Source: an uncultured delta proteobacterium (GTDB lineage: Bacteria; Myxococcota_A; Polyangia; Haliangiales; Haliangiaceae). From it: a DNA stretch of 64,000 nucleotides. Position numbers and translations under genes: made by a program. Location of the stretch: positions 22,343 to 86,342 of the forward strand of contig CAVYYE010000009.1 in NCBI GenBank assembly GCA_963772655.1, in the 5' to 3' direction. Every line of letters starts with the position of its first letter. Positions within the stretch are counted from its first letter, which is position 1. Below are positions 1 through 64,000 of the stretch, piece after piece. The notes below the pieces were generated by a model. It was not told where the DNA came from. It saw only the letters and a list, made by a program, of their open reading frames with translations, and ran no database searches.

Positions 1-36
1 CTTGTTTCAGAGGGGGTGTGTAGCGTCATCTGTCCG

Positions 37-1371
37 ATGGAAGCGGCGACTCTCGCGGTGATCGGCGCCGGCCCCAAGGCCGCGGCGCTGGCTGCGCGCA
101 TCGCCGCGTTACACGCCTGGCGCACCGAACACCCGGTCGCGGCCGCTTCCCTCCGGCCACCGCCTCGTCTGCAGATCTTCGAACGCAGCGCCCGCCCCGG
201 CGCGCACTGGTACGGCGACGACGGCTACACCGATGGCGCGCAGCAGCTCTGCACGCCGCCCGAGCGCGACCTCGTCGACGGTGCCTCGGAGCTCGGCGCG
301 ACCCTCGAGCTCGAGCCGTACGCGTGGGCGACGTTCGCGACCGAGCGGTCGATCGAGGCCGCGGTGCCGACGCACCGCCAGCTCGCCGACTACATCGCGT
401 GGGCGATCGAGCGCGCCGCCGCGCGTGCGGGTGGCGGCATCGTCCTCCACACCGGCGCCGAGGTGATCCGGATGCGCAGCGACGGCGTGCGCTGGCGACT
501 CGGTCTGCTCGGGGCCAGCCGCGATCTATCGACGCGGTTCGACGGCGTGATCGTGACGTCGCCCGGTCCCGCGAATCGCCGGTTCCACGTCGACGCCGCG
601 ATCGCCGCACGCGTTGCCGATGCGCGAACCTACTGGGCGGGACATCGCGCACCGGTGCGGCGATGTCTCGCGCGCGGATCGCGGGTCGCCGTCGTCGGTG
701 CGGGCGGTGCCGCGGCCGCGATCTGTGTCGACGCGTTGCAGGCGATCGAGGGACACGCGGACCCCGGCGGCATCGTGATCGTCGCGCCGCAACCGACGCT
801 GTTCACGCGGGGCGATAGCCGGTACGAAAACCAGGTCCTCACCGACCCGACGGTGTGGAGCGAGCTCCCGCGCGTCGCGCGCCGGCAGGTCGCCGAGCAT
901 CTGATCTCGGGCGTCGTGTTTCGCCGCGTGCTCGATCAGCTAGAGGGGCTCGAGCACGTCCCGGCATTTCTTCCCGCACGTGCGATCGCCGCGGTGCCGC
1001 ACGGCAACGCGATCGCGCTGTGGTGCTTGACGCTCGACGAGCGCATGCAGCTCCTCGAGGTCGACCGCGTCGTCGACGCCAGCGGCTTCGATCCGCTGTG
1101 GTTCGCCGAGCTCCTCGAAGAGCCCGCGCGCACGATCGCGCGACGGCTCGGTACGCCGGTCTTGGCCGACCGGATCGACCGCCACCTCCGGCTGGTCGTC
1201 GACGCCGGGATGTACGACGACCCGACGGTGAGAGAGACCCTGATCGCCGCCCAACCCGGCCTCCACGTTCCGTTTCTCGCCGGGGGCTCGCGTCCACCGG
1301 GGCGCGCCAGCCTGCTCCAGCTGGGGACGATGGCCGAGGAAATCCTCGCGCCGTATCTCGTCCCGGGTTGA
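37..1371 (+). CDS. FAD/NAD(P)-binding oxidoreductase with two Rossmann GxGxxG/A motifs (VIGAGPKAAA and VAVVGAGGAAA). Possibly a flavin N-hydroxylating monooxygenase-like enzyme.
   Basis: ORF 16..1371; ATG at 37 precedes the N-terminal dinucleotide-binding motif; a second Rossmann motif lies mid-protein; no stop codons. Confidence 0.5.
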   Translation: MEAATLAVIGAGPKAAALAARIAALHAWRTEHPVAAASLRPPPRLQIFERSARPGAHWYGDDGYTDGAQQLCTPPERDLVDGASELGATLELEPYAWATFATERSIEAAVPTHRQLADYIAWAIERAAARAGGGIVLHTGAEVIRMRSDGVRWRLGLLGASRDLSTRFDGVIVTSPGPANRRFHVDAAIAARVADARTYWAGHRAPVRRCLARGSRVAVVGAGGAAAAICVDALQAIEGHADPGGIVIVAPQPTLFTRGDSRYENQVLTDPTVWSELPRVARRQVAEHLISGVVFRRVLDQLEGLEHVPAFLPARAIAAVPHGNAIALWCLTLDERMQLLEVDRVVDASGFDPLWFAELLEEPARTIARRLGTPVLADRIDRHLRLVVDAGMYDDPTVRETLIAAQPGLHVPFLAGGSRPPGRASLLQLGTMAEEILAPYLVPG

Positions 1372-1373
1372 CA

Positions 1374-1387
1374 TATATATATATACG
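1374..1387. repeat. (TA)7 dinucleotide repeat preceded by TTGACA (1368-1373), upstream of the RHH gene
   Basis: 14-nt pure AT tract in a ~70% GC genome, directly after a perfect -35 hexamer. Confidence 0.6.
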
Positions 1388-1409
1388 TCGCAAGCTGAGA
1401 GTCATGCCG

Positions 1410-1661
1410 ATGGTGCTTCGCAGCCTCTACCTCGATCCCGCACTCGACAGTGCGCTCGGTACGCGTGCCGAGGCCGAGGGCATCACCAAGGCGGAGCTGA
1501 TGCGGCGGTTCCTCGTCGAGGGTCTCGCGCGACCGGCCGGTCGGCTCGTCGGCTACCAGTCGACCGGCAAGAAGCCCGCGCGGTCATCGTCGTCGCGCAA
1601 GTCCGAGTCCGCGGAGCCGACCAAGGGTCGCCGCGCGGTGGCGAGCAACCGGCGCTCGTAA
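1410..1661 (+). CDS. Ribbon-helix-helix (CopG/antitoxin-like) small DNA-binding protein
   Basis: Small ORF 'MVLRSLYLDPALDSALGTRAEAEGITKAELMRRFLVEGL' has a beta-strand then two helices typical of RHH, and a basic C-terminal tail. GAGAG Shine-Dalgarno (SD) sits 8 nt upstream of ATG 1410 (alternative ATG at 1404). Confidence 0.5.
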   Translation: MVLRSLYLDPALDSALGTRAEAEGITKAELMRRFLVEGLARPAGRLVGYQSTGKKPARSSSSRKSESAEPTKGRRAVASNRRS

Positions 1662-1680
1662 TCGATCCCGACGGATTCAC

Positions 1681-4521
1681 TCAGGCATCGAGCATCGCGA
1701 GCGCCTTGAACACGGCCTCGCGGGTACGGGCGAACCCACGGGTGCGTCGGCTCTCGAGCGCCTTGCGCCCCGCGGATCCCGCTCGCTTGGCGCCGAGCAT
1801 CCCGATCCCGATCGCGGCGTTGACCTGGACGTTCTCCGCGGGACTCTCGATCGCGTCGCACAGGATCTCCTGCGCGTCGGGAAGCGCGTTGATCAGTTCG
1901 AGGATCCGCCGCGCGTGGGTGTCGTCGTCGGTCTCGAGACCCTTCAGCAACGCGGTCAACACCTTCGCCTTGCGAGCGCCGAGCACACCCGCGCACGCCT
2001 TCGCGACCTCGGCATCGCCGCGTAACGCACCGACCAGAAACCCTGCGACCTCGCGAACGACGACATCGCCGAGCTTGTCGAGCGCCCCCGCCGCGGCGAT
2101 CCGCACGCCGGGATCGTCGTCGCGGAGCAGCACGCCGAGTTGCGATGCGGTGTCCGCTGCCGGCGCCCCGACCGCACCGAGCGCCGTGGCCGCGTTGGCA
2201 CGCACGACGGCGCGACCGTCGGTGAGATACGCCGCGAGGGCACCCACCGGCAGATCCTTCGCCTTGTCGCCGAACGCCTCGGAACCGAGGAGTCGGGTCT
2301 CGAAACCATCGACATCGATCGCGGTCGGTCCGGTCGAACGCGGGCCGTCGAGCGTCTCGAGTGCCTGACGCACGGCCTCGCGCGTTCGCTCCCACCCACC
2401 GGTGCGTGCACCCTCGAGCACCTTGCGTCCCTTGCCGACGCGATCCTTGCCGAGCAAGCCGAGGCCGAGTGCCGCGTTGACCTGCACGTTGACCGCCGGC
2501 GACTCGAACGCGTCGACCAGGATCTCCGAGGCGTCGGGCAGCTGGTTGACGACCTCGACGATCCGCTTGCCGTGGCGAGGGTCGTCGGTCTCCAGACCGC
2601 GGACCAGCGCGCCGACCATCTTGCCCTTGCGCGCGGCGAGCAACTTGGCGATCGCCGCGGCAACGCCGTCGTCGTGGTCGCGCAGCGCGCCGACCAGATC
2701 GTCGGCGGTCTCGGCGACCGCAGCATCCCCGATCCGATCGAGCGCGTGCGCCACCGCGAGCCGGACGCGCGCGTCGTCGTCACGTAGACGCACCCCGAGC
2801 GATCGGGCGGCCGCCACGGCGACGCCACCGACCGTCCCGAGCGCGGTCGCCGCGTTCGCACGCACCGCATCGCGCCCGTCGGTGAGGTACGCGATCAGCT
2901 CGTCGACCCCGACCTTGTCGAGGACGGCCTTGTGCTTGTCGATCTCGGCCGCGCTCAACACGCGATCCTCGAAGCCGTCGATCGGGATCGCCTTGGGGCC
3001 GGAGTCGGTCTCGGGCGTGATCATCTCGAGCGCGCGCCGCACGGCCTCTCGGGTCCGCGCGTCACCGCCGGTACGTGCGTCGTGCAACGTGGCGAGCCCC
3101 TCGCCGACCCTGTCGCGCAGCAGGCCGAGGCCGAGCGCGGCGTTGACCTGCACGTTGACCGCCGGGCTCGCGAACGCCTCGACCAGCAACTTGACCGCGT
3201 CGGGCAATTTGCCGATCAGCTCGCCGACGCGCAGGCCGTGCTCCTCGGTGCCGGCATCGAGCCCGTGGATCAGCGCGTCGCGCGCCGACATGCCGAGGCT
3301 GGCGAGCGTCTCGGCCGCCGCCTCCGCGACCTCGGACTCGGCATCACCGAGCGCACCGACCAGATCCGTGGCGGCATTGGCCGCCGAGACGCCGAGCCGG
3401 CCGAGCGCGACCGCGACCTCCCGACGTACCGCCGGGACGCCGTCGCGCAACAGCAGCCCGAGCGCCGCGGCAGCCGCACCGGCGGCGTCACCCTTGATCC
3501 CGAGCGCACGCGCCGCGTTGATCTTGACGTGCGCGCGGCCGTCCTGGAGCGCGCTCGTCATCTGGTCGACGTCGATCGCTCCCTCGTACTCCATCAGCTC
3601 CGACTTCGACAGCTTCCGCGCCTCGAAGTCCGGGATGTTCTTGGGCAGCGTGTCGATCGCCTCGGTCTTCTCGCGCGCGAGCACCGCGAGCATCGCCTGC
3701 TTGGCGGCGGCGCGGATGTCGGGCACCGGGTCGCCCGCCTCGATCGCGGTCAGGCACGCCAGCGCCGGATCCGGATCGAACTTGCCGTGACGTCCGAGGC
3801 CGGCGATCGCGTTGACGCGGATCCGGCTGCGATCGTTCTTGGCCGCTTCGGTCAGAAACGCGATGCCGCGTCGGCCGACCTTGGCCGCCGCGGCGACCAC
3901 CGTCTTGATCGCGAGTGACTCGGGGACGTCGAGGGCCGCGATCAGCTCGCGGTCGCAGGTACCGATCAGCGACGCCAGCGTGCCGACCACGGAGTCGAGG
4001 ACCTCGGGCTGGGCACCGTCGAGCGCCTGCACCAGCTGCGGGATCAGGTCGCGAAGGCGCGACCCGAGCGCACCGATCGCCTCGGCCGCGGCGCCGCCGA
4101 CGTGCGCCTCGCCGTCGCGTACCAGCGTGACCAGCTCGAACGCCGGATGACCGGCGGCGGCGAGCCCGAGCGCCGCGTTCGCGCGCACGATCGCGCGACC
4201 GTCGCGGGCGAGCTCGACCAGCTCGTCGGGATCGAGCTGCGCGCCGAACGGTGCCAGCTCCGCGAGCCTCAGCTTGCGCTCGTCGAGCGGCGGCGGCTTC
4301 GTGCTGGGCGGCTTGTCGGCCTTGTCGGCCTTGTCGACCTTGTCGACCTTGTCGGCCTTGTCGGCCTTGTCGGCCTTGTCGCCCTTGTCGCCACGCGGCT
4401 CGGCCACCTTGGTCGGCTTGCTCGATTCGGCCGCCGGCTCGGCGGGCTTGTCGGCCTTGACCGGATCGGCGGTCCTCGCGCGCTCCGACTTCCTCTCGGA
4501 CTTCTTGTCGTCTCCCGGCAT
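1681..4521 (-). CDS. HEAT/PBS-lyase repeat protein (~946 aa) with an N-terminal (KAD)n low-complexity stretch
   Basis: Repeated 'DxxVRxxAAxALGxxG' HEAT-like units throughout; long ORF; start placed at internal Met (MPGDDKK) at 4519-4521. Confidence 0.65.
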   Translation of the reverse strand: MPGDDKKSERKSERARTADPVKADKPAEPAAESSKPTKVAEPRGDKGDKADKADKADKVDKVDKADKADKPPSTKPPPLDERKLRLAELAPFGAQLDPDELVELARDGRAIVRANAALGLAAAGHPAFELVTLVRDGEAHVGGAAAEAIGALGSRLRDLIPQLVQALDGAQPEVLDSVVGTLASLIGTCDRELIAALDVPESLAIKTVVAAAAKVGRRGIAFLTEAAKNDRSRIRVNAIAGLGRHGKFDPDPALACLTAIEAGDPVPDIRAAAKQAMLAVLAREKTEAIDTLPKNIPDFEARKLSKSELMEYEGAIDVDQMTSALQDGRAHVKINAARALGIKGDAAGAAAAALGLLLRDGVPAVRREVAVALGRLGVSAANAATDLVGALGDAESEVAEAAAETLASLGMSARDALIHGLDAGTEEHGLRVGELIGKLPDAVKLLVEAFASPAVNVQVNAALGLGLLRDRVGEGLATLHDARTGGDARTREAVRRALEMITPETDSGPKAIPIDGFEDRVLSAAEIDKHKAVLDKVGVDELIAYLTDGRDAVRANAATALGTVGGVAVAAARSLGVRLRDDDARVRLAVAHALDRIGDAAVAETADDLVGALRDHDDGVAAAIAKLLAARKGKMVGALVRGLETDDPRHGKRIVEVVNQLPDASEILVDAFESPAVNVQVNAALGLGLLGKDRVGKGRKVLEGARTGGWERTREAVRQALETLDGPRSTGPTAIDVDGFETRLLGSEAFGDKAKDLPVGALAAYLTDGRAVVRANAATALGAVGAPAADTASQLGVLLRDDDPGVRIAAAGALDKLGDVVVREVAGFLVGALRGDAEVAKACAGVLGARKAKVLTALLKGLETDDDTHARRILELINALPDAQEILCDAIESPAENVQVNAAIGIGMLGAKRAGSAGRKALESRRTRGFARTREAVFKALAMLDA
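4311..4392. repeat. 9-bp tandem repeat (GCCTTGTCG)n, about 9 copies, encoding the (KAD/KVD)n tract of the HEAT-repeat protein
   Basis: Direct reading of sequence 4311-4392. Confidence 0.8.
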
Positions 4522-4604
4522 CCGCGATCCAGGTACCACGTTTGCCGCGGACGATTTCGGGTCGTGCGATAGTGAGATCGCCCGTGCGGCCCATCGAGTT
4601 CTAC

Positions 4605-6101
4605 ATGCGCGTGATCGAGAAGGCCGGTGCGTATGGCGCTGTCCTCGCATCCGGCCAGGCCGTCACGTTGCGATTTCCCACCGGGGACCGTCGGTCGACG
4701 CAGATCACCCCGCACGAGCAGCTGGTCGACCTCGTGCGCGACGCGGCCCCACCGATGGTGCTCGACCAGATCGATCGGAATCACCCCTCGCGATTCGAGC
4801 TCGACTCCAACGGCCAGCACTACGCGATCGATATCCAGCCGCAGCGCGGGTTCTGGCAGGTCAACATCGAGGTCGCCGCGGCGCCGGCCGTGACCACCCC
4901 CACCGCTCCCGCTCCCACCCCCACCCCCGTCCCCGAGCCGGTCGCGCGCACCGCCTCGCAGCACCACTCGCGGCCCGTACGCGCGACGCAGGGCACTCCG
5001 AGCGGCGCGATGCCGATGCCCAGGCCGCGCCAGCAGACCGGGGCCGTTCCGATGTCGGCGACGCGCTCCGACTCGGCCGCGGTGCAACGCTCGCGTCGCT
5101 CGTCGGAGGTGCGCGACCCATCGGAGCGTATCCCGCTCGCGCGCCAGGACGACTCGGCTGTCGTGCCGGCGCCGATCCCGGACGACGAAGCGCCCCTGAT
5201 CATCATCGAGCGCGGTCAGTACGAGGCGCCGACCGGCGTCCAGACCTCGAGTGGCAGCTCGCTCCTCGACCTCCTCACCGCCAACGCGCGCGCGGCGAAC
5301 GCCTCCGACGTCTACCTGATCGCCGGTCACGCGCCGTACATGAAGGTCAACGGCCAGCTGATGTCGACCACGGTTCGCTCGCCGATCGACGGCGAGCAAC
5401 TGTCCCGCGAGATCGGCATCGTCGCACCACCCGAGGTTCGCAATGCCTGGGTCGAGCGAGGGATCGCCGGGTTCACCTACGGCGACGGCATCGGGCGCGT
5501 GCGCGTGCGCTTGACGCGCGATCACCGCGGCCCGTCGGCGGCCTTCCGGTTGTTGCTCGGGGAACCGCCGACGCTCGACCAGCTCCAGCTCTACGAGATC
5601 GACAACCTGCTCGAGGATCGCGGGCTGATCCTGGTCGGGGGTCCGTCCGGATCGGGCAAGACCACGACCCTCGCCGCGATGATCCGCGCGCTCGCCGAAG
5701 ATCGCCGCAGCGTGGTGGTACTCGACGACGCGATCGAGATCGTTCATGTCAGTCCGTGGATCAGCCAGCGGCAGATCGGCATGCACGTCCCCGACGTGCT
5801 GTCCGGCGTCGAGGCCGCGATGGCCGAGGGCGTCGACGCGATCGTGATCGGTGTGGCGCGCGACGCCGACCGCGCCCGCGCCGTGATCGAAGCCGCGACC
5901 GGCGGGCACCTCGTGATCACGACCGTGGTGTCACCGGTCGCCGCGGTTGCCGCGGATCGGCTGATCGACAAGCTCCCGGAGTCGGCGCGCGCGGGGGGCC
6001 GCGAGGTGATCGACCACATGCTCCTGGGAGCCGTCGCTCCGCTCGTCAGCCACTCGGGCGAGCGCTCGTTCGAGGTCGTGTTCGGCCGTCGCCGCACCTG
6101 A
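4605..6101 (+). CDS. PilT-family (type IV pilus retraction/twitching) ATPase with a ~200-aa N-terminal extension and Pro-rich linker
   Basis: Walker A 'LVGGPSGSGKTTTLAAMI', Asp box 'VVVLDDAIE', 'SQRQIG' and 'GHLVITTV' match PilT/PilU signatures. ATG at 4605 is in frame with ORF 4542..6101. Confidence 0.7.
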   Translation: MRVIEKAGAYGAVLASGQAVTLRFPTGDRRSTQITPHEQLVDLVRDAAPPMVLDQIDRNHPSRFELDSNGQHYAIDIQPQRGFWQVNIEVAAAPAVTTPTAPAPTPTPVPEPVARTASQHHSRPVRATQGTPSGAMPMPRPRQQTGAVPMSATRSDSAAVQRSRRSSEVRDPSERIPLARQDDSAVVPAPIPDDEAPLIIIERGQYEAPTGVQTSSGSSLLDLLTANARAANASDVYLIAGHAPYMKVNGQLMSTTVRSPIDGEQLSREIGIVAPPEVRNAWVERGIAGFTYGDGIGRVRVRLTRDHRGPSAAFRLLLGEPPTLDQLQLYEIDNLLEDRGLILVGGPSGSGKTTTLAAMIRALAEDRRSVVVLDDAIEIVHVSPWISQRQIGMHVPDVLSGVEAAMAEGVDAIVIGVARDADRARAVIEAATGGHLVITTVVSPVAAVAADRLIDKLPESARAGGREVIDHMLLGAVAPLVSHSGERSFEVVFGRRRT

Positions 6102-6134
6102 GCGACGTCTCGATCGGCGTGCTACCTTGGATAG

Positions 6135-9100
6135 GTGCAGCCGGGTGAGGTGGTCGAGGACCGCTTCGAGATCGCCGAGGCCGCGGGCATGGGCGGGATG
6201 GGTACCGTGTATCGTGCCCGCGATCGCGTGACCGGCGATGTCGTCGCGCTCAAGGTGCTGCGCGATGCACGCGACGATCACGCCGTGCGCTTCGATCGCG
6301 AGATCCGCGTGCTCGCGAGCCTGCGACATCCCGGCATCGTCCGTTACGTCGCGGACGGGCACCTCGCCAACGGCCTGGCGTGGCTGGCCATGGAGTGGTT
6401 GGAGGGAGAGAGCCTGTCGAAGCGTCTGGCGCGCTCGGGGCTTTCCGCCAACGAGAGCATCGAGCTCGCGCGCCGCGTCGCCGAGGCGATCGGGGCGGCG
6501 CACGAGCGCGGCATCATCCATCGCGACATCAAGCCGTCGAACCTGTTCCTGGTCGGTGGCGAGCTCGATCGCGTCAAGGTCCTCGACTTCGGCGTCGCAC
6601 GCATGGTCGACGCGTCGCGCGCGTCGACCAGAACCGGCGTGATGATCGGAACGCCCGGCTACATGGCTCCCGAGCAGGTCAAGAGCGAGCGCGACATCAC
6701 GCCGCGTGCCGACGTGTTCGCGGTCGGCTGCCTGCTGTTCGAGTGTCTGACCGGGCGCGCCGCGTACCCCGGTGACAACGTGCTCGCGGTGCTCGCCAAG
6801 ATCTTGCTCGAGGATCCACCGCGGCTGTCCGAGCTCCGCCCCGATCTCCCGGATGCGGTCGACGAGTTGCTCGCGCGGACGATGGCGAAGCAGCCGGAGG
6901 AGCGACCGCGCGATGGCACCCGACTCGCCGCCGAGATCGCGGCGCTCGGTCGGCTCGAGTCCTCCGCCGCGTCGAGGATGATGCCGGCCGTACAGCCAGC
7001 GCCCGCGTTGACCGCCACCGAGCGTCGCCTGTTGTGCGTGGTGCTCGTCGGGGCTCCCGAGCAAGGCGACGACACGATCGTCGATCTGCCGGATGGCGAG
7101 TCACGCCCCGAGCCCGACGACACCCACAGCGGCGAGCTCCCGGTCAGCACGATGGTCGAGCTCGACGCCACGGTTCGCACGCATGGCGCGCGACTCGACC
7201 GCCTCGCGGACGGCTCGCACGTGATCACGTTTGCCAACACCGGTGCCGCGAGCGATCAGGTGATGCAGGCCGCGCGGTGCGCGCTCGCGCTCAAGGCGAT
7301 CGTGCCGGCCTCGCCGATCGCGCTCGCGACCGGGCGTGGCGTCCTCGCGGGCCGGTGGCCCGTGGGCGAGGCGATCGATCGTGCGGCGCGTCTGCTCGGC
7401 GTCGGCGCGCAATGGGTCCGGCTCGACGACATCACGGCGGGGCTGCTCGATGCGCGGTTCGACATCGGAGGTGACGACGCGGGGCTGTTTCTCGCGGGCG
7501 AGCGCGACGCGGTCGAGGTTCGCCGCACGCTGCTCGGCAAGGCGACGGCGTGCGTGGGTCGCGATCGCGAGCTCGGGGTGCTGTCGGGGCTGTTTCACGA
7601 ATGCGTGGCCGAGCCGATCGCGCGCGCCGTGCTGGTGACGGGGGTCGAGGGCATCGGCAAGTCGCGCGTGCGCTTCGAGCTCCTTCGCCGCATCGAGGCC
7701 GCTCCGCCCGAGGGCTCGCCCGTCGAGGTGTGGTTCGGGCGCGGCGATCCCCTGCGCGCCGGATCGCCGTACGGGATCCTCGCGCCCGCACTGCGCCGCG
7801 CGTGCGGCATCCACGAGGGCGAACCTCTCGAGGTCAGCCGCCAGAAGCTGCGCGCGCGCGTGATGCGCAACGCGAGCACCGACCTCCTCACCACCACACG
7901 GTTTCTCGGCGAGATCATCGGCACGCCGTTCCCCGACGACGACTCGGTCGAGCTCGCCGCGGCCCGCGCCGATCCGCTGCTGATGACCGATCAGGTGCGG
8001 CGCGCGTTCGAGCACTTCCTCGCGGTCGAGACCGCCGCGCAGCCGGTGTTGATCGTGCTCGAGGATGTCCACTGGGGAGACCTGCCGACGGTCAAGCTGA
8101 TCGACGCCGCGCTCCGCGCCCTTCCCGACCGGCCGTGGATGGTGCTCGCGCTCGCACGCCCCACGGTCCACGAGCTGTTCCCACGGATGTGGCACGACCG
8201 CGGCGTCCAGGAGGTTCGGCTCGAGGAGCTGACGAAGAAGGGCGCCGAGCGTCTCGTGCGCCGCGCGCTCGCCGAGCGTGCCGACGAGGCCCTGGTCGCG
8301 CGACTCGTCGAACAGGGCGGAGGAAACGCGTTCTATCTCGAGGAGCTGGTGCGCGCCGCGGTCGAGGGAAAAGGCGACACGCTGCCGGGCACGGTGCTCG
8401 CGCTGGTCGCCGGTCGGCTCGAGCGCCTCGAGGCCGATGCCCGCCGCGTGCTGCGCGCGGCGAGCGTGTTCGGTCGCCAGTTCTGGCGCGACGCCGTGGT
8501 CGAGCTGGTCGGCGCCCCGCGCGCGACCACGACCAGCGCCTGGCTCGACGAGCTGGTCGAACGCGAGCTGATCGCGAAGATGCCGGCGGGGAGCGGGCTG
8601 CGCGACGACGCCTACCAGTTCCGCCACGCGATCGTGCAAGAGGCGGCATACGCCATGCTCACCGACACCGATCGCGAGCTCGGCCACGCGCTCGCGGGTG
8701 AGTGGCTCGAGCGCGCCAACGAGACCGACGCCATGGTGCTCGCCGAGCACTACCAGCGCGCCGGCGATCCGCGCGCCCGCGAGCACTTCCTGCGTGCCGC
8801 CGAACAGGCGCTCGCGGCATGCGACTTCGGCAGCGCGAAGGCGCGCACCCAGCTCGGTGTCGATTGCGACGCGACCGGCGAGATCCTCGGTGCGCTCCGG
8901 CTCGTCGAGGCCGAAGCGCTCAAGTGGGCCGGCGAGTTCGCCGCCGCTCGCGCGCCGAGTCGGGAAGCGATGAACCTGTTGCCGGTGGGCAGTGCGCGGT
9001 GGTTCGCCGCGGCGCGCGAGGCAGCCGACGCGTACGGCAAGCTCGACGATGTCGACTCGCTGTCGGGGATCGGCGAAGCATTGCGCGCGGCCCCCGCGAA

Positions 9101-10031
9101 CGCCGGCACCGTGAACGTTCGGATCGCGGCGATCGCGCAGGCCGCGTTCCAACTGTTCTCGCACGGGCTGTTCGACCTCGCGATGGACCTGCTCGATCGT
9201 ATCGAGCAGCTGTCGGGCGACGATGTCGGCCCCGGCGTGCTCGCCCGCGTCTACCAGGCACGGTCGTCGCGTGCGATGTACGACGGCGATGCCGGCGCGT
9301 ATCTCGAGACCGAGCTGGCTGCCGCGGCGGCCTTCGAGCGCGCCGGCGACGAGCGCTACGCGTGCATGCAACGCGGTCACGTCGGGTATGCGTGCCTCGA
9401 GATCGGTGCCTACGCCGACGCCGAGCTTCACCTCCGGGAGGCCCTCGCGTCCGGCCTCCGGCTCGGCCTGTCGAACGTCGTCGCGACCGCGAAGCACAAC
9501 CTGGGCCGCGCGCTCCAGCTCCAGGGTCAGCTCGCCGAGGCGCTCGCGATCGAATCCGAGGCGGTCGCCCTGTTCGTGGCGCAGGGCGATCACCGCCTCG
9601 AGTCGGCAGCCCACACCTACCTCGCCTATATCCTCTACGAGCTCGGCGAGCTCGATCGCGCGGAAGCCGAGCTCGCGCGATCACTCGAGCTCGCGCTGCC
9701 TCCGATCCGTCCCCAGATCCTCGCCAGCCAAGCCTACGTCTTCCTGGCGCAGAACCGCGTCGCCGACGCGCTCGCCCGCGCGACCGACGCGCAGCACGAA
9801 TTCGACGAGATCGGCGGCGTCGAGGAGGGCGAGTCGCTGATCCGGCTGATGCTCGTCGAAGCCCGGCTCGCGTCCGGCGATCGCGACGGTGCGCGCGAGG
9901 CCGTGCATGCCGCGCACGCGCGCCTGCAGGCGCGCGCGAGCCGGATCTCGGATCCCGAACGACGGAGGATGTTCCTCGAGCAGATTCCCGAGAACGTGCG
10001 CACGCTCGAGCTGGCGCGCACACTGGCGTGA
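6135..10031 (+). CDS. Ser/Thr protein kinase fused to a cyclase-homology-like domain, an AAA/STAND NTPase and C-terminal TPR repeats (1298 aa)
   Basis: Kinase motifs 'GGMGTVYRA', 'VALK', 'HRDIKPSNL', 'DFG', 'APE'; then 'LLCVVLVG...' cyclase-like segment; 'VLVTGVEGIGKSR' P-loop; TPR-like C-terminus. GTG start at 6135. Confidence 0.8.
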   Translation: MQPGEVVEDRFEIAEAAGMGGMGTVYRARDRVTGDVVALKVLRDARDDHAVRFDREIRVLASLRHPGIVRYVADGHLANGLAWLAMEWLEGESLSKRLARSGLSANESIELARRVAEAIGAAHERGIIHRDIKPSNLFLVGGELDRVKVLDFGVARMVDASRASTRTGVMIGTPGYMAPEQVKSERDITPRADVFAVGCLLFECLTGRAAYPGDNVLAVLAKILLEDPPRLSELRPDLPDAVDELLARTMAKQPEERPRDGTRLAAEIAALGRLESSAASRMMPAVQPAPALTATERRLLCVVLVGAPEQGDDTIVDLPDGESRPEPDDTHSGELPVSTMVELDATVRTHGARLDRLADGSHVITFANTGAASDQVMQAARCALALKAIVPASPIALATGRGVLAGRWPVGEAIDRAARLLGVGAQWVRLDDITAGLLDARFDIGGDDAGLFLAGERDAVEVRRTLLGKATACVGRDRELGVLSGLFHECVAEPIARAVLVTGVEGIGKSRVRFELLRRIEAAPPEGSPVEVWFGRGDPLRAGSPYGILAPALRRACGIHEGEPLEVSRQKLRARVMRNASTDLLTTTRFLGEIIGTPFPDDDSVELAAARADPLLMTDQVRRAFEHFLAVETAAQPVLIVLEDVHWGDLPTVKLIDAALRALPDRPWMVLALARPTVHELFPRMWHDRGVQEVRLEELTKKGAERLVRRALAERADEALVARLVEQGGGNAFYLEELVRAAVEGKGDTLPGTVLALVAGRLERLEADARRVLRAASVFGRQFWRDAVVELVGAPRATTTSAWLDELVERELIAKMPAGSGLRDDAYQFRHAIVQEAAYAMLTDTDRELGHALAGEWLERANETDAMVLAEHYQRAGDPRAREHFLRAAEQALAACDFGSAKARTQLGVDCDATGEILGALRLVEAEALKWAGEFAAARAPSREAMNLLPVGSARWFAAAREAADAYGKLDDVDSLSGIGEALRAAPANAGTVNVRIAAIAQAAFQLFSHGLFDLAMDLLDRIEQLSGDDVGPGVLARVYQARSSRAMYDGDAGAYLETELAAAAAFERAGDERYACMQRGHVGYACLEIGAYADAELHLREALASGLRLGLSNVVATAKHNLGRALQLQGQLAEALAIESEAVALFVAQGDHRLESAAHTYLAYILYELGELDRAEAELARSLELALPPIRPQILASQAYVFLAQNRVADALARATDAQHEFDEIGGVEEGESLIRLMLVEARLASGDRDGAREAVHAAHARLQARASRISDPERRRMFLEQIPENVRTLELARTLA

Positions 10032-10042
10032 CCTGACGTCTG

Positions 10043-10651
10043 CTAGCGCGCGTTCACGTCTAGCTGTTGCGGGACCGGCTCGGGCGCCGGTGGTTCGGTT
10101 GCCGCCGATCCACCCATCACCTCGAAGTGCTCGTGTTCGGGCGCGATGGACACCTCACCGGCGATCTCGTGATAGCCGTCGTCGTGCGCGGGCTTGTCGA
10201 GCAACGCCGACGCCGCGGCAGCGCCCCCCACCGCCAGGATCGCCGCCGTGCTCGCCGCGATCCACGTGCGCCGGCGGCGCTGCGAGCGCCCGACCTCGCA
10301 GTCCTTGAGCAGGATCGTGCCGTCCTTGCGCTGGAAGTACCGGATGCACAGCTTGCCCTCGTTCGCGAGGATCACCGCCTCGGCCTCGTCGCGCGTCATG
10401 CCCGACAGGTTGTAGACGTTCTTGGCGCACGCACCGCAGTGACGAACGCGATCGTCGCCAGACATGTCCGCCCACTTCTTGGTGCACGGCGTGGCGACGC
10501 GAATGTTGTCGAGCACCGGGAGCCGCGCCTTCGCCCGGGCCTCGTCGAGCAGCCGCGTGGCCTGCTCGAGCTCGCGCGTCTTGTGCGCGACCTCGTCGGA
10601 GAGGGCATCGTGGCGAGCGGACAGGGCGGCGAGGTCGTCCCGATAGGTCAT
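10043..10651 (-). CDS. Hypothetical membrane-anchored zinc-ribbon (4-Cys) protein with N-terminal coiled coil
   Basis: Real gene hidden in the 3' part of long ORF 10043..11758. Starts 'MTYRDDLAAL' (ATG complement at 10649-10651). Motifs 'TPCTKKW...RHCGACAKNVYNL' then 'CIRYF...KDC'; C-terminal TM helix 'WIAASTAAILAVGGAAAA'. Confidence 0.55.
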   Translation of the reverse strand: MTYRDDLAALSARHDALSDEVAHKTRELEQATRLLDEARAKARLPVLDNIRVATPCTKKWADMSGDDRVRHCGACAKNVYNLSGMTRDEAEAVILANEGKLCIRYFQRKDGTILLKDCEVGRSQRRRRTWIAASTAAILAVGGAAAASALLDKPAHDDGYHEIAGEVSIAPEHEHFEVMGGSAATEPPAPEPVPQQLDVNAR

Positions 10652-10798
10652 GGCAAGTTCGACGCATCGCCGGCCCGGCGGATCTACAAGATTCGCTGCC
10701 AAAGCCATCGCTTGGCGGCGGTGTCGCGTGCTCCGGCGTCGCGATTTCGAGGGGTTCGCGATCGTCAAATCGACGGGAGGTGATACATCTCGGCTCCC

Positions 10799-11764
10799 AT
10801 GCGCGATGTCGGCGTGTTCGGCGCAGCCGGTTATTCGGGCCTCGAGCTCCTCAAGCTGCTCGCGGTCCATCCCGAGGTGCGCGTGGCGTTTGCCGCCAGC
10901 GATGCCCGCGCCGGCCGGCCGGTCGAGGATGCGATCGGGGTTCGCTCGCCGCTGGCATTCGTCGACACACAGGCCGCGAAGGCGCGGGCGAAGGCCTGCG
11001 CGGCCGTGCTGCTCGCGGTCCCGCACGCCGCCGCCCCGGAGCTCGCGAAGAAGCTCGACGGCACACCGGTCATCGATCTGTCGAACGCACACCGCGCGAC
11101 GCCCGGCGTGCCGTACGGCCTGACGGCCTTGTTCGCGAACGACGTCGGTCCCTCGACGCGACTGGTCGCCAATCCCGGCTGCTACGCGACCGCGGTGATC
11201 ACCGCCGCCGCTCCGCTCGTCGAGCACGACCTGATCGATGGTGACCTCGTGGTGTGCGCGAGCTCGGGCGTTACCGGCGCGGGACGCCAGGCCACCGAGG
11301 CCGCATCGCTCGGCGAGGCCTACGGCGACGTTCGCGCCTACAAGGTGCTGCGCCACCAGCACGTGCCCGAGATCGAGGCCGCGCTCCGGCGTGTCCACGC
11401 GAGCGCGCCACGCGTCACCCTCACCACCCACCTGCTCCCCGTCGCACGCGGCATCCTCGCGACGCTCTCGCTCAAGCTCCGGCGGCCGGTCGCGGCGAGC
11501 GAGCTGATCGCGCACTACCGCGCTCGCTATGGCGACGATCCCACCGTCACGATCGCCCCGGATGCCGAGGCGGTGTCGCTGCGTCGCGTGGTCGGCACCA
11601 ACCAGTGTCTGATCGGTGTCACGGCGGACGGCGATCGCGCGATCGTCACCTCCGCGATCGACAACCTGCTCAAGGGCGCCGCCGGTCAAGCCGTGGAGAA
11701 CCTCAACCTCTTGCTCGGGCTGCCCCGCACCGTCGGGCTGACCCATCTCGCGAGGCACGCGTGA
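10799..11764 (+). CDS. argC: N-acetyl-gamma-glutamyl-phosphate reductase
   Basis: 'GAAGYSGLELLKLL', 'NPGCYATA' active-site Cys motif, 'AIDNLLKGAAGQAVENLN' C-terminus. Confidence 0.9.
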   Translation: MRDVGVFGAAGYSGLELLKLLAVHPEVRVAFAASDARAGRPVEDAIGVRSPLAFVDTQAAKARAKACAAVLLAVPHAAAPELAKKLDGTPVIDLSNAHRATPGVPYGLTALFANDVGPSTRLVANPGCYATAVITAAAPLVEHDLIDGDLVVCASSGVTGAGRQATEAASLGEAYGDVRAYKVLRHQHVPEIEAALRRVHASAPRVTLTTHLLPVARGILATLSLKLRRPVAASELIAHYRARYGDDPTVTIAPDAEAVSLRRVVGTNQCLIGVTADGDRAIVTSAIDNLLKGAAGQAVENLNLLLGLPRTVGLTHLARHA

Positions 11765-12945
11765 AGCTCCCCGCCGGGTTCTCGTTCTCGGGCATCGCCT
11801 GCGGGATCAAGCCGCACCGCCCCGATCTCGCGCTCGTGGTGTCGGATACCGATGCGGCGTGCGCCGGCGCGTTCACCGTCAATCGCGCGAAGGCGGCCCC
11901 GGTGGTCGACGCCGAACGCCGGCTCCCCGCCGAGGGGATCCGCGCGATCGTGATCAACAGCGGCAACGCCAACGCGCTGACCGGTGCCGATGGCATGACC
12001 GCGGTGCAGACGGTGATCGATGCCACCGCGCGCGGCCTCGACGTCGGCGCGGCACAGGTGGTGTCGGCCTCGACCGGCGTGATCGGGATGAAGCTGCCCG
12101 AGCACAAGATCGTGGCCGCCCTGCCCCGCTGCATCTCGGAGCTGTCGGGCGATCCCGAACGCGCCGCCGAGGCGATCATGACCACCGACACCACCAAGAA
12201 GCTCGGTTCGCGCTCGATCGAGCTCGGTGGCAAGCCCGTGACCCTGGCGGTGATCGCCAAGGGCTCCGGGATGATCGCGCCGCAGCTCGCGACCACGATC
12301 GCCGTGGTGGTCACCGACTGCGCGATCGACTCGAACGTCCTCGACGATGCACTCGAGGCCGCGACCAGCGCCACGCTCAACCAGCTGACGATCGACGGCG
12401 ACATGTCGACCAACGACAGCGTGTTCGTGCTCGCCAACGGTCGCGCCGGGAACCCGAAGATCACCGCCGCCGAGGGCGCCGACTTCGACAAGCTCGCCAC
12501 GGCGCTGAACGAGCTGTTCGACGAGATGGCCCGCGCGATCGCGGCCGACGGCGAGGGCGCGACCAAGCGGATCGAGACCGTGGTCACCGGTGCTCCCGAC
12601 GAGGATGTCGCGCGCGACATCGCGAAGAGCATCACCGCGTCGCCGCTGGTCAAGGCGGCCATGTTCGGCGGCGATCCCAACTGGGGTCGCGTGCTGTCGA
12701 CCGTGGGCGCACGCGCCGGCTCCCAGGGCTGGGCGATCGAGCCCGCCGATGCGCGGGTGTCGATCCAGGGTGTGTGCGTCTACGACCGCGGTCCGCAACC
12801 GCTCGACCGCGCGGGTCTGCGCGCGCGGCTGCGCGAGCCCGAGGTCGTGATCGATGTCGAGTTGCGGTCCGGCGAGGCGACCGCACGCGCGTACGGCTGC
12901 GACCTGTCGTACGACTACGTCAAGCTCAACGCCGACTACACGTCG
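11761..12945 (+). CDS. argJ: Glutamate N-acetyltransferase / ornithine acetyltransferase (bifunctional ArgJ). No stop codon separates it from the downstream argB frame.
   Basis: 'KLPAGFSFSGIACGIK', 'MTTDT', autoproteolytic 'ATML' region, C-terminus 'SYDYVKLNADYTS'. GTG 11761 overlaps the argC stop; same frame as ORF 11254..13869. Confidence 0.8.
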
Positions 12946-13869
12946 TTGCTCGTCGAAGCGCCGGATGGCGGCGTCGCCAAGGACGATCGACTCGGCAACT
13001 ACAGCCCGGCGTTCAAGCGCGCGCTACTGGTCGAGGCGCTCGCCTACATCGATCAGTTTCGCGGCAAGCGCTGCGTGATCAAGTACGGCGGCGCCGCGCT
13101 GGTCCGGGACTCGCTCAAGCGGTCGTTTTGCGACGACGTGCTGCTGTTGCACTCGGTCGGACTCTCGCCGGTGGTGGTTCACGGCGATGGCCCCGAGCTC
13201 ACCCGCATGCTCGAGAAGATGGGCGGTCGCGAGGCCGAGGTCATCGACGGCATCCGCGTGTTGCCGAGCTCCGACATGCGCGTGATGGAGATGGTGGTCG
13301 ACGGCCAGATCAACAGCGAGCTGGTGACCTTGCTCAACCGCAGGTCGCCGCACGCGATCGGGATGTCGGGCAAGGACGCCGCCCTGCTCCGTGCTCGCAA
13401 GCTCGCGCGCGAGGACGGTCGCGACCTCGGCCACGTCGGCGAGCTGGTCGAGGTCAACAAGGGATTCCTCGAGTCGCTGCTCGGGCAGCACTACATCCCG
13501 GTGATCTCGCCGATCGGGCTCGGCGCCGACGGCGAGATCTACGGGCTCGATCCCGATCTGGTGGCCGCCGGCGTGGCCGCGGCGATCGGCGCCGACAAGC
13601 TGATCTACCTGTCGAACGTCGCGGGCGTGCTCGAGATGAACCCGAGCTCGCCACGGCGGGGCGACCTGATCACCGAGCTGACGGCCACCGAGCTACGCAA
13701 CCGGCTCGAGGCCGGATCGATCACCGGCGGCATGGCGAGCAAGGCCGCCGCGGTACTCCGCGCGCTCGCGGGCGGCGTTCCCGCCGTCCATCTGGTGGAC
13801 GGTCGAGCGCCGCACAACGTGATCGCGGAGCTGTTCACGGACCGCGGTGTCGGGACGGTCGTTCGCTGA
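12946..13869 (+). CDS. argB: Acetylglutamate kinase. Either starts at TTG 12946 or is translated as an ArgJ-ArgB fusion.
   Basis: 'KRALLVEALAYIDQFRGKRCVIKYGGAAL', 'VVVHGGGPE', 'GIRVT'-like, 'INAD' and C-terminal kinase motifs. In frame with argJ; no ATG/GTG available between the domains. Confidence 0.75.
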   Translation: MLVEAPDGGVAKDDRLGNYSPAFKRALLVEALAYIDQFRGKRCVIKYGGAALVRDSLKRSFCDDVLLLHSVGLSPVVVHGDGPELTRMLEKMGGREAEVIDGIRVLPSSDMRVMEMVVDGQINSELVTLLNRRSPHAIGMSGKDAALLRARKLAREDGRDLGHVGELVEVNKGFLESLLGQHYIPVISPIGLGADGEIYGLDPDLVAAGVAAAIGADKLIYLSNVAGVLEMNPSSPRRGDLITELTATELRNRLEAGSITGGMASKAAAVLRALAGGVPAVHLVDGRAPHNVIAELFTDRGVGTVVR

Positions 13870-13885
13870 TCGTCGGCGACGGCCG

Positions 13886-14761
13886 CTAGCTCTTCTTGTT
13901 GCCGACCGTCGAGTACGGCGCGTCCATGTTGGTCGGCGTCGCCTTGTTCTCGGCGACCGAGAACGACTCGGCGTCGGACGGGAACGCGCCGCTCCGCACC
14001 TCGGCGACGTACTGACCGATCGCGTCCTTGATCTTGGAGCCGAGCGTCTCGTAGCGCCGCACGAACCGCGGCTTGAAGCTCTCGTCCATGCCGAGCGCGT
14101 CGTAGCTCACGAGCACCTGGCCGTCGCAGTGCACGCCGGCACCGATTCCGATCGTCGGGATCGCGAGCGCCTCGGTGATCTCGCGCGCGATGTCCATCGG
14201 GATCGCCTCGAGCACGATCGCGTAGGCACCGGCCTCCTCGAGCGTCTTCGCGTCGGACAGCAGGCGCTCGCGCCCGCCGAGATCGCGGCCCTGGACCTTG
14301 AACCCACCGAGTTGGTGGAAGCTCTGCGGGGTCAGCCCGATGTGGCCCATCACCGGGATGCCCGCGGCGACCAACCGGTGCACGAGCTCGGCGTGTACCG
14401 CACCGCCCTCGAGCTTGACCGAGTGGCAGGTGCCTTCCTTCATCAGCCTGCCGGCGTTGGTGACGCCCTGCTCGTACGACGCCTGGTACGACATGAACGG
14501 CATGTCGCCGACCACGTGTGCCCGCTTGGTGCCACGCACCACCGACCGGCAGTGATACGCGATCTCCTCGAGGGTGACCGGCAACGTGGTGTCGTGACCC
14601 TGGATGACCATGCCGAGGGAGTCGCCCACGAGCAGCACGTCGGCGCCGGCCTCGTCGAGCAGGCGAGCGAACGTGGCATCGTAGGCGGTGAGCATGGCGA
14701 TCTTCTCGCCCTGCTCCTTCATCTTGCGCAGAGTCTGGATGGTGACCTTGCTGGCCTTCAT
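13886..14761 (-). CDS. panB: 3-methyl-2-oxobutanoate hydroxymethyltransferase
   Basis: 'MKASKVTIQTLRKMKEQGEKIAMLTAYD', 'LLVGDSLGMV', 'VVGDMPF'; start ATG at 14759-14761. Confidence 0.9.
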   Translation of the reverse strand: MKASKVTIQTLRKMKEQGEKIAMLTAYDATFARLLDEAGADVLLVGDSLGMVIQGHDTTLPVTLEEIAYHCRSVVRGTKRAHVVGDMPFMSYQASYEQGVTNAGRLMKEGTCHSVKLEGGAVHAELVHRLVAAGIPVMGHIGLTPQSFHQLGGFKVQGRDLGGRERLLSDAKTLEEAGAYAIVLEAIPMDIAREITEALAIPTIGIGAGVHCDGQVLVSYDALGMDESFKPRFVRRYETLGSKIKDAIGQYVAEVRSGAFPSDAESFSVAENKATPTNMDAPYSTVGNKKS

Positions 14762-14940
14762 CTGGCTCCGTCCTTTCTTCGGTATGCCTTCGTTGGAGTC
14801 GCGTGCCGCCCCAATGCGGCTACGTGCACCTCGGCTACCTCCTAGGTCATAGCATCGATCCCCCACCGGCGGGTACGACATCCTCGCAACCGCCCTGCGG
14901 CAGGTGCCCAGAATGACACCGATAAGGTAGGGTCTGGCGC

Positions 14941-16128
14941 GTGCTCGACCTCGCGATCATCGGCGGCGGCCCCGCCGGCATCTCGACGGCGCTGCACGTC
15001 CAGGCCGCCGCCCCGCACCTGTCGATCGCGGTGCTCGAGAAGGCGCGGTTCCCGCGCGACAAGATCTGCGCCGGCGGCATCGGCGCGCGGGCATTCCGCC
15101 TGTTCGAGCAGATCGGTGTCGAGGTCGACTGCCCGTGCGTCGCGATCGATGCGGTGGCGATGCACGTCGGCGGCGAGACCGTGGTGGTCGATCACCCGCG
15201 CTGCGCCGCCGTGATCCGCCGCTTCGAGTTCGACCACGCGTTCGCGCAGGTCGCGATCGACCGCGGGATCATCGTCCGCGAAGCGTGCGAGGTCCGCGGG
15301 CTGTCGTTCGCCTCCGATCGCGTGGTGATCGAACACGCGGGCGGCACGCTCGAGGCGCGCGCGGTGGTCGGCGCCGACGGCGTCACCGGCGTGACCCGCC
15401 GGCTCGCCGGGCTCCCACGCGGAGAGCTGCGCGCCCAGGTGATCGAGCTCGATACCGGCGCGTCGCCCAGAGACCTGCCGCGCGACACGATCGTGTTCGA
15501 CCTCGCCAACTCCGACCTCCGCGGCTACGCGTGGGACTTCCCCACGCAGGTCGCCGGCGAGCCGCTGGTGTGTCGCGGCGTGTACGCGCTGCACGACGGC
15601 AAGCCCCGTTCGTCTGCACGCGATCATCTCGCGGACTACCTCGCCGCGCGCGAGCTCGACATCGACGACTACCGACTCAAGCAGTTCGCCGAGCAGGGCT
15701 TCGATCCCGAGACCGCGATCTCGATCCCGCGGGTCCTGCTGGTCGGCGAGGCCGCCGGCATCGACATCGCGACCGGCGAAGGCATCGGCCAGGCGATCGA
15801 GTTCGGCGCCGTGGCCGGTCCGTACCTCGCGCGCGCGCTCGCTCGCGACGACCTCGGGTTCGCCGACTGGCACGCCGCGATCGAGCGGCATCACCTCGGG
15901 TTCCAGCTCGCGATCCGGCGCGGCTGCTACCGCGCGTTCTTCGGCCCGCGCCGCCCGACGATCGAGCGCCTGCTGCCGCGCGTTCCCAAGCTGTTCGAGG
16001 TCGGCATCCAGGACTTCGCCGGAGCGCCGCTCGACCCGCTCGCCCTCGCCCGTGGCGCCGGTCAGTTCCTGTCGGCCATCGTCGCGCACAAGACCGGGCG
16101 GCAACGACGAGAGCGAGAATCGACATGA
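14941..16128 (+). CDS. FAD-dependent oxidoreductase of the geranylgeranyl-reductase/FixC family
   Basis: N-terminal 'LAIIGGGPAGISTAL' FAD motif and 'GDAAG'-like region; GTG start at 14941. Confidence 0.55.
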   Translation: MLDLAIIGGGPAGISTALHVQAAAPHLSIAVLEKARFPRDKICAGGIGARAFRLFEQIGVEVDCPCVAIDAVAMHVGGETVVVDHPRCAAVIRRFEFDHAFAQVAIDRGIIVREACEVRGLSFASDRVVIEHAGGTLEARAVVGADGVTGVTRRLAGLPRGELRAQVIELDTGASPRDLPRDTIVFDLANSDLRGYAWDFPTQVAGEPLVCRGVYALHDGKPRSSARDHLADYLAARELDIDDYRLKQFAEQGFDPETAISIPRVLLVGEAAGIDIATGEGIGQAIEFGAVAGPYLARALARDDLGFADWHAAIERHHLGFQLAIRRGCYRAFFGPRRPTIERLLPRVPKLFEVGIQDFAGAPLDPLALARGAGQFLSAIVAHKTGRQRREREST

Positions 16129-16520
16129 TCGAGCGCAGCGCCAAACAAGTGATCGTGATGCGCAAGGATCTCGGGATGCGCAAGGGCAAGATGATCGCCC
16201 AGGGCGCGCACGCCTCGCTCGAGGTGCTGCTCGACGCCGGCGCGCTCGCCGACGATCGTCGGTCGTTCACGCTCGCGGTGTCGCCGGCGATGGCGACCTG
16301 GCTCGGTGGCCGGTTCACCAAGGTGTGCGTGTCGGTGACGTCCGAGGCCGAGCTCGACGCGATCGTCGACAAGGCGCGCGCAGCTGGTGTGCCGTGCGCG
16401 TTGATCGTCGATGCCGGTGTCACCGAGTTCCGCGGCGTCCCGACCAAGACCTGCTGTGCGGTCGGCCCCGCCTGGGCCGACGAGGTCGACGCGATCACCG
16501 GCGAGCTGCCGCTGCTCTAG
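16125..16520 (+). CDS. Peptidyl-tRNA hydrolase, PTH2 family
   Basis: 'KQVIVMRKDLGMRKGKMIAQGAHASL' matches the Pth2 N-terminal signature; ATG overlaps the upstream stop (ATGA). Confidence 0.7.
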   Translation: MIERSAKQVIVMRKDLGMRKGKMIAQGAHASLEVLLDAGALADDRRSFTLAVSPAMATWLGGRFTKVCVSVTSEAELDAIVDKARAAGVPCALIVDAGVTEFRGVPTKTCCAVGPAWADEVDAITGELPLL

Positions 16521-16577
16521 CCACGCGATCGTCGTGCATCGTCCGCGAGCACGAGCACGTCCACGAGCACGCGGAAA

Positions 16578-18356
16578 TCAGCGCTGCGTCGCGAGCCACG
16601 CCCGGGCGTCGCGGAGCGCCTCGGCGGCGGGCAGGTTGACGTCGACATCGACCGGCGCCCCCGTGATCTCCTCGAGCGAACGCCGCGCGTAGTAGCGAAC
16701 CAGCGGATAGGCGTGCGCCATCATCGGCGCGATCGCCGGGATCGCGGTGCGATCGCGCAGCTCGCCGTAGACACCGATCGCCACCGCCTGCTCGTGCGGC
16801 TTGCCGCGCACGAGCGTCGCGCGCATCGCGTTGACGTCGAGGTCTTCGCCGTACAGCGCGCGCAGCTTCGCGCGGTCGTAGCGCTTGTTCCACCACTGCT
16901 CCATCGTCGACACCAGCGACGACACCGACTTGTCGGCGTGGCACAGCGCGCACTCGAGCGGGCGATCGCGCTCGACCCGCTTCGGATCGTTCGGCGAACC
17001 GATCCGGTGGTAGCGCACGAGGGCGTAGTCGAGCCCCATGTTCTTCTTCGGCATGTGGCACGCCACGCACGACGTGCCGGTACTGCCCGCCGCGTGATGG
17101 CTGTGCTGCACGACGGTGGCCGCGATCGCCTGGTGGCACGACGCGCACAGCTTGTTGCCGGCCGGCGTCGCCATCGCGGCGAGCTTGGCGCGCGGATCCT
17201 CGGTGTGCGGGTCGTGGCACTGCGTGCACGCCATCGCGCTCGCGCAACCACCGATCTGGAAGTCGCGTCCCTCCCCGGAGTTGGTCGAGCTACCGCCGGG
17301 GTTTTTGCGCCGCACCCCGCCTTCCCAGGTCCACGGGTAGTGCGTGAACAGCACGGTGTGGCACTTCGCGCAGGTGTGGTTGATCCACTGCGCGCGATTT
17401 CCAGCCTCGCCGTTCGGCGGATCGATCCCGAACAAGCTGCTACGCACCGCGAACGACGGCAGGATCTTGGGATCGACGGCGTGCTCGCGCGATCCGTTGT
17501 GGCAGGCCTCGCAACCGATGCCGAGCTCGACAAGCTTGTCGGTATCGAGGCGATCGCGCGTGGTGCGCGCTGCCTCGCCGAGTAGCGCGTGCGCACCCGA
17601 GGCCTCCGGCTCGCCGCCGAGGAACACGATCTCGCGTCGCAGCGCGGACGCCAGGCCATCGTCGTCGTCGACGTGCGCCGGCCACAGGAACCGCGGCGGC
17701 ACCGCGCGGTCGCTGAGCTTCTGCTGGAACGGGGGAGCGTGCGGCCCGTAGAGCTCGTCGTAGTAGTTGGTCGCGAGCGGCAGCGTGTTGTGGCAACCGA
17801 TGCAGACCTGCTTCCACGCCGTGCCGACCACGAGGCGGGGTCGCTCCTTGACCATCACCGAGTAGCCTTTGTAGCGCCACGACTTGGTGTGGAACACGTA
17901 GGTCGCCGGCAGCACGCGCTCGGTGTGATCGCCGGAACCCTCGAGGCGGCCGACGAAATCCTCGCGGTAGCGCCCGCCGATCACCTTGGTCACGCGGTAG
18001 CGCTCGGTCCCTCCGGCCGTCGTCACGGTGACGATCCGCGCGGAGCCCTCGGTGGTCATCGTCGCGGACGTCGCCCCGACCCGCAGCGTCGCACCGGCGA
18101 ACGGCGCACGGATCTTCGCGGTCGCCGCGTCGCGCGTCATGTTGTGCATCGGCGACGCCATCCAGCGCTGGTACAGATCGCCGTGGCAATCGGCGCACGC
18201 CGTCGAACCGGCATAGTCGTCGCGCAGCACGTTGCTCGCGACGATGCCTCCGCCCGTGGTCCCGACCTCGTGCGGCCGCGCCGGCTTCGAGCCGCATGCC
18301 GCGATCACCACGATCGGCACGATCGACGCGACCGACGAGACCGACGAGATCTGCAC
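16578..18356 (-). CDS. Multiheme c-type cytochrome lipoprotein (8 CxxCH motifs)
   Basis: Motifs CADCH, CIGCH, CEACH, CAKCH, CTQCH, CASCH, CVACH, CALCH; lipobox 'VVIAACGS' near the N-terminus. Confidence 0.8.
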   Translation of the reverse strand: MQISSVSSVASIVPIVVIAACGSKPARPHEVGTTGGGIVASNVLRDDYAGSTACADCHGDLYQRWMASPMHNMTRDAATAKIRAPFAGATLRVGATSATMTTEGSARIVTVTTAGGTERYRVTKVIGGRYREDFVGRLEGSGDHTERVLPATYVFHTKSWRYKGYSVMVKERPRLVVGTAWKQVCIGCHNTLPLATNYYDELYGPHAPPFQQKLSDRAVPPRFLWPAHVDDDDGLASALRREIVFLGGEPEASGAHALLGEAARTTRDRLDTDKLVELGIGCEACHNGSREHAVDPKILPSFAVRSSLFGIDPPNGEAGNRAQWINHTCAKCHTVLFTHYPWTWEGGVRRKNPGGSSTNSGEGRDFQIGGCASAMACTQCHDPHTEDPRAKLAAMATPAGNKLCASCHQAIAATVVQHSHHAAGSTGTSCVACHMPKKNMGLDYALVRYHRIGSPNDPKRVERDRPLECALCHADKSVSSLVSTMEQWWNKRYDRAKLRALYGEDLDVNAMRATLVRGKPHEQAVAIGVYGELRDRTAIPAIAPMMAHAYPLVRYYARRSLEEITGAPVDVDVNLPAAEALRDARAWLATQR

Positions 18357-18421
18357 GACGACGGAGCTTACGCCCGCGGCGGATCGCCGTCATCTTCCGG
18401 ATCGCGCGCTATGCTCGGGGG

Positions 18422-19048
18422 GTGAGGTTCGCCGTGTCCGCCGCGCTCGTGATCGCTGCCACTTCGTGCGGCAAGAAGTCCACGCCCGAGGCGACGATCA
18501 TCGACCTGTCGACCTCGACCGCCCCGCTGCGAAACGACTTCGACGCCCACGCCGACGAGCCACGCTTCGTCACGTTGATCGCCCCCACGTGAACGTCCTG
18601 CATCCGCGGGGCCCGGGCGGTCTCGAAGATCCTCGTCCACCAGCTCCACGTGCGGACGTACGTGGTGTGGATCCCGATGCTCGACGCCGATGAGGGAAGC
18701 GAGGTGCCGTACGCCAGCACCAACGTCGGCGTGACGCCGCAGTACTTCGACGGCGCCATGCGGATCGGCAAGAGCCTCGCGCGTGCCGGCCGCATCGGCG
18801 TGCCGGTCTGGGACATCTACCTGTTCTATCCAGCCGGCGTGCGTTCGACCGAGGACGGCTTGCCGTTCCCCGAGCGCGCGATCGCGCAGGTCGGTGGCGT
18901 GCTGATCGCGACGCCGGCGGCCGCACCGCCCCGCGCCGATCAGTCTCGGCTGGATCCCGCGTGGAAGGCGAGCATGGCCGTGGTGGGTTCCCAGAACCAG
19001 TTCCCCGAGCTGCTCGCGAAGCTCGCGCACCAGCTCGCCGGTCGCTGA
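18422..19048 (+). CDS. Candidate selenoprotein: thioredoxin-fold lipoprotein with in-frame TGA (18590-18592) in a U-x-x-C motif
   Basis: Lipobox signal 'MRFAVSAALVIAATSCG'. Beta strand 'RFVTLIAPT' then TGA-TSC (UxxC), then a helix. A downstream 'GVPVWDIYLFYPAG' cis-Pro/beta motif is typical of the thioredoxin fold. Same frame continues 18593..19048. SECIS-like hairpin at 18608-18624. Confidence 0.5.
18608..18624 (+). promoter_or_regulatory. SECIS-like RNA hairpin GGGGCC-CGGGC-GGUCUC, 15 nt downstream of in-frame TGA
   Basis: 6-bp stem (two G.U pairs) with a 5-nt loop CGGGC. 15 of 17 nt identical to the hairpin at 29427-29443, which also follows an in-frame TGA. Confidence 0.45.
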
Positions 19049-19142
19049 TCGCACGCTGTGCCGTGGATTCACGGACTCGTACGCGCAAGCTGGCGGTTTC
19101 GCTCGCGCTCGCTTCGGTGCGCGGTTTGCTGAGCCGAAAGAC

Positions 19143-19721
19143 GTGTCCGTCCGCCTCGCCGCGATCGCCCTCGCCTGTTCCGGCTGCGTGGTCCCGTATG
19201 CCCTGCCGCCCCTCAAGGGCGAGCTCGGTGGCAGCACGATGACCGGCGCGCGCCCGATGTTCCACGCCGGCGGTGGCGCGCATATCGCGAGCGGCGTGCT
19301 GCAGAAACAACAACGGTTCGATGTCGGTGCCGGCGGCTTCGCCGACTGGGACGAAGACGGACTGACCACGACCGCCGGGTACGTCGACGCCGCGATGTTC
19401 TTCGATCGATCGGACCACGTTCGCACGTCGCTCGGTGCGCGCGGCGAGGTGCGGTGGAACGCGGATGGCAGTCAAGGATATGGTGCCAAGCTCCGCGTCG
19501 AGCACGAGGTGTTCAAGCCCACCAACCGCGGGTACAGCGGAGTCGATCGTTGTGCCGCGGTGACCGGCGGAGCCTACGGGACCGGTGGGGTCGGAATGTT
19601 CGCGGAGAGCGGCGTCGTCACCAGCGATCCGGACGGCACGATCGCGTGGACCGCGACGGCCGGGGTGACGATGCGCATCCCGGCGACCGTCGGGGTGATC
19701 TTCGGGATCCCCGGCTGCTGA
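19143..19721 (+). CDS. Hypothetical Gly-rich lipoprotein
   Basis: Lipobox 'LAAIALACSGC'; clean ORF; GTG start at 19143. Confidence 0.5.
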   Translation: MSVRLAAIALACSGCVVPYALPPLKGELGGSTMTGARPMFHAGGGAHIASGVLQKQQRFDVGAGGFADWDEDGLTTTAGYVDAAMFFDRSDHVRTSLGARGEVRWNADGSQGYGAKLRVEHEVFKPTNRGYSGVDRCAAVTGGAYGTGGVGMFAESGVVTSDPDGTIAWTATAGVTMRIPATVGVIFGIPGC

Positions 19722-19774
19722 CAGCTGGACTCCGTGCGAAACGCTCTCCGCACGCGTACGGGTCTCGCGTCCGG

Positions 19775-20089
19775 TCAACGCGTGGCGGTGACGATTGGAC
19801 GCTCCGACATCACCACGAGGTACTGCTCGATCATGTGGCGCTGCCGGCCGTCGAGCTTCGAGCGCTCGGCCATCTCGTCGAGCTTCTTCGGCCACTCGAG
19901 AGGGCGGTAGGCGGTCGGCAGCGGCGCGCGATGACACGCACCGCACTTCTCGAGGAGCAGGCCCCGCCCTTCCGTCAGTTGATCGAGGGCGACGTGTGCT
20001 CGCTCGGCGTCGAGTGCGGTCGCGTGCGGCGGCTGGGGCGCACACGCGGCGAACCCGGCAAGCACGAGACTCGACAACAGCGACCGCAT
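19775..20089 (-). CDS. Small monoheme c-type cytochrome lipoprotein
   Basis: Signal plus lipobox 'LAGFAACA'; single 'CGACHR' heme-binding motif; 104 aa. Confidence 0.65.
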   Translation of the reverse strand: MRSLLSSLVLAGFAACAPQPPHATALDAERAHVALDQLTEGRGLLLEKCGACHRAPLPTAYRPLEWPKKLDEMAERSKLDGRQRHMIEQYLVVMSERPIVTATR

Positions 20090-20091
20090 CT

Positions 20092-20110
20092 GAGTTTGAA
20101 AGTAACTTTC
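20092..20110. promoter_or_regulatory. AT-rich perfect inverted repeat TTTGAAAGT-A-ACTTTCAAA immediately upstream of the cytochrome c start codon
   Basis: 9-bp perfect arms and only 3 G/C in 19 nt within a ~70% GC genome. It ends 3 nt from the ATG of the minus-strand cytochrome c gene, overlapping its RBS position. Confidence 0.5.
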
Positions 20111-20163
20111 AAATTCGGACCGGTCAAGCGTCTCGTGTGGGTCCCGTGCGCGGGAGTGCGCGG

Positions 20164-21909
20164 CTACATCGAAATCGAGCCCTTACGGAAGTCGGACTTG
20201 CGCAGGTGCACGTTGATGCAGACCGGGCGACCGGTCTTCGCGATCGCCTTGGCCTCGGCCAGGGTCGCGTCGACCCGCGCCGGATCGGTGAGCACGAGCC
20301 CGACGCCCCCGTAGCCCTCCGCCACCTTGTGATAGTCGGTGCGCCGCAGATCGCAGCCCAGCGTGGTCCCCAAGATCTCGACCTGCTCGCGCGCGATCTG
20401 TTGCCAGCTCGCGTCGTTGCCGATCACGGCGATCGGGGCGACCCCGTGGCGGACGTAGCTGTCGAACTCGGCAAGCGTGTATGCGCACGAGCCGTCGCCC
20501 CAGATCAACCACACCTCCCGGCCCGGCCGCACCAGCGAGGCACCGAGCGCCATGCCGCCGCCCACGCCGAGCGTGCCGAACACGCCGGGGTCGAGCCACG
20601 ATAGCGGCGCGCGCGGGCGCACGATGTAGCTCGCGGTCGCGACGAAGTCGCCGCCATCGACCACGAGCACCGCATCGTCGGCCATCACTTCCTCCATGCG
20701 CTGGAAGAGGTGCAGCGGATCGATCAGCTCGCCGTCGGCCGTTGCTTTGCTCGCGATCTCGGCGTCGCGGGCAGCATCGCGCTCGCGAAGCGTGTCGAGC
20801 CACGGCCGCCAGCGATCCGGGCTCGGCGTCACGCGATCGGCGAGCGCGATCAAGAACTCGGCGGCGTGCATCTGCAGCGCGATGTCGGGGCGCCGGTTCT
20901 TGCGTAGCTCGTGGCTCGACAGGTTGGCCGCGATCAACGTCGCGTGCTTGGCGATGCCGCGGCCGTACCCGAGACGAAAGTCGAACGGGAACCCGCACAC
21001 GATCACGAGGTCCGCCTCCTTGAGGGCAGCGCCACGCTTGTGACGGAGCTGCAGCTCGTGGGTGCGGCCGAGCAGCCCGCGCGCGGTACCGGCGAGGTAC
21101 ACCGGCGCGCCGAGCATGCCGATCGCGCGCGCGAGCCGGCCGGCGTCCTTGACCCCGACCATGGTCTGGCTTCCGACGACGATCACGGGGCGCTCGGCGG
21201 CTTCGAGCGCGCGTGCCACCTTGTCGATCCCGCCCTCGCCCGAGCGATGCGGGAGCGATGGCATGCGGAGCTCGGGCAGCACCGGCGCGCGGAACTGCCG
21301 ATACAGGTGCCCCTTGATGTAGAGCTCGAGCGCCTTGGCGCCGATTCCCTTGGCCTTGCCGAGCCCGGCCTCCTTCTCGTACCAGCTGCGGACGATGTCC
21401 TCCGGGTACAGCAGATCGACGGGAACCTCGACGAACACGGGGCCCGGCACGCCATCGACGGCGAGCTCGCACGCGCGCTCGAGCGTGGGCCGCAGCGCCG
21501 GCACCGTCTTGACCGACGTCGCCCACTTCGTGATCGGCTTCATGATCGCGAGCTGATCGATGTCCTGGAGGGCGCCCCGCCCGGACAGCAGCGTCGCCGT
21601 GGCGCCGCCGAGCAGCACGATCGGCGACTGCGCCATCTGGGCGTTCTTGATCGCGGTGATCGTGTTGGTGACGCCGGGACCCGCGGTCACCGCCGCGACC
21701 CCGATCGTGCCGGTCATGCGCGCGACGGCGTCGGCGGCGAACACCGCGTTGACCTCGTCGCGCACGTCGACGACCCGTAGTCCGCGTGCCTCGGCCCCGG
21801 TCAGGATCGGGGAGATGTGTCCACCGCACAGGGCGAACAGGTGGGTCGCGCCGTGTTGCGCCAGGACGTCCGCGATCAGGTCACCGCCGTGAGTCATGGC
21901 CGGCATCAT
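20164..21909 (-). CDS. Thiamine-pyrophosphate-dependent enzyme (acetolactate synthase large-subunit-like / ThDP-binding family)
   Basis: N-terminal pyrimidine-binding domain '[13 protein letters not shown]...FALCGGH', central domain, and C-terminal ThDP-binding '[13 protein letters not shown]...GDGSCAYT' (GDG...N motif). Confidence 0.75.
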
Positions 21910-21995
21910 TGTCGACGTCGCGTCATCCGGTCGAGACGGTGGAGGGAGAATCCACTCGCGCGAACCCGGACACGGGGCGATGCTAGCGGTCGGCC

Positions 21996-22859
21996 GTGTC
22001 GAACCTGGTTCTGTACTCGATCCCGGCGTTCATCGTGCTCTTGCTGCTCGAGCGCGCGTGGGCGCGACGGCATCCGGAGGTGCACGGGTACGAGACCAAG
22101 GACACCGTGGCGTCGCTGTCGATGGGGCTGCTCAACGTGATCGTCAGCGCGGGCGCCAAGTTCCTGTCGATCCCGCTGTTCGCGTGGCTGTACCTGCACC
22201 GGTTCGCCGACGTCATCGAGGCGACGGGCGCGTGGTCGTGGCTGATCCTCTTGTTCGCGGAGGACTTCTGCTACTACTGGTTCCACCGCATCCACCACGA
22301 GGTGCGGTTTTTGTGGGCGGCGCACGAGAACCACCACTCGAGCCAGCACTACAACCTGTCGACGGCGCTGCGTCAGTCGCTGACGACCCCGATCACCGGT
22401 CCGTGGTTCTGGGCGATCCTCCCGCTCGTCGGGTACCCGCCGTGGATGGTGCTGACCGCACAAGCGTGGAGCCTGCTCTATCAGTTCTGGATCCACACCG
22501 AGGCGATCGATCGACTGGGACCGCTCGAATGGGTGATGAACACGCCGTCGCATCACCGCGTGCACCACGGTAGCAACCTCGCCTACCTCGATCGCAACCA
22601 CGGCGGGATCTTCATCATCTGGGATCGGCTGTTCGGCACGTTCGCCGAGGAGCGCGAGCCGGTGGTGTATGGCCTCACCAAGAACATCTCGACCTACAAC
22701 CCGCTTCGCATCGGGTTTCACGAGTTCGCGGCGATGGGACGCGACGTGGCGCGCGCACCGACGCTCGGCGCCAAGCTCGGCTACCTCTTCGCGCCACCGG
22801 GATGGAGCCACGACGGCTCGACGAAAACTGCTCGCCAGCTACGCGCGTCTAGATCGTAG
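21996..22859 (+). CDS. Fatty acid hydroxylase / sterol desaturase family integral membrane protein
   Basis: Histidine boxes 'HRIHHE', 'HENHHS', 'HHRVHHG'; multiple TM segments; GTG start at 21996. Confidence 0.75.
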   Translation: MSNLVLYSIPAFIVLLLLERAWARRHPEVHGYETKDTVASLSMGLLNVIVSAGAKFLSIPLFAWLYLHRFADVIEATGAWSWLILLFAEDFCYYWFHRIHHEVRFLWAAHENHHSSQHYNLSTALRQSLTTPITGPWFWAILPLVGYPPWMVLTAQAWSLLYQFWIHTEAIDRLGPLEWVMNTPSHHRVHHGSNLAYLDRNHGGIFIIWDRLFGTFAEEREPVVYGLTKNISTYNPLRIGFHEFAAMGRDVARAPTLGAKLGYLFAPPGWSHDGSTKTARQLRASRS

Positions 22860-22884
22860 GCGGGGTATCCGGCAAGCGCTGGGG

Positions 22885-23718
22885 TTAGTCGACGGGCGTT
22901 GGCCGCACGAACACCAACGCGCCCGGCGGTGTCCCCGGGAGTTTCGCCTCGACGAAGTGATCGAGACGATCGAGGATCGCCCACGCACCGAGCTCGTTGG
23001 CGTGCAGACCGTCGGGACCGACCAGTGACTTCGCGGGTACGCGTTCGCCGGGAGCGATCTCGATGTCGTCACCGTTGGCGAGTGGTTCGGCCCAGCTCGC
23101 GAACGGAACGAGCACGACGCGATCGCGATGACTCCACTGAGCGATCTCGTGATTGAAATGCGCGATCGTTTTCACATCCGGAACGTGATCTTTGGGGATC
23201 AGCATCTCGGCGGCCGTGGTGATCCGCGGCACGTCGCCCACGACGATCCACGCTCCCGTCTGTCGTGCCCGCTCGAGCTCGCCGAGTGCGGCGGCGAGAG
23301 ATCGCTCCCGCCAACGATCGTCGGCCGATCCGTAGACGTCCCAGAACAACAGATCGATGGCGAAGATCGATTCGGCGTGGAATCCGATCGCCCGATCGAT
23401 CTGTGCGTGGGTGTCTCCCACCGGATCGCGAAACAGCCACACGTTCGCGTAGGCCTCGACTTTCGATCGTGGGGCGGCCGCCGCGAACAGGTCACCGAAT
23501 GGCGTTCCGCCCAATCCGGCCGAGACGCTGGCTCCCACGATCGCGATCCGGGAGGTGGGGAGTGCAGGTTCCGATCGGACCGGAATTGGGGGGTGCGGCC
23601 CACGACCTTGCCCCACCCGAGTCGGATCGGCCCCGCCGGTCCCGCTTGGGTGGTTGGGACCACTGCAACCTGCGCTCAGGCATAGCGACCCGAGCCAGAA
23701 TATCGCCCAATATCGCAC
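22885..23718 (-). CDS. SGNH/GDSL-family hydrolase lipoprotein
   Basis: Lipobox signal 'MRYWAIFWLGSLCLSAGC' (GTG start at 23716-23718); 'IVGASVSAG' GDS-like block; 'DGLHAN' C-terminal catalytic His block. Confidence 0.55.
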   Translation of the reverse strand: MRYWAIFWLGSLCLSAGCSGPNHPSGTGGADPTRVGQGRGPHPPIPVRSEPALPTSRIAIVGASVSAGLGGTPFGDLFAAAAPRSKVEAYANVWLFRDPVGDTHAQIDRAIGFHAESIFAIDLLFWDVYGSADDRWRERSLAAALGELERARQTGAWIVVGDVPRITTAAEMLIPKDHVPDVKTIAHFNHEIAQWSHRDRVVLVPFASWAEPLANGDDIEIAPGERVPAKSLVGPDGLHANELGAWAILDRLDHFVEAKLPGTPPGALVFVRPTPVD

Positions 23719-23984
23719 ATGGACGCCGGTTAACCTACTGAAGTTGCACTTTATGGCCATGTGTTTTCAATCATTTGGATGGTGGGCACAACTGGCCCCA
23801 CTGGGGTGTGAAATCTCATGCGCAATGCTGTCCTTGCACAACTCGATCTAGTATTATCAGTAGGTTGGCGATTCCGAGAGGTGGGGATCCCGGTCGGTAC
23901 AGTGGTTGCTCTAGGATCGGGCCTATGCTGATTGGTCTGCCATTGTCTCCGGCAAACCGTAGCGTCGCCCGGTCTCGGCGGTCG

Positions 23985-25199
23985 ATGTTGGAGACCCTCG
24001 TCCGCCACCTCGGCATGGTCCGGTTGACCGTGGCGGCTGCCATGGTGCTGGCCGTCACGGGCTGTTCGGGCCTCATCGATGACGGTGGGACGGGTGGGTT
24101 GTCGCCCGAAGAGGTGGTGGCCCGCAAGCTGTGGCTCGAGAAGGCGCTGCCGACCCTCACGGCGAACTGCCAGCAGTGCCACAACGGATCGCGCGAGAAC
24201 ATCGGCTTCTTGGTCGGCAACTCCGACCTCGAGATTCGCGACACCCTGCTCGCCTACGAGCCCGCGGCCGTCAACCTCGATGCCCCGGCGTCGTCCCGTC
24301 TGTTGACCAAGGGCCCGCACGAAGGTCCGGCGCTCACGGCCATCCAGACCTCGGATCTTCTCGAGTGGGTCAACGCGGAGAAGGATGCGGCCACCAGCGA
24401 CCCCGACAACACGACGGCTCCGATCGAGACGGCGCAGTTCCTTCCTCAGATCTGCACCAGCGGTCTCCCGGATGATCCGCCCGCGAACCCCAACCCCAAC
24501 TGCCCGGTCAACAAGGTGCCGCTCGACGAAGTCGGGGCCACGGGCGCGACCATCAACTTCGTTGCCCAGGCGCTCGGCTCGGGCCTCTACGTCACCAACC
24601 TCAAGCTGGTGCCGGGAACCGACGGCGCATACATCGAGCACCCCCTGTTCGTGTCGTGGCCGATGGACGGCTCGGAGCCGAAGGCCGACACGATCGATCG
24701 CTTCTACAACGTGAAGCTCAACCTGCAGGCGACGGCCACGTCCGAGGAGCAGCAGATCGGTGGTGGCACCGCGGCGTTCGTCGGGTTCTTCGCGACCGAC
24801 AAGATCACCATCCACTTCAAGGACGCGAAGCTGTTCCAACCGGACGACGGTGGCGGTACGATGAACACTGGCTGCAAAGTGCTCGACCAGTTCAAGACGG
24901 GGGCGGTCGGCCCGATGCAGCAGAACTGTCTGTCGTGCCACGGCGGTCAGAACCAGAACGCCACCACCTCGATGGACATCACCGGTATCGACAGCGGCGA
25001 CGACGCGATGATCCAGAACGCGTGCAACCAGGTTCGCACGCGGGTGAACTTCCAGGACATCCCGTCGAGCGGTGTGTTCCTCGCGACGACGCCCGGCAAC
25101 AACAACCACCCCTTCACCTTCAATGGCAACACCGCCAACCACGACGCCTTCGTCAATGCTCTTACCCCGTGGATCACGGCTGAACGAGACGCACCCTAA
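23985..25199 (+). CDS. Lipoprotein with two CxxCH heme-binding motifs (PSCyt-like). Apparent N-terminal piece of a split DUF1592/DUF1595-family protein.
   Basis: Lipobox 'VLAVTGCSG'; 'CQQCHNG' and 'CLSCHGG'; followed at a 9-nt gap by two more lipoprotein genes and a DUF1552-like gene. Confidence 0.55.
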   Translation: MLETLVRHLGMVRLTVAAAMVLAVTGCSGLIDDGGTGGLSPEEVVARKLWLEKALPTLTANCQQCHNGSRENIGFLVGNSDLEIRDTLLAYEPAAVNLDAPASSRLLTKGPHEGPALTAIQTSDLLEWVNAEKDAATSDPDNTTAPIETAQFLPQICTSGLPDDPPANPNPNCPVNKVPLDEVGATGATINFVAQALGSGLYVTNLKLVPGTDGAYIEHPLFVSWPMDGSEPKADTIDRFYNVKLNLQATATSEEQQIGGGTAAFVGFFATDKITIHFKDAKLFQPDDGGGTMNTGCKVLDQFKTGAVGPMQQNCLSCHGGQNQNATTSMDITGIDSGDDAMIQNACNQVRTRVNFQDIPSSGVFLATTPGNNNHPFTFNGNTANHDAFVNALTPWITAERDAP

Positions 25200-25208
25200 A
25201 GGAGCCCC

Positions 25209-26369
25209 ATGAAGAGGATCTCAACCCTATTGCTGGCAGCCGCACTCGCGGTTCCCACCGTTGCCTGCACCGGTGGAAACGGATCGTCGGGTGATGACAC
25301 TGTTGGCGACGATACTGGCTCGGGCGACGAATGGGACCAGGCGCTCGCAGAGCGAGAGTACGACTACAATGCGGCGCTCCGCATTGCCGCACTCCGCCTG
25401 ACCGGCGACGTCCCGACGGTCACCGAGATCAACGAGATCGCACAAGCGGGAGACGTCGCGGTGCAGAAGAGCCTCTACGAGGCCCGCATCCAGGACTATG
25501 TCTCGCGGCCGACGTTCGCGAAGCAGATGTTCTACTTCTGGCGCGACACCTTCAAGATCGGTGACACGGCGGAGTTCGATACCGCTCCGGCTCTCGCCGC
25601 GCAGATCTCGACCGAGAACCGCAGCTACATGGACCTGTTCACGCAGTCGACCGGCGCGTGTCCGACGTTCGACGAGACCACGTCGACGTTCACCGCGGCG
25701 GACTGCACCGGCAACGGCCCGCAGGCCGGCGTGCTGGGCAACCCCGGCGTGATGGCGCAGTTCTTCTCGAACTTCGCGTTCCGTCGCGTTCGCTGGGTGG
25801 AAGAGACGTTCGACTGCCTCAAGTTCCCGGTCGAGCTCAACGGCACCGCGCAGGATGTCGGCGCCGCGTCGCCGTACACCGGCGAATGGCCGTTCGACAG
25901 CATCGCGGGCACCGACACCGGCGGCCGCGTCGACTTCAAGGACGTCTCGTCGGTCATCTGTGCGAACTGCCACCAGACGATCAACCACATCGCTCCGCTG
26001 TTCGCGAACTACGACGAGAATGGCGTGTTCCAGAACACCATCTCGGTGCCGACGCCGCTCGACGGCGCCCCGCTCGCCGAGATCACGGACTACTTCCCCG
26101 CCGGCCAGAGCACGGCGTGGCGCTTCGGCCAGCCGGTCGCCGACATCCCGGCGCTCGGTGCGGCGATGGCAGCCGACCCCGACATCGCGCAGTGCGGCGT
26201 CGCCCGCGTCTGGAACTGGGCGCTCGGCAAGACCGACATCGTCGACGCTCTCGAGGAGGTGCCGCCCGAGGTCATCCAGACCCAGACCGATGCCTTCACC
26301 GCCAACGGCTACAAGCTGAAAGACCTGATCGTTGCCGTCTACACCAGCGACGACTTCACGAAGTTCTAA
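25209..26369 (+). CDS. Lipoprotein, middle piece of the split DUF1592/DUF1588/DUF1585-like protein; contains an 'ICANCHQ' motif
   Basis: Strong SD AAAGGAG 7 nt upstream; lipobox 'AVPTVACTGG'. Confidence 0.5.
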   Translation: MKRISTLLLAAALAVPTVACTGGNGSSGDDTVGDDTGSGDEWDQALAEREYDYNAALRIAALRLTGDVPTVTEINEIAQAGDVAVQKSLYEARIQDYVSRPTFAKQMFYFWRDTFKIGDTAEFDTAPALAAQISTENRSYMDLFTQSTGACPTFDETTSTFTAADCTGNGPQAGVLGNPGVMAQFFSNFAFRRVRWVEETFDCLKFPVELNGTAQDVGAASPYTGEWPFDSIAGTDTGGRVDFKDVSSVICANCHQTINHIAPLFANYDENGVFQNTISVPTPLDGAPLAEITDYFPAGQSTAWRFGQPVADIPALGAAMAADPDIAQCGVARVWNWALGKTDIVDALEEVPPEVIQTQTDAFTANGYKLKDLIVAVYTSDDFTKF

Positions 26370-26379
26370 GGAGGCGACC

Positions 26380-27069
26380 ATGACTCGTACTGGAACCAAA
26401 CTGACGATCCTGGTCGCGTCACTCGGACTGGCCGCCACCGCATGTGGCGGGCTGGACGACAACACGACCACCGACCCGAACGCACAGCCCGAAGGCTCGA
26501 CCGCGGGTGGCGAAGACAACACCTTCGACCACGACAACTCTGGCTTCGACCCGTTCGACCTGCTCGACCGGCTCGAGAAGGAGGGGCCACCGCGCTACAC
26601 CGCGCGTGTCCACAGTTGCCCGAAGGTCCGCTACCGCACCCTCGGCAACGTCCTGACCTCGTTCGGCGTCGACATCACCGACACCACCAACCTGTCGCCC
26701 GGCCAGCTCTACACGAGCGGCTTCAACGCGATGGGCGGTCCGAACTACGCCAACCGGATTCGCGAGAACCTGAACATCACGACGTCGAGTGCGTCGCGCG
26801 AGTTCGACATCTTCGCTGCTGCGGCTCCGCAGATCGTCGCGAACATGCCGACCCTCGAGCGGTGCAAGGACGCCAACGGCGTCGGTGCCGTGATGTTCGA
26901 TGCGAGTGGCGCCTGCCGCGCTGACGGCATCCAGTGCCTGATTGGCGTGCCGGCCCAGGCCGCACACCTCGACTTCTGCAACATCACCGTGTCGAGCGCC
27001 AGTGACACGACGACCGGTCAGAATATTGCCGTCGCGGCCATGCTTGCCGCGGCCTACACCTGCGAGTGA
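26380..27069 (+). CDS. Lipoprotein, C-terminal piece of the split DUF1587/1592-like protein
   Basis: SD AAGGAGG; lipobox 'LGLAATACGG'; 10-nt gaps to both neighbouring genes. Confidence 0.5.
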   Translation: MTRTGTKLTILVASLGLAATACGGLDDNTTTDPNAQPEGSTAGGEDNTFDHDNSGFDPFDLLDRLEKEGPPRYTARVHSCPKVRYRTLGNVLTSFGVDITDTTNLSPGQLYTSGFNAMGGPNYANRIRENLNITTSSASREFDIFAAAAPQIVANMPTLERCKDANGVGAVMFDASGACRADGIQCLIGVPAQAAHLDFCNITVSSASDTTTGQNIAVAAMLAAAYTCE

Positions 27070-27080
27070 GGAGAAGCACC

Positions 27081-28469
27081 ATGGCGAAAACCCCCTTTGC
27101 GAAGCGCGACGAACACCAGGAGCTGTCCCGGCGCGCTCTCATCAAGTGGACTGTCGCTGCGGGCGCCGCACTCGGCGTGTCGCGTGGCAAGATCCTCGAA
27201 ATCCTCGAAGGCTCGGCTGGTAAGGGCATCGCGTACGCGGCTGCCTCCAGCGTGACCATGCGGTCGGTCCACCTGGTCGCCGGTAACGGCGGTCTGGCGT
27301 GGTTCCAGCTGCTGTGGCCGCAGGTCGAGGTCGCGATGGCCAACAACAACAACTTTGCCTGGCACAAGCCCGGCCAAGCGACGTTGGTGGCCGGCACCTA
27401 CAAGCCCCTCGCGGTCGGTCCCGACACGCCGTGGGTGAACCTCCCGGCGGCGCGTCAGATGACGGGCTTCTTGTGCGGCAACAACGAGACGCACACGAGC
27501 ACGCCGAACTCGACGACCTCGCTCAACGGCGCCAACATCCACGCGATCGCGGCGACGTTGCAGGCGCAGACGCCGACGGTCATCCCCGCGATCCAGTTCC
27601 GCGACGCCGACTACGGTACGGCGCCGGGCGCGCCCACCGCGGCGCAGGTCGCGAGCGCCGGTGACGCCGTGAACCTGTTCAACAGTGCGGCCTCGCGGGC
27701 CGGTGGTCTGCTCACGATGTCGAGCAACGCCGCGCTCTACAAGGCGCAGTACGACGCGTTCGCCCAGCTCAACCGCGCGGCGAATCGCTCGACGCAGAAG
27801 AAGGCGTACACCACGGCCTCTGGTGCCGCGCAGTTCCTCGGCACCAACCTCGCCGCGAAGCTCGCCCTCACCCAGGCCGACCTCACGATGTACGGCATCG
27901 ACGGCAACACGCCGAACAACGTCCGTCAGATCGGCGAGACGCTGATCTTCACGGCCAAGGCGTTCGCGATGGGGCTCACCAACTCGGTGGTTCTCCCCGC
28001 GATGCGCGACGACCCGCACGGTGCGTTCGCCGATGGTCGCGTCAACACCGTCCCCGGACAGCTCAAGAACGTCCTCGACGGCTTCATGAACCACCTCTCG
28101 ATGCTGACCGACGAGGCGACCATGGAGACCCTCGCCGACAACACCGTCATCACGGTGAGCGGCGACACGACCAAGAACTCGCTGAACCGGAACGGGTGGC
28201 CCGATGGCACGCCGAACAACAGCAACATGGTGTACGTCCTCGGCGGCGGCCACCTGAAGACGGGCTGGTTCGGGCAGATCAAGGCAGCCGGTCAGGCCGA
28301 GGGCTTCGACGCGGACGGCAACGCGGCCACCTACGCGGGTGGCAACCAGGCCAAGTTCGCGCTCGCCTCGATCGCCTACGCGATCGCCAAGCGCGACGAC
28401 CGCCTGATCTCGCCGTTCGCGAACGGCATCACGATCGCCAACAAGTTTGGTAACCCGAAGGACCTGTAG
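27081..28469 (+). CDS. DUF1552-like protein with a twin-arginine (Tat) signal
   Basis: 'SRRALIKWTVAAGAALGVS' Tat-like signal; ~460 aa; SD GAGGAG. This is the canonical partner type of DUF1592-family proteins. Confidence 0.55.
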   Translation: MAKTPFAKRDEHQELSRRALIKWTVAAGAALGVSRGKILEILEGSAGKGIAYAAASSVTMRSVHLVAGNGGLAWFQLLWPQVEVAMANNNNFAWHKPGQATLVAGTYKPLAVGPDTPWVNLPAARQMTGFLCGNNETHTSTPNSTTSLNGANIHAIAATLQAQTPTVIPAIQFRDADYGTAPGAPTAAQVASAGDAVNLFNSAASRAGGLLTMSSNAALYKAQYDAFAQLNRAANRSTQKKAYTTASGAAQFLGTNLAAKLALTQADLTMYGIDGNTPNNVRQIGETLIFTAKAFAMGLTNSVVLPAMRDDPHGAFADGRVNTVPGQLKNVLDGFMNHLSMLTDEATMETLADNTVITVSGDTTKNSLNRNGWPDGTPNNSNMVYVLGGGHLKTGWFGQIKAAGQAEGFDADGNAATYAGGNQAKFALASIAYAIAKRDDRLISPFANGITIANKFGNPKDL

Positions 28470-28615
28470 GCCAGCGTCGTAACAATCTGGAACACGGGCC
28501 GGCTCTCACGAGCCGGCCTGTTTTGGTTTCGGACTCGACGCTGTCTCCAGCTGCTTGTTTTTCGCTCCTCGCTGGAGATCGGTGTGCGCGCGGGTGTGCG
28601 TGCTAGGCTACGACC

Positions 28616-29251
28616 GTGCGATTCGCGGTGCTCGGCCTTCTTTTTGGCCTGCTGATGTCGCCTGCGTGCGACCGCAACGAGGCCAAAGGCGGGGTCGGCA
28701 AGGCCACGAGCTCGTCGAGCCACAACAGCGACACGGAGCGGGAACAGGCCCGGTTCGACGCCGAGCGGCGGCCCGAGAAGGTCGTCGAGGCGTTGGGCAT
28801 CAAGCCCGGCTCGAAGGTCGCCGATATCGGTGCCGGTTCCGGCCTGCTCACGGTGCACCTCGCGCGCGCGGTCAAACCCAACGGCAAGGTCGTCGCGACG
28901 GACATCGATGAAGGTGTGCTCGAGCTCATGCGATCTCGGTTACAGGCCGCGGGGCTCGATCAGTACGTCGAACGCCGGGTCGTGGCGGAGGACACACCGG
29001 GTCTCGAGCCGGGCGAGTACGATGCGATCTTGCTCGCCGAGGTCGACCACTACTTCCGGGATCCGGTGACGTGGCTCAAGGCCGCATCGGTCGCGCTCAA
29101 GCCCAACGGACGTCTCGTGATCTCCAACCGGATCCACCACCGCCAGAAGTCGATGGCCGCTGCGGCCAAGGCCGGCCTCAAGCTGGTCAGCGAATCGACG
29201 CCGGTTCCCACGCACTTCATCGCAGTGTTCGTGGTGGAGCACGGAACGTGA
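28616..29251 (+). CDS. Class I SAM-dependent methyltransferase with lipoprotein-type signal
   Basis: 'VADIGAGSGLLTVHLA' SAM motif I, 'KPNGKVVATDID' motif II, 'LKPNGRLVIS' post-II; N-terminal 'LLFGLLMSPAC'. Confidence 0.65.
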   Translation: MRFAVLGLLFGLLMSPACDRNEAKGGVGKATSSSSHNSDTEREQARFDAERRPEKVVEALGIKPGSKVADIGAGSGLLTVHLARAVKPNGKVVATDIDEGVLELMRSRLQAAGLDQYVERRVVAEDTPGLEPGEYDAILLAEVDHYFRDPVTWLKAASVALKPNGRLVISNRIHHRQKSMAAAAKAGLKLVSESTPVPTHFIAVFVVEHGT

Positions 29252-29796
29252 GAGCTCCGACGTACGCCGGTGCCTGCCTGCTCGCCGCGTTCGCGGTCGG
29301 TACGCTCGCGGGCTGTCCGTCGAACAACGACAGCAACCCGAGCGTGCTGTGGCTCGCCCCCGACGGTTCCGAGGTTCGGGTCCACCTGGTGGACACCGAG
29401 CCGCCACCCTTTTGAGCACCTGGTGTGGGACCCGGGCGGTCCCAGGAAGCTCCGTACACGCTGCAGGCTCCGGTGCCCGCCGGCACCTACCACGTGATCT
29501 GCGACGCGATCATCATCAAGCCGGTCGACGTCACCTTCGAGCTCATCCATCGCTCGAAGGCCGGTGACACCAACCTGGCGACCTGGACCGAGCACTTCGA
29601 GCCACTGACCGGCGGTGTCTACGAGGCGCAGGCCTACGAGATCGATCAGGCAGCCCCGGCGATCGAGCTCGATGGCGACGACGAGTTCGTGTTCCGCTAC
29701 TCGGGCTCCAACACCGACACCGAGCAGGCGTTCATCCCCAACGGGGACGGCGAGCGCGCGGGTGGTCGGATCCCGAACATCACGCTTCCCGAATAG
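29248..29796 (+). CDS. Hypothetical lipoprotein interrupted by in-frame TGA (29413-29415). Candidate selenoprotein or split gene.
   Basis: Lipobox 'LLAAFAVGTLAGC'. ORFs 29248..29415 and 29416..29796 are in the same frame, separated only by TGA. SECIS-like hairpin at 29427-29443. Confidence 0.4.
29427..29443 (+). promoter_or_regulatory. SECIS-like RNA hairpin GGGACC-CGGGC-GGUCCC, 11 nt downstream of in-frame TGA
   Basis: Perfect 6-bp stem and CGGGC loop. It shares the 11-mer CCCGGGCGGTC with the hairpin at 18608-18624 but in a different codon phase. Confidence 0.45.
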
Positions 29797-29831
29797 CTCG
29801 ACGGGAGCCGGCCGGCGGTTATAACCGAGCC

Positions 29832-31733
29832 ATGAAACGCGTGATGGTGTTCCTCGTGGCGGTCGCGGCGTGTGCGGTGATGCGCGCGGCGCCCGCCCGG
29901 GCCGATGTCCACCGGGTGTGGGTCAAGACGATCCCCGACGCCGCGACCTGGAAGGCCTACTCGAAGACGGTGGGCTCCGACGACATCGGGAAGTTCATCA
30001 TCGACGTCAAGACCAACGACATCTACTTCATCGACGTCAACCTGTTCAACATCCATGCGGACTTCGTCCTCGGCGTGCTGCTCAAGAAGCCGTGGACCGC
30101 CGACAACGTGCGCGAGTACAACCTGAACTACGAGCGCGTGAAGCCGAAGTTCATCCTCGGCTACCTCACGCACCACCTGAAGATCGACAAGTGGACGATG
30201 GCGTTCTGGGAGGGCGACAAGATCGGCCCCGACGACATCGTGCGTGCGCGCAAGCGACTCGACCAGACGTTCTGGATCAAGAACATGCCGTGGCGACCGG
30301 ACTCGCCGCTGCAGCAGAAGCTGGCGCGTCAGGTCGCGCGTCGCGGCATCAAGGTGATGTCCGCCGACGAGATCTACAAGAGCGCCGAGTTCCAGGCGTT
30401 CCGCAAGGGACGCGCGGTCGGCACGCTGCGCGTGGTTCCGGTCGGCACGCCGTACGAGAAGCTGACGTTCGATCGCCACGACATCGTGCTGCTCCAGGAG
30501 AGCTACCCAGATATCACCCCGGTGGCCGGCATCCTCGCCACCCAGTTCTCGACGCCGCTGTCGCACGTCAACCTGCGCGCGAATGCGTGGCGGATCCCCA
30601 ACGCCGGCGACAAGAAGGCGCGGGCGAAGTTCGGAAAGCTCGACGGCAAGACCGTGTACTACGAGGTCACGGACACCTCGATCGTGCTCCGCGAGGCGAC
30701 GCCGGCCGAGATCACCGAGCTCCAGCACAAGATCGACGCCGCCAAGACGGTGCAGCTCCCGCCGGCGAACCTCGACAACGCGCGGTTCGCGATGCTGACG
30801 CGGATGCGCGCGAAGGACGTGCGCAGCTACGGCACCAAGGCCGCCAACCTCGGCGAGATCGTGACCGCTAACGTCGGCGTCCACGTGCCTCCCGGGTTCG
30901 GGGTGCCGTTCTTCTATTACGTACAGCACATGAAGACCAACGGTCTCGACGCCAAGGTCGCCACGATGCTGGCGGACAAGCGGTTCGAGACCGATGCGGC
31001 GTGGCGCAAGCAGGCACTCGCGCAGCTGCGTGCCGCGATCGAGGGCGCGCCGATCGCGCAGCGCACGCTCGATGCGATCTACAAGCGCGTGCGGCTCGAG
31101 CTCGGCGGTCGCGGCGTGTTCGTGCGCAGCTCGACCAACTCGGAGGACCTGCCCGGGTTCAACGGCGCGGGCCTCTACGACACCGTGCCCAACGTGAAAG
31201 GTAAACGGGAGCTCGGCGAGGCGATCCGGAAGGTGTGGGCCTCGGTGTGGACCCTGCGCGCGGTCGACGAGCGCGAGGCGTTCGGGATCGATCACCGCCA
31301 GGTCTTTGCCGGTGTGCTGATCCAGGTCGGCGTCAACGCCACCGCGGCCGGCGTGTTGGTGACCAAGAACCTGTTCGATCCCTCCGACGACCACAGCTTC
31401 ACGATCAACGCGAAGTTCGGGCTCGGGATGCGCGTCGTCGAGGGCCAGAAGGTGCCCGAGCAGATCATCTTCGACCCCACCAACGACGGCACCAAGATCA
31501 TCTCGCGCGCCGACGACCCGGTGATGCTCAAGTTCGACGACAAGGGCGGCATCGTCGAGATGCCGGTCCCGAAGGGGGCCGGCGTGATCCTCACCGAGGC
31601 GCGCGCCAAGCGGCTGTCGAATCAGGTGCGGGCGTTCATCCCGGTGTTCACCCACGGCCAGCCCCTCGATGTCGAGTGGGTGCTCGAGGGCGAGAAGTTC
31701 TGGATCGTGCAGGCGCGTCCGTTCGTCGACTGA
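29832..31733 (+). CDS. Secreted PEP-utilizing-enzyme family protein (pyruvate phosphate dikinase / PEP synthase N-terminal nucleotide-binding domain only)
   Basis: Signal peptide 'MKRVMVFLVAVAACAVMRAAPARA'; PPDK_N-type motifs 'SYGTKAANLGE', 'GFGVPFFYY', 'VRSSTNSEDLPG', 'FWIVQARPF'. No phosphohistidine or PEP-binding domains. Confidence 0.6.
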   Translation: MKRVMVFLVAVAACAVMRAAPARADVHRVWVKTIPDAATWKAYSKTVGSDDIGKFIIDVKTNDIYFIDVNLFNIHADFVLGVLLKKPWTADNVREYNLNYERVKPKFILGYLTHHLKIDKWTMAFWEGDKIGPDDIVRARKRLDQTFWIKNMPWRPDSPLQQKLARQVARRGIKVMSADEIYKSAEFQAFRKGRAVGTLRVVPVGTPYEKLTFDRHDIVLLQESYPDITPVAGILATQFSTPLSHVNLRANAWRIPNAGDKKARAKFGKLDGKTVYYEVTDTSIVLREATPAEITELQHKIDAAKTVQLPPANLDNARFAMLTRMRAKDVRSYGTKAANLGEIVTANVGVHVPPGFGVPFFYYVQHMKTNGLDAKVATMLADKRFETDAAWRKQALAQLRAAIEGAPIAQRTLDAIYKRVRLELGGRGVFVRSSTNSEDLPGFNGAGLYDTVPNVKGKRELGEAIRKVWASVWTLRAVDEREAFGIDHRQVFAGVLIQVGVNATAAGVLVTKNLFDPSDDHSFTINAKFGLGMRVVEGQKVPEQIIFDPTNDGTKIISRADDPVMLKFDDKGGIVEMPVPKGAGVILTEARAKRLSNQVRAFIPVFTHGQPLDVEWVLEGEKFWIVQARPFVD

Positions 31734-31780
31734 CCGTCGCCCGACCGCTGGGACGACCGGAGTTGTGGCAGAGTAGCCGC

Positions 31781-32266
31781 GTGCGAGTCGCCGGTCTTGT
31801 CGTCCTTTCGCTCGTCGTGTGCTTCGGGTGCGATCTGCAGCCTCCCAAACACAAGGCGGCCGCCGTCTCCGATGTCACCGCGGGCCGTCCGGCCGCTCCC
31901 AACACGCCGACGCCACGGCCCGACCAGCCGCAGCCCAATCGGGGGGCGCAACCCAACCGGGCGCAGCCGCGGCCAGCCGCGGGCTCCGGATCGGCCGCCG
32001 AGGCCAACGCACACCCCGGGATGAAGACGACCGAGGAGTGCACCCAGGTCGGTGCGCACGTCGCCGAGATCGTGATCGCGTCGATCCAGGACGCGACGAT
32101 CCGCGCGCAGCAGGAGCAGGACCGCACCCGGCTGGTGCGTCGCATCGCCGAGACCTGCACGCGCGATCACTGGAACGCCGCGGCGCAGAAGTGCTTCCTC
32201 GATGGCAAGACGCCCCAGGACCTCGAGGTCTGCGGTCGCGCGCTGGCGCCGCCGAAGAAGCAGTAG
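31781..32266 (+). CDS. Hypothetical Pro/Gln-rich lipoprotein
   Basis: GTG start; lipobox 'LVVCFGC'; low-complexity N-terminus then a Cys-containing C-terminal domain. Confidence 0.45.
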   Translation: MRVAGLVVLSLVVCFGCDLQPPKHKAAAVSDVTAGRPAAPNTPTPRPDQPQPNRGAQPNRAQPRPAAGSGSAAEANAHPGMKTTEECTQVGAHVAEIVIASIQDATIRAQQEQDRTRLVRRIAETCTRDHWNAAAQKCFLDGKTPQDLEVCGRALAPPKKQ

Positions 32267-32334
32267 CGCGCCGTCCATTCCGGTTCCCGGGTGAAGTCGC
32301 CGGAGCGGAACCGAGAAGGCGAATCGCGAGGACG

Positions 32335-35300
32335 CTAGACCCGGCTGAGCAACGGCGATCGATACCCCGCCTCCTCGGCGCGACGCGCGCGCTCGCCGAG
32401 CGCCCGGCACACCGCCGCGGCGAGGCCCGGGACGTCGTCGACTAGCTCGTCGAAGTCGACGCGCTCGAGCCGGATCAGCCGGGCGTGACGGACCGCGGTC
32501 AGATCGTGCGCGAGCGTGAGCGGCGCGACGCACGCCAGCTCGTCGACGACCTCGCCCTTCACGATCCGGCGCTCGCCGAGCGCGAGCTCGCCATCCTCGA
32601 CGAGGATCAGCGCGTCGATCAGGTCGCCGGCGGTGATCACGACGGCGCCGGACCGCACGGTCGCCCACCGCGCCCGTTCGGCGACGTCGGCGAGCTGGCG
32701 CGTGGTCAGCGCGGCGAGCAGGGGCACGCGGCCCAGGGCGATCAGCGATTCGACGCGTGTCGGCATGTCGGGTCCTTCCGGTTCGGAGCTGGCGGGGCGG
32801 TGGATCGCCTGGGTCACCCGCCGCAAGAGGTCGTCGGTGGTGGCGTTCTCGATCTCGGCGCGGGCGGCCTCCGCGATCGCTTCGCGATGGGCGCTGCGGC
32901 CGTGGGTGTCGAGCACGTGGAGCGCGAGCGCGCGCGCGAGGCGATCGCGACCGGCGAGCTCGGCGCGCATCACCGCGTCTCGCGTCGGCGGTGCGATGCC
33001 GGCGCGCTCGAGGGCGGCCGCACGATCGGCGGGCGTCAGGTCGTCGACGGCGTCGACCAGCCGGCCGACCAGCGCGCGCGGCAGCGCGGTCTCGAGGACG
33101 GCGAGCGTGCGCGCGCGTTCGTGCGCGCCGCGGGCATGTCCCCACGCCGCCGCTGCACGCGCGATCGCGGGCGAACGCCGGCGCGCCGACAGCAACAGCA
33201 ACACCGTGTGCGCGATCTCGCGCATGCGCTCGTCGAGCCGGCGCGCGAGCAGCTCGTCCGACGGTTCGACGAGCGTCGCGATCGCCGCGCGGGTCTGATC
33301 GAGTGCGTCGAGCTCGGCATCGATCAGTCGATCGAGCGCCGCCGGCGTGACGGGAAGCTCGGCGAGTAGTGCGGCCGCGCGATCGCGCGCTCGCCGGCGG
33401 CCCCACGCGGCGGTCGAGATCAGCTCGCCGGCCGCGGCCGGACCGAGCGCCGTCAACGCATCTTCCGCGGCACCACGCACGTCGTCGTCGGGCTCGCCGA
33501 GCGCGCGGGCGATCCGTCGCAGATCGTCGGGCTCGACGGTGTCGGGTCGTGGTCGTGGTCCGGATTCGTCGCAGGCTGCTTCGAGCAGCGCGCCGAACAG
33601 CCGGATCGCGGCGGCGACCTCGGTCGCGTCGTCGGTATCCTTGTCGGGCACGCGCATCAGCGATACCAGGGCGTGCTCGGGTGCGACCGGCGTGGCCGCG
33701 GCTTCGACCCGTTCGCGCGCGAGCTCGAGCAGGTCGGCGCGGAGCAGCGCGAGCTCGGCGCTGCGACGATCGCGAGCCCACGTCGCCACCCGCGCGAGCG
33801 CCGCGAAACCGGCCGCGCGACTGGCGACGTCCCCGCGTCCGCGGCGCAGCGCGCGAGCGAGGTGGCGGGTGGCCTCGAACGCGCGGTCGCTATCGTCGGC
33901 GGCGATCGCGCGCGCGATCTCGACGCCGAGCTCCTCGGTCGCGACCCGACCGGTCGGACCCGGATCGCGGACCGCGTCGGCGAGCGCCGCGAGCGCGGCT
34001 TCGTGATCGCCGGAGACCCGGGCGCGGGCGATGGCGGCAGTGATCACCACCGCCGCGGACGCGCTGGCCTGCCAGGTCGCGAGCTCGTCTTCGCGCACAC
34101 CGCCGGCGAGCCCCGCCGCGCGGATCGCGAGCTCGGGGTCGGCGCCATCGCGCGCGGCGGCGAGGAGCGCGGGGCCGTGCGCCCCTGCAGGCTCGTCGAG
34201 CGTGGAGATCAACGCGCGCCAGATCGGCGCACCACCGGTCGCGCACGCCGCGCGCACCAGGTCGGGTACCGCATCGACCCGGCCACGCTCGTGCAGCCGC
34301 GCCAGGAGCTCGGCCGCGCGCGCCGGGTGACGGCCGTCGAGCTCGCGGCGCAGCGTCGTGATCGCGCGCGCATCGACCAACGCGTCGACCTCGTCGGCGG
34401 CGTCGGGCCCCGACGCACGCGCGATCGCGAGCGCGGGGAGCTGGCGCGCGATCTGCCACGCCGCCACCAACCAGATCGCCGCGCTCGCCGCGGTCGCGAC
34501 GTAGAACACCGAGGGCGCACCGACGAGCACCGCCGCGATCACGCCGCCGAGCACCGCCCCTGCCCGCTTCGCGGTGCCGTCGAGGAACCCGCCGACGCGG
34601 CCGCGGATCGCGGTCGGTAGCAGCGTCTGGGTGAGCTTCTCGGCGGGCGACTCCACGCCCGCGTCGAGCACGCGCGCCTGGACCTGGGTCGCGATCGCGA
34701 TCGCGAAGATCGGCGCGATCACCAACCCGGTGCCGGCCGCCAGTGCGACCAGCGGCGCGATCAGGAGGACGTGACCGGTTCCGAGCCGCGAGAACAGGCG
34801 GGGCGCCACGACGAGCTGGACCACCAGCACGAGCACCTGGCTCCCACTGCGGATGCCACCGATCAGCGCCGCGAGATCGGCCGCGCCTTCCGCCCGCGAG
34901 ACGCCGGGATCGACGTGTGCCGACAGCGCCACGCCGAGCGCGAAGTACGCGAGCGATGCGAACGCACCGGCGGCCGCGACCACGATCGCGAGCTGTCGCG
35001 CGAGCGGCTGGCGGCGGACCGCACGCGCGCCGTCGCGCCACGACCGCGCGATCAACGTGCCCGACGCACGCAGCGCGTTTCCCGAACCGATGCTCGTCGG
35101 CGCGACTCGCCGGGTCGCCGCCAACCGCGACGCCCCGAGCCCCGCCAGCGCGAGCATCGCCGCCGCGCACACCAGCACGCCCGGTGCCCCGAACGTCGCG
35201 GCGAGCGGCACCACGGCGACCGCACCGATCGCGGCGCCCGCCCCGCCCGTCGCCGCGAGCAGCGGTACCAGCCGGCGACTGCGCCGCGCGTCGACGCGCT

Positions 35301-35760
35301 CCGCGATCACGACCCAGAACGCGAGGTCGGTGGCGGCCGCGAGCTGCTTGCCACCGACCAGCGTGGTCACCGCCGCGGCGCGTGGCATCTGGAACGACAG
35401 CGCCGCCAGACAGGCGAGTACGACCGCCGACACCGTGGCAAGCGACGCCAGCACGCGGCGGCGCTCCAGCCGATCCGCGAGACCGCCGACCACGGCGAGC
35501 ACCACCGCGAGCAGCGCGCTCGATACCGCGACCGCTTCGCCGAGGTGCGCGGGCCCGATCTCCGACAGGAACATCGCGTCGGCGGCCGACGCGCTCATCG
35601 CCGCTCCCGCCGAGGCCAGCGCGAACGTGGTCCCGGCGGTCACGACGAGCGAGCGTTCGCTCGGCTGGATCCCGATCCGGGCCAGTACCCCGGACGAGCC
35701 GGCGAGGCCTGCCGTCGCGCCCATCCTTCGAGGATCATACGCTACCCACGCCAACACCAC
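32335..35760 (-). CDS. Large fusion protein: MFS-like 12-TM transporter domain + long alpha-helical (HEAT/ARM-like) region + C-terminal cyclic-nucleotide-binding domain
   Basis: N-terminal ~420 aa of repeated hydrophobic helices; central Ala/Arg-rich helical repeats; C-terminal 'LIALGRVPLLAALTTRQLADVAERARWATVRSGAVVITAGDLIDALILVEDGELAL' cNMP-binding-like fold. Confidence 0.5.
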   Translation of the reverse strand: MVLAWVAYDPRRMGATAGLAGSSGVLARIGIQPSERSLVVTAGTTFALASAGAAMSASAADAMFLSEIGPAHLGEAVAVSSALLAVVLAVVGGLADRLERRRVLASLATVSAVVLACLAALSFQMPRAAAVTTLVGGKQLAAATDLAFWVVIAERVDARRSRRLVPLLAATGGAGAAIGAVAVVPLAATFGAPGVLVCAAAMLALAGLGASRLAATRRVAPTSIGSGNALRASGTLIARSWRDGARAVRRQPLARQLAIVVAAAGAFASLAYFALGVALSAHVDPGVSRAEGAADLAALIGGIRSGSQVLVLVVQLVVAPRLFSRLGTGHVLLIAPLVALAAGTGLVIAPIFAIAIATQVQARVLDAGVESPAEKLTQTLLPTAIRGRVGGFLDGTAKRAGAVLGGVIAAVLVGAPSVFYVATAASAAIWLVAAWQIARQLPALAIARASGPDAADEVDALVDARAITTLRRELDGRHPARAAELLARLHERGRVDAVPDLVRAACATGGAPIWRALISTLDEPAGAHGPALLAAARDGADPELAIRAAGLAGGVREDELATWQASASAAVVITAAIARARVSGDHEAALAALADAVRDPGPTGRVATEELGVEIARAIAADDSDRAFEATRHLARALRRGRGDVASRAAGFAALARVATWARDRRSAELALLRADLLELARERVEAAATPVAPEHALVSLMRVPDKDTDDATEVAAAIRLFGALLEAACDESGPRPRPDTVEPDDLRRIARALGEPDDDVRGAAEDALTALGPAAAGELISTAAWGRRRARDRAAALLAELPVTPAALDRLIDAELDALDQTRAAIATLVEPSDELLARRLDERMREIAHTVLLLLSARRRSPAIARAAAAWGHARGAHERARTLAVLETALPRALVGRLVDAVDDLTPADRAAALERAGIAPPTRDAVMRAELAGRDRLARALALHVLDTHGRSAHREAIAEAARAEIENATTDDLLRRVTQAIHRPASSEPEGPDMPTRVESLIALGRVPLLAALTTRQLADVAERARWATVRSGAVVITAGDLIDALILVEDGELALGERRIVKGEVVDELACVAPLTLAHDLTAVRHARLIRLERVDFDELVDDVPGLAAAVCRALGERARRAEEAGYRSPLLSRV

Positions 35761-35802
35761 CTGGCTCGGGGTGGGTGGCTCGTGTCATGCTCGGGAGACC
35801 CG

Positions 35803-37530
35803 ATGCGCCGACGCCGTCGCACCCTCGCCGGGCTCTCGATCCTCGCCGTGGGCGCGATCGCCGGCATCGCCATCGCGCAGCAGCCCGCGCGGCCGCGCCC
35901 CGTCCTGCACGAGGACCTCGTCGTCTCGGGCGGCCCCACGCTCGATACCCGCGCGATCGGTGGCAGCGGTACCAGCGGCATGCCGGCGGCGATCCGCTCC
36001 GGCGACAAGATCATCCCCAAGCCGCCGCTCACCGATCCCGACAAGGCGAGGAACGACGAGCCCGTGCTCGGCACCGACCAGCGCGCGGCCGATCGCCAGA
36101 CCCAGATGCGGCCCGACGGCAACACGGGCAGTGACGACACCCTCCACTACGCGAGCGTGTTCAACCCCGACGTGCTGCCGTTCAAGCGGCTGTCGACCTT
36201 CGACGCCGTCAGCGACGATTACGTGCTTCGCGTCGGGCGCACGGCGCTGGTCGAGATTCCCATCGGCGGCACCACCGATCCGGCGAAGCGCGACTACTTC
36301 CGCGCCTCGGTGTTGATCCGGCTCGAGCCCGGGAAGGACATCCCTCTTCCCTCGGTCGCGCCCGACATGCGGATCCTGTCGTACGAGACCCGACCGCGCA
36401 TCCCGCTCAAGTTCGAGAAGGACGGCGCCGACAACTTCTACGTTCGTACCGACGAGGCGAGTGCCTCCGGCAACTACCGTCTGATCTTCGATTGCGATGC
36501 CGACGCCGGCTACTTCGCGCCGTCGCTGCCGACCACGCAGTTCTACACGCCGCGCAAGGTCGCGCTGATGGCGCCGCCCGAGATCCGGCCGGTGCTTCCC
36601 GCCGGCGTTCGCCAGTCGGCCCGGGTCACGCTCGACAAGCTCGGGATCGATGCCGACATGAAGCTCGGCGTGGCGTTCAACAAGCTGGTCGGCTACTTCC
36701 GCGCGTTCGAGGCCAAGCAGCTACCGCCGTCGAGCGGCAACATCTATCGCGACCTCTGCGACAACCAGGCCGGCGTATGCCGTCATCGCGCGTTCGCCTT
36801 CATGATCACCGCCAACGGGCTCGGCATCCCGACCCGCTACGTCGAGAACGAGGCCCACGCCTTCGTCGAGGTGTGGTTCCCCGAGCGCCACTGGCAGCGC
36901 ATCGATCTCGGCGGCGCCGCCCTCCGCATGGAGGTCACCGGTGCCGACGACAAGACCCTGCACCGCCCGCGCGCCGACGATCCGTTCGCCAAGCCCGACC
37001 AGTACAAGCAGAACTACACCCAGCTCCAGGGCGACATCGCCGGGCTCACGCAGCAGCAGCTCGACGACAAGCACGAGCCGCTCGACCAGTCGCCGCCGAG
37101 TGGCGCCGTCACGGCGAACGGCCAGGGTCAGGGTCTCGGCTCCGGCGGTGGAAGCGCCGGGCTCGGTCCCGATCAGGACACCATCCTCCCGGACGTCAAC
37201 CTCCCCGCCGTCGACATGGATCCCGACAAGCAGAGCCCCACCCTCGAGGTCACGCTCGCCAGCCCGAGCGCGTTCCGCGGCGGCGCGATCCGGATCGAGG
37301 GGCGCGCACACGTCGACGGTCGACCGTTGCCCGATCATCCGATCGACGTGTTCATCGCTCCCGCCGGCATGCACGGGGCCAACTCGCGAAATCTCGGACG
37401 CGCGACCACCAGCGCCGACGGTACGTTCCGCCAGGACTTCACGATCCCGTCGGGAGTCGACCTCGCGGTCTACGAGATCTATCTCTCGAGCTCGCCGGAC
37501 GCGTATTACAACGCAGCCCTCAGCGAGTGA
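35803..37530 (+). CDS. Secreted transglutaminase-like (Cys-His-Asp) domain protein
   Basis: Signal 'MRRRRRTLAGLSILAVGAIAGIAIA'; transglutaminase core 'GVCRHRAFAFMITANGLGIPTRYVENEAHAFVEVWF'. Confidence 0.65.
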   Translation: MRRRRRTLAGLSILAVGAIAGIAIAQQPARPRPVLHEDLVVSGGPTLDTRAIGGSGTSGMPAAIRSGDKIIPKPPLTDPDKARNDEPVLGTDQRAADRQTQMRPDGNTGSDDTLHYASVFNPDVLPFKRLSTFDAVSDDYVLRVGRTALVEIPIGGTTDPAKRDYFRASVLIRLEPGKDIPLPSVAPDMRILSYETRPRIPLKFEKDGADNFYVRTDEASASGNYRLIFDCDADAGYFAPSLPTTQFYTPRKVALMAPPEIRPVLPAGVRQSARVTLDKLGIDADMKLGVAFNKLVGYFRAFEAKQLPPSSGNIYRDLCDNQAGVCRHRAFAFMITANGLGIPTRYVENEAHAFVEVWFPERHWQRIDLGGAALRMEVTGADDKTLHRPRADDPFAKPDQYKQNYTQLQGDIAGLTQQQLDDKHEPLDQSPPSGAVTANGQGQGLGSGGGSAGLGPDQDTILPDVNLPAVDMDPDKQSPTLEVTLASPSAFRGGAIRIEGRAHVDGRPLPDHPIDVFIAPAGMHGANSRNLGRATTSADGTFRQDFTIPSGVDLAVYEIYLSSSPDAYYNAALSE

Positions 37531-37544
37531 GTTAGCATCGCACG

Positions 37545-38012
37545 ATGTCGCGTCGCGCCCCGGGCATGGTTCTCGGCCTCGCCCTCATCGCCAGCGTGGG
37601 GTGTAACCCGTTTCGCTCCGGGTCCGTCAAAGGCCACGTCGAGGCCAAGGGCGAGCTCGGCAACTGGGTGCTCGAGAAGGGCAACTGCTACTCCGGTCAA
37701 CGCGAGCAGTACTTCGGCGTGATCGGGTTCGGTCCCGACGGTAGCGGCATCGCGATCAAGCTGGTCAAGGACGGGGTGCGCGGCTGGACGGCGATCGTCA
37801 ACCAGGCGAGCAGTTGCCGCAACGAGGCCGAGAAGGGTGGGTGCAAGGCCGTCGTGTTCGCGCCGAACGACTGCACCACCTTCGACGTCGACGTGACGCG
37901 CACCAACACCACGGTCAACGACATCCGCGCGCTCGACGGTACGCTGCACATCGAGTGCTCGAACGACACGAGCTCGGTCAAAGGCAACCTGACCTTCGAC
38001 CACTGTCACTGA
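37545..38012 (+). CDS. Hypothetical small Cys-rich lipoprotein
   Basis: Lipobox 'LALIASVGC'; 155 aa; 6 Cys. Confidence 0.45.
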   Translation: MSRRAPGMVLGLALIASVGCNPFRSGSVKGHVEAKGELGNWVLEKGNCYSGQREQYFGVIGFGPDGSGIAIKLVKDGVRGWTAIVNQASSCRNEAEKGGCKAVVFAPNDCTTFDVDVTRTNTTVNDIRALDGTLHIECSNDTSSVKGNLTFDHCH

Positions 38013-38208
38013 GTAGATCGCCCGTCGCGCGAGGTCGATCTCATAGATCGCCCGTCGCGCGAGCCCCGATGGGCAACGTGCTCTCGCGAAGCCCCTGGAG
38101 AACGGGTCTCGCCTCCGGGCGATCGGGTGTTCGCACGGGTGGCACCGCACGGGCGGGACGCACGCACGCACGCACCACGAAACAACTCACGGAGTGCGAA
38201 CGACAGGG

Positions 38209-38850
38209 TCAGGTCAGCTGGACGGGGAACGTCACCAGCGTCGGGGTGCCGGTGGCGGGAAAGGTCATGCCGCGGAGCGCGCGCTGGGCGCACGCGAGCA
38301 GGCCCTTCTGGAACAGGTAGCGCGGCGCACGCAGCTGGCTCTTGGTGACGTGACCGTTGGCGCCGACGATCAGCTTGACCGTGATCGTGGTGCGGAGGTC
38401 GGTGCCGGCGGCCCCCTGGACCACACAGCTGCGGATGGGTCCGTTCTGGCGGGAGACCGCAGCGTTGATCTCGCTCTGCGTGAGCGGCCGGGCATCCGGG
38501 CCGGCGTTCATGTCGATCTTGCGCGACGGCAGCGTCGTGATCTGACCGCGCCACTCGAGCGCGCGATCGGCGGCGGACAGCTTGATCAGCGGCACCGCGG
38601 GCTCGGTCTCGTCGGTGCCGTCGTCGGCGAACTCGGGCCCGGCAGAGGTCCGCCGGTGGTAGCCGCGACGCGGACGCCACCGCCGCTTCTTGCGCTTGTT
38701 GTGGGCGGGCTTGGCATCGGAGGCGACCGCGACCACCCCGGCATCGGTCGGTCCCGCGGCGTGCTGGCCCCACGGTGGCCGCAGCCCGAGATACATTGCC
38801 CCGGCACCGACGATCAGGCCGATGACGAGTCCAACGAGCCAACCGCGCAC
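38209..38850 (-). CDS. Membrane-anchored protein with TonB/AgmX-PglI-like C-terminal domain
   Basis: N-terminal TM 'WLVGLVIGLIVGAGAMYLGL', basic linker, C-terminal 'ITVKLIVGANGHVT...LLACAQRAL...TFPVQL'. Confidence 0.35.
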   Translation of the reverse strand: MRGWLVGLVIGLIVGAGAMYLGLRPPWGQHAAGPTDAGVVAVASDAKPAHNKRKKRRWRPRRGYHRRTSAGPEFADDGTDETEPAVPLIKLSAADRALEWRGQITTLPSRKIDMNAGPDARPLTQSEINAAVSRQNGPIRSCVVQGAAGTDLRTTITVKLIVGANGHVTKSQLRAPRYLFQKGLLACAQRALRGMTFPATGTPTLVTFPVQLT

Positions 38851-38890
38851 AGCTAGCTTGTATCACGCTGCGTCGGGATCGGCCTTCCCG

Positions 38891-39661
38891 ATGCTCGCGG
38901 CACTCGGGATCACGGTGGCGGCGTGGGCGAGCCTGCTCGTGGTGTCGCTGCTCGGCGTCGCGGCCGGGCTCGTCGGCGTGGCGGCGCTGGCGCTCGGACA
39001 GCTGTGCCTGGTGGCGGTGCCCGTGCTCGCGGCGCGGATCGCCAAGCGCGGACCGGCGGCGCTCGGGCTGTCGCGACCGCGCTGGCAGCACGTCGTCGGG
39101 GCGGTGCTGGTCGGCCTCGGCGCGTGGAACATCAACCTCGCGCTGGTGTCGCTGTTGCCGGTGCCCGAGCACCAGACCCGATTGCTCCAGCAGCTCATCG
39201 ATCGGCCGTCGCTGCCGGTCGCGCTGATCGCGATCGCGGTGGTACCGGCGATCTGTGAAGAAGTCGTGTTTCGCGGCGTGCTGTTGCGCGGCCTCGCATC
39301 GCGACTCTACGCGCCGGTCGCGGTCGTGCTGAGCGCGATGGCGTTCGCGGTGTATCACTTGAACCCGATCCAGATGCTCCCGACGCTCCTGCTCGGCCTC
39401 GCGTTCGGAACGATCGCACTGCGCGCGGGCAGCTCGCTCCCCACGATGCTCGCGCACGCGCTCAACAACACGTTCGCCCTGCTGGTAGCGCGCGGCGACG
39501 TACCGGCGTTCGCGAGCACGACGGGTTCGGGCTGGCTGTATCACCACCCGATGCTGATGTTCGCGGGCGCGACCGTGACCACCACCGCCGGGCTCGCGAT
39601 CGCGCTCGCGGGACCGCGGGCCGCGATCCCGAATGCGAGCCTCGACGGGAGACTCGCGTGA
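38891..39661 (+). CDS. CPBP-family (CAAX/Abi) intramembrane glutamic metalloprotease
   Basis: 'EEVVFRG', 'FAVYH', 'HALNN' motifs in a multi-TM protein. Its stop overlaps the GTG of the next gene (GTGA). Confidence 0.7.
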   Translation: MLAALGITVAAWASLLVVSLLGVAAGLVGVAALALGQLCLVAVPVLAARIAKRGPAALGLSRPRWQHVVGAVLVGLGAWNINLALVSLLPVPEHQTRLLQQLIDRPSLPVALIAIAVVPAICEEVVFRGVLLRGLASRLYAPVAVVLSAMAFAVYHLNPIQMLPTLLLGLAFGTIALRAGSSLPTMLAHALNNTFALLVARGDVPAFASTTGSGWLYHHPMLMFAGATVTTTAGLAIALAGPRAAIPNASLDGRLA

Positions 39662-42600
39662 GCGATCAGGTGAACGAGAAGCTGTCGTTCACGACGCTGG
39701 CGCTGCGCCGCACGCTGCCGTCGGACCACCACGACCTCGCCCCCGTCGTCGATGCCAAGGTGGCGGCGTACGGCCCCGAGGAGCGCCTCGGAGAAGAGCT
39801 CGCGCTCGCGATGTCGGAGCTCGCCGTCGAGAGCCAGCCGACCACGGTGGCGCGACACCTGCTGCCCGAGGGCGTTCGACTGGAGACCATCGAGGTCGCG
39901 CTCGCGCGACCCGATCTCCCGGGCAAGCTCGCACGCCCGAACGTCGCCACGATCACCGTGATCGTCGTGCCGGAACTACGGCCGGACGGCGCACTCGCCG
40001 GGCACTGGGTGTTCGTTCCGGTGATCGATCACGCGTGCTACGTGCCGCGCAACGAGCAGATCGCCGAGCGCGTCGCCTCCGAGCTCGCGGTGTTACCGAC
40101 CGCGCTCGCACTCGATACCGACGGGTGGAAACGGCTGATCACCTACGCGCCGGCGCAGCTCGAGGAGCTCGCGGTGCAGCTGTCGACCACGCCCACGGCG
40201 GCCGCCAAGGGCCGCAAGGCGCTCGCCGACGCCGAGCGCAAGCGCCTCGCACACCTCACGCTCGACCGTGCCGGTCGCCGGCTGGAGGTTGCCGATCCGC
40301 CGCCGCCGTGCGTCGGTCGCGACGAGCTGCTCGGCGAGCTGTCGCGCGTGCTCGACGGTCCGCGTCGCGGGATCTTGCTGGTCGGCGACGAGGCGTGCGG
40401 CAAGAGCGCGCTGATCACCGCGTGGGCGGCGCAGCTCGGCCGCGGGGGCCGCACCAAGCACCCGATCTGGACGACGTCCGCCGCCGAGCTGGTCGCCGGC
40501 GCGAGCGGTCTCGGCGAGTGGCAGGCGCGGGTCGCGGCCGTCCTCGACGCCGCACAGACGCTCGATGCGGTGCTGTACTTCGACGACTTCGGCGCGATGT
40601 TCTCCGATCGCTCGCGCGACGGTGGTGTGGAGCTCGCCGCCGCGATTCGCCGGCACGTCGTCGACGGTCGCGTGCGCGTGATCGGCGAGCTCACCCCGGT
40701 CGCCCTCGATCGCGCCGAGCGCCGCGACGTCTCGCTGATCGGCTCGATGTTGCGCATCACCGTGCCGCCCACCGATCCGCCGACCACGATCGCCGCGTGC
40801 CGGGCGTGGGCCGCGTACTGGCGGCGCACGCAACCGCAGCGCCCGCAGATCGCCGAGGCGGCGGTGCCGACGGCCGTCGAGCTCGCGCGCCGCTACCTGC
40901 CCTACCGCGCGTTTCCCGGCAAGGCGGTGCGGTTGCTCGAGGAGCTGCGGGTCGCACACGATCAAGAGCGCGACGAGCACGGCGCCGGGCGCGAGCTCGG
41001 CGACAGCGAGCTGTATGCCGCGTTCTCGTGGTCGACCGGGATCCCGACCGCGCTGCTCGCCGACGATCGCGCGCTGTCGCGCGACGACGTGATCGCGTCG
41101 CTGCGCCGCCGCATGGTCGGCCAGGATCCGGCGGTGCGTCGGGTCGCCGACGCGATCATGGTGGCCAAGGCGCGCCTGCAACCCGCCGACAAGCCGCTCG
41201 CGTCGCTGCTGTTCGTCGGTCCCAGCGGCGTCGGCAAGACCGAGCTCGCCCGCAGCGTCGCCGCGTACCTGTTCGGCGCACCCGATCGCATGGTCCGGCT
41301 CGACATGAGCGAGTACACCGATCCGTGGGCCGCCGAGCGCTTGTTCGGAGCCGACGGCGGCGAGGGCCGGTTGACCGCGGCGGTACGCAGCCAGCCGTTC
41401 GGCGTGGTGCTGCTCGACGAGATCGAGAAGGCGCACTCGTCGGTGTTCGACCTGCTGCTGCAGGTGCTCGGCGAGGCGCGCCTGACCGACGCGCGCGGCC
41501 GCACCACGTACTTCCACAACGCGATCATCGTGCTGACCTCGAACCTCGGCACTCGCAGCGCGCGCGGCCGGCTCGGCATCGCACCCGGTGGGGAAGACGG
41601 GGATCGCGAAGACCGGCGCTACCGCGATGCCGTGCTCGCGGCGTTTCGTCCCGAGCTGATCAACCGCCTCGACCAGATCGTCGTGTTCCATCCGCTCGCC
41701 GCCGACGAGATCGCGCGGGTCGCCGAGATCGCGATCACGCGGCTCGCCGAGCGCCGCGGGTTCATGCAGAGCGGCGCGATCCTCGACGTGTCGCCGGCGG
41801 CGCTCGAGGTGATCGCCGACCGCGGGTTCTCTCCCGAGCTCGGTGCGCGCGCGCTGCGGCGCCACCTCGACACGGCGGTGGTGACGCCGTGTGCGCGCCT
41901 GCTGGCACGCGCCGGCGAGCGACGGCCACGGCGGCACCCTGACGGTGCGCCGCACGAGCGAGACGGTCGAGCGCCCGATCGGGCTCCGGCTCGGCGAAGA
42001 TAATGACGGCGAGCTGTCGGTCGCGCTGTGGCGACGGCCGTCGGCCACCGGACGCAAGCTCGTGCGTTCGGCGCTGGCCCTCGGCGGGCTCCGTCGCGAC
42101 ACCGATCGCGAGATGATCCTTCCCGGCGCGGTGGCGGTGAAGGACAAGCTCTCCGACCACGAGGCCACGCTCGCGACGGCCGCGACCAAGGCCAAGGGCG
42201 GCAAGCCGGCACTCTCCGGGTTCGAGATCGCGCGCATCACGGGCGAGCACGCTCGCCTGCTCGATCGGTGGTCCCGCTGCGATGCCGCGCGCAACGAGCT
42301 GCGCACCGCCGAGGAGCTGTGCCTCGACGCGCTCGCGCGTGACATCGATGCGGTCGACCTGATCGATGCCGCCGTCGAGCAGCGCTACGCGTTCCGGCGT
42401 GACCTGTTCTGGCTGCTCACCGCGCTGCGCCCGGTACGCACCGGCGCGACCCTGCTCGTGCACTCGCCCGACGCGCGCGCCGCGGTGGTCGCGTGGTGCC
42501 GGATCGCGCTGGCCGCCGCCAAGGCGCATGGCTGGCGCGGCTCGGTCCACGTGTGGGGCGAGACCGCGCCGGGCTGGACGCACGGCACCGCCGACCGCCC

Positions 42601-43105
42601 CGGGTGGGGACCGCCGCACGATCTCGAGTGGATCGACGACCACATGGCGCGCAACGCTCCGACCGCGGCGCTGGTCCGCGTTCGCGGTCAGGGCGCCGAT
42701 CTGCTGCTCGGCCTCGAGGGTGGCCTTCACCGGTTCCACAAGCTCGCCGGCGCGGCGTGCCACGCCTGGGTCGACCTGCTCGAGTTCCGTAGCGAGTTTC
42801 GCGACGACGAATGGCGCGCGTTGCCGGCACCGCCGACGCCGCGAACCGCACGCGGCGCGCCGATCCGCGAGGTCATCGCCGGCGCCGATCACGTGACGGT
42901 CGGCGGCGACGAGGTCGACGTGCCGTACGCCGAGCTCGGGCCGCGACTCGCGGAGGTCAGCGTCGTGCGCCTGCTCGCCGCCCTGCCCCGCCAGGACCTG
43001 CTCGACAAGCTGTGGGTGTGGGAGCGCCCGGTCCAGAACGTCGAGAAGCTGCTGAACGCGGGCAAGGGCACCGGCACGTCACCGACCGGGGAGGACGAGC
43101 CGTGA
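39658..43105 (+). CDS. ClpA/ClpB-type double-AAA+ ATPase paralog 1. No canonical Clp N-domain. ~400-aa C-terminal extension reached via an apparent +1 frameshift near 41915-41935.
   Basis: D1 'ILLVGDEACGKSAL...LYFDD'; D2 'LFVGPSGVGKTELA...VVLLDEIEKAH...TSNLG...GARALRR'. C-terminal extension in the adjacent frame (ORF 41891..43105) aligns with the extension of paralog 2. Confidence 0.6.
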
Positions 43106-46100
43106 TCCACTTCCGCGTCGGCATCTACCAGGTCACGCGCGAAGGCGAGGACGAGTGGTACGGCCTGATCCCCGCGCGGTCGTACGCGTACCAGTCGGGC
43201 ACCGGCGAGGTCCGCCTCCGCGAGCGCATGATCGATCGCCTGCGCTCGCTGCTGTCGAACGACACCGCGCCGCGCGATCAGGAGATGTTCCAGCTCCCGC
43301 TCGGCACCGAGCTGGTGCGACTGCCGTTCGACCTCAAGCTCGACGATGGACGCGTCACCGGGACCGTGCCGCTGATCGTCGAGCCGCGATGGACCGGCCC
43401 CGATCGCCAGCAGCTGTTCTGCTACCACCCCGAGCGTCGCGACGAGTGGTTCCTCGCCACCGACCGCGACGACATCGAGGCGACCGCGCCGCTGTTCTTC
43501 CGCCACTTCTGGAAGGCCCTCGACGAGGACACCATCAAGGAGCTGCTCACCGAGGGTCGCGACCGCCTGGTCACGATCGGGTTCTCGACCGAGCCCAAGT
43601 CGCTGCTCGACACGTTGCCCAAGCGCAAGCAGGACAAGCGGGCGGCCGCCGCGTCGACCCGCATGATCCACGTGCTCCGCCACGTCGCGACCGACGAGAC
43701 CCACCGGCTGAGCTCCACCGAACCGGTCTCGGGCGTCCCGCGCTCGCCGTACCGCGAGCGACTCAGCTACCTGCTCGGTGGTGCCCGCCCCCGATCGGTC
43801 GCCGTGATCGGACAACCCGGCAGCGGCAAGACCACGCTGATCGCGCAGTGGGTTCGCGATCGCCTGGTCGAGGATGGCTACTTCCTCCACAAGAACCTCG
43901 ATCGCTGCGCACACGTGTGGCGACTGACGGGCAAGCGACTGATCGCCGGGATGTCTCACCTCGGTGACTGGGAGGAGCGCTGTCTGTCGGTGATCGACGA
44001 GGCGCGCCGGCGGCACGGCATCCTGTGGGTGGACGATCTGCACCTGTGGGGTCAGCTCGGCCGCTCGCGCGATAGCGAGCGCAACTTCGCGGACGTGTTC
44101 CGCGGTCCGATCCGCCGCAGCGACCTCGCGATCGTGGCCGAGATGACACCCGAACAGTTCGCGAAGCTCGAGCGCGACGCGCCCGGGCTCGCCGAGGCGC
44201 TGGCGCCGGTCGCGGTGCCACCGGCGTCGAACGCGGAGACGGCGCGCCTGCTCCTGCACGAGGTTCGCGATCTCGAGTCGCGCCTGCCGACCGAGCTCCA
44301 CCCGTTCGTCCCGCGCACCGCCCTCGAGCTCGGGCCCGCGCTGTTCCCGTGGCGGGCGCGTCCGGGCGTCGCGATCGAGATCGTGCGGCGGATCGCCGAG
44401 CAGGCCGCGCTCGACGGCCAGATCCACGAGGTCATGCCGGCCCAGGTCCTCGAGTACCTCGCGCGCACCACCGGGCTCTCGCCGAGCTTGATCTCCCTCG
44501 ACGAACCGCTCGATGCCGCGCGCGTCGAGGCCACGTTCGCGGCGCGGGTGATCGGCCAACCCGTCGCCACGCGTGCGGCCGCCGACGTCATCGTCAAGGT
44601 GCGCGCCGGGCTCGCGGATCCCAACCGACCGATCCACGTGATGCTGTTCACCGGCCCCACCGGCACCGGCAAGACCGAGCTCGCGACCGCGATCGCCGAG
44701 TACCTGTACGGCGGCGACGAACGCCTGCTGCGGATCGACATGGGCGAGCTCAGCGGGCCCGACGCGGTCGGCCGGTTGATCGGCGATCACTGGAGCAGCG
44801 ACGGCCTGTTGACGTCGCGCGTCCGCGCGCAGCCGTTCTGCGTGGTGCTGCTCGACGAGATCGAGAAGGCCCACCCGCAGGCACTGCACCTGCTGCTGCA
44901 GCTGTTCGACGAGGGTCGGTTGACCGATGCCTCCGGCGAGGTCGCGAGCTTCGCGAGCGCCGTGGTGATCATGACTTCGAACCTGGGCTCGCGAAATGCG
45001 GCGCCGATCGGGTTTGGAGAGACCCGCGATCGGATCCTCGCCGATGTCGCCAAGGCGGTCCGCGAGTTCTTCCCGATCGAGCTATTCAACCGCATCGATC
45101 AGGTGGTGCCGTTCCAGCCGCTGACGCCGGAGGTCGCAGCCAAGGTCGTCGACAAGGAGCTCGCGAAGCTGCTCGCCCGGCGCGGCCTGCGGGAGCGCAA
45201 CACGTTCGTGTACGCGGGGTCGGCGGTGCGGCGACGCGCGGTCGCCGATGCATTCGATCCGCGCTACGGCGCGCGTACCGTCAAGCGCTGGCTCGAGGAC
45301 AAGATCGGCGGCACGCTCACCGATCTACTCGCGGCCGCCCCGCCCGCGCGGCTGCGCGTGGTGCGGCTGTCCGAGGACGATGGCGAGATCGTGGCCACGC
45401 TCGAGCCGCTGATCGAGAAACCCGCGACGCCGGGGCCATACCTGCTCGAGACGTCGCTCGACGTCGCCACCAATGCCCTCGAGCCCGTGATCTCCGAGGC
45501 CGCCGCCGCCCTGTCGCGGATCGCGCGGTCGCCGATGCTCGTTCGCGCGCGTGCCGAGGCCACGGGCGAGCTCCGCTATTACGTCGACGACCTCGCCCTG
45601 CGCGTCGCCGCACTGCGCGAGCTGTTCGGACTCGCTCCCGACACCGCCGTCCACGATTCCGACGACAGCGACGACGACTTCGATCCCTACGACGTCGAGC
45701 CGCTGTACGAGGAACGTCCGACGGGCCCGTCGGGGAGCCCGCAGCGCCGGTCTCGCACCCGCGGTCGAGGCGGCAGGTCGGGGCGCCCGGGACGCGACGC
45801 CCTGGTCGCCGGCATCGCCGAGACGCTCCTGATCGAACGTTCGCTTCCCCGGCTCCTCGATCCCGATGCACACGCGGTCACGGTCGTGCTGTCGCGGGTC
45901 GGCACCAACGCCGATGCCGACGGTCTCGAGATCGCCACCGAGGCTCTCGCGCAACCGACGTGGCTCGACGAGGGCGCGCTGTCGGATGCCGATGGCGCGG
46001 TGCATCCGTTCCGGGCCGGCAACGCGCGCGGCGGCGCGCCCGACCTGTCGTCCGCACGCGACGTCGCGCTCGTGTTGCGCGGACTGTTCGTCGCCGAGGC

Positions 46101-46473
46101 ACTCGCCAACGATCACGGCACGTGGATGGTGCGCGCCGCCGCCGCCGAGCCCGACATCGTGCGGGTCGAGGTGCGGTCCGGCGCACCGCTATCTCCCGCC
46201 GAGGCGCTGCGCGCGCATCACGGCGGTCGTGCCGAGCTCGAGCGCGTCCTCGAGCACGGCGGTGCGTTGCCGCCCAACCCCGACGTGCTGCTGCCGGTCA
46301 CGCGCACGATCACCTACCGGCCGCCGCCGCGCCCCGGCGAGTCGTATCGCGTCGAGATCGAGGACTTCGGAACCGGCTGGCTCGACCGCGGCACCGCGCG
46401 CGATCTGACGAGCGCGATCCGGCGCGCGTGGCATCTCGCGTGGAGCGCCGCGCCGAGCAGAGGATCGCGATGA
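43104..46473 (+). CDS. ClpA/ClpB-type double-AAA+ ATPase paralog 2 (1123 aa, intact), with unique N-terminal domain and long C-terminal extension
   Basis: D1 'VIGQPGSGKTTLI...ILWVDDLH'; D2 'MLFTGPTGTGKTELA...VVLLDEIEKAHP...TSNLGS...YGARTVKR'. GTG overlaps the upstream stop. Confidence 0.7.
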
Positions 46474-48756
46474 CCCGGCCGTCGTTCCGCGTGTTCCTCA
46501 CCAAGCACCACGGCCGCGGCGACCAGCAGCTGTGGTCGGCGGTGATGCTGCGCCGGTTCCGGGTCCTGTTCGACACGCCCCCACCGGCGGCGATGGCCCA
46601 GGACGTCGAGACCGCGCTGCGCCGGCTCGCGCCGCAGGCCGCGCTGATCGCCGATGACGACGACGACGGTGCGATCGATCGCTACGTGTGGACCGAGGAC
46701 CTCGAGTTGCGCCAGATCAACGTCGACATCCATCCCGGACGTCCCGATCCGCGCGGCTACGTGATCGCCTCGGCGACCGTGCCGATCCGCCTCGGCTACG
46801 CGGCCGCCAAGCTCGCCGGCGTGCCGCTGTATCGCGTGATCGTGCCGCGGTTCGACTTCACGTTCGTGACCGAGGATCTTTCTTCGGTGCCCGACACCAT
46901 TCGCTCGCTGGTGTTCGCGGCCCTGGTCGGCGACTCGCCGGCCTCGCTCTACGATCTCCGCCGCGAGGTCGAGGAACAGATCATCGAGTGGAAGCCGATC
47001 GACGCGCCGGTGCACTCGCGCAAGCGCGACGCCAACGAGCCACCGCCGGCACCGACGCTCGAATCGGTGGCCGAGGACTGGGTGGCACTCGCGCGCGCAG
47101 GCCGGTTGCCGGCCACCGTGGGCATCGATCCGATCTACGACGCGGTCGCACCACTACTCGACGATCCGGATCCCAAGGCGAAGCTGCCCAGCTTGCTCCT
47201 GGTCGGTCCGCACGGGGCCGGGAAGTCGACGCTGGTGCGGCGCCTCGCGCGCGGGTTACTCGAGCGCGGCCGCGGCAAGACCGGCCGACGCCGCCGGCTG
47301 TGGGCGAGCAGCGCCGACCGGATCGTCGCCGGGATGGTCTACCTCGGGATGTGGCAGCAGCGCTGCCTCGACATCGTGCGCGAGCTGCACGGCGCCGCCG
47401 ACGTGCTGTACGTCGACCGGCTCGCCGACATCCTGCAACCGTCGGCGGACGGCGCCTCGATCGCGGACCTGCTGGCGCCCGCCGTGATCGATCGCGGCCT
47501 CTCCCTGATCGCCGAGTGCGACGAGCTCGAGCTCGTGCGCGCTCGCCAGCGCGCACCGGCATTGATCGACGCGATGCGCGTGATCCGCGTGCCCGAGGTC
47601 GCGCCCGCGCACGCGATCGCGCTGCTCGAACCGTACGGGAGCCGGCTCGCGCCGCCGGTCACGATCTCGCACGACGGCGCACGCCGCATGATCGAGCTCC
47701 TCGGCGCGTTCCGGCGCGACACGGCCCTGCCCGGCAAGGCGCTCGGGTTCATGGACTACCTCGCCACCCGGCCGGCCCAGGCCGCGTACTCGCTGTCCGA
47801 CGTCACGGAGGCGTTCGGTGCGTGGTCGGGCATGCCGGTACAGCTCCTCGCCCCCGAGCAGGCGCTCGACACCGCCGCGATCGCGACCCAGCTCCGGCGC
47901 GGCGTGATCGGGCAGGACCGCGCGTGCGACGTCGCCGCCCGCGTGATCGCGCGCCTCAAGGCCGGGCTCGACGATCCGCAGCGTCCGGTCGGCACGCTGC
48001 TGTTCGCCGGACCGACCGGCGTCGGCAAGACCGAGCTCGCCAAGCAGCTCGCGCGGTTTCTGTTCGGCGACGCCGAGCGACTGGTTCGCGTCGACATGAG
48101 CGAGCTCGTCACCGGTCCGGCGATCGCGCGCCTGGTCACGCCGTCTCCGGCGGGCACCAGCCTCGCCGACCGGATCCGCCGGCAACCGCTCTCGGTCGTG
48201 CTGTTCGACGAGATCGAGAAGGCCAACGCCGCCGCCTTCGATCTGCTGCTCGGGGTGATCGGCGAGGGCCGTCTGACCGACGCGCTCGGCCGCCTGATCG
48301 ACTTCCGCATGGCGGTGATCGTGATGACCACCAATCTCGGCGCCGCCGATCCGAATCCGGCGGGGTTCGCCTCGCCGACAGGTCGCAGACCACGCCAGCG
48401 CGATCCGCCGGTTCTTCCGGCCCGAGCTGCTCGGTCGCATCGACTCGGTGATCTCGTTCTCGCCGCTCGATCCGCCGGCGCTCGAACGCATCGTCGACCT
48501 CGAGATCGACAAGATCCGGAAGCGACCCGGCCTCGTGGCGAGAGGCCTCCGGCTCGAGATCACGCCCGCGGCACGCACCCGGCTGGCGATGCTCGGACAC
48601 GATCCCAAGCTCGGAGCGCGTCCACTCCGGCGCACGATCGAGGACCTGATCGTCGCACCGCTGTCCGATCGCATGGCCTCGCAGCCCGAGTGGCGAGACG
48701 CGATCGTAAGGATCCAGGCGGCTTCCGACCCCGCCGGCGGCGATCTCGTGGTCTAG
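46470..48756 (+). CDS. ClpA/ClpB-type double-AAA+ ATPase paralog 3, with apparent +1 frameshift near 48370-48385
   Basis: D1 'LLLVGPHGAGKSTLV'; D2 'LLFAGPTGVGKTELA...VVLFDEIEKAN...TTNLG'. Expected sensor-2/C-terminus 'RRFFRPELLGRIDSVISF...GARPLRRTIEDL' is in the +1 frame (ORF 48448..48756). ATGA overlap with paralog 2. Confidence 0.6.
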
Positions 48757-48841
48757 AAGTCAGCTATCTCACGCGGTTGGCTCACTCGTAATCCCGGCGA
48801 CACCACCGCCGGCTTCCGAAAGCCCTGATACAATTGCGACC

Positions 48842-49531
48842 GTGGCCGACCCCAAACGTGTCCTGTGGTACCTGCGCAAGGTTCCTCTGCTCGCGGACCT
48901 CGGTCCGGATGCGCTCGCACGGTTGGCAGAACGCGTCGAATTGCGCGAGGCCCGACGACGCGACGTCATCTACCTGCCCGGCGATCCGGGGCGGTCGTTG
49001 TTTTTCGTACACGGCGGCCGGATCAAGGTCAGCAAGGTCACGCGCGACGGCAAGAGCCTGACCCTCGCCTATCACGGTCCCGCCGAGCTGTTCGGCGATA
49101 GCTGCCTGCTCGACGGTGGTCCACGCACCGAGATGGCGGAGGCGGTCGAGAACGCCCTGCTCTCCGAGATCGATCGCGTCCACTACGAGGAGCTGATCCA
49201 CTCGCACCCGCAGCTCGGTCTCGCGATGACGCGCCTCATGATCGTGCGGCGCCGCGAGCTCGAGAACAAGGTCGAGGCGCTCGTGTTCCGCGACGTGTCG
49301 AGCAAGCTCGCCGAGCTCCTGGTCAAGCTCGCCGACGAGTACGGCGTCGACGACGCGCGCGGCACGCTGGTCGCCCTCAAGATCACGCACCAGGAGCTGG
49401 CGAACCTGATCGGGTCGACTCGCGAGACCGTGTCGCTCACGCTGAGTCAGTTCAAGCGCAAGCGCCTGATCACCACCGAGGGCCGCAAGGTGATCATCTC
49501 CGATAGCGAAGCGCTCAAGGCGCTGTACTAG
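48842..49531 (+). CDS. Crp/Fnr-family transcriptional regulator
   Basis: cNMP-binding fold 'IYLPGDPGRSLFFVHGGRIKV' plus C-terminal HTH 'ITHQELANLIGSTRETVSLTLSQF'. Confidence 0.8.
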   Translation: MADPKRVLWYLRKVPLLADLGPDALARLAERVELREARRRDVIYLPGDPGRSLFFVHGGRIKVSKVTRDGKSLTLAYHGPAELFGDSCLLDGGPRTEMAEAVENALLSEIDRVHYEELIHSHPQLGLAMTRLMIVRRRELENKVEALVFRDVSSKLAELLVKLADEYGVDDARGTLVALKITHQELANLIGSTRETVSLTLSQFKRKRLITTEGRKVIISDSEALKALY

Positions 49532-49683
49532 TCCCGTCCTCGTCGGCGACGTGATGGACGTCGATCGTCCCGATCGCACCGCACGACTCTGATGACGGAA
49601 AACGCAAAGGGAACGAGAACGCCGAGATCGCAGAGATCGGGATCGAGGAACGGTGTCGCCGTGGGATGGTCTTGTCGATCGTA

Positions 49684-52448
<2,765 letters not shown>

Positions 52449-52452
<4 letters not shown>

Positions 52453-54165
52453 TTCACACCTCCCGCGGCGAGCACGGGCCGCCATTCGAATCGGCGATAC
52501 CCCCGGGTCGCGAGCAGCGCATCCATCGCGCGCGCCGCGTCGGGCGTATGGCCGAAGTAGTACGTGGGTTCCTCGATCGGATCCTCGGCGGACGCGCCGA
52601 GCTCGGGCTCGAGGTACAGCTTGCTCAGCAGGTTGCCCTGACTTGTCGTCGGCGAATGCCAGCACGGTCTCGTCGACCACGGCCAGCCCGACGTCGGCGG
52701 CGACCGGCCGACCGGCGGCGTCGGTGGTCCGGATCGCCAGCTTCACCGGGTCGCGCGGCGAGTACGACTTCTTGTCGGCCGTGATCGAGATCTTCAGGTC
52801 GGCGCCGAGCGCGTGATAGGTCAGGCGCTCCGCGAGCGGGGTGTGGCGCTGGTCGAACAGCGTCACCCGCACGACGCCCTGGCGTGCCGGGTCGACGGGT
52901 AGCTCGACCAGCGTCGGCTCGCCGGCGACGACATCGAACGATCCGCTGGCGAGCTGCTTCTCGCGCAACACCGCGACCAGCGACAGCCGCCGCGACGTGT
53001 TGCAGATCGCGCCGACGCGCAGGGTCTTGGCCGAGGTCTGATCGACACTCCGCACCACGCAGCCACCCGGTTTGCTCGCCGGCACATCGAACGTCTTGGC
53101 GATGCCCGCCGGCTTCGTGATCCGCACCGAGTAGGTGCGGTCGGTCGCCGGCACCAGCTCGAACCGGCCCATGCCGTCGTGGATCGACGACAGCCGCGTG
53201 ACGGTGCGCCCGCGGTCGTCGACCACCTCGCCCTCGATGTCGGCCGGCTTGCCGAGCGGCGTCTTCGCCGTGAAGTAGACGCGCCCCGGCACGCCATCGA
53301 TCAGGTCGCCGCTCTCGGGGTAGAGGGCGACGTCGACCTTGTGCAGGACGATCGGGATTCGCTTCTGGATCGACTCGGTGACGCCGCCGTCGTCGACCAG
53401 GATCGTGAGCAGGCCGTCACCGCGCGCGATGCTCGCCGGCAGCGAGAACCGCGCGGTCGCCTTGCCGCCATCGTCCGTGGTCAGCTTCAGGCGCGGCAGC
53501 TCGACGTCGTCGATCGACACCACGCCGACCAGCTCGTGATCGGCCAGCGGCTCGCCGGTGGCGCGCTTGATCTCGATCGCGGCGGTCACCCGGTCGCCCT
53601 CTCCATACGCCTTGCGCAACAGCTCGACGGACTTCTGCAGTCGCGGCGCCTCGTAGGTGTTGATCACGATGGTCTTGACGTCGCGGGTCCCGTCGTCGGC
53701 GGCCATCGTCAGCTTGTATTCGCCGCCCTCGATCTCCGGCGCGAGCGCGAAGTCGTTGCGCGCCACCCCACCCTGCGCGAGCACGCGCTTCTGCGCGACG
53801 ATCGCGCCGCGCGGCGAGGTCAGGGTCATCGTCACGCCGATCGGTGCGCCGCCGACCAGCGTGCCGGTCGCGCGCAGGTCGGCCCGGAACCACATCGTCT
53901 CGCCGGGCTGGTACAGCGGCTTGTCGGTCATCACGTACGCGCGTTTGGTACCCGCGTGCTCGTAGTAGCTGGTGATCGCCTGATCGATCGCCGCCGGTCC
54001 GGCCGACACCTCTGCGGGGGTCAGCTCGGAGATCGTGCGGTCGGTCGATGTCGTGGCGATCGAGATCGGCCGGGTGTGCGTCGCCGGCGGTGAAGACTGC
54101 GGCACGGTGCCGCCTCCACACGCCGCGAGCAGCACCAGCCATGCCTGTCTGGTCGTTGCCCTCAT
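52449..54165 (-). CDS. Alpha-2-macroglobulin N-terminal MG-domain lipoprotein (bait/MG half). Single-nt frameshift near 52633-52648 before its last ~65 codons.
   Basis: Lipobox 'WLVLLAACGGG'; MG-domain-like beta repeats. Alternate frame gives a protein-like C-terminus 'SQGNLLSKLYLEPELGASAEDPIEEPTYYFGH...AGGVK*' ending at a TGA that overlaps the next ATG. The annotated frame gives an Arg-rich junk linker. Confidence 0.55.
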
Positions 54166-54211
54166 GGAGGGGCCCAGACGCGTGGCGAGCGATTTGGATC
54201 TATTCCAAGGG

Positions 54212-55186
54212 TCAGCCCGGATCCGGTGTCTGATTCGATGACCGCCGGTGGACCATATCGACCGCGAGGGACAGCGCGCGTTGCATCGAGACCGCGCGGG
54301 CCTTGCCGGTCCCCGCGATGTCGTAGGCCGTCCCGTGATCGGGGCTGGTCCGCACGATCGGCAACCCGAGGGTGACGTTGACCGCCTCGTCGAAGTCGAT
54401 CAGCTTGACCGGGATCAATCCCTGGTCGTGATACATCGCGACCATCGCGTCGTAGTGCCCGTGGAGCAGGTCGCGAAACGCGACATCGGGAACCAGAGGG
54501 CCGAGCAGTGTCGCCGGCGGACATGGTTTGGCGATCGCCGGCGCGATCACGTCGGCATCCTCGTCCCCGAGGAGCCCGTCCTCGCCGGCGTGGGGATTGA
54601 GTCCGAGCACGCCGATCCGCGGCGCCGCGATCCCGAAATCGGTGACCAGCGAGCGGGCCAGCAGCTCGATCACGACGCGCACGCGCTCGGTCGACAGGTC
54701 CTCGACGACCTCCCCGAGCGGCCGGTGCACGGTGGCCAGCGCCACCTTCATGCGCGGTCCGGCGAACAGCATCACGACGTCCTTCGCGCCGAGCCGGCTG
54801 GCGAGCATCTCGGTGTGGCCGAGGAACGCGAAGCCGCCGCCGCGCCGCGCCCATGTCTTCGAGATCGGAGCGGTCACAATCGCTGCGAGCTCGCCGCGCT
54901 TGGCCGCCGCGACCGCGGCCTCGAGGTAGCCGACCTGGGCCTCGCCGCAGGTCGCACCGGGCCGTCCTGGCTGCACGCTGTCGCCGGCGCCCACGCCCAC
55001 GATCTCGACGTCGGGGAGCGTCACGCCCATCGCCCTGGCGCCACGCTCGAGTGGGACGCGGTCGCCGAACACCCGCACGCGGGGGCGCCACGCCGCGGGC
55101 ATCGTGGCCAGCGTCATCGCCACGATCTCGGGGCCGATACCCGCCGGATCCCCGAGCGTGATGCCGAACCGCGTGACCTCCTCCAC
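54212..55186 (-). CDS. pdxA: 4-hydroxythreonine-4-phosphate dehydrogenase
   Basis: 'ITLGDPAGIGPEI', 'FLGHTEM', 'NPHAGE', 'HDQGLIP', 'RTSPDHGTA' motifs. Confidence 0.85.
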   Translation of the reverse strand: MEEVTRFGITLGDPAGIGPEIVAMTLATMPAAWRPRVRVFGDRVPLERGARAMGVTLPDVEIVGVGAGDSVQPGRPGATCGEAQVGYLEAAVAAAKRGELAAIVTAPISKTWARRGGGFAFLGHTEMLASRLGAKDVVMLFAGPRMKVALATVHRPLGEVVEDLSTERVRVVIELLARSLVTDFGIAAPRIGVLGLNPHAGEDGLLGDEDADVIAPAIAKPCPPATLLGPLVPDVAFRDLLHGHYDAMVAMYHDQGLIPVKLIDFDEAVNVTLGLPIVRTSPDHGTAYDIAGTGKARAVSMQRALSLAVDMVHRRSSNQTPDPG

Positions 55187-55264
55187 GGTTCGAAGCTACC
55201 ACTTCTTTCCGACTCCCCTGTTGGCCGTTGCTCGCGTCGAGCCGGCGTTCCATGATCGAGGAAC

Positions 55265-56104
55265 ATGGCGCGGGGAACGATCCGGAGCTCTCACCCCATC
55301 GCGATGCTGGCCGTGGTCGGGCTGGCCGCGTGTGCGGCCGCCGATGCCATGCCGCTCCCGCAGGCGCGAGCACCGACCCTGCTCGACGGGCGCGACCTCG
55401 GGCTGTATCCCGGCGAGTCGATGTCCTACGACGTCCAGCTCGCCGGCGTGCTGGTCGGCGAGGCACAGCTCGCCGTCGGCGACATCGGCACGATCGACGG
55501 CCACCGCGCGATCATCGTCAAGTCGCGTGCCGCCACCGCCGGAGCCGCCGCGTTGATCAAGCAGATCGTCGACGAGTCGACCACGGTGATCGATATCGAC
55601 ACCGGCCGGCCGTTGCGGGTCGACTCGCACGTGGTCAACGGCCCCAAGGAGCTCACCGCGACGTCGACGTTCTCCGGCCGTTACGCGGCCGTGAGCTACG
55701 TGCGCAACACCCACCCCGATCGCCCGGTCCACCTGAGGATCGACTTCCACGGCGAGACCGTGCTCGACATGCACAGCGCGATGGCCGCGCTGCGCGGCTG
55801 GCGGGCGGATCCGGGGACGCGCCGCACCGTGTACCTGATCGGGGGCCGCCGCCTGCGACGGATCGATCTGACGTACGACGGCGACACCACCATCGGCTCA
55901 CCGATCGGAAACCGCCGGGCGGTGGTGTTCGAGGGCGTGACCTACCGGATCGATCGCCGCACGCTCGCGGTCCTTCCCGGCAAGCCGACGCGCACCTTCA
56001 AGGTGTGGCTCTCCAACGATGCCGACCGCGTACCGATCAAGTGCGCCGCGCAGACCGAGCTCGGCGCGGTCACGATGACGCTCGTCGAGTACAACCGCCG
56101 GTAG
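55265..56104 (+). CDS. Secreted hypothetical protein (possibly DUF3108-like)
   Basis: Signal/lipobox 'MLAVVGLAACAA'; beta-rich composition; clean ORF. Confidence 0.35.
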   Translation: MARGTIRSSHPIAMLAVVGLAACAAADAMPLPQARAPTLLDGRDLGLYPGESMSYDVQLAGVLVGEAQLAVGDIGTIDGHRAIIVKSRAATAGAAALIKQIVDESTTVIDIDTGRPLRVDSHVVNGPKELTATSTFSGRYAAVSYVRNTHPDRPVHLRIDFHGETVLDMHSAMAALRGWRADPGTRRTVYLIGGRRLRRIDLTYDGDTTIGSPIGNRRAVVFEGVTYRIDRRTLAVLPGKPTRTFKVWLSNDADRVPIKCAAQTELGAVTMTLVEYNRR

Positions 56105-56116
56105 AATTGGCGACGG

Positions 56117-58165
56117 CTAGTCGCCGCCCTTGGCCGCCGTTTCGGTCACGGTCACGGTCAACGTCGCCGATGGCGTGTCCACGACCGTCTCGGTGATCCG
56201 CGCGTCGCCGTCGTCGATCACCTTGACGACCGGCGTCCCGATCGGTGGGTCGCCCTCGGCCTCGTCGGCCTCCTCGGCTTCGATCTCGATCACGGTCTCG
56301 ATCTCGGGCGCCGTCGGTGCCCGCGCCGGAGGGGGCTTGTTCGGCTGGGTCTTGCGCATCGCCGGCTCCAGCACGACGACCTCTTCGTCGACAGCCGTCA
56401 TCACGGCCGCCTCGAGCGGAGACGGCGCGCGCGACGACAGGATCAGAGGGACCCGCTCGCTCGGCCTGGTGGGCGACCGCGTCGGCTTTCCACTCGACAC
56501 CTCGTCGAAGCGCTCGTCGAGCTCGGCCGCGACCGGACTCGACGCACGCTCGCGGCGCACGTCGGTCGGCTCGTCGGTCTCATCGGTCGGCTCGTCGGTC
56601 GGCTCGTCGGTCGGCTCCCCGATCGTGATCTCGATGATCGGCTCGGAATCGGCGCGGCGCGGAATCACTCGCTGGATCGTGGGTTCGGAGTCGATGCGGG
56701 GAGCCGGCTCCGGTACCGACGCGGCGGCGGCGTCGGACACCGGCTCGGGAATCGACCGGGCGTCGGACACAGGCTCGGGGGCCGACGGGTCCGGCCGTGG
56801 CCGGATCTTCGTCGGTCCGGAGTCGACGCTCGAGAACTCATCGGGCGGCGGCGGCGCGTCGGCGGCGAGGATCGGTGGCTCGGGTTTTTCGTACGCCGAC
56901 TCGATCGCCGACCGGGCTTCCTCGTCGTTGGCGGTGTCGAGGCCGCGGAACGCGCCCACGCTCGCACGCTCGGCGACCATCGGCGTGAGCCGCTCGAGGA
57001 GCACCTCGCCGAGCTCGGAGTCGTCGTCGCACAGCTCCCGGAAGTCGTCGGCACGGAGCCCGAGCGCGCGCACGTGGCCACGCGCGACCGCGAGCCCGTC
57101 GCGATCGGGAAGCGGGCTCCCGGCGACCAGCGCCTCCGGGTACAGCAGCGTGCCCGGCAGCTGGAGAACGCCGTCGAGGGTCACGTTGCCCTCGAGCACG
57201 ACCCACGCGACCCGATCGCCGAGCGTGGCCGCGGGGATGCGCTCGTCCTCGGCGTAGTCGCGCGGGATCGCGATCCGGAGTGCGCGCAGGCGTTGCTGCG
57301 AGCTCACCTTCTCCGACCACAGCTCGCAGCTCGCGATCACCTCGTCGTCGCGCCGGATCGCCTCGGCGGGCCGCGGGGTCTCGCCGGCCTCGAGCACCCG
57401 CACGACGATCGCCGTCGCGTTGTCGGCACCACCGCGCTCGAGCGCGAGCTCGATCAACCGCTGGGCCGCGCGCGCCGGACTCGGCTGCTGCGTCAGCACC
57501 TCGCCGACCTCGTTCTCGGGCACGTACTCGCTGATCCCGTCGCTGCACAGCATGAAGCGATCGCCGTCGGCGAGCGGCACGACGAACGTCGACACCTTGC
57601 ACGCCTCGCCGATGCCGAGCGCGTTGGTCAGCATGCTCTTGAACCGCGAGCCCTCGCCGGACTGATCGACGTCGATCCCGGCGGCGAGCAACCGGGCGAG
57701 CAGCGTGTGATCCTCGGTCAGCTGCATCGCGATGCCATCGCGCACCATGTACGCGCGCGAGTCACCGGCGTGCGCGAACACCAGCTCGTTGCCGATCACC
57801 ATCCCGCCGACCAGCGTGGTGCCCATCCCCTTCTTGGAGATGTCGCGGCGAGCCTCGGCGAGGATCTCGCCGTGAGCCGCGCTCGCACCATCGCGCAGGG
57901 CGGCCAGGAGCTTGTGCTTGGTGTCGGGATCCCCCTGCGCGAGCCAGGCGTCGATCTGGAGTTGCGTGTCCTCGTCCGACCAGCGTTCACGAATCGTCTG
58001 GATCGCGATCGAGCTAGCGACCTCCCCCGCCGCATGTCCCCCCATGCCGTCGCACACCAGGAACATGCCGAGCTCGGCATCGAAGAAGTGCGAGTCTTCG
58101 TTGTGCTCGCGCACGTTGCCGACGTGCGTCGCCGCAGCGCCGACGATCGAGGCTCGGCCCGCCAC
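56117..58165 (-). CDS. PP2C-family Ser/Thr protein phosphatase with cNMP-binding-like middle domain and Pro/Glu-rich repetitive C-terminal tail
   Basis: 'FLVCDGMGGHAAGEVAS', 'DSRAYMV', 'LCSDGIS', 'GGADNATAIVV' PP2C motifs; (PTDE)n repeats. Confidence 0.75.
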   Translation of the reverse strand: MAGRASIVGAAATHVGNVREHNEDSHFFDAELGMFLVCDGMGGHAAGEVASSIAIQTIRERWSDEDTQLQIDAWLAQGDPDTKHKLLAALRDGASAAHGEILAEARRDISKKGMGTTLVGGMVIGNELVFAHAGDSRAYMVRDGIAMQLTEDHTLLARLLAAGIDVDQSGEGSRFKSMLTNALGIGEACKVSTFVVPLADGDRFMLCSDGISEYVPENEVGEVLTQQPSPARAAQRLIELALERGGADNATAIVVRVLEAGETPRPAEAIRRDDEVIASCELWSEKVSSQQRLRALRIAIPRDYAEDERIPAATLGDRVAWVVLEGNVTLDGVLQLPGTLLYPEALVAGSPLPDRDGLAVARGHVRALGLRADDFRELCDDDSELGEVLLERLTPMVAERASVGAFRGLDTANDEEARSAIESAYEKPEPPILAADAPPPPDEFSSVDSGPTKIRPRPDPSAPEPVSDARSIPEPVSDAAAASVPEPAPRIDSEPTIQRVIPRRADSEPIIEITIGEPTDEPTDEPTDETDEPTDVRRERASSPVAAELDERFDEVSSGKPTRSPTRPSERVPLILSSRAPSPLEAAVMTAVDEEVVVLEPAMRKTQPNKPPPARAPTAPEIETVIEIEAEEADEAEGDPPIGTPVVKVIDDGDARITETVVDTPSATLTVTVTETAAKGGD
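56560..56625. repeat. 12-bp tandem repeat (GGCTCGTCGGTC)n inside the PP2C gene, encoding (PTDE)n
   Basis: Direct reading of sequence. Confidence 0.7.
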
Positions 58166-58214
58166 CCCTTCATTCTACACCAGGCGTGGGGGTCACTGGC
58201 ACGACGACAACGGT

Positions 58215-58949
58215 TTACGCCCGCATCTTGTAACCGACGTTGCGAACGGTCTCGATCAGCAGTCCGACATCCCCCAGCTTCGCGCGTACCCGGCGAACGT
58301 GGATGTCGACGGTCCGCGTACCTCCGGCATATCGGTAGCCCCAGGCGCGCTCGAGCAGCGCCTCGCGGGTGAACACCCGGCCGCGATGCTGGGCGAGGTA
58401 CCGCAGCAGCTCGAATTCCTGGTGCGTGAGCTCGATCCGACGTCCGGCTAGTCGAACTTCGTATCCCGCGATGTCGATCACGAGGTCGTCGATCTTGAGC
58501 AGGTCGTCGTTGCCGAACGTCGCGGTGCGCCAATCGACCTGCCGCATCCGGCTGTACAGCTCCACGGGCACGAGCGGCATCAGGACGAAGTCATCGAACC
58601 CGATCGAGAAGTCGAGGCGGGACAGGCCCCCGACGTTGACCGCGATCAGGATCGGGGTCTCGACGAGCGGCCCCTCGTCCCGCAACCGCTTGATCGTCTT
58701 GTGAGCCCGGGGAACGTCGTCGCCGGCCTCGACGACCACCACCGAGGGGCGCTCGCGGGCCACCTGCTCGAGGTCGAGCCCGCCGAGGTCGAACCGTCCG
58801 AGCGTGACCCGGCACCCGAGCTCCATCAGCACGGAGGCGACGGTTCCGGGTTCATGGGCCCGGTCGGGGTCGGCACAGATCACGATGGCTCGCACGGTGG
58901 GAAGTGATCTCCCCGACTTCGCTCCCGCGTCAAGAGCAGGAGCGAGCAT
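58215..58949 (-). CDS. OmpR-family winged-helix response regulator with atypical receiver (no obvious phospho-acceptor Asp; 'VVVVEAGDD')
   Basis: C-terminal '[14 protein letters not shown]...[11 protein letters not shown]' OmpR/PhoB wHTH; receiver-like N-terminal half; ATG at 58947-58949. Confidence 0.65.
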
Positions 58950-59048
58950 GCATGTCCCGAGTCCGCGAGGGTTGCGCGCGAAACAACATCCCCGTCGCCC
59001 CGTCAGGGCTATTGCCAGGGTCGGGTAACGTGTAACAATTGGAGCCGG

Positions 59049-60257
<1,209 letters not shown>

Positions 60258-60285
60258 CCCCGCGCACCCCGACGCCAGGTCGAGG

Positions 60286-60836
60286 GGGTATGCTGCCCCT
60301 GGGGCGAGCTTGCGAGCCCGTTCCGTACAGGCGAGCGCTTCGCGAGCCGATCATCGACGCCTGCACATCCCGGTGCGGAGCTCGCGACGCAACGGGTATG
60401 CTGCACCTAGGGCGAGCTTGCGAGCCCGTTCCGTACAGGCGAGCGCTTCGCGAGCCGATCATCGACGCCTGCACATCCCGGTGCGGAGCTCGCGACGCAA
60501 CGGGTATGCTGCACCTAGGGCGAGCTTGCGAGCCCGTTCCGTACAGGCGAGCGCTTCGCGAGCCGATCATCGACGCCTGCACATCCCGGTGCGGAGCTCG
60601 CGACGCAACGGGTATGCTGCACCTAGGGCGAGCTTGCGAGCCCGTTCCGTACAGGCGAGCGCTTCGCGAGCCGATCATCGACGCCTGCACATCCCGGTGC
60701 GGAGCTCGCGACGCAACGGGTATGCTGCACCTAGGGCGAGCTTGCGAGCCCGTTCCGTACAGGCGAGCGCTTCGCGAGCCGATCATCGACGCCTGCACAT
60801 CCCGGTGCGGAGCTCGCGACGCAACGGGTATGCTGC
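60286..60836. repeat. Non-coding tandem repeat, 108-bp unit x ~5.1 copies, nearly identical
   Basis: Unit start 'GGGTATGCTGC' recurs at 60286, 60394, 60502, 60610, 60718 and 60826. Each unit contains the inverted repeat TCGCGAGC...GCTCGCGA. No frame of the unit gives a protein-like translation. Confidence 0.85.
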
Positions 60837-60840
60837 AGGC

Positions 60841-61296
60841 GTGCCCGAGCTGCGCAACGTCATCGTGTTCACGATCGGCGCCGGGCGCTATGCCGTCGAG
60901 CTGCGGTGGGTGCGCGAGGTCGTCAGCCTCGGGTTCGTGACCAACGTGCCGACTGCCCCCGAGGTCCTCGGCGGTGTGTGCAACCTTCACGGCACGATCC
61001 TCCCGGTGCTCGACGTCAGCGTGTTGCTCGGCGGCAAGCCCGGGCTTCCCGCGCGCCAGGGTGACGGTGCACTGGTGCTCGAGATCGAGGGGCTGGTGTG
61101 CGCGCTGCGCGTCGACCAGATCGATCACGTCGCGTCGCTCTCCGAGACCACGCCCGACAAGGATGGCTCGGGCACCGCGGTGATCGACACCTCCGGTCGC
61201 CCTCTCTCGCTGCTCGATCCCACCAAGCTGGTCCGCCACGCGGTCGACATGGTGGCCGCGTCGGCACCGAACGATCGGGCGGACGCCGGAACCTGA
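60841..61296 (+). CDS. cheW: CheW-like chemotaxis coupling protein
   Basis: 'VIVFTIGAGRYAVELRWVREVV' and 'GGVCNLHGTILPVLDVSVLLG' CheW-domain blocks; GTG at 60841, immediately after the repeat array. Confidence 0.7.
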   Translation: MPELRNVIVFTIGAGRYAVELRWVREVVSLGFVTNVPTAPEVLGGVCNLHGTILPVLDVSVLLGGKPGLPARQGDGALVLEIEGLVCALRVDQIDHVASLSETTPDKDGSGTAVIDTSGRPLSLLDPTKLVRHAVDMVAASAPNDRADAGT

Positions 61297-63506
61297 TGGG
61301 CGACGAGCTCGACTTCGATCCCGAGGAGCTCGCGATGCTCCGCCAGCTGTTTCGCAGCGAGGCCGAGGAATCGCTCGAGGCCGTGACCGAACGCGTGCTG
61401 GCGAGTGGTTCCGCGAAGCCATCCGCCGAGGCCTTGACCGAGATGATGCGGGTCACCCACACGCTCAAGGGGGCCGCGGGCACCGTGGGCCTCCCCGCGA
61501 TCGTGGACCTGTCGCACCGCCTCGAGAGCGTGCTCGCTTCGCTCGCGCGCGACGCCACGCCGTGGATGCCGACCACGGCCGACCAGATCGTCGAGATCAC
61601 CGACGGCATGCGCGGTTATCTCGACCGCGTCGGCGGCGATCCCGCGGCCGCCGAGGCGCTGGCCAAGACGATCCGGCGCCAGATCGATCGCATCGCGCAC
61701 CCGGATCAGCGACGCGGCGCGAACGAGTCGATCCCGCCGCCCGCCGAACCACCCCCGGAGTCGGTGCTCGAGCCGTCTCAGCCCGACACCCCGGAGCCCA
61801 AGACCTGGCTCCGCATCGACCCCGACCGCATCGACGATCTGATGTCGAGTGCCGGCGAGCTGCTGTTCGATCGCACGCGCATCGAGCGGCGCGTGCAGCT
61901 GTTGCGCACGCTCGCGCGCGACCTCGCACGCACCCGCCAGACGTTGCACGACACGCTCGGCACCGCCGAGGACCAAAACGTTCCGACGCGATCGACGCTG
62001 CTGGCCGTCGGCGAGTCCGAGCGCGAGCTGGCGAGCCAGGCGGTGCTGCTGTCGCAGACCACCGCGGCCCTGCTCGACGAGATCGAGGCGCTGCGTCGCA
62101 CGATCGGCGAGCTCCAGCGCGGGCTGACGCGGATCCGCATGGAGAGCGCGAAGAGCCTGATGACGCACGCCGCGCGCACGCTGCGCGCGCTGCGTCGCGC
62201 CACCGGCATCCACGTCGAGTTGCGCACGATCGGCGAGGAGACCGAGTTCGACAAGGCGGTCGCCGAGCAGCTGATCGACCCGATCACGCAGCTGCTCCGC
62301 AACGCGGTGGCCCACGCCGTCGAGCCAGCCGAGGAGCGTCGCGCTCTCGGCAAGCCGCCGATCGCGACGATCACGATCCGCGCCCGCCAGGAGGGCAACC
62401 TGCTGGTGCTCGAGCTGTCCGACGACGGCCGCGGCATCGACACCGCCGCGGTGCGCGAGCGTCTGATCGCGAGTGGCCAGTGGTCGGCCGCCCGCGCGCA
62501 GCTCGCCGACGATGCCGAGATTCTCGACGCGCTGCTCGGAAGCGGCGTGTCGGTGCGCGACGACACCGACGAGCTCGCCGGCCGCGGCATCGGCGTCGGG
62601 CTCGTGCGGCAGACCGTGGCGAGGCTCGGCGGGGAGGTCAAGGTGGCGTCGAGCCCGCACCGCGGCACGACGTTCAGCCTCCGGCTCCCGCTGTCGACCG
62701 CGCTCGCGCAGGCGATGCTGTTCAAGGTCGGCGGGCAGGTCTACGCGATCCCCAACGTCCACGTCGTCGACACCACCCAGGTCGAGCCCGGCGTCACCAC
62801 CACGACGGTGACGCGCCGGGATGGCACGCCCGATCGCGAGCCATTGCCGGTGCTCCGGCTCGAGGAGCTGCTCGGCCACGGCCCGGGCACGGAACGCCGG
62901 CCCGGCGTCGTCGTCTCGTTCGCCGGCAAGTCGCTGGTGTGTACCGTCGACAAGCTCGTCGGGCCGCGCGAGATCATCGTCAAGCCGCTCGGCGAGATGC
63001 TCGCCCCGCTGACGCTGTACGCGGGGGCCACGATCAGTGGCTCCGGCAAGGTCCAGCTGATCCTCGATCCCGCCCAGCTCGTGCGCCGCGCTCACCCCGA
63101 CGCGCCCGTCGAGATGATCGACGACATCGCATCGGCGCCGGTCGTGCTCGCCGGCCGCGCGCTGGTGGTCGACGACTCGCGCGCGATCCGCGAGGCCATG
63201 ACCTCGATGCTCGGACGCGAGGGCTGGATCGTCGATGTCGCCGAGGATGGTGCGCGCGCGCTCCAGATGACCCGCCAGGTCCGCTACGACCTCGTCGTCA
63301 CCGATCTCGAGATGCCCGAGCTCGATGGCTTCGAGCTGATCTCGCGGCTGCGCAAGGACGTCCGCTTCAAGACCACGCCGATCGTGATCATCACGTCGCG
63401 CGCGAACCCCGAGCACCGCCGGCGCGCCAAGGACCTCGAGGTCCGCGCACTGGTCGCCAAGCCGATCACGCGTCGCAAGCTGCTCGAGGCCCTGGCGACC
63501 CGCTAG
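61296..63506 (+). CDS. cheA: Chemotaxis histidine kinase CheA with C-terminal receiver domain (CheA-CheY hybrid)
   Basis: HPt 'MRVTHTLKGAAGTVGL'; HATPase 'ELSDDGRGID', 'GRGIGVGLV'; CheW-like domain; receiver 'ALVVDDSRAIRE...DLVVTDLEMPELDG...AKP'. Confidence 0.85.
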   Translation: MGDELDFDPEELAMLRQLFRSEAEESLEAVTERVLASGSAKPSAEALTEMMRVTHTLKGAAGTVGLPAIVDLSHRLESVLASLARDATPWMPTTADQIVEITDGMRGYLDRVGGDPAAAEALAKTIRRQIDRIAHPDQRRGANESIPPPAEPPPESVLEPSQPDTPEPKTWLRIDPDRIDDLMSSAGELLFDRTRIERRVQLLRTLARDLARTRQTLHDTLGTAEDQNVPTRSTLLAVGESERELASQAVLLSQTTAALLDEIEALRRTIGELQRGLTRIRMESAKSLMTHAARTLRALRRATGIHVELRTIGEETEFDKAVAEQLIDPITQLLRNAVAHAVEPAEERRALGKPPIATITIRARQEGNLLVLELSDDGRGIDTAAVRERLIASGQWSAARAQLADDAEILDALLGSGVSVRDDTDELAGRGIGVGLVRQTVARLGGEVKVASSPHRGTTFSLRLPLSTALAQAMLFKVGGQVYAIPNVHVVDTTQVEPGVTTTTVTRRDGTPDREPLPVLRLEELLGHGPGTERRPGVVVSFAGKSLVCTVDKLVGPREIIVKPLGEMLAPLTLYAGATISGSGKVQLILDPAQLVRRAHPDAPVEMIDDIASAPVVLAGRALVVDDSRAIREAMTSMLGREGWIVDVAEDGARALQMTRQVRYDLVVTDLEMPELDGFELISRLRKDVRFKTTPIVIITSRANPEHRRRAKDLEVRALVAKPITRRKLLEALATR

Positions 63507-64000
63507 CGGCGCTTCTTCTTGCCCTTGCTCTTGCCGCCAGCACCGGCGCGCTCGCTCATGCCGCGGTGCGAGACACCGAGCTGGAGCTTGCCCGCCGCCT
63601 TGCGCGTCGTCGCACCCCGCTCTGCCCGCCCGCGCGCCGCCTTGGCGACCTCGCGGCCGGCCTTGCGTTGCTTGGCGAGCCCGGCCCGTGGGCTGGGCTG
63701 CGGCGCCGATTTCTTGGCGTGCCTGACTGCCGGCTTCTTGCCCGCGTGGCGGGCACCGACCAGCGTGAACTCGAGGCGGCGGCGGACCACCGACACGTTG
63801 GCGATCTCGATCACGACCTCGTCGCCGAGCTCGATCATCTTGCCGGTCTTGCGGCCGGTGAGCCGCATGTGGATGCCGTCGAAGTCCCACGGTTCGTTGC
63901 CGAGGGTGTCGAGCTTGATCAGGCCCTCGACGTAGGGCGAGTCGATCTCGACGAACGCGCCGAAGTTGGTGACCGCGGAGATCACGCCCTCGAACCGCTG
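63503..64000 (-). CDS. rnr: Ribonuclease R/II family, C-terminal S1 domain and Lys/Arg-rich tail (partial; continues beyond window end)
   Basis: 'VTNFGAFVEI...GLI' S1 motif followed by a basic tail; ORF open to the window edge. Confidence 0.6.
   Translation of the reverse strand, partial: QRFEGVISAVTNFGAFVEIDSPYVEGLIKLDTLGNEPWDFDGIHMRLTGRKTGKMIELGDEVVIEIANVSVVRRRLEFTLVGARHAGKKPAVRHAKKSAPQPSPRAGLAKQRKAGREVAKAARGRAERGATTRKAAGKLQLGVSHRGMSERAGAGGKSKGKKKRR

Follow-up and report, generated by a model that had tools for sequence, protein, structure and literature searches.

Gene pairs that couple a protein with heme motifs (PSCyt, DUF1592 or DUF1800) to a Tat-exported DUF1552 or DUF1501 partner belong to the most expanded families of Planctomycetes, Verrucomicrobia, Myxococcota and others, and they are still without an assigned function (PMC3542564, PMC5615132). 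For the DUF1501/PSCyt modules of Planctomycetes and Verrucomicrobia a role in electron transport was proposed by Kamneva et al. (2012, PMC3542564), who also describe modules of four genes in which the PSCyt1 cytochrome is a protein of its own. In Proteobacteria, DUF1800 and DUF1501 form operons whose two genes are transferred together horizontally, and the DUF1800 proteins are not described there as carrying heme (PMC5122149). The DUF1592-DUF1552 pairs, represented here by those on a plasmid of Novosphingobium sp. RL4 (L167) and on Sphingobium herbicidovorans pMSHV (L170), consist of a DUF1587-DUF1595-DUF1592-DUF1588-DUF1585 protein and a DUF1552 protein. On the Sphingobium plasmids the genes directly following this classical pair encode cytochrome c, cytochrome b561 and an SDR oxidoreductase, in this order, which speaks for a redox role in the wider family.

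The operon analyzed here, A-B-C-D, lies in a window of 64 kb (the whole stretch of DNA that was analyzed). As judged from sequence, it encodes three membrane-anchored lipoproteins, of which A and B would carry heme, and a Tat-exported protein, D, whose fold is of the alkaline-phosphatase type. The operon is a compact relative of the planctomycete cytochrome plus DUF1552/DUF1501 gene pairs and not one protein in three pieces.

Operon layout, promoter and conservation

The four co-directional ORFs lie on the (+) strand, show coding-type GC3 values of 0.83-0.91 and are separated by 9, 10 and 11 nt, in agreement with the spacing of 9-11 nt given by the first-pass annotation. The starts assigned there to B (25209), C (26380) and D (27081) were retained, and so were the strong Shine-Dalgarno (SD) sequences of these genes (TAAAGGAGCCCCATG before B, TAAGGAGGCGACCATG before C and TGAGGAGAAGCACCATG before D). 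For A both claims had to be given up: no SD precedes the assigned start at 23985, and the gene begins 60 nt earlier at a conserved ATG at 23925. In all loci where the promoter and a downstream in-frame ATG could be scored, this ATG lies 13-18 nt past the -12 element of the conserved promoter. Furthermore, the Ser codon in the upstream SRR of A is AGT or TCN depending on the locus, indicating that the stretch upstream of 23985 is translated.

By its sequence, the promoter preceding A is of the sigma-54 type (23886..23912, + strand; GATCCC-N4-GGTAC-N5-TTGCT-CTA), with a GG-N10-GC arrangement similar to TGGCAC-N5-TTGCW, the -24 GG at 23896-23897 and the -12 GC at 23908-23909. The element GGTACAGTGGTTGCT at 23896-23910 is the sole match to GGYAC-N5-TTGCW in the window (0.15 expected), and 54 of 57 orthologous loci retain the promoter without any change in spacing. 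Since the phase between promoter and gene A differs among loci, the conservation acts at the DNA level. A scan of the region for sigma-70-like sites gave none. About 90-110 nt 5' of the -24 box a GGG-N9-CCCC-N3-GGGG element (23784..23807, + strand) is conserved in the logo of 56 promoter-anchored loci. It is possibly the site of an activator (enhancer-binding protein), and no gene for such a protein was found among the nearby ORFs scanned. The region corresponds to the low-GC stretch already recognized ahead of the operon, with a minimum of 0.57 at ~23600-24050 compared with 0.65-0.70 in the surroundings. Transcription would start ~4-5 nt before the ATG of A, which would be translated from a nearly leaderless mRNA, while translation of B, C and D would be SD-driven and closely coupled.

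At its 3' end the operon is closed by an intrinsic terminator (28494..28521, + strand) with a 12-bp stem containing 9 GC pairs, followed by TTTTGGTTT. This terminator separates it from a downstream methyltransferase gene, and the promoter separates it from an upstream lipid-hydroxylase gene; both neighbors are conserved within Kofleriaceae only and were rejected as operon members. The operon and its leader gave no match in Rfam.

The order A-B-C-D is conserved in 70 of 80 species genomes of Kofleriaceae/Haliangiales with median gaps of 9-11 nt, and at these species-level loci an SD-like sequence precedes 69 of 72 B, 71 of 75 C and 72 of 78 D genes. About 35 metagenome loci carry A-B-C-D or B-C-D at GC contents from 45 to ~71%. 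The first-pass annotation had considered that the genes might be one ORF broken by errors, which does not hold for separate ORFs kept across the species loci. In more than 100 loci the same ORFs recur as separate genes that have SDs and signal peptides of their own, excluding sequencing errors or pseudogene formation as the origin of the separate genes.

Lipoproteins A, B and C and the split-protein question

Each of the three lipoproteins carries the lipobox signal peptide assigned to it in the first-pass annotation, with a lipobox Cys that is invariant in the orthologues of A (43), B (54) and C (44). The heme motifs ascribed to the three taken together were recovered in two of them: A has two CxxCH motifs and B has one, which makes both predicted c-type cytochromes among exported proteins, and C has none.

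Gene A (23925..25199, + strand) encodes a predicted di-heme c-type cytochrome lipoprotein of 424 aa. It begins with a long extension that contains the conserved segment SR[RK]xML[ED]TL, followed by the lipobox LAVTG-C47, heme domain 1, a central beta-rich domain and heme domain 2. The full-length protein did not match the Tat-signal model. With numbering from the SRR motif, all 43 orthologues keep H116, H379 and both CxxCH motifs (C66xxC69H70 and C319xxC322H323). Only generic cytochrome c models match A, with Cytochrome_CBB3 found in 30 of 43 family members, and its sole, faint family link is to the PSCyt1-type heme module: with 19 bits PSCyt1 (PF07635) falls short of its cut-off of 22, and it matches 1 of 43 orthologues at E<=0.01, while hhalign pairs heme domain 1 with the PSCyt1-type module at the N-terminus of a DUF1592 protein of 1212 aa at 10% (E 0.003). 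A stands as a separate cytochrome, in analogy to PSCyt1 in the four-gene PSCyt/DUF1501 modules.

Gene B (25209..26369, + strand) encodes a mono-heme lipoprotein of 386 aa composed of a DUF1549-like N-terminal part, DUF1588 with the single, invariant CANCH motif, and DUF1585. DUF1585 (PSD2) was detected at residues 307-383 (profile positions 2-74 of 74; 27.6 bits against a Pfam cut-off of 25.8), and DUF1588 (PSCyt3) remained below its cut-off in the B of the window (20.1 versus 27 bits), with the best orthologue at E 2.5e-7. At E<=0.01, 53 of 54 orthologues match DUF1549, 49 match DUF1588 and 38 match DUF1585. As in the PSCyt modules, it is the N-terminal half of B that matches PSCyt2/DUF1549 (53/54). 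A tblastn search of plasmids with B gave one weak match, which led to a reference DUF1592-DUF1552 pair, and hhalign aligns the B family with a bona fide DUF1587/1595/1592/1588/1585 protein at 96.5-97.6% probability, pairing CANCH with CAGCH of the reference. The match is one continuous stretch over the last ~300 residues of the unsplit protein, including the DUF1588 CxxCH and all of DUF1585. By this sequence evidence B is the family-defining subunit, and it is homologous to the DUF1592-type proteins over their C-terminal half. Its profile had no match among PDB sequences, and its DUF1800 signal reaches E 0.17 only, unlike the helical protein of the DUF1800 + DUF1501 operons.

Gene C (26380..27069, + strand) encodes an orphan lipoprotein of 229 aa. 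Six Cys, H78 and a C-terminal T-C-E are invariant among 44 orthologues, and CE forms the C-terminal end in 73 of 75. Even as a profile, C had no match in Pfam, NCBIfam or PDB. C always lies between B and D, phage copies included.

The first-pass annotation had interpreted A, B and C as one DUF1592/1588/1585/1587-type protein split into three, beside a DUF1552 partner. The domains of B and its alignment to DUF1592-type proteins would fit this, as would the faint likeness of heme domain 1 of A to the PSCyt1-type module. Moreover, a Planctomyces plasmid annotates DUF1587 and DUF1592 proteins as the products of two adjacent genes ahead of DUF1552, indicating that splits may occur. The kinship to the DUF1592 superfamily is nevertheless firm for B only. 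DUF1587 (PSD3) and DUF1595 (PSD5) were not detected by Pfam in A, B or C, including 43-54 orthologues of each, and neither was DUF1592 (PSD4), although the hhalign match of B reaches reference residues 300-395, where PSD4 spans 267-395. Outside the heme module hhalign of A and C against the references yielded 0.1-1%, with 1% and 0.1% for C against the unsplit proteins, which lends no support to A or C as the missing DUF1587/DUF1595 part. C has no detectable counterpart, and its place after B does not match the order expected of a missing N-terminal part. Furthermore, no fused relative was seen among about 115 loci, and D did not behave as DUF1552 (see below). The split is largely refuted for C and D, and as a whole we consider it quite improbable.

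The Tat-exported protein D and its possible roles

Gene D (27081..28469, + strand) encodes a protein of 462 aa whose twin-arginine signal SRRALIKW, already pointed out in the first-pass annotation, has invariant R17 and R18. It lies downstream of its partner genes in all loci. Tat export, the position immediately downstream and a similar length are shared with the partner of the DUF1592-DUF1552 pairs, but the family membership proposed earlier did not stand: none of 76 diverse members matches DUF1552 (HXXSHH, PF07586) or DUF1501 (PF07394) at E<=0.1, whereas a true DUF1552 protein scored 176 bits in the same library, and hhalign against DUF1552 gave 1.2% with one sequence and 5% with a 5-sequence alignment, co-linear over 160 columns. 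D is thereby ruled out as a DUF1552/DUF1501 member at the sequence level. No DUF1552 or DUF1501 gene was found by motif scan in the window and 80 loci, and tblastn of D against plasmids gave no match. Alignments do reveal an L-x-DN-x-V...(S/G)(D/E) strand motif common to D and the DUF1552 partner, which we take to be of the type seen in sulfatases.

The operon differs from the DUF1592-DUF1552 pairs in further respects, as the N-terminal half of B is DUF1549-like in place of DUF1587 and DUF1595, the subunits A and C are additional (obligatory or frequent), and all non-Tat subunits are lipoproteins. With the PSCyt1/PSCyt2/PSD1 + DUF1501 modules it shares the combination of heme-motif protein(s) and a Tat-signal partner, but PSD1/DUF1553 was not found, its proteins are far smaller and have no carbohydrate-binding or WD40/Big_2 modules, and the hosts are Myxococcota and one phage lineage. 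The two-gene core, a helical-protein gene followed by a Tat-exported partner, is also that of the DUF1800 + DUF1501 operons (PMC5122149).

D has the core alpha/beta fold of the alkaline-phosphatase (AP) superfamily and a conserved His/Asp/Lys set. The D profile matched PDB sequences at Tat leaders only and no chain otherwise. Its best structural neighbors are NPP-type phosphodiesterases, the PafA phosphatase and sulfatases, which would suit a plain nutrient-scavenging periplasmic enzyme (phosphatase, phosphodiesterase or sulfatase-like) that releases phosphate or sulfate and whose partner hemes are structural, regulatory or sensing. The conditional sigma-54 promoter fits such a role, and so does a sister family of D, solo Sec lipoproteins without cytochrome neighbors, indicating that the D-type fold can function without hemes and that Tat export is not universal. 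(A 1319-aa ORF 5' of the solo paralogues L020 and L022 was rejected as an unsplit partner, its N-terminal part being an out-of-frame Arg-rich artefact; the real upstream gene encodes an unrelated ~680-aa lipoprotein.) However, D differs from the AP-superfamily enzymes (NPP/ENPP, PafA, S1 sulfatases) by an identity of only 6-12%, by a ~100-residue helical insert, which was partly modelled at low confidence (residues 208-254), and by its active-site positions. After strand 1, where Asp is normal, position 69 varies among N, T, V, G and S; canonical nucleophile motifs are not conserved either, and D has no CxPxR sulfatase motif. A candidate nucleophile motif is T137-H138 (T in 55 and H in 72 of 76). 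D may hence not be a classical hydrolase, or even no enzyme, though it is presumably the catalytic subunit.

Three phage contigs carry B-C-D without A, and in a freshwater phage genome of 200 kb, jumbo-size, B-C-D adjoins a head gene as a moron. This capture of B-C-D as one unit argues for an autonomous module of quick benefit. A is also missing from locus L139, and the A of L141 has one CxxCH only; A is dispensable. Aquatic phages commonly carry phosphate-acquisition genes, a habit that the moron would match if D were a scavenging hydrolase, but the three invariant heme sites and the linkage of B and D across phyla and in phage point to heme as part of the job, and we regard the scavenging role as unlikely.

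Phage-encoded periplasmic lipoproteins frequently serve in superinfection exclusion, and the partners of D are all lipid-anchored at the membrane. D could accordingly be pictured as a transferase or hydrolase whose targets are lipids or polymers of the envelope, in the manner of the AP-fold enzymes EptA/MCR-1, LtaS, BcsG and YejM, with the phage copy altering the host surface and the ornithine-lipid-hydroxylase-like gene as a fitting conserved neighbor. Unlike those enzymes D has no transmembrane domain, hemes play no role in such reactions, and the neighbor is confined to one bacterial family and set apart by promoter and terminator. We rate an envelope-modifying or phage-excluding module as very improbable.

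Proposed complex and significance

The best explanation, which we consider somewhat probable, is a sigma-54-controlled four-subunit enzyme complex anchored at the periplasmic face of a membrane, combining a metal-dependent AP-fold subunit with a three-heme relay. A, B and C would be exported and anchored via their lipobox Cys. A would receive two c-type hemes and B one, each probably with a second His ligand. D would fold in the cytoplasm before crossing by Tat, and B would dock on it by analogy with the large single proteins and their DUF1552/DUF1501 partners elsewhere. We infer that D supplies a metal-dependent active site on a scaffold that usually handles phospho- or sulfo-ester-like anionic groups, and that electrons pass via the heme of B and then the two hemes of A between this site and periplasmic or membrane carriers. 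C would be an obligatory disulfide-stabilized subunit, structural or substrate-handling.

The reaction of such a complex is a guess, because no member of the wider family has a known biochemical function. To our knowledge, the alkaline-phosphatase fold does not underlie any redox enzyme. Phosphite oxidation by E. coli alkaline phosphatase is the one precedent that we know for oxyanion-oxidase chemistry. That B-C-D, with A optional, is a self-contained, horizontally mobile periplasmic oxidoreductase with an AP-fold catalytic subunit, possibly oxidizing a reduced P or S oxyanion such as phosphite and passing electrons to c-type hemes, is a speculative reading to which we give little chance.

The operon represents a minimal form of the heme-motif plus Tat-partner module, built of small separate subunits. 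These include a 386-aa B that keeps only the conserved C-terminal half, a new obligatory subunit, C, and a partner, D, too diverged to be recognized by any library. Because its subunits are small and separate, its candidate active-site residues invariant and its sigma-54 promoter defined, the operon offers a practical entry to the biochemistry of the class. If the oxidoreductase reading were true, the PSCyt/DUF1592-DUF1552/DUF1501 class as a whole would gain its first function, in its smallest version for study and one that is phage-borne.

Operon layout and the promoter of gene A

Four plus-strand ORFs with a coding-type third-position GC (0.83–0.91) occupy positions 23925–28469 of the window: A, a di-heme cytochrome lipoprotein (23925–25199), B, a mono-heme lipoprotein (25209–26369), C, an orphan lipoprotein (26380–27069), and D, a Tat-exported protein (27081–28469). 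The tight four-gene cluster described in the first-pass annotation was confirmed with intergenic gaps of 9, 10 and 11 nt, and the median gaps across the species loci were likewise 9–11 nt. The low-GC region ahead of the operon was also found again (upstream intergenic GC down to 0.57), as were the lipoprotein signal peptides of A, B and C, whose lipobox Cys is invariant among orthologues, and the twin-arginine signal of D, which begins SRRALIKW. Furthermore, the D-family profile matched the Tat leaders of a hydrogenase small subunit and of CueO in the PDB. Two claims held in part: a strong Shine-Dalgarno sequence precedes B, C and D but not A, and the heme motifs ascribed to the first three proteins are present in A (two invariant CxxCH) and B (one) but not in C. 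A terminator hairpin with a 12-bp stem and a T tract (28494–28521) closes the operon.

The start of gene A, previously placed at 23985, had to be moved. Orthologous loci share the residues SR[RK]x upstream of this position, and the stretch must be translated since its Ser codon alternates between AGT and TCN from locus to locus. About 60 nt further upstream lies the element GATCCC-N4-GGCAC-N5-TTGCT-(G/C)TA, which by its sequence is assigned as a sigma-54-type −24/−12 promoter. It is kept with exact spacing in 54 of 57 orthologous loci and is the single such match within the 64-kb window; no sigma-70-like site was detected in the promoter region, and an Rfam scan of the operon and its leader returned no elements. 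An ATG follows 13–18 nt past the −12 GC in the orthologous loci that could be scored, always in frame with A. Promoter and start codon span 23886–23927 in the window, where the ATG at 23925 is located ~4 nt past the predicted transcription start. Gene A would therefore be translated from a near-leaderless mRNA, which would explain why A alone is devoid of a Shine-Dalgarno sequence. Some 100 nt ahead of the −24 box, a conserved element, GGG-N9-CCCC-N3-GGGG (23784–23807), may serve as the site of an activator (enhancer-binding protein); the scan of neighbouring ORFs revealed no gene for such an activator.

In the N-terminal extension of A, the lipoprotein h-region is preceded by the conserved segment SR[RK]xML[ED]TLxRHLxMVRL (23973–24014). 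This segment is similar to a twin-arginine motif, but RK replaces RR in many orthologues, the Pfam Tat model did not match it, and a c-type cytochrome would be an unusual substrate of Tat.

Relation of the subunits to DUF1592-type proteins

For comparison, classical pairs of a DUF1592-type protein and a DUF1552 gene were recovered from plasmids (one Novosphingobium, two Sphingobium, one Planctomyces and one Chondrinema). The Novosphingobium reference unites DUF1587, DUF1595, DUF1592, DUF1588 and DUF1585 in one protein and is followed by a DUF1552 gene (176 bits). On Planctomyces sp. SH-PL62 plasmid pPL62-3 (L168, 1–5293), annotated DUF1587 and DUF1592 domain proteins are encoded by two overlapping genes ahead of DUF1552; the large protein is here either naturally split or interrupted by a frameshift.

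For B (386 aa) in the window, DUF1585 reached the Pfam cut-off, with DUF1549 and DUF1588 just under it; among 54 orthologues these domains were matched in 38 (DUF1585), 53 (DUF1549) and 49 (DUF1588). In hhalign the B family was aligned with the Novosphingobium reference at 96.5% probability (E 7e-10; B 86–381 to reference 300–594) and with the five-sequence reference alignment at 97.6%. With respect to these matches we concluded that B, as a single piece, corresponds to the C-terminal half of a DUF1592-type protein and is a true homologue. The AF2 model of B (pLDDT 78.5) gave no fold match in the PDB.

A (424 aa) consists of two heme domains around a beta-rich middle domain, each heme domain carrying an invariant CxxCH and an invariant candidate distal His. 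It matched generic cytochrome c models only, PSCyt1 being hit in 1 of 43 orthologues, and reached 0.3% against the unsplit references; as its one further signal, heme domain 1 aligned with the PSCyt1-like N-terminal module of a 1212-aa Chondrinema protein at 10% (E 0.003). In C (229 aa), six Cys, one His and the C-terminal T-C-E are invariant; no match to it was found in Pfam, NCBIfam, the PDB or the unsplit references. The proposal that A, B and C are one protein split in three is thus not supported, as B alone covers the C-terminal half and C has no counterpart.

Nor was D (462 aa) recognizable as the supposed DUF1552 partner: none of 76 diverse members of its family matched a Pfam domain, DUF1552 and DUF1501 included. 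Profile-profile comparison with DUF1552 was weak yet co-linear (5%, E 0.008, 160 columns). The family is small, with 318 clusters at 50% identity among 1.84 billion representatives. It lacks the usual Asp after strand 1 and conserves H138 (in N-E-T-H), D311-P-H313, G361-D362-T, K365, W373 and D375 throughout. A sister family comprises stand-alone Sec lipoproteins of ~400–420 aa without cytochrome neighbours (metagenomic loci L081–L093). In some Kofleriaceae a second, solo D paralogue follows an unrelated ~680-aa lipoprotein (loci L020 and L022, ~4700–6740 and 7001–8400).

Distribution, phage copies and genomic surroundings

A data set with one genome per species yielded 80 loci, and almost all of them come from Kofleriaceae/Haliangiales MAGs. 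The order A-B-C-D was found in 70 of them, the rest being five truncated contigs, two loci without A and three solo D paralogues. A metagenome scan added ~35 loci with A-B-C-D or B-C-D on contigs of 45 to ~71% GC. In IMG/VR, B-C-D without A occurs on three contigs (L161, L162 and L163, the latter at 8075–11380), the only ones among 2.9 million viral contigs; they represent a single lineage of freshwater phages, to which IMGVR_UViG_3300034101_006325 belongs, and one contig measures 200 kb. Next to the module lies the gene of a major head protein (phrog_138, E 1.7e-73), and homing endonucleases as well as virion proteins are also encoded beside it. At 39–47% identity to the window proteins, the phage copies retain the lipoboxes, CANCH, the C-terminal CE and the RR leader. 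Together with the loci devoid of A they indicate that B-C-D is the core and A a frequent add-on.

Beyond the terminator, 28616–29251 encodes a protein of SAM-methyltransferase fold that carries both a signal peptide and a lipobox (LLMSPAC); to find a SAM enzyme at such a location is unusual. Its gene lies directly 3′ of D in 57 Kofleriaceae loci and is absent from the non-Kofleriaceae copies. A ~123-aa ORF without family match (29425–29796) is conserved downstream in 65 loci; just before it, a short lipoprotein-like ORF lies in another frame (29071–29415), and the two may belong to a single gene that has a frameshift or whose start was called wrongly. Upstream, a divergent 291-aa lipoprotein (22885–23760, minus strand) shows GDSL/SGNH-hydrolase-like motifs by eye, matched nothing in Pfam or NCBIfam and precedes A in only ~10 related loci. 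A 592-aa multiheme c-type cytochrome (Cytochrome_C7, paired CXXCH; 16578–18356, minus strand) is situated ~5.5 kb upstream of the operon. At 11254–13869 one 871-aa ORF combines an ArgJ and an amino-acid-kinase domain, being either an unusual fusion of the ArgJ-ArgB type or an ORF that was called too long.

Proposed function and kinship with known modules

The tight coupling, shared compartment and conserved co-inheritance of A–D, as well as the move of the core into phage, point to a physical complex. Its three invariant heme sites suggest electron transfer, and the scaffold of D with its conserved His/Asp/Lys set suggests a metal site that would act on an anionic group. A plain hydrolase role for D is a serious rival, favoured by the existence of solo D-like proteins and by the fact that phages often carry nutrient-acquisition genes. 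With regard to the redox reading, the classical DUF1592-DUF1552 pair on the Sphingobium plasmids is followed directly by cytochrome c, cytochrome b561 and an SDR oxidoreductase (L170, 1367–6350; L171, 1313–6308), a neighbourhood that hints at electrons passing between the wider class and the membrane, in one direction or the other. An electron-transport role was proposed for DUF1501/PSCyt modules by Kamneva et al. 2012 (PMC3542564).

The operon is related to the DUF1592/DUF1552 and PSCyt/DUF1501 modules, as a compact version made of several subunits. It shares with them the common logic of a heme-motif partner and a Tat-exported, AP-fold-like partner, but differs in its unrecognisable D family, the orphan obligatory C, a separate di-heme A, the lipid anchor on each of the non-Tat subunits and the predicted sigma-54 control.

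Follow-up and report, generated by a model that had tools for sequence, protein, structure and literature searches.

The minimal SECIS of E. coli is a 17-nt stem-loop (nt 15–31) that lies 11 nt from the UGA, with G23 and U24 in its loop and a bulged U17 (PMC8659212; sequence PMC10945757). The bacterial SECIS model specifies a loop of 3–9 nt, a stem of 4–16 bp, a UGA-to-loop distance of 16–37 nt and an MFE of ≤ −7.5 kcal/mol, and one or more G among the first two bases of the loop, as a rule with G or U next (PMC13188914).

The gene described here, 29248–29796, lies in a 64-kb window (the whole stretch of DNA that was analysed) and has a hairpin of comparable placement: GGGACC-CGGGC-GGTCCC at 29427–29443, exactly 11 nt past an in-frame TGA and hence spanning nt 15–31 from the U of UGA. 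We put the probability at roughly 85% that this ORF is a single gene for a selenocysteine (Sec)-containing lipoprotein, with decoding of the UGA directed by the hairpin 11 nt 3′ of it. Judged from sequence comparison, the residue inserted at UGA 29413 is very probably Sec. The recoding mechanism is already known; the protein family appears to be uncatalogued, though it may sit anonymously in some selenoprotein database. Features of the locus, and of a second candidate selenoprotein gene in the same window, are collected in Table 1.

Table 1 Features of the two candidate selenoprotein loci, in window coordinates
Feature	Position	Strand	Evidence
Probable selenoprotein gene, complete, 182 codons, GTG to TAG, reading through TGA 29413	29248–29796	+	Translation; same layout in 97 related copies; fused Ser/Gln homologues
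Predicted lipoprotein signal peptide, lipobox L-A-G-C, Cys23 encoded by TGT 29314–29316	29248–29316	+	Sequence; LAGC(P) conserved in related loci
In-frame UGA, putative Sec codon, residue 56, context EPPPF-U-APGVG	29413–29415	+	Invariant in 88/88 distinct aligned sequences
C-terminal β-sandwich (jelly-roll) domain, a stand-alone 123-aa protein in databases	29425–29793	+	
SECIS-type hairpin, core 29427–29443 plus the U14–A32 closing pair	29426–29444	+	Covariation; top match of hairpin model CM R1
SAM-dependent methyltransferase, upstream, translationally coupled, conserved neighbour	28616–29251	+	Pfam Methyltransf_12/31/11; synteny in about 40 loci
Second, unrelated candidate selenoprotein gene, lipoprotein-like, APT-U-TSC (UxxC), TGA 18590–18592	18422–19048	+	Translation; Cys homologues; TGA conserved
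Candidate SECIS hairpin GGGGCC-CGGGC-GGUCUC, 15 nt after UGA	18608–18624	+	CM R1 second match, 18 bits, E = 0.04

Reading frame and coding constraint across the TGA

The sequence-only reading had described a lipoprotein ORF split by TGA 29413 alone, and translation of 29248–29796 bears this out: TGA 29413–29415 is the sole in-frame stop between GTG 29248 and TAG 29794–29796. The product runs through …AVGTLAGC and …VDTEPPPF to the TGA, continues as APGVGPGRSQEAPYTL… and ends at the TAG. At its 5′ end the GTG start shares bases with the stop codon of the preceding methyltransferase gene (GTGA). The segment ...AVGTLAGC, ending at Cys23, matches the lipobox pattern [LVI][ASTVI][GAS]-C, and the motif reads LAGC or LGGC across relatives. 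The window is 70% G+C, and TGA is the ordinary stop for many of its Pfam-supported genes (methyltransferase, ArgJ/kinase, PdxA and PPDK_N-like); the genetic code is therefore standard.

Comparison DNA covered GTDB genomes, with 16 loci in MAGs of Kofleriaceae, Haliangiales and 'Myxococcales', and metagenomes, with 80 contigs that came mainly from soil, rhizosphere and wetland. These 96 loci hold 97 gene copies, L076 carrying two in tandem, whose products share 54–75% amino-acid identity with the window domain. An in-frame TGA occupies the homologous site in 97/97 copies and TAA or TAG in 0/97; among 88 distinct aligned sequences the TGA is invariant. Orthologues with ordinary stop codons and two separate genes, which would have spoken against a recoded TGA, were not among them, and protein conservation extends across the codon. 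Upstream, the same frame encodes in relatives the lipobox LAGCP, then NPxxLWLAxDxxE… and then EPxP[F/Y]; downstream it encodes APGVG.

Codon variation on both sides of the TGA is confined to wobble positions, as measured by entropy per codon position. For the three codons directly after it (GCN CCN GGN), the values are 0.03, 0.00 and 1.42 bits at codon positions 1, 2 and 3. The 'GTG start' that gene callers place at 29425 is GTA, ATC, CTG or GCG in several relatives, so this GTG specifies Val and does not initiate translation. Frame and spacing (9 nt) between TGA and 'GTG' are invariant in the 97 copies.

Searching with the read-through protein returned 282 homologues, and the best 120 of the 282 are nearly all 121–126 aa long, corresponding to the ORF called from GTG 29425, four codons past the TGA. 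A profile search of 1.84 billion cluster representatives gave 128 family members. Those at just 26–40% identity still begin at the same M/V-G-x-G position, which implies that even distant branches of the family keep the stop. The distribution seen so far is restricted to soil and wetland Myxococcota of the Kofleriaceae/Haliangiales type.

Gene order in about 40 related loci is ORF, TAT-signal protein, SAM methyltransferase, selenoprotein and PPDK_N-like protein. Invariant residues of the 29248–29796 family (D27, D35 and an IPNGDG motif) are family-specific, and the Cys of YHVIC, near the Sec site, is not conserved. A structure model of the Gln homologue has pLDDT < 50 in the Sec region, and fold searching retrieved generic β-sandwich matches only. 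There are no Pfam or NCBIfam matches for either read-through protein in the window, and the curated selenoprotein models of NCBIfam release 20 do not match the 29248–29796 protein. Our literature search found nothing on selenocysteine in Myxococcota, Kofleria or Haliangium, or on selenoproteins as lipoproteins. As a guess at function, the protein might present an extracytoplasmic, lipid-anchored selenol with a redox or a metal/metalloid role, possibly together with the methyltransferase.

The hairpin and its counterpart at a second TGA

Alignment A4 spans positions −9 to +51 relative to the TGA in 88 distinct sequences. There are no indels between TGA and hairpin in any of them, the hairpin always starting 11 nt after the UGA, and the family consensus at nt 15–31 is GGGRYCC-GGU-GGRUCYC. 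The loop is C-GGG-C (5 nt) in the window copy and GGU in most relatives; its first G (alignment column 31) is invariant and the second (column 32) is at least 90% conserved. Across the 8-bp stem (nt 14–21/25–32), 94.7% of cells form standard pairs, compared with 41–73% (at most 72.6%) when the 3′ partners are slid. Cells changed on both sides number 37, against 6.4 ± 2.1 in shuffles, and the covariation score was reached by 0/500 shuffles.

Three pairs display the exchange directly: nt19:27 (C-G 56, U-A 21, G-C 6, A-U 1), nt20:26 (C-G 82, U-A 4) and nt15:31 (G-C 78, C-G 3, A-U 1). On an NJ tree built from the downstream domain, pair nt19:27 changed state 16 times or more. This is the main covarying pair, and it links an amino-acid-changing first codon base (Pro/Ser/Ala/Thr) with a synonymous Gly wobble base, a pattern that protein selection cannot yield. 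RNAalifold predicts the same stem independently, and supports the upper stem alone, with no lower SECIS helix. The hairpin at 29427–29443 is kept by compensatory changes.

Folding energies of the 23-nt segments are −12.3 kcal/mol at the 29413 locus and −10.0 kcal/mol at the 18590 locus, which are not significant against shuffles in DNA of 70% GC (z = −0.7 and +0.4 for the two window hairpins). Support for the hairpin is therefore comparative and not thermodynamic. Rfam gave no match, either over the whole window at the gathering threshold or over 29350–29520 in an E-value scan.

The second locus encodes …FVTLIAPT-U-TSC-IRGARAV…, and its TGA is conserved in L101, L102, L103, L105 and L108. Two full-length homologues, P0135 and P0137, have Cys opposite this TGA (SPT-C-GAC, CxxC), the textbook pairing of Sec and Cys forms within a UxxC redox motif. 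Cys homologues in a CxxC context at this UGA imply that the organism decodes UGA as Sec. The hairpin is present in the Sec forms of the second gene and reduced to about 3 bp in two Cys forms; its sequences are few, there are no compensatory changes and a competing stem at 18595–18612 uses the same G-run. Nucleotide conservation at the second locus is partly due to the conserved peptide GARAV.

Every particular previously read from the letters holds for the two window hairpins: coordinates, the 11-nt spacing at 29413, identity at 15/17 positions, a common 11-mer, CCCGGGCGGTC, and starts at codon position 3 (29427) and codon position 1 (18608). A claim that this conservation lies at the level of nucleotide or RNA, and not of protein homology, is upheld by the unrelatedness of the two proteins (BLASTP E = 41) and, for the hairpin at 29427–29443, by the compensatory base-pair changes. 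The 11-mer occurs twice in the window. A degenerate form of the 17-mer, with up to 2 mismatches, has no third occurrence in the window (0.29 expected), and 2 matches arose in 1/100 shuffles. Of the TGAs in the window, a composition scan flagged four, and only 29413 and 18590 carry a sense-frame coding signal to either side. The remaining pair is on the minus strand and resembles antisense shadows cast by genes of the plus strand.

The claim that both genes share one element is supported, with two refinements. Model CM R1 was built from 58 hairpins of other genomes (alignment A5, window excluded) and run unfiltered over both window strands (128 kb). Its best match is 29424–29446 (32.5 bits, E = 8e-6) and its second is 18605–18627 (18.0 bits, E about 0.04), followed by one at 14.6 bits; the two window hairpins thus rank first and second. 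Over about 97 kb of related DNA, cognate hairpins alone score above 16 bits; one 17.3-bit background match occurred in L101. Strong matches occur only after in-frame TGAs, in the 64-kb window and in the related DNA alike, which answers the concern that the motif might be common and unconnected to TGA. The second-locus hairpin is borderline by score; given its place directly behind the one other in-frame TGA, chance is an unlikely explanation. Across genomes the consensus of the second family is GGGGCC-CGKGC-GGUCY, as against GGGRCCC-GGU-GGGUCYC for the 29413 family, and the 15/17 near-identity of the two window copies is partly a local coincidence. The hairpin at 18608–18624 is the much less supported member of the pair.

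In the mechanism that we propose, a ribosome arriving at UGA 29413 would have the 17-nt hairpin (nt 15–31) just outside it. The G-rich apical loop would be offered to SelB carrying Sec-tRNA(Sec), and delivery by SelB would insert selenocysteine and avoid termination. The resulting 182-residue precursor would consist of a signal peptide with lipobox Cys23, the segment bearing Sec56 and the C-terminal β-sandwich domain, with Sec56 lying in a short conserved N-terminal segment of motif EPxP[F/Y]-U-APGVG. The mature protein would be exported and lipid-anchored. In the same organism a similar hairpin may serve the second, unrelated UxxC selenoprotein encoded at 18422–19048.

Sense-codon homologues and other readings of the locus

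A sense codon replaces the TGA in two proteins only, P0178 (Ser, TCG; EPPPF-S-PAGIG) and P0188 (Gln, CAA; EPAPF-Q-APGTG). Each is one fused full-length protein with a lipoprotein signal, which marks the product of read-through as the unit that functions. The hairpin is absent from both of these non-TGA homologues. It is thus tied to the TGA, being lost where the UGA is lost (n = 2 homologues).

The sequence-only reading had also proposed comparing TGA with TGC or TGT in orthologues. Such Cys forms exist at the second locus (P0135 and P0137), but at 29413 there are none, only Ser and Gln. No Cys homologue of the 29248–29796 family was found among 5.8 billion sequences searched by word index or among 1.84 billion cluster representatives searched exhaustively with HMMER. 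The missing Cys form is atypical, because nearly every selenoprotein has Cys homologues (PMC13188914).

One tentative reading, which we hold to be unlikely though worth stating, is that the family exists essentially in Sec form only, with no Cys counterpart in about 15 billion predicted proteins, its selenium chemistry being irreplaceable by sulfur in a protein that is lipid-anchored and always co-transcribed with a signal-peptide-bearing SAM methyltransferase. Most bacterial selenoproteins are a catalytic upgrade of a thiol enzyme. A Sec-only family, if real, would point to obligately selenium-dependent chemistry, for example extracytoplasmic metal/metalloid capture or methylation, in aerobic soil myxobacteria.

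With no Cys homologue, a small probability also remains for Sec-independent read-through, in which the hairpin would stimulate near-cognate decoding of the UGA (for example as Trp, Arg or Cys) and yield, in a regulated mixture, both the full-length protein and a lipopeptide of 55 residues. The Ser and Gln found in the sense homologues fit this scheme, as if residue chemistry were not critical, and so does the absence of selA, selB, selD and tRNA-Sec from the 64-kb window: a search of the window found no tRNA, hence no tRNA-Sec, and SelA, SelB and SelD were likewise missing from the Pfam results for about 30 of its ORFs. We nevertheless judge it improbable, given that the element matches the SECIS model and the E. 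coli geometry, invariant loop G included, that the stop is exclusively UGA in 97/97 copies, and that Sec explains far better the UxxC gene of the same genome, with its CxxC homologues and similar hairpin. Nor is stimulation of read-through by such a hairpin known as an established mechanism in bacteria.

Less probable still is a pair of genes, a 55-residue lipopeptide ORF ending at the TGA and a 123-residue cytoplasmic protein started at GTG 29425, perhaps by termination–reinitiation. Gene callers do predict proteins of about 123 aa for essentially all members, and some records list the 55-aa ORF too. We ruled out separate genes with a GTG start on the non-start codons (GTA, ATC, CTG or GCG) at the putative start in several relatives, on the wobble-only variation of the three codons between TGA and 'GTG' and on the Ser and Gln homologues, each of which is one fused protein bearing that signal peptide. 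The invariance of frame and 9-nt spacing over 97 copies weighs in the same direction, and the hairpin covariation would have no role in a two-gene model. An in-frame stop in a lone sequence most often reflects a pseudogene, an error in sequencing or assembly, or reassignment of UGA; here 96 independent loci, drawn from many samples, share the TGA, the sequence to either side of it is under purifying selection, and TGA terminates many well-supported window genes. Comparative data rule out these causes, to which we give next to no weight.

Read as a single Sec-containing lipoprotein, the locus bears on annotation. The public records that we encountered keep only the C-terminal 123 residues, a truncation that would remove both signal peptide and Sec and leave localisation and chemistry mis-described for hundreds of sequences. 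One apparently uncatalogued selenoprotein family is added, probably two with the neighbouring UxxC gene, and the Sec trait would be placed in soil Kofleriaceae/Haliangiales. The hairpin alignment also provides an unusually clean, covariation-backed SECIS consensus for this lineage, which could help to find the remaining selenoproteome. With its absent Cys form, the family is also a good subject for studying under what conditions selenium has no substitute.

Comparison with known selenoproteins and SECIS elements

Carbohydrate-binding-module-like β-sandwich (jelly-roll) domains resemble the C-terminal domain at 5–17% sequence identity, a generic fold match that carries no functional inference. 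Thioredoxin-like and thiol-disulfide UxxC selenoproteins are paralleled by the second locus only, where a UxxC follows a hydrophobic strand and has CxxC homologues. Unlike them, the second-locus protein has no Pfam or NCBIfam match, and the 29248–29796 protein has neither an xxC partner nor a redox motif. The latter resembles the metagenome-derived 'hypothetical' selenoprotein families (for example GOS and OS_HP; PMC13188914), recognised only by a conserved in-frame UGA with a SECIS-like hairpin. Unlike those families, it is predicted to be lipid-anchored, has no Cys form and has so far been seen only in Myxococcota of the Kofleriaceae/Haliangiales type from soil and wetland.

All four quantitative values of the consensus bacterial SECIS (bSECISearch criteria, PMC13188914) accommodate both window hairpins. 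That at 29427–29443 falls within every limit of the model: a loop of 3–5 nt, a stem of 6–8 bp, G-G in the loop, 17–18 nt from UGA to loop and −12.3 kcal/mol. The UGA-to-loop distance at 18590 is 21 nt. These limits are wide enough to admit many GC-rich hairpins; what decides the case here is covariation, together with the disappearance of the hairpin from homologues that lack the UGA. The SECIS architecture recognised by the sequence-only reading agrees with the published model and is lost in the two sense-codon homologues.

Like the minimal SECIS of E. coli fdhF (the SelB-binding upper stem-loop), the element is a 17-nt hairpin within the coding region, at nt 15–31 and 11 nt after the codon. 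Its loop is GGU (G22-G23-U24) in the family consensus versus GGUC in E. coli fdhF. The window copy differs in having a loop of five nucleotides, CGGGC. G23 is kept throughout the family; at nt 24 most relatives carry U, some carry C and the window copy carries G. Unlike E. coli fdhF, the family has no bulged U17: nt 17 is a paired G (columns 26:41 are G-C or G-U in 88/88 sequences), and the stem is a continuous G/C-rich helix. Also unlike fdhF, there is no conserved lower helix, and the stems share no primary-sequence similarity. The hairpin at 29427–29443 is in all likelihood a canonical-type bacterial SECIS.

Copy number, neighbours and public labels of the probable lipoprotein selenoprotein

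The TGA-containing lipoprotein gene is not always single. A metagenome contig (L076) carries two tandem paralogues (778–837 and 1322–1381), and the lipoprotein signal, the in-frame TGA and the hairpin are present in each of them. Downstream, many related loci place an MFS-type transporter gene of ~1.3 kb between the selenoprotein and a PPDK_N-like gene; the window has no MFS-type gene at this position, and encodes a large MFS–cNMP-binding fusion at 32335–35784.

Upstream, the window's SAM-dependent methyltransferase overlaps the selenoprotein start by GTGA, and a methyltransferase adjoins the selenoprotein gene in ~40 related loci. The N terminus of the window's enzyme is hydrophobic and signal-peptide-like (MRFAVLGLLFGLLMSPAC…); a SAM methyltransferase would be an odd protein to find exported. 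Its NCBIfam matches are weak, including ArsM-type and methyltransferase–selenoprotein fusion models, all far under cut-off.

Several truncated 123-aa records, started by gene callers after the TGA (for example, P0038, P0043 and P0062), carry the JGI label 'FtsP/CotA-like multicopper oxidase with cupredoxin domain'. Neither Pfam nor a fold search supports this label for the family.

Features around the two probable selenoprotein genes (window coordinates unless stated)
Feature	Position	Strand	Remarks
Multihaem cytochrome c (Paired_CXXCH, Cytochrome_C7)	16578–18389	−	Divergent neighbour of UxxC selenoprotein
Second selenoprotein (UxxC) gene	18422–19048	+	TGA 18590–18592; motif APT-U-TSC (UxxC)
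Alternative stem GUCCUGC/GCGGGGC	18595–18612		Immediately 3′ of UGA of UxxC gene
SAM-dependent methyltransferase	28616–29251		Directly 5′ of selenoprotein gene
Large MFS–cNMP-binding fusion	32335–35784	−	
MFS-type transporter	3370–4760 (related locus L001)	−	Equivalent positions in many related loci

RNA folds after the UGA of the UxxC gene

The candidate SECIS hairpin of the unrelated UxxC gene competes for one G-run with the alternative stem, which is the predicted minimum free energy fold in a 44-nt context. A comparable upstream stem is predicted in the related locus L101.

Relatives and partners of the UxxC gene

Pairing of a multihaem cytochrome c gene with the UxxC selenoprotein recurs in three related loci (L101, L102 and L103); a GST gene frequently separates the two. 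The orthologue in a fourth, L104 (~1380–1520), retains SPS-TGA-RPC, followed by an additional segment that puts the conserved C-terminal part out of frame; decay into a pseudogene, or else misassembly, may account for this. Both full-length homologues with cysteine aligned to the TGA (P0135 and P0137) lie in a neighbourhood different from that of the window, adjoined by an ArsR/SmtB-type regulator (HTH_5), and in one case (L100) a MerB organomercurial lyase also adjoins the Cys form. Because of these neighbours, there are hints that the UxxC product is a metal- or mercury-related thiol/selenol protein.

Follow-up and report, generated by a model that had tools for sequence, protein, structure and literature searches.

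Related Systems and Organization of the Locus

Clp/Hsp100 machines are textbook homo-hexamers, and ClpA and ClpC are each encoded by one homo-hexamer-forming gene. Heterohexameric assembly is found in the eukaryotic type-II AAA+ proteins Pex1/Pex6, whose paralogous double-ring subunits build a catalytically dead D1 ring and an active D2 ring and differ from each other in their pore loops and N-domains. During ribosome quality control in eukaryotes, Vms1/ANKZF1 acts with Cdc48/p97 and thereby couples a release-factor-like protein to a double-ring AAA+ unfoldase; Vms1/ANKZF1 is of the eRF1 type, catalytic, and a separate polypeptide recruited by a VIM motif. We know of no description of an unfoldase that carries a fused domain of release factor origin, and a report of such a fusion was not found in the literature searched.

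The window analyzed in this study, a stretch of 64,000 nucleotides from an uncultured delta proteobacterium, encodes three double-AAA+ Clp/Hsp100 paralogs (A1, A2, and A3), which are 30-36% identical pairwise. The triad shares by analogy the listed features of Pex1/Pex6, but the latter belongs to the classic/NSF-Cdc48 clade, comprises two paralogs, has no release-factor module, and is a known heterohexamer, whereas hetero-oligomerization of the triad is predicted from sequence. In contrast to Vms1, likewise a comparison by analogy, the module of the triad is of the bacterial RF1/2 type, apparently not catalytic, and part of the same polypeptide as a Clp-type ATPase; any role at the ribosome is hypothetical. 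Genes of this kind are now annotated as "ClpA/ClpC" or "AAA family ATPase".

Four genes follow each other on the + strand, as seen from the GC3 frame plot and the list of open reading frames: a gene for a CPBP protease, then A1, A2, and A3 (Table 1). The overlapping stop and start codons described in the initial annotation were located at all three junctions, each as an overlap of 4 nt. These were GTGA at 39658-39661 (CPBP/A1), GTGA at 43102-43105 (A1/A2), and ATGA at 46470-46473 (A2/A3), so that the positions 39658 and 46470 given earlier are retained, while 43104 is replaced. The Crp/Fnr regulator reported downstream of the ATPases was identified by Pfam as well.

Table 1. Features of the locus, with positions in the window.
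Feature	Position	Strand	Remarks
g0	38209..38850	-	Divergent 213-aa protein; N-terminal TM helix, C-terminal AgmX/PglI (TonB-C-like) domain
CPBP (Rce1-like) glutamic intramembrane protease	38822..39661	+	PF02517, C-terminal part of NF041647, motifs
A1	39658..43105	+	~1148 aa with one extra base near 41917 removed
A1 N-domain	39658-40302	+
A1 degenerate D1	~40303-41067	+
A1 active D2 and D2-small	~41068-41913	+
A1 frameshift site, 1-nt insertion	41916..41918	+	Ortholog tblastn, nucleotide alignment
A1 release-factor-like C-extension	41918-43102	+
A2	43102..46473	+	Intact, 1123 aa
A2 N-domain	43102-43737	+	Predicted tandem beta-beta-beta-alpha, HicB-N-like
A2 degenerate D1	~43738-44496	+
A2 active D2	~44497-45333	+	Invariant pore-loop Trp, IGF tripeptide
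A2 release-factor-like C-extension	45334-46470	+
A3	46470..48756	+	~761 aa with one extra base at 48375-48378 removed
A3 N-domain	46470-47129	+
A3 degenerate D1	~47130-47864	+	Invariant pore-loop Tyr, Walker B "DR"
A3 active D2 and D2-small		+	After D1; C-extension absent
A3 frameshift site, one extra base	48375..48378	+	tblastn with orthologs
Crp/Fnr-family regulator	48842..49531	+	PF00027, PF13545, PF00325

The Clp/Hsp100 Core

Two P-loop modules were found in each of A1, A2, and A3 (AAA_2, E-values of 1e-32 to 5e-39), together with the ClpB_D2-small domain (1e-16 to 3e-7) and Pfam matches to AAA_16/AAA_lid_9 in D1. The ClpA model TIGR02639 aligned colinearly over both AAA+ modules for about 528 residues, and the D1-D2 span agreed with that of ClpA (528 versus 529 model positions). 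A Clp_N domain (PF02861) was not found in any of the three at E <= 0.01, and D1 contained no ClpB M-domain coiled coil, with the ClpB models matching in two separate stretches only. Hence, Pfam and NCBIfam bear out the earlier description of two AAA+ modules apiece, with neither a Clp N-domain nor a ClpB middle coiled coil.

The triad resembles ClpA/ClpC in its tandem AAA+ modules, D2 catalytic motifs, D2-small domain, and missing M-domain. In contrast to ClpA/ClpC, it lacks Clp_N and the catalytic Glu and Arg fingers of D1, carries new N-domains and release-factor-like C-extensions, and has the GYVG pore loop of D2 deleted; its three paralogs are obligatorily co-encoded. The best-scoring solved relatives for D2 were ClpB/Hsp104 (211 bits, residues 529-856 of E. 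coli ClpB), while the match of ClpB to D1 was 27 bits; the triad differs from them by the absence of both Clp_N and the M-domain coiled coil, the DnaK-coupling element. The curated NCBIfam cut-offs are 993 bits for ClpA, 1232 for ClpB, 885 for ClpV, and 1900 for ClpG/ClpK. Identity with any of these proteins was rejected, as the best scores (311 bits for A1, 262 for A2, and 213 for the frameshifted A3) were three to nine fold under the cut-offs: the triad scored 192-272 bits with the ClpA model, 213-311 with the ClpB model TIGR03346, and 160-246 with TIGR03345 of the type VI secretion ClpV (TssH). No type VI secretion genes were found in the window or in related loci. These scores agree with the initial view that the arrangement is not that of a standard Clp, T6SS-ClpV, or disaggregase system, and the possibility raised with it, that of ordinary Clp fragments in a mis-assembled region, is excluded.

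Catalytic motifs were counted over 39 A1, 54 A2, and 76 A3 sequences. In D2, Walker A, a Walker B of DE, the sensor-1 Asn, the Arg finger, and the GAR sensor-2 were present in all sequences of all three paralogs; the sensor-2 motif noted earlier as GAR(A/P)LRR took the form GAR(A/T/P)(L/V)(R/K)R. In D1, Walker A was kept in all three, while Walker B read DD/EN in A1, ED/DD in A2, and DR in A3, the catalytic Glu being absent. The Arg fingers of D1 were likewise absent from every paralog, with G-S, E-A, and D-A at the positions of ClpB R331/R332. The ClpA/ClpB-like signatures that had been ascribed to both modules therefore stand for D2 but were overstated for D1, of which Walker A remains. Because the catalytic Glu and the Arg fingers are both missing, the D1 ring should bind nucleotide without hydrolyzing it. 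D2, judged by its full catalytic set, is the motor.

Substrate-contacting positions differed among the paralogs. The D1 pore loop has SG in A1, SY/SH in A2, and VY in A3, such that Tyr is invariant in A3 only, with Tyr or His in A2 and Gly in A1. The D2 pore loop is five residues shorter than the GYVG type and has no Tyr, and an aromatic residue (Trp) occurs in A2 alone. The position that corresponds to the ClpP-docking loop of ClpA/ClpC is occupied in all three paralogs by an x-G-[F/I/L] tripeptide: LGI/IGI/LGL in A1, IGF/LGF/VGF in A2 (38 of 54 sequences), and AGF/VGF/PGF in A3. The IGF of A2 aligned to the ClpA-derived IGL of the ClpB/ClpA chimera 5ofo. Because a degenerate D1 and an equipped D2 occur in all three together with paralog-specific pore loops, we infer that A1, A2, and A3 most likely form one hetero-oligomeric, probably hexameric, double-ring machine.

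N-Terminal Domains and C-Terminal Extensions

The N-terminal regions had been considered unrelated to each other, but profile-profile comparison indicated homology between those of A1 and A2 (E-value of 1.2e-8) and of A1 and A3 (2.4e-8). They are predicted to be homologous domains of a HicB-N-like fold; the model is alpha/beta, whereas Clp_N is all-alpha. Membership in the HicB antitoxins was considered and rejected, as the HicB-like fold was not found in combination with both a DNA-binding C-domain and a HicA toxin next to it.

The C-terminal extension of about 400 residues attributed to the first two paralogs was recovered at ~380 aa, and those of A1 and A2 are homologous (hhalign E-value of 4.3e-7). 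The initial annotation had overlooked its likeness to release factors. In a Foldseek search of the PDB with the C-extension model, the top 38 matches were all RF1, RF2, or mtRF1 (E-values of 1.7e-6 to 8e-4), and the first match to any other protein had an E-value above 0.02. The model, which covers the C-extension of A2, has a pLDDT of 69 overall and 80-89 in its cores. Profile comparison by hhalign, which is independent of the structure model, matched the C-extensions to E. coli RF1 and RF2 with P-values of 2.9e-7 over 191 columns for A1 and 1.8e-4 for A2, and to release factor domain 2 alone with 3.3e-5 and 6.5e-5, respectively, while 15 controls gave 0.24-0.92. The A1 motif V.GP.AG..LaLE.G.HRF corresponds to the release factor motif ISG..YG.L..E.G.HR. 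The C-extension is colinear with residues 12-213 of E. coli RF1 and has the domain-1 helical bundle and the domain-2 core; its predicted structure is assigned to the release factor fold, in which the helical bundle is joined by a domain 2/4 superdomain. Together, the model and the profiles suggest that the A1 and A2 C-extensions derive from class-I release factors, namely the three-helix bundle of domain 1 and domain 2 (PCRF).

The resemblance does not extend to the functional motifs of class-I release factors. No conserved GGQ was found: the tripeptide occurred in 7 of 39 full-length A1 and 4 of 54 full-length A2 sequences at non-homologous positions, the sole shared position being that of two near-identical A2 copies (L106/L108). 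The stop-codon-reading PxT or SPF was absent after E.G.HR; the residues that follow E.G.HR(F/W) vary among A1 sequences and are different in A2. The C-extension tail had no similarity to release factor domain 3/4 (P-values of 0.19-0.63), which thus went undetected in sequence. Neither Pfam, PCRF and RF-1 included, nor an HMM search of the PDB for release factor chains returned a match to the C-extension at E <= 10. In addition, compared with RF1/RF2, PrfH, and ArfB, the C-extension contains an inserted acidic/basic disordered linker and is fused to an AAA+ motor.

Conservation of the Triad and Its Neighborhood

A colinear A1-A2-A3 arrangement was observed in 41 of the 43 loci with at least 7 kb upstream of A3; the exceptions were L136, which has A2-A3 only, and L163, which has A3 only. 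Overlaps of 4 nt were found at 38 of 49 A1/A2 junctions and 67 of 81 A2/A3 junctions. In other loci, the N-domain and C-extension of each paralog matched their own slot only, and full-length A2-like proteins fell into more than 100 clusters at 50% identity. Named hosts included Archangium, Hyalangium, Cystobacter, Vitiosangium, Sandaracinus, Sorangium, Labilithrix, Byssovorax, and Kofleriaceae. Since each paralog has its own orthologs across the Myxococcota, the triplication is old, as had been suspected. Every locus examined contained one triad, whose context was vertically conserved within clades and lay outside variable islands. Outside of the Kofleriaceae-like clade, no conserved flanking family was found and the flanks differed by lineage; ribosome or translation genes were not conserved neighbors in any of the loci examined. 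On this comparative evidence, the conserved unit is the A1-A2-A3 operon, distributed throughout the Myxococcota.

The first gene of the row had been called a CPBP/Abi-type intramembrane protease, and this assignment was confirmed by PF02517 (Rce1-like; E-value of 4.9e-22, 78.5 bits against a gathering cut-off of 22.4) and by the intact motifs EEVVFR, FAVYH, and HALNN (EExxxR, FxxxH, and HxxxN/D). It best resembles the CPBP half of NF041647 (5.9e-41). The Pfam threshold and the three catalytic motifs are common to known CPBP/Rce1-like proteases, such as MroQ, the myxosortases, and the ABC-permease-CPBP fusions; unlike the named families, the protein scores under every NCBIfam equivalog cut-off, and it is linked to AAA+ genes in one clade only. 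Genes for a CTERM-sorting substrate or a bacteriocin were not found nearby. An ATG at 38822 is more likely to be its start than 38891, because the resulting N-terminus MTSPTSQPRTASLYH matches the N-termini of homologs. The 5' ends of this gene and g0 overlap head-to-head by 29 nt. The g0 protein matched NF033768 with an E-value of 3.9e-8, under the curated cut-off, and the gene is kept at the same position in L001, L082, L083, and other Kofleriaceae-like loci only, where this TM protein is always divergent from CPBP. The Crp/Fnr regulator is 95% identical to its L083 counterpart.

The CPBP gene, the Crp gene, and the divergent gene occurred in 10 of 39 loci, all of the Kofleriaceae-like clade. 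There, CPBP is catalytically intact and translationally coupled to A1 in all loci with enough upstream sequence (the window, L001, L082, L083, L091, L092, L101, L106/L108, and L116). In the 29 loci of other lineages, which include those of Archangium violaceum and Sandaracinus amylolyticus, it does not adjoin A1. The neighborhood of ~25 kb is syntenic within the clade (MFS, transglutaminase, PdxA, DUF3108, and PP2C), and the adjacency of CPBP and the ATPases may therefore reflect mere shared descent. The window belongs to the Kofleriaceae-like clade and CPBP is a lineage-specific addition upstream of A1, such that the proposal of one module of CPBP and three ATPases was not upheld by the neighborhood search.

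A Counterpart in Myxococcus xanthus

[quoted passage not shown] They are described as a single operon and reported to be among the more strongly chloramphenicol-induced ones (PMC6617876), with log2 fold changes of 3.57, 2.67, and 2.61 after exposure to chloramphenicol for 8 h, and of 1.47, 2.17, and 1.92 in adapted cells (PMC6617876). The induction is not specific, because the data set includes 1920 differentially expressed genes, and it could represent a generic stress response, because another Clp gene, MXAN_4832, rises likewise (PMC6617876). A functional study of the triad or of its M. xanthus counterpart was not found in the literature searched. Canonical ClpA, ClpB, ClpC, and ClpX are present in the same genomes (PMC11423568), and a ClpX gene is also present in the window.

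Possible Functions of the Triad

We tentatively favor a heteromeric unfoldase that is targeted to translation complexes; the machine may target the ribosome because two of its three ATPases end in a domain apparently derived from release factors. The modules of A1 and A2 would serve as tRNA- or release-factor-shaped docking elements, through which the ATPase ring would be recruited to ribosomes or to translation complexes whose A site is accessible, such as drug-stalled ribosomes, where the D2 motor would remodel or extract a bound protein or nascent chain and possibly hand it to ClpP. Against this stand the lack of a conserved ribosome or translation neighbor, the loss of GGQ and the codon-reading tripeptides, by which the module may have been re-used away from ribosomes, and the C-extension's moderate pLDDT and missing sequence-level release factor matches in Pfam and the PDB. 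Further counterpoints are the two loci that break the triad, the size-and-adjacency orthology and non-specific induction of MXAN_4823-4825, the frameshifts in two of the three ATPase genes of the window, and the D2 loops, whose shortening and lack of aromatic residues in two of the three paralogs are unusual for a processive threading motor. A narrower proposal, in which the GGQ-less modules of a ribosome-directed hetero-hexamer enter the A site of stalled ribosomes and D2 clears the block, is in our view unlikely; for clearance, D2 would either pull out a bound factor or the nascent chain or split the ribosome, possibly with feeding into ClpP.

A general proteostasis unfoldase or disaggregase, perhaps a ClpP partner, with the release-factor-derived and HicB-like domains re-used for adaptor, substrate-binding, or assembly purposes and no specific ribosome link, is conceivable though doubtful. 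The core is clearly Clp/Hsp100, all three paralogs carry the tripeptide at the ClpP-loop position, the lost release factor motifs and the absence of translation genes nearby fit this view too, and the chloramphenicol response with that of MXAN_4832 could be generic stress. However, a release-factor fold with its E.G.HR core kept phylum-wide on two paralogs is hard to square with an irrelevant shape, canonical Clp proteins already occur in the same genomes, and a degenerate D1 with aromatic-poor D2 loops is unlike a bulk disaggregase. It is improbable that CPBP and the ATPases act as one module in the quality control of membrane proteins, in secretion, or in toxin/immunity, in which the ATPases would feed or extract protease substrates. 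The intact protease motifs, the GTGA coupling throughout Kofleriaceae-like loci with sufficient upstream sequence, and the constantly divergent g0 argue for it, but the triad lacks CPBP in all 29 other-lineage loci and has no conserved flanking family, the clade-wide synteny allows for shared descent, and neither a TM segment nor a membrane anchor occurs in the ATPases. A role as an anti-phage or conflict system, with an AAA+ effector bearing an antitoxin-like N-domain, is highly improbable: PADLOC matches were partial and confined to the generic AAA core (DolB, PDC-M37B, IetA, and mad8), with none to CPBP, the C-extension, or g0; effector partners such as HicA or a nuclease were not found at the locus; and the single triad per locus is vertically conserved within clades, phylum-wide, and outside variable islands.

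A phylum-wide Clp system of three specialized paralogs, in which D1 forms a dead ring, D2 forms an active ring, and the subunits divide the pore-loop roles among them, would represent a new bacterial architecture for the Clp/Hsp100 family. The present annotation labels mask a distinct family. The fusion suggests a testable link between ATP-driven protein remodeling and the ribosome, which the counterpart in the genetically tractable M. xanthus would make directly feasible to study. Were the A-site proposal true, the triad would be a fused Clp-type counterpart of Vms1-Cdc48 ribosome quality control and could aid myxobacterial tolerance of ribosome-targeting antibiotics.

Frameshifts in A1 and A3

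The +1 frameshifts noticed in two of the three ATPases were each traced to one base in excess of the orthologs. In A1, alignment to intact orthologs by tblastn placed the change of frame between 41916 and 41918 with no residues lost, and the site reads GGCG[A]GCGAC where the nucleotide alignment of homologs has GGYG-CCGA. In A3, the frame changes between 48374 and 48379, in a variable loop after the AGF tripeptide, and tblastn flanked the site by ortholog residues 627 and 629. Compared with the orthologs, these insertions are either assembly errors or recent inactivating mutations, and not a feature of the system.

Indels of 1 nt are common in long-read assemblies. Decay of the locus, in which both insertions are real mutations that cost A1 the release-factor-like domain and A3 both the Arg finger and D2-small, is possible, if somewhat unlikely, and concerns the state of the locus rather than its nature, so that it is compatible with the other explanations. 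Neither insertion is in a homopolymer run, no frameshift was found in about 15 kb of flanking genes compared with their homologs, and A3 is also frameshifted in L001. On the other hand, GC3 stays high in the shifted frames past both sites, no secondary stops or further lesions occur, the segments past the sites are still 56-76% identical to orthologs, and two events in 9 kb versus none in 15 kb is not a significant difference; the frequency of such indels in long-read assemblies also counts against decay. Intact orthologs measure 1135-1144 aa for A1 (uninterrupted in L001, L082, L083, and L085-L090) and 753-754 aa for A3, and at least 120 A3 orthologs among the matches listed are uninterrupted at ~750 aa. 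The A3 frameshift of L001 lies at another site, after Walker B.

Conservation of a three-ATPase operon among Myxococcota

Genes were identified in the window, which has a G+C content of approximately 70%, from a third-position GC frame plot and an ORF list. Overlapping stop and start codons (GTGA at 39658, GTGA at 43102, and ATGA at 46470) were found at all three junctions of the plus-strand run that the initial annotation had described as four translationally coupled genes. In agreement with that description, profile searches identified an Rce1-like/CPBP intramembrane protease (CPBP), whose EExxxR, FxxxH, and HxxxN motifs are all intact, followed by three Clp/Hsp100-type paralogues, A1, A2, and A3.

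Features of the operon and its surroundings (window coordinates)
Feature	Coordinates	Strand	Evidence or domains
g0 (divergent gene upstream of CPBP)	38209-38850	-	GC frame plot, ORF list
CPBP (gene 1)	38822/38891-39661	+	Rce1-like/CPBP, Pfam/NCBIfam, E 4.9e-22
A1	39658-43105	+	AAA_2 + ClpB_D2-small, weaker P-loop module before
A2	43102-46473	+	AAA_2 + ClpB_D2-small, weaker P-loop module before
A3	46470-48756	+	AAA_2 + ClpB_D2-small, weaker P-loop module before
Crp/Fnr regulator gene	48842-49531	+	GC frame plot, ORF list
Alpha-2-macroglobulin-like gene	49684-54165	-	1493 aa; MG2/A2M_BRD/A2M/TED
ClpX homologue	58908-60257	+	zf-C4_ClpX, AAA_2, D2-small
CheA-like hybrid kinase	61065-63506		

Hundreds of full-length relatives of A2 were found at 64-77% identity, mostly labelled Kofleriaceae. 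Exact-sequence look-ups of the window A2 and of protein P0001 returned no record. When 1.8 billion representatives were searched by profile, full-length A2-like proteins made up more than 100 clusters at 50% identity; these proteins are 1100-1240 aa long and match from the N-domain through the C-terminus. Their named hosts span the phylum and include Archangium, Hyalangium, Cystobacter, Vitiosangium, Sandaracinus, Sorangium, Labilithrix, Byssovorax, and Kofleriaceae.

Domain-specific tblastn was used to map 10 loci for which genes had been called and a further 80 from metagenomes, the latter picked by the A3-specific pattern GM[VKT]Y[LV]G[MQ]W. The N-domain (A1N, A2N, A3N) and C-extension (A1C, A2C) of each paralogue matched their own slot only, and the order A1N-A1C-A2N-A2C-A3N was found in 41 of the 43 loci with sufficient upstream DNA. 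A 4-nt overlap joined A1 to A2 at 38 of 49 junctions and A2 to A3 at 67 of 81. Such conserved, paralogue-specific orthologues exclude a mis-assembly of ordinary Clp genes. The two exceptions were metagenome contigs: Ga0208882_1000095 carried A2-A3 with no A1 within 5.2 kb upstream, and SXGS01690159.1 carried only A3, the 8.2 kb upstream containing neither A1 nor A2. A contig scan with full-length A2 was dominated by the generic DEIEKAHP pattern, and the loci it returned (L002-L081) were ordinary ClpB/ClpC loci that all lacked the N- and C-domains specific to the paralogues. One 1927-aa protein from a Polyangiales MAG (P0391) was considered as an A2-A3 "Rosetta-stone" fusion and rejected, as a Gly/Ala/Arg-rich sequence that looks out of frame takes the place of the final ~45 A2 residues, ahead of the A3 start; the fusion is probably a read-through artefact of a frameshift.

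The genes for CPBP, g0, the Crp/Fnr regulator, and transglutaminase were limited to a Kofleriaceae-like clade (10 of 39 loci, and none of the 29 loci elsewhere), and no conserved flanking gene emerged outside Kofleriaceae when the flank ORFs of 31 loci were clustered. Because the triad is conserved without conserved neighbours, it is the operon of three ATPases that constitutes the functional unit, and the proposal that CPBP and the ATPases together constitute a conserved module was not sustained. By this comparison of loci, CPBP is an addition particular to the Kofleriaceae-like clade, where its gene is translationally coupled. In a distant lineage (L088, 4399-6558), the gene for a 719-aa Trans_reg_C-AAA_16-globin protein occurs upstream instead of CPBP and is translationally coupled to A1 by a 4-nt overlap. 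In Archangium violaceum, the gene for a 482-aa protein with no Pfam match shares 8 nt with the 3' end of A3.

Divergent AAA+ modules

The NCBIfam ClpA model was colinear with A1, A2, and A3 over both AAA+ modules (D1 and D2). As previously noted, neither a Clp_N domain nor a middle (M) domain was detected in them with Pfam and NCBIfam. Scores for the curated equivalogs ClpA, ClpB, ClpV, ClpG, and ClpK were 3-9 fold under the cut-offs, and the mutual identity of the paralogues was 30-36% across the AAA core. They lie within the known Clp/Hsp100 superfamily, yet outside every named subfamily by its membership test.

Motifs were counted in 39 A1, 54 A2, and 76 A3 sequences and aligned with ClpB. 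In D1, the Walker A motif GxxxxGK[ST] was kept, the Walker B residues were DD/EN in A1, ED/DD in A2, and DR in A3, and no arginine was found at either of the two ClpB Arg-finger positions in the sequences counted. Given the altered Walker B and missing Arg fingers, D1 should bind nucleotide but not hydrolyse it. D2 of all three paralogues retained Walker A, a DE Walker B, the sensor-1 Asn, the Arg finger, and the GAR sensor-2. The earlier assignment of two ClpA/B-like modules is thus upheld for the modules themselves and for the full D2 motif set, while it goes too far for the D1 signatures, since D1 keeps Walker A but has neither the catalytic Glu nor the Arg fingers.

The pore loops differed by paralogue and were conserved phylum-wide. 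The D1 loop reads AG(A/M)SGLG in A1, AGMS(Y/H)LG in A2, and AGM(V/T/K)YLG in A3, while the D2 GYVG loop is five residues shorter and has an aromatic residue only in A2 (GD.W.P(D/E)G). All three paralogues carry an x-G-[F/I/L] tripeptide approximately 7 residues past sensor-1, and the IGF of A2 aligns to the ClpA IGL loop of the ClpB/ClpA chimera 5ofo. An architecture of three Clp/Hsp100-type paralogues in which the D1 tier is inactive, the D2 tier is active, and the pore loops are specialized by subunit is very likely. Complementary specialization, strict co-occurrence, fixed gene order, and translational coupling argue for a single hetero-oligomeric ring, and on balance A1, A2, and A3 probably form a hetero-oligomer.

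Shared N-domains and a release-factor-like C-extension

The N-terminal regions, initially described as unrelated, were homologous in profile-profile comparisons based on 32-59 non-redundant sequences per domain (A1N to A2N, E 1.2e-8; A1N to A3N, E 2.4e-8; A2N to A3N, E 9e-4). The C-extension reported as common to A1 and A2 was recovered as such (E 4.3e-7). The homology of the N-domains indicates that the ancestor of the paralogues already had one, and this ancestor probably carried the C-extension as well.

The C-extension of A2 was modelled with AF2 (pLDDT 69 overall, 80-89 in the cores) and was predicted to contain a three-helix bundle and an alpha/beta domain, together with a beta-hairpin and a disordered linker of acidic/basic character. 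In a Foldseek search of the PDB with this model, the first 38 matches were all RF1, RF2, or mtRF1 (E 1.7e-6 to 8e-4, probability 0.95-1.00), and the next match had E > 0.02. Because the structure searches rest on the same model, model-independent evidence was sought with hhalign, using E. coli prfA and prfB as the release factor (RF) reference; no release-factor genes were found among the loci searched. The A1 C-extension matched RF1 and RF2 over 191 columns (probability 93%, P 2.9e-7), colinear with RF1 residues 12-213 (domains 1-2), and that of A2 matched with P 1.8e-4. With RF domain 2 alone, A1 gave P 3.3e-5 and A2 gave P 6.5e-5. The controls were nine unrelated E. coli proteins, the RF alignment in reverse, and five shuffles of its columns, and their P ranged over 0.24-0.92. 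The best-conserved C-extension motif, V.GP.AG..LaLE.G.HRF, falls on the RF domain-2 strand ISG..YG.L..E.G.HR.

The C-extensions had no conserved GGQ, with occurrences scattered by chance, and no PxT/SPF, and their last ~110 residues gave no signal with RF domains 3/4. The EGGLHRF of A1 was considered as a vestigial domain-3 GGQ and rejected, as hhalign places it on the domain-2 E.G.HR. Sequence searches with the C-extension as query did not find a release factor in Pfam or among PDB chains at E <= 10; the relation appears at the profile-profile and fold level only. At that level, the module appears to be an old, catalytically stripped release-factor derivative.

Frameshifts in A1 and A3

The frameshifts reported in two of the three ATPase genes are real in the given sequence and are not conserved. 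Comparison with intact orthologues by tblastn placed the frame switch of A1 between 41916 and 41918, with zero residues lost, and that of A3 between 48374 and 48379, each due to one extra base. Intact A1 proteins of 1135-1144 aa occur in three related loci (L001, L082, and L083), and A3 orthologues of approximately 750 aa are uninterrupted in 120 proteins among the matches listed. No frameshifts relative to homologues were found in ~15 kb of flanking genes. The intact orthologues and clean flanks indicate that the shifts are neither programmed nor conserved, and the insertions would be either assembly errors or recent mutations. True decay of the operon in this genome is compatible with other explanations but seems rather unlikely.

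In L001 (Kofleriaceae MAG GCA_047600425, 6.26-Mb contig), A3 is also frameshifted, at 15030-15080, directly after the D2 Walker B. A programmed A3 frameshift, considered on account of this split gene, was rejected as the sites in L001 and the window differ and the 120 listed orthologues are intact.

Possible functions and a candidate counterpart in Myxococcus xanthus

The best-supported reading is a Myxococcota-specific heteromeric Clp/Hsp100-type machine. Its N-domains, predicted to be HicB-like, would bind substrate or adaptors. The modules derived from release factors, which two of the subunits carry, would most plausibly let it dock at the ribosomal A site or a related translation complex, and ClpP is a possible partner. 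A ribosome-directed function is advanced tentatively, and a general unfoldase in which the release-factor fold is merely re-used is likewise a minority prospect. The membrane module centred on CPBP that was initially proposed would be clade-restricted at best and is improbable. A defence system is more improbable still and was rejected, as PADLOC gave generic AAA matches only.

Full-text literature searches found no description of the A1-A3 family, nor of its apparent three-paralogue architecture, degenerate D1, split pore-loop roles, and putative release-factor-derived extension. M. xanthus DK1622 has eight clpA/B/C genes (PMC11423568, Table S1). Three of them are adjacent, namely MXAN_4823 with 1149 aa, MXAN_4824 with 1127 aa, and MXAN_4825 with 836 aa (proteins ABF91057.1, ABF88121.1, and ABF88791.1), and their sizes and adjacency fit A1-A2-A3. 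These proteins were not found among the family cluster members, so we infer the orthology from size pattern and adjacency. The only paper found for these locus tags was a transcriptome study that describes the three genes as one operon, with log2FC of 3.57, 2.67, and 2.61 at 8 h of chloramphenicol exposure and of 1.47, 2.17, and 1.92 in adapted cells; the top gene of the data set reached 4.65 (PMC6617876). If the orthology is true, the operon is induced by an inhibitor of the ribosome, in keeping with a role linked to translation, although the induction is not specific given 1920 differentially expressed genes (PMC6617876). The probable presence of a counterpart in a tractable model organism opens the hypothesis to direct testing.

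Genomic surroundings

The locus lies in ordinary chromosome, with neighbours that include an MFS-cNMP protein, transglutaminase, PdxA, DUF3108, and PP2C. Rfam across the whole window yielded nothing useful, nor did a promoter and terminator scan of 37.4-49.8 kb, in which the sole terminator-like site falls within the Crp/Fnr gene. CPBP and g0 show an apparent head-to-head 5'/5' overlap of ~29 nt on opposite strands (38822-38850), so that each promoter would sit within the coding sequence of the other gene; the same overlap occurs in L083 (5791-5816). The Crp/Fnr gene is 95% identical to its L083 counterpart (15703-16392), compared with only ~70-75% for the adjacent ATPases, and appears to be under unusually strong constraint.

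The ClpX homologue lies ~10 kb 3' of the triad and is followed by the CheA-like kinase; no clpP was identified among the window ORFs scanned. The alpha-2-macroglobulin-like gene, which adjoins the Crp/Fnr gene, is called as two genes (572 and 927 aa) in L084 and has a short stretch matching in a different frame, which suggests a frameshift in either the window or the L084 assembly. Additionally, positions 22001-32000 form a block of lower G+C (0.64-0.67, versus 0.69-0.76 elsewhere) coding for a PSCyt2/PSD2 (DUF1549/DUF1585) protein, a methyltransferase, a PPDK_N-domain protein, and several ORFs with no Pfam match, and this block may have been horizontally acquired.

Follow-up and report, generated by a model that had tools for sequence, protein, structure and literature searches.

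A strain-variable tandem array between clpX and cheW in an uncultured myxobacterium as a probable cluster of small hairpin-forming intergenic elements

Examination of the window, by which we mean the whole stretch of 64,000 nucleotides analysed here, placed a tandem array in the spacer between two genes read from the forward strand. Upstream lies clpX (59049..60257, + strand, 402 aa; Pfam domains zf-C4_ClpX, AAA_2 and ClpB_D2-small), which ends with a TAG stop at 60255-60257 and is immediately preceded by a gene for an OmpR-family (GlnR-type) response regulator. Downstream lies cheW (60841..61296, + strand, 151 aa; Pfam CheW, PF01584), which begins with GTG, has no Shine-Dalgarno sequence and is followed by a gene for a cheA-type kinase with Hpt, HATPase, CheW and receiver domains (61296..63506, + strand), whose start overlaps the cheW stop. 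The window CheW is identical to a database protein (P0001) annotated from the GTG at 60841, and its homologues put the window in the Myxococcota, near metagenome-assembled genomes (MAGs) of Kofleriaceae. The Pfam domains thus bear out the flanking genes, clpX and cheW-cheA(-cheY), given in an earlier note made from the letters of the window.

Tandem Repeats Finder reports a single strong array at 60286-60837, with a period of 108 bp, 5.1 copies, 99% matches, no indels and a score of 1090. It is separated from the clpX stop by a native spacer of 28 nt (60258..60285) that is also present in the empty-site allele described below and shows one substitution and one indel when aligned to the two alleles L032 and L033. 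Unit 1 (60286..60393, + strand) forms the left junction with this native flank. Units 2-5 (60394..60825, + strand; starts at 60394, 60502, 60610 and 60718; 108 bp each) are 100% identical to one another by direct comparison, and unit 1 departs from them at two positions only, with C instead of A at position 12 and G instead of A at position 16. The array closes with a partial sixth copy of 11-12 nt (60826-60836/7), which reads GGGTATGCTGC(A) and stops 4 nt short of the cheW GTG. Both the repeat finder and the unit comparison therefore confirm the five near-identical 108-bp copies and partial sixth described earlier. Each unit has GCGAGC four times in direct and once in inverted orientation, and the 11-mer GGGTATGCTGC has six exact copies within the array and none elsewhere in the window. 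Two 45-mers derived from the unit and searched with three mismatches allowed gave five matches each in the window, against an expectation of 0 from 100 shuffles. Neither these 45-mers nor a family HMM nor an unfiltered covariance-model search detected any further copy of the unit in the 64-kb window.

The array is open in three of its six reading frames and the unit is 36 codons long, two properties that could suggest protein-coding repeats, either as an N-terminal extension of CheW encoded by the ORF 60196-61296, which runs in frame with CheW, or as part of an ORF of 415 aa that crosses the array on the minus strand. We give this reading practically no credence. Across codon positions the array has a flat GC content in every frame (0.64-0.70), compared with a GC3 of 0.89 in clpX and cheW, and no frame gives a codon-position signal. 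Members of the family described below are separated by indels whose lengths are not divisible by three, a chimeric six-frame peptide query of the unit matched no protein among 5.8 billion sequences, and the database CheW starts at 60841. The three long ORFs crossing the array are artefacts of high G+C content, in agreement with the earlier dismissal of the ORF 60196..61296 as junk, and such spurious ORFs are a warning for annotation.

Folding and database searches gave little on the single unit. The inverted repeat noticed earlier does exist, with arms GCTTCGCGAGC and GCTCGCGACGC lying 32 nt apart, but it is not the stem that is conserved in the family. On the two strands, the unit folds no better than dinucleotide shuffles (z of +0.27 and -0.75), and nothing relevant was returned by Rfam, either in a permissive scan of the region or in a gathering-threshold scan of the whole window. 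Consensus scans called no sigma-70-like promoter, no -35 match and no intrinsic terminator, and the unit was without a match in the plasmid collection. Candidate terminal inverted repeats reached at best 8/14 over all boundaries, a score equalled by 53% of shuffled units, and the absence of such repeats rules out a classical MITE. Several other candidates were dropped from the sequence: a ToxI-like type III toxin-antitoxin array (toxin gene absent), CRISPR (spacers absent), an integron attC site (R''/R' motifs absent) and a sigma-54 promoter (wrong GG-N10-GC spacing). Viral contigs gave only chance 18-mer matches, in a low-GC phage.

Two further alleles of the site were recovered through the second protein in the 90% cluster of the window CheW, which is encoded on two short ENA metagenome contigs, L032 and L033. 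In L033 the site is empty: the clpX TAG is followed by 29 nt, GGGTATGCTGC AGGC and the GTG. In L032 the same flank leads to GGGTATGCTGC, 97 nt, a second GGGTATGCTGC AGGC and the GTG, that is, to one unit, whose 97-nt insert differs from the window unit by one base. The 11-bp target is thus present once in L033 and duplicated around 97 bp in L032, and the 108-bp unit is the sum of the 97-bp insert and one 11-bp copy of its directly repeated target. In the window, the terminal copy of the 11-mer (60826..60836, + strand) is the right member of this insertion-flanking direct repeat and the sole copy present in the empty-site allele. The comparison of copy number between strains proposed in the earlier note consequently gives 0 in L033, at least 1 in L032 and 5.1 in the window, L032 being read as "at least 1" because its assembly is possibly a short-read metagenome one, in which an array could have been collapsed.

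In their flanks, L032 and L033 are 99.8% identical to each other, and both match the window at about 98.5% identity when one divergent patch, 50 nt of clpX at the contig end, is set aside. With regard to the age of the insertion, the insert differs at 1 of 97 nt, against about 1.4% in the flanks. The full identity of units 2-5 points to a recent expansion, as the earlier note had supposed and as agrees with a site that is empty in one near-identical strain and holds one unit in another. On the tree (window,(L032,L033)), either L033 has lost the element precisely, through recombination of the 11-mers with each other, or the site has been hit more than once. At position 12, the left junction carries C, and unit 1 shares this base with the single-copy allele L032, whereas the internal junctions carry A, which is the base after the right-hand 11-mer. 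This suggests that the founding duplication was joined just outside the 11-mer or that a substitution preceded the expansion. An A at this position would not be expected of a crossover strictly within the 11-mer, and would require one further substitution or a join out of register.

An assembly artefact, in which a loop of the assembly graph was traversed too often, has to be weighed against these alleles. Its attraction is that four units are 100% identical, that the source is a metagenome-assembled contig and that the only other assembly with the element, L032, has one unit; the copy number of five rests on this one metagenome assembly. Assemblers usually collapse perfect tandem repeats, however, and do not expand them. 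The two bases that set unit 1 apart from units 2-5 mean that no fewer than two distinct units are real, and the element with both its junctions was seen independently in the L032 assembly. We regard an artefact as improbable.

Orthologous loci provide a wider comparison. The gene order PP2C - GlnR-type regulator - clpX - cheW - cheA/Y - RNase R is conserved, the orthologous loci L001, L003, L005 and L007 included. The gap between the two genes is occupied in relatives by about 40-150 nt of unrelated sequence or by inserted genes, and the repeat element is absent from the distant orthologous loci L001, L003, L007, L035, L036 and L039. A motif TA(T/C)GCT is found 6-7 nt upstream of a cheW GTG lacking a Shine-Dalgarno sequence at seven loci (window/L033, L001, L003, L007, L035, L036 and L039), in DNA that is otherwise unrelated among them. 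In three of the seven the upstream gene is divergent, and there the promoter must sit before cheW. The exception is L005, in which cheW begins 9 nt after another gene and GGAG plus an ATG start stand in place of the motif.

In other high-G+C bacteria, a TANNNT -10 box at such a distance from a start codon without Shine-Dalgarno sequence is a signature of leaderless mRNAs. We read the TATGCT at 60829..60834 (+ strand), 6 nt upstream of the GTG at 60841, as the putative -10 box of a leaderless cheW mRNA, the transcription start being predicted from these positions. Leaderless mRNAs are the subject of RNA-seq papers such as PMC4007540 and PMC3898074. Further copies of TATGCT stand at the start of every unit (60289, 60397, 60505, 60613 and 60721, + strand), so placed that the -10-like hexamer precedes the first base of the first hairpin, H1 (see below), by 7-8 nt in each unit. 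The copies carried by units 2-5 and the cheW-proximal one share at least 97 nt of identical DNA upstream of the hexamer.

These observations bear on the idea of a che-specific cis-regulatory device, which would be either a structured 5' leader of cheW-cheA or an array of sites bound by a regulator such as the neighbouring GlnR/OmpR-type protein. The array does adjoin cheW, each unit repeats GCGAGC four times directly and once inverted, and clpX is directly preceded by a gene for an OmpR-family regulator. The element is nevertheless missing from L033, which is 99.8% identical to the element-bearing L032, and from all distant orthologous cheW loci, while the same core occurs at unrelated genes elsewhere. 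Its fold is no better than that of shuffles, an Rfam match is absent, and cheW seemingly has a separate leaderless transcript that originates in the last partial unit. Such a device is largely refuted by the empty-site allele, and we hold it to be very unlikely. The two regulatory proposals of the earlier note fare accordingly: five stem-loops in a cheW 5' leader find no support in the folding scores, in Rfam or in the apparently leaderless cheW, and repeated che-specific regulator sites are unlikely, as orthologous cheW loci do without the element.

Searches in other genomes showed that part of the unit is dispersed. A 22-mer of the core led to three Kofleriaceae MAGs in a species-representative genome collection, and an 18-mer led to six more metagenome contigs with similarity well past the seed. 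In these three MAGs and six contigs, similarity spans the entire 58-nt core. The remaining seed matches have unrelated flanks and were taken as chance. Homologous cores are therefore known from L032 and from nine further loci in other genomes (L008-L010, L012, L021, L024 and L026-L028), in a census built from exact-seed searches, which biases the alignment toward the conserved linker and the 5' arm of the second hairpin, H2. The 22-mer was also present 57 nt downstream of an IS110-family transposase gene on a Paraburkholderia contig (L011); for a 22-mer of such composition we estimate roughly 0.1-0.4 chance matches in 596 Gb. This lead was examined by ORFs, Rfam, plasmid BLAST and the family covariance model, with which the site scores 16 bits, the noise level. 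It was judged a chance match, and an IS110/IS1111 end or bridge/seek RNA was rejected.

The genes around the core differ from locus to locus, but its placement is regular. An upstream ORF could be read at seven of the nine other loci (L008, L009, L010, L021, L024, L026 and L028), and at all seven the element follows the stop codon of a co-oriented gene at a distance of 0-7 nt; co-orientation with the upstream gene holds in 8/8 cases when the window, with clpX, is included. The element lies between convergent genes in L009, L010, L024, L027 and L028 and between unidirectional genes in the window, and in five loci the convergent gene ends just past a third, locus-specific hairpin. L012 and L028 carry the same subtype of about 115 nt, third hairpin included, with flanks that are unrelated on both sides, which indicates that the element has dispersed as a unit. 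The end of contig L027 holds an independent tandem array of at least 2.1 copies with a period of 97 and the same core, next to the stop of a convergent gene. Reiteration in tandem thus belongs to the family as such and not to the che locus.

No extra copy was found in about 100 kb of related loci by the covariance model and the family HMM, and the exact 22-mer occurs once in a 6.26-Mb Kofleriaceae contig; the number of copies per genome looks low. Among the inspected ORFs beside the elements there was no transposase, and no target-site duplication was found at the other family copies. The earlier note had raised a MIRU-like mobile repeat as one option, which gains support from the core at unrelated loci in other Kofleriaceae genomes. 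It had also reckoned with a common intergenic repeat present in many places, which would make the unit a generic repeat and not a che-specific one; the element is indeed dispersed and not che-specific, but few copies were found, not many. This family of small, structured elements from the intergenic DNA of an uncultured myxobacterial family has apparently not been described before.

In unit 2 the conserved 58-nt core occupies 60410..60467 (+ strand), and the other cores lie at 60302-60359, 60518-60575, 60626-60683 and 60734-60791 on the same strand; the covariance model matches these five array sites only, with 87-91 bits. Read along unit 2 (+ strand), the core consists of the hairpin H1, GGGCGAGCTTGCGAGCCC (60410-60427, 18 nt), a linker, GTTCCGTACA (60428-60437, 10 nt), the hairpin H2, GGCGAGCGCTTCGCGAGCC (60438-60456, 19 nt), and GATCAT with the next 5 nt (60457-60467). 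As RNA, H1 is GGGC GA G CUUG C GA GCCC, the linker is GUUCCGUACA, and H2, which is GGC GA GCG CUU CGC GA GCC, is followed by GAUCAU. Each hairpin is thereby made of outer and inner Watson-Crick pairs around tandem G.A mismatches. The 5' neighbour of H1 is CTAG (window, L027 and L028), TAA, ATAG, TGA or TCA, and that of H2 is GTACA. Beyond the core, the 3' module of unit 2, CGACGCCTGCACATCCCGGTGCGGAGCTCGCGACGCAAC (60463..60501, + strand), contains a small hairpin taken from the minimum-free-energy fold and the GCTCGCGA arm of the inverted repeat mentioned above; this module is specific to the subtype of the window and is lacking in other family members.

Across the family, H1 appears to vary in a structure-preserving manner. 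It shows a single compensatory pair, from G-C to C-G; in L010 it is a perfect stem of 7 bp, the two G.A pairs being replaced by C-G and G-C; its stem is GGCC...GGCC in four sequences; and in L008 it is a plain GGGC-GCAA-GCCC hairpin. The stem of H2 is nearly invariant and its loop varies. The RNAalifold consensus of the family cores is weak, with no covariation bonus, most members have folding energies no better than shuffles, and thermodynamic folding also permits one long hairpin in which the linker forms the loop. The two-hairpin structure of the core therefore has modest support, in competition with the long hairpin.

The regular position of the hexamer before H1 raises the alternative that the units are five small-RNA genes in a row, in which each TATGCT would fire a transcript beginning 6-8 nt downstream, exactly at the first hairpin, and yielding several sibling small RNAs or one long repetitive RNA. 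The hexamer stands 7-8 nt before H1 in every unit, the identity of at least 97 nt upstream implies that the internal promoters should work if that of cheW does, and the core is strongly conserved. At the other loci, however, the element has no promoter-like hexamer and follows a stop codon, where it would be part of a 3' UTR, and the unit contains no terminator-like site and no -35 match. We consider small-RNA genes an unlikely explanation.

A further alternative concerns the way in which the element arrived. The 11-mer could be the shared core of an att-like integration, site-specific or homology-guided, as opposed to a transposition with staggered cuts, and the array would then stem from repeated integration or from integrated multimers. 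Several findings are consistent with this: the tree of the three alleles calls for either a precise loss or a second insertion at the identical position, the target GGGTATGCTGCAGGCGTG is similar to what follows the core at other loci (GGAGGCTGCAGACGTAG, GGAGGGCGCAGGCGTAG and GGAGCGTGCAGCCGTAG), and L027 has an independent array. On the other side, the left junction with C and the internal ones with A at position 12 are unlike the product of a simple exchange within the core, the ORFs of the window include no recombinase gene nearby, and a circle of 108 bp is implausible as double-stranded DNA. An att-like origin appears doubtful to us.

We conclude that the array is probably a copy-number-variable cluster of a hairpin-forming, non-coding intergenic element of Kofleriaceae, REP/BIME-like and MIRU-VNTR-like in kind, and not a che-specific device. 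Near-identical strains have the site empty, with a single copy or with five copies, which speaks for neutrality or at most mild selection of the polymorphism, and we regard the array as mostly neutral or mildly modulatory, not as a dedicated che regulator.

Under this preferred reading, the history of the site would comprise three steps. The filled and empty alleles show that a 97-bp element entered the short clpX-cheW spacer and left the 11-bp GGGTATGCTGC on either side. The anatomy of the array suggests that misalignment between the two 11-mers then produced a founding duplication, from which unequal recombination or replication slippage between 108-bp units would have generated five identical units; the same repeats would allow contraction, down to the empty site. 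Finally, the comparison among cheW loci suggests that TATGCT in the duplicated 11-mer is the putative -10 box for a leaderless cheW mRNA. In the cheW-proximal copy this box would be preserved at its distance of 6 nt from the GTG, which would account for the insertion being tolerated, and the DNA upstream of that -10 box would now be the 3' end of the element itself. Each internal unit would carry a spare putative -10 box followed by the hairpins of the element. As the four internal junctions share the upstream context of the cheW-proximal copy, they are potential promoters, and transcripts from them would start at the first hairpin of the following unit.

With regard to the element as such, its location directly after co-oriented stop codons elsewhere suggests, by analogy, that it is probably transcribed as a 3'-UTR hairpin module, which may act, as has been proposed for REPs, as a stabiliser of mRNA ends or as a terminator. 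The clpX message would then end in five such hairpin modules, and the array could shield cheW from transcription running on from clpX.

A bolder interpretation of the allelic series is that a REP-type element has been caught moving by a route other than that of RAYT/IS200, for example by homology-guided or template-switch insertion beside a mimic of its own third hairpin, and that its expansion is a natural case of tandem promoter multiplication. We hold this to be rather unlikely. If true, promoter multiplication would tune the expression of chemotaxis genes by copy number, or would fire a repeated structured RNA. The REP literature (PMC3733652) leaves it open whether, and how, REP-type repeats still form de novo. 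Here one copy is seen with its full history, from the empty site through insertion with an 11-bp flanking repeat to tandem expansion, and a clean filled/empty pair is the type of evidence able to constrain the REP mechanism. The import for chemotaxis biology is little unless the array alters cheW-cheA expression. For these strains, the locus is a ready-made VNTR marker.

Among known repeat systems, ERIC/IRU sequences are likewise low-copy, transcribed imperfect palindromes with a highly conserved sequence and locations that differ between species. ERIC is a single palindrome of about 127 bp, however, is not typically found in tandem arrays and is unrelated in sequence to the element. With MITEs the element shares a size of about 100 bp, the non-autonomous state, the flanking direct repeat of the target and a presence/absence polymorphism between strains; it differs from them in having no terminal inverted repeats above chance, and in that only the central 58 nt are common to family members, the 3' part being modular.

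The likeness to MIRU-VNTR loci is one of behaviour alone, sequences and hosts being unrelated. Both have units of 50-110 bp in intergenic spacers, oriented as the flanking genes, and a tandem copy number that differs between closely related strains. Both are also flanked by two signalling genes that run in one direction and belong to one module; the spacer in mycobacteria shows promoter activity toward the downstream gene, and in the M. tuberculosis complex the MIRU array of the senX3-regX3 spacer (77/53-bp units) has promoter activity (PMC4213456). The cheW-site element differs by its documented empty site and its flanking 11-bp repeat.

REPs lie downstream of ORFs, between unidirectional or convergent genes, supply TAG stops with their termini, form head-to-tail dimers, are reiterated in tandem together with flanking DNA and have G.A mismatches in their stems (Di Nocera et al. 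2013, PMC3733652). The element resembles them, and BIMEs, in its short, G+C-rich imperfect palindromes of 18-19 nt with G.A stem mismatches, H1 (18 nt) and H2 (19 nt) counting, with modest support, as palindromic stem-loops of the kind that marks REPs (20-40 bp); in its position after ORFs in unidirectional or convergent settings, with a 5' end that is often at a stop codon or supplies it; and in its head-to-tail dimers, reiterated in tandem with flanking DNA and variable between strains. It is set apart by its tags, CTAG and GTAC in place of GTAG or CGTC, which resemble the tag but are not among the known degenerate forms of REP tags (PMC3733652). It further differs in an apparently low copy number, classical REPs being abundant, in a 10-nt linker and second hairpin that are almost invariant across genomes, and in an 11-bp flanking duplication, which is not expected from transposition of the RAYT (Y1 transposase)/IS200 type. 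Without claiming membership of a classical family, we call the element a new family of the REP/BIME or MIRU-VNTR kind.

In seven loci, namely the window and six element-free orthologous cheW loci of relatives, the GTG start codon of cheW has no Shine-Dalgarno sequence and is preceded, 6-7 nt upstream, by the hexamer TA(T/C)GCT. The positions concerned are 60829-60843 in the window, 5998-6016 in L001, 5986-6003 in L003, 4130-4147 in L007, ~2985-3003 in both L035 and L036, and ~630-651 in L039. The DNA upstream of cheW is otherwise unrelated among these seven loci. The JGI annotation of L001 places the start at an ATG within the hexamer itself; in most relatives, this ATG and cheW are in different reading frames. 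In this clade, cheW appears to be leaderless.

The cheW promoter region of L039 also carries a hexanucleotide microsatellite, (GTTTAC)n, at 608-645, which runs into the -10-like TACGCT. Proneness of the cheW core promoter to repeats seems to occur in more than one lineage. The genes inserted between clpX and cheW differ by relative (L003, L005, L035 and L036) and code for BNR-repeat, Cu2_monoox_C, RCC1-like and hypothetical proteins; the clpX-cheW junction is a hotspot for changing gene content.

L032 and L033, two short metagenome contigs from nearly identical strains that carry one unit and an empty site respectively, differ sharply from the window over their first ~50 nt (positions 1-50), which correspond to window 59812-59865 inside clpX. 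The window protein reads DAMPASTATTAGFGAGQ at this patch and both contigs encode a different 19-residue stretch; identity to the window across the remaining ~390 nt is ~98.7%. The patch is a hypervariable loop of ClpX or, alternatively, marks the boundary of a recombination event.

Examination of the 58-nt hairpin-forming core of the element revealed four copies of GCGAGC in direct orientation, both in the window (60410-60456) and in the cores of the family. Because of this fourfold occurrence, the core can, according to folding predictions, adopt either of two structures: a pair of hairpins that contain tandem G.A pairs, or a single long hairpin with GUUCCGUACA as its loop. The long hairpin is favoured in subtypes whose first hairpin (H1) contains GGCC...GGCC (z -2.3 to -2.75).

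The same core forms a second tandem array at L027 (1-208), with a period of 97, at least 2.1 copies and 98% identity. It is truncated at the start of the contig and directly adjoins a convergent 249-aa ORF at its stop codon. This array is independent of the one in the window. A subtype of ~115 nt is common to L012 (2393-2510) and L028 (569-680), two loci with unrelated flanks, and is distinguished by a GTCT insertion 3' of H1 and by a third hairpin identical in both. At its junction with the TAG of the upstream gene, the L028 copy has an eroded 5' arm of H1.

Two further repeats of the window are coding. On the minus strand, the gene for a 989-aa repeat-rich protein (1681-4650) contains the 9-bp repeat CTTGTCGGC (4312-4390, 8.8 copies), translated as a (KAD/KVD)n run close to the N-terminus. 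The PP2C phosphatase gene (56117-58165, also minus strand) has 12/21-bp repeats at 56548-56617 that specify an acidic EPTD repeat within the C-terminal tail.

Finally, 22 nt of the core are matched exactly in a Paraburkholderia MAG (L011, 1742-1763), 57 nt 3' of an IS110-family transposase gene (725-1684). With a score of 16 bits against the family covariance model, this match was judged to be a chance resemblance rather than a copy of the element. It is adjoined by a dispersed repeat of Burkholderia that fits the Rfam family Bp1_684 at 45.7 bits, and its position coincides with the guide-RNA-encoding site of IS1111-type elements.
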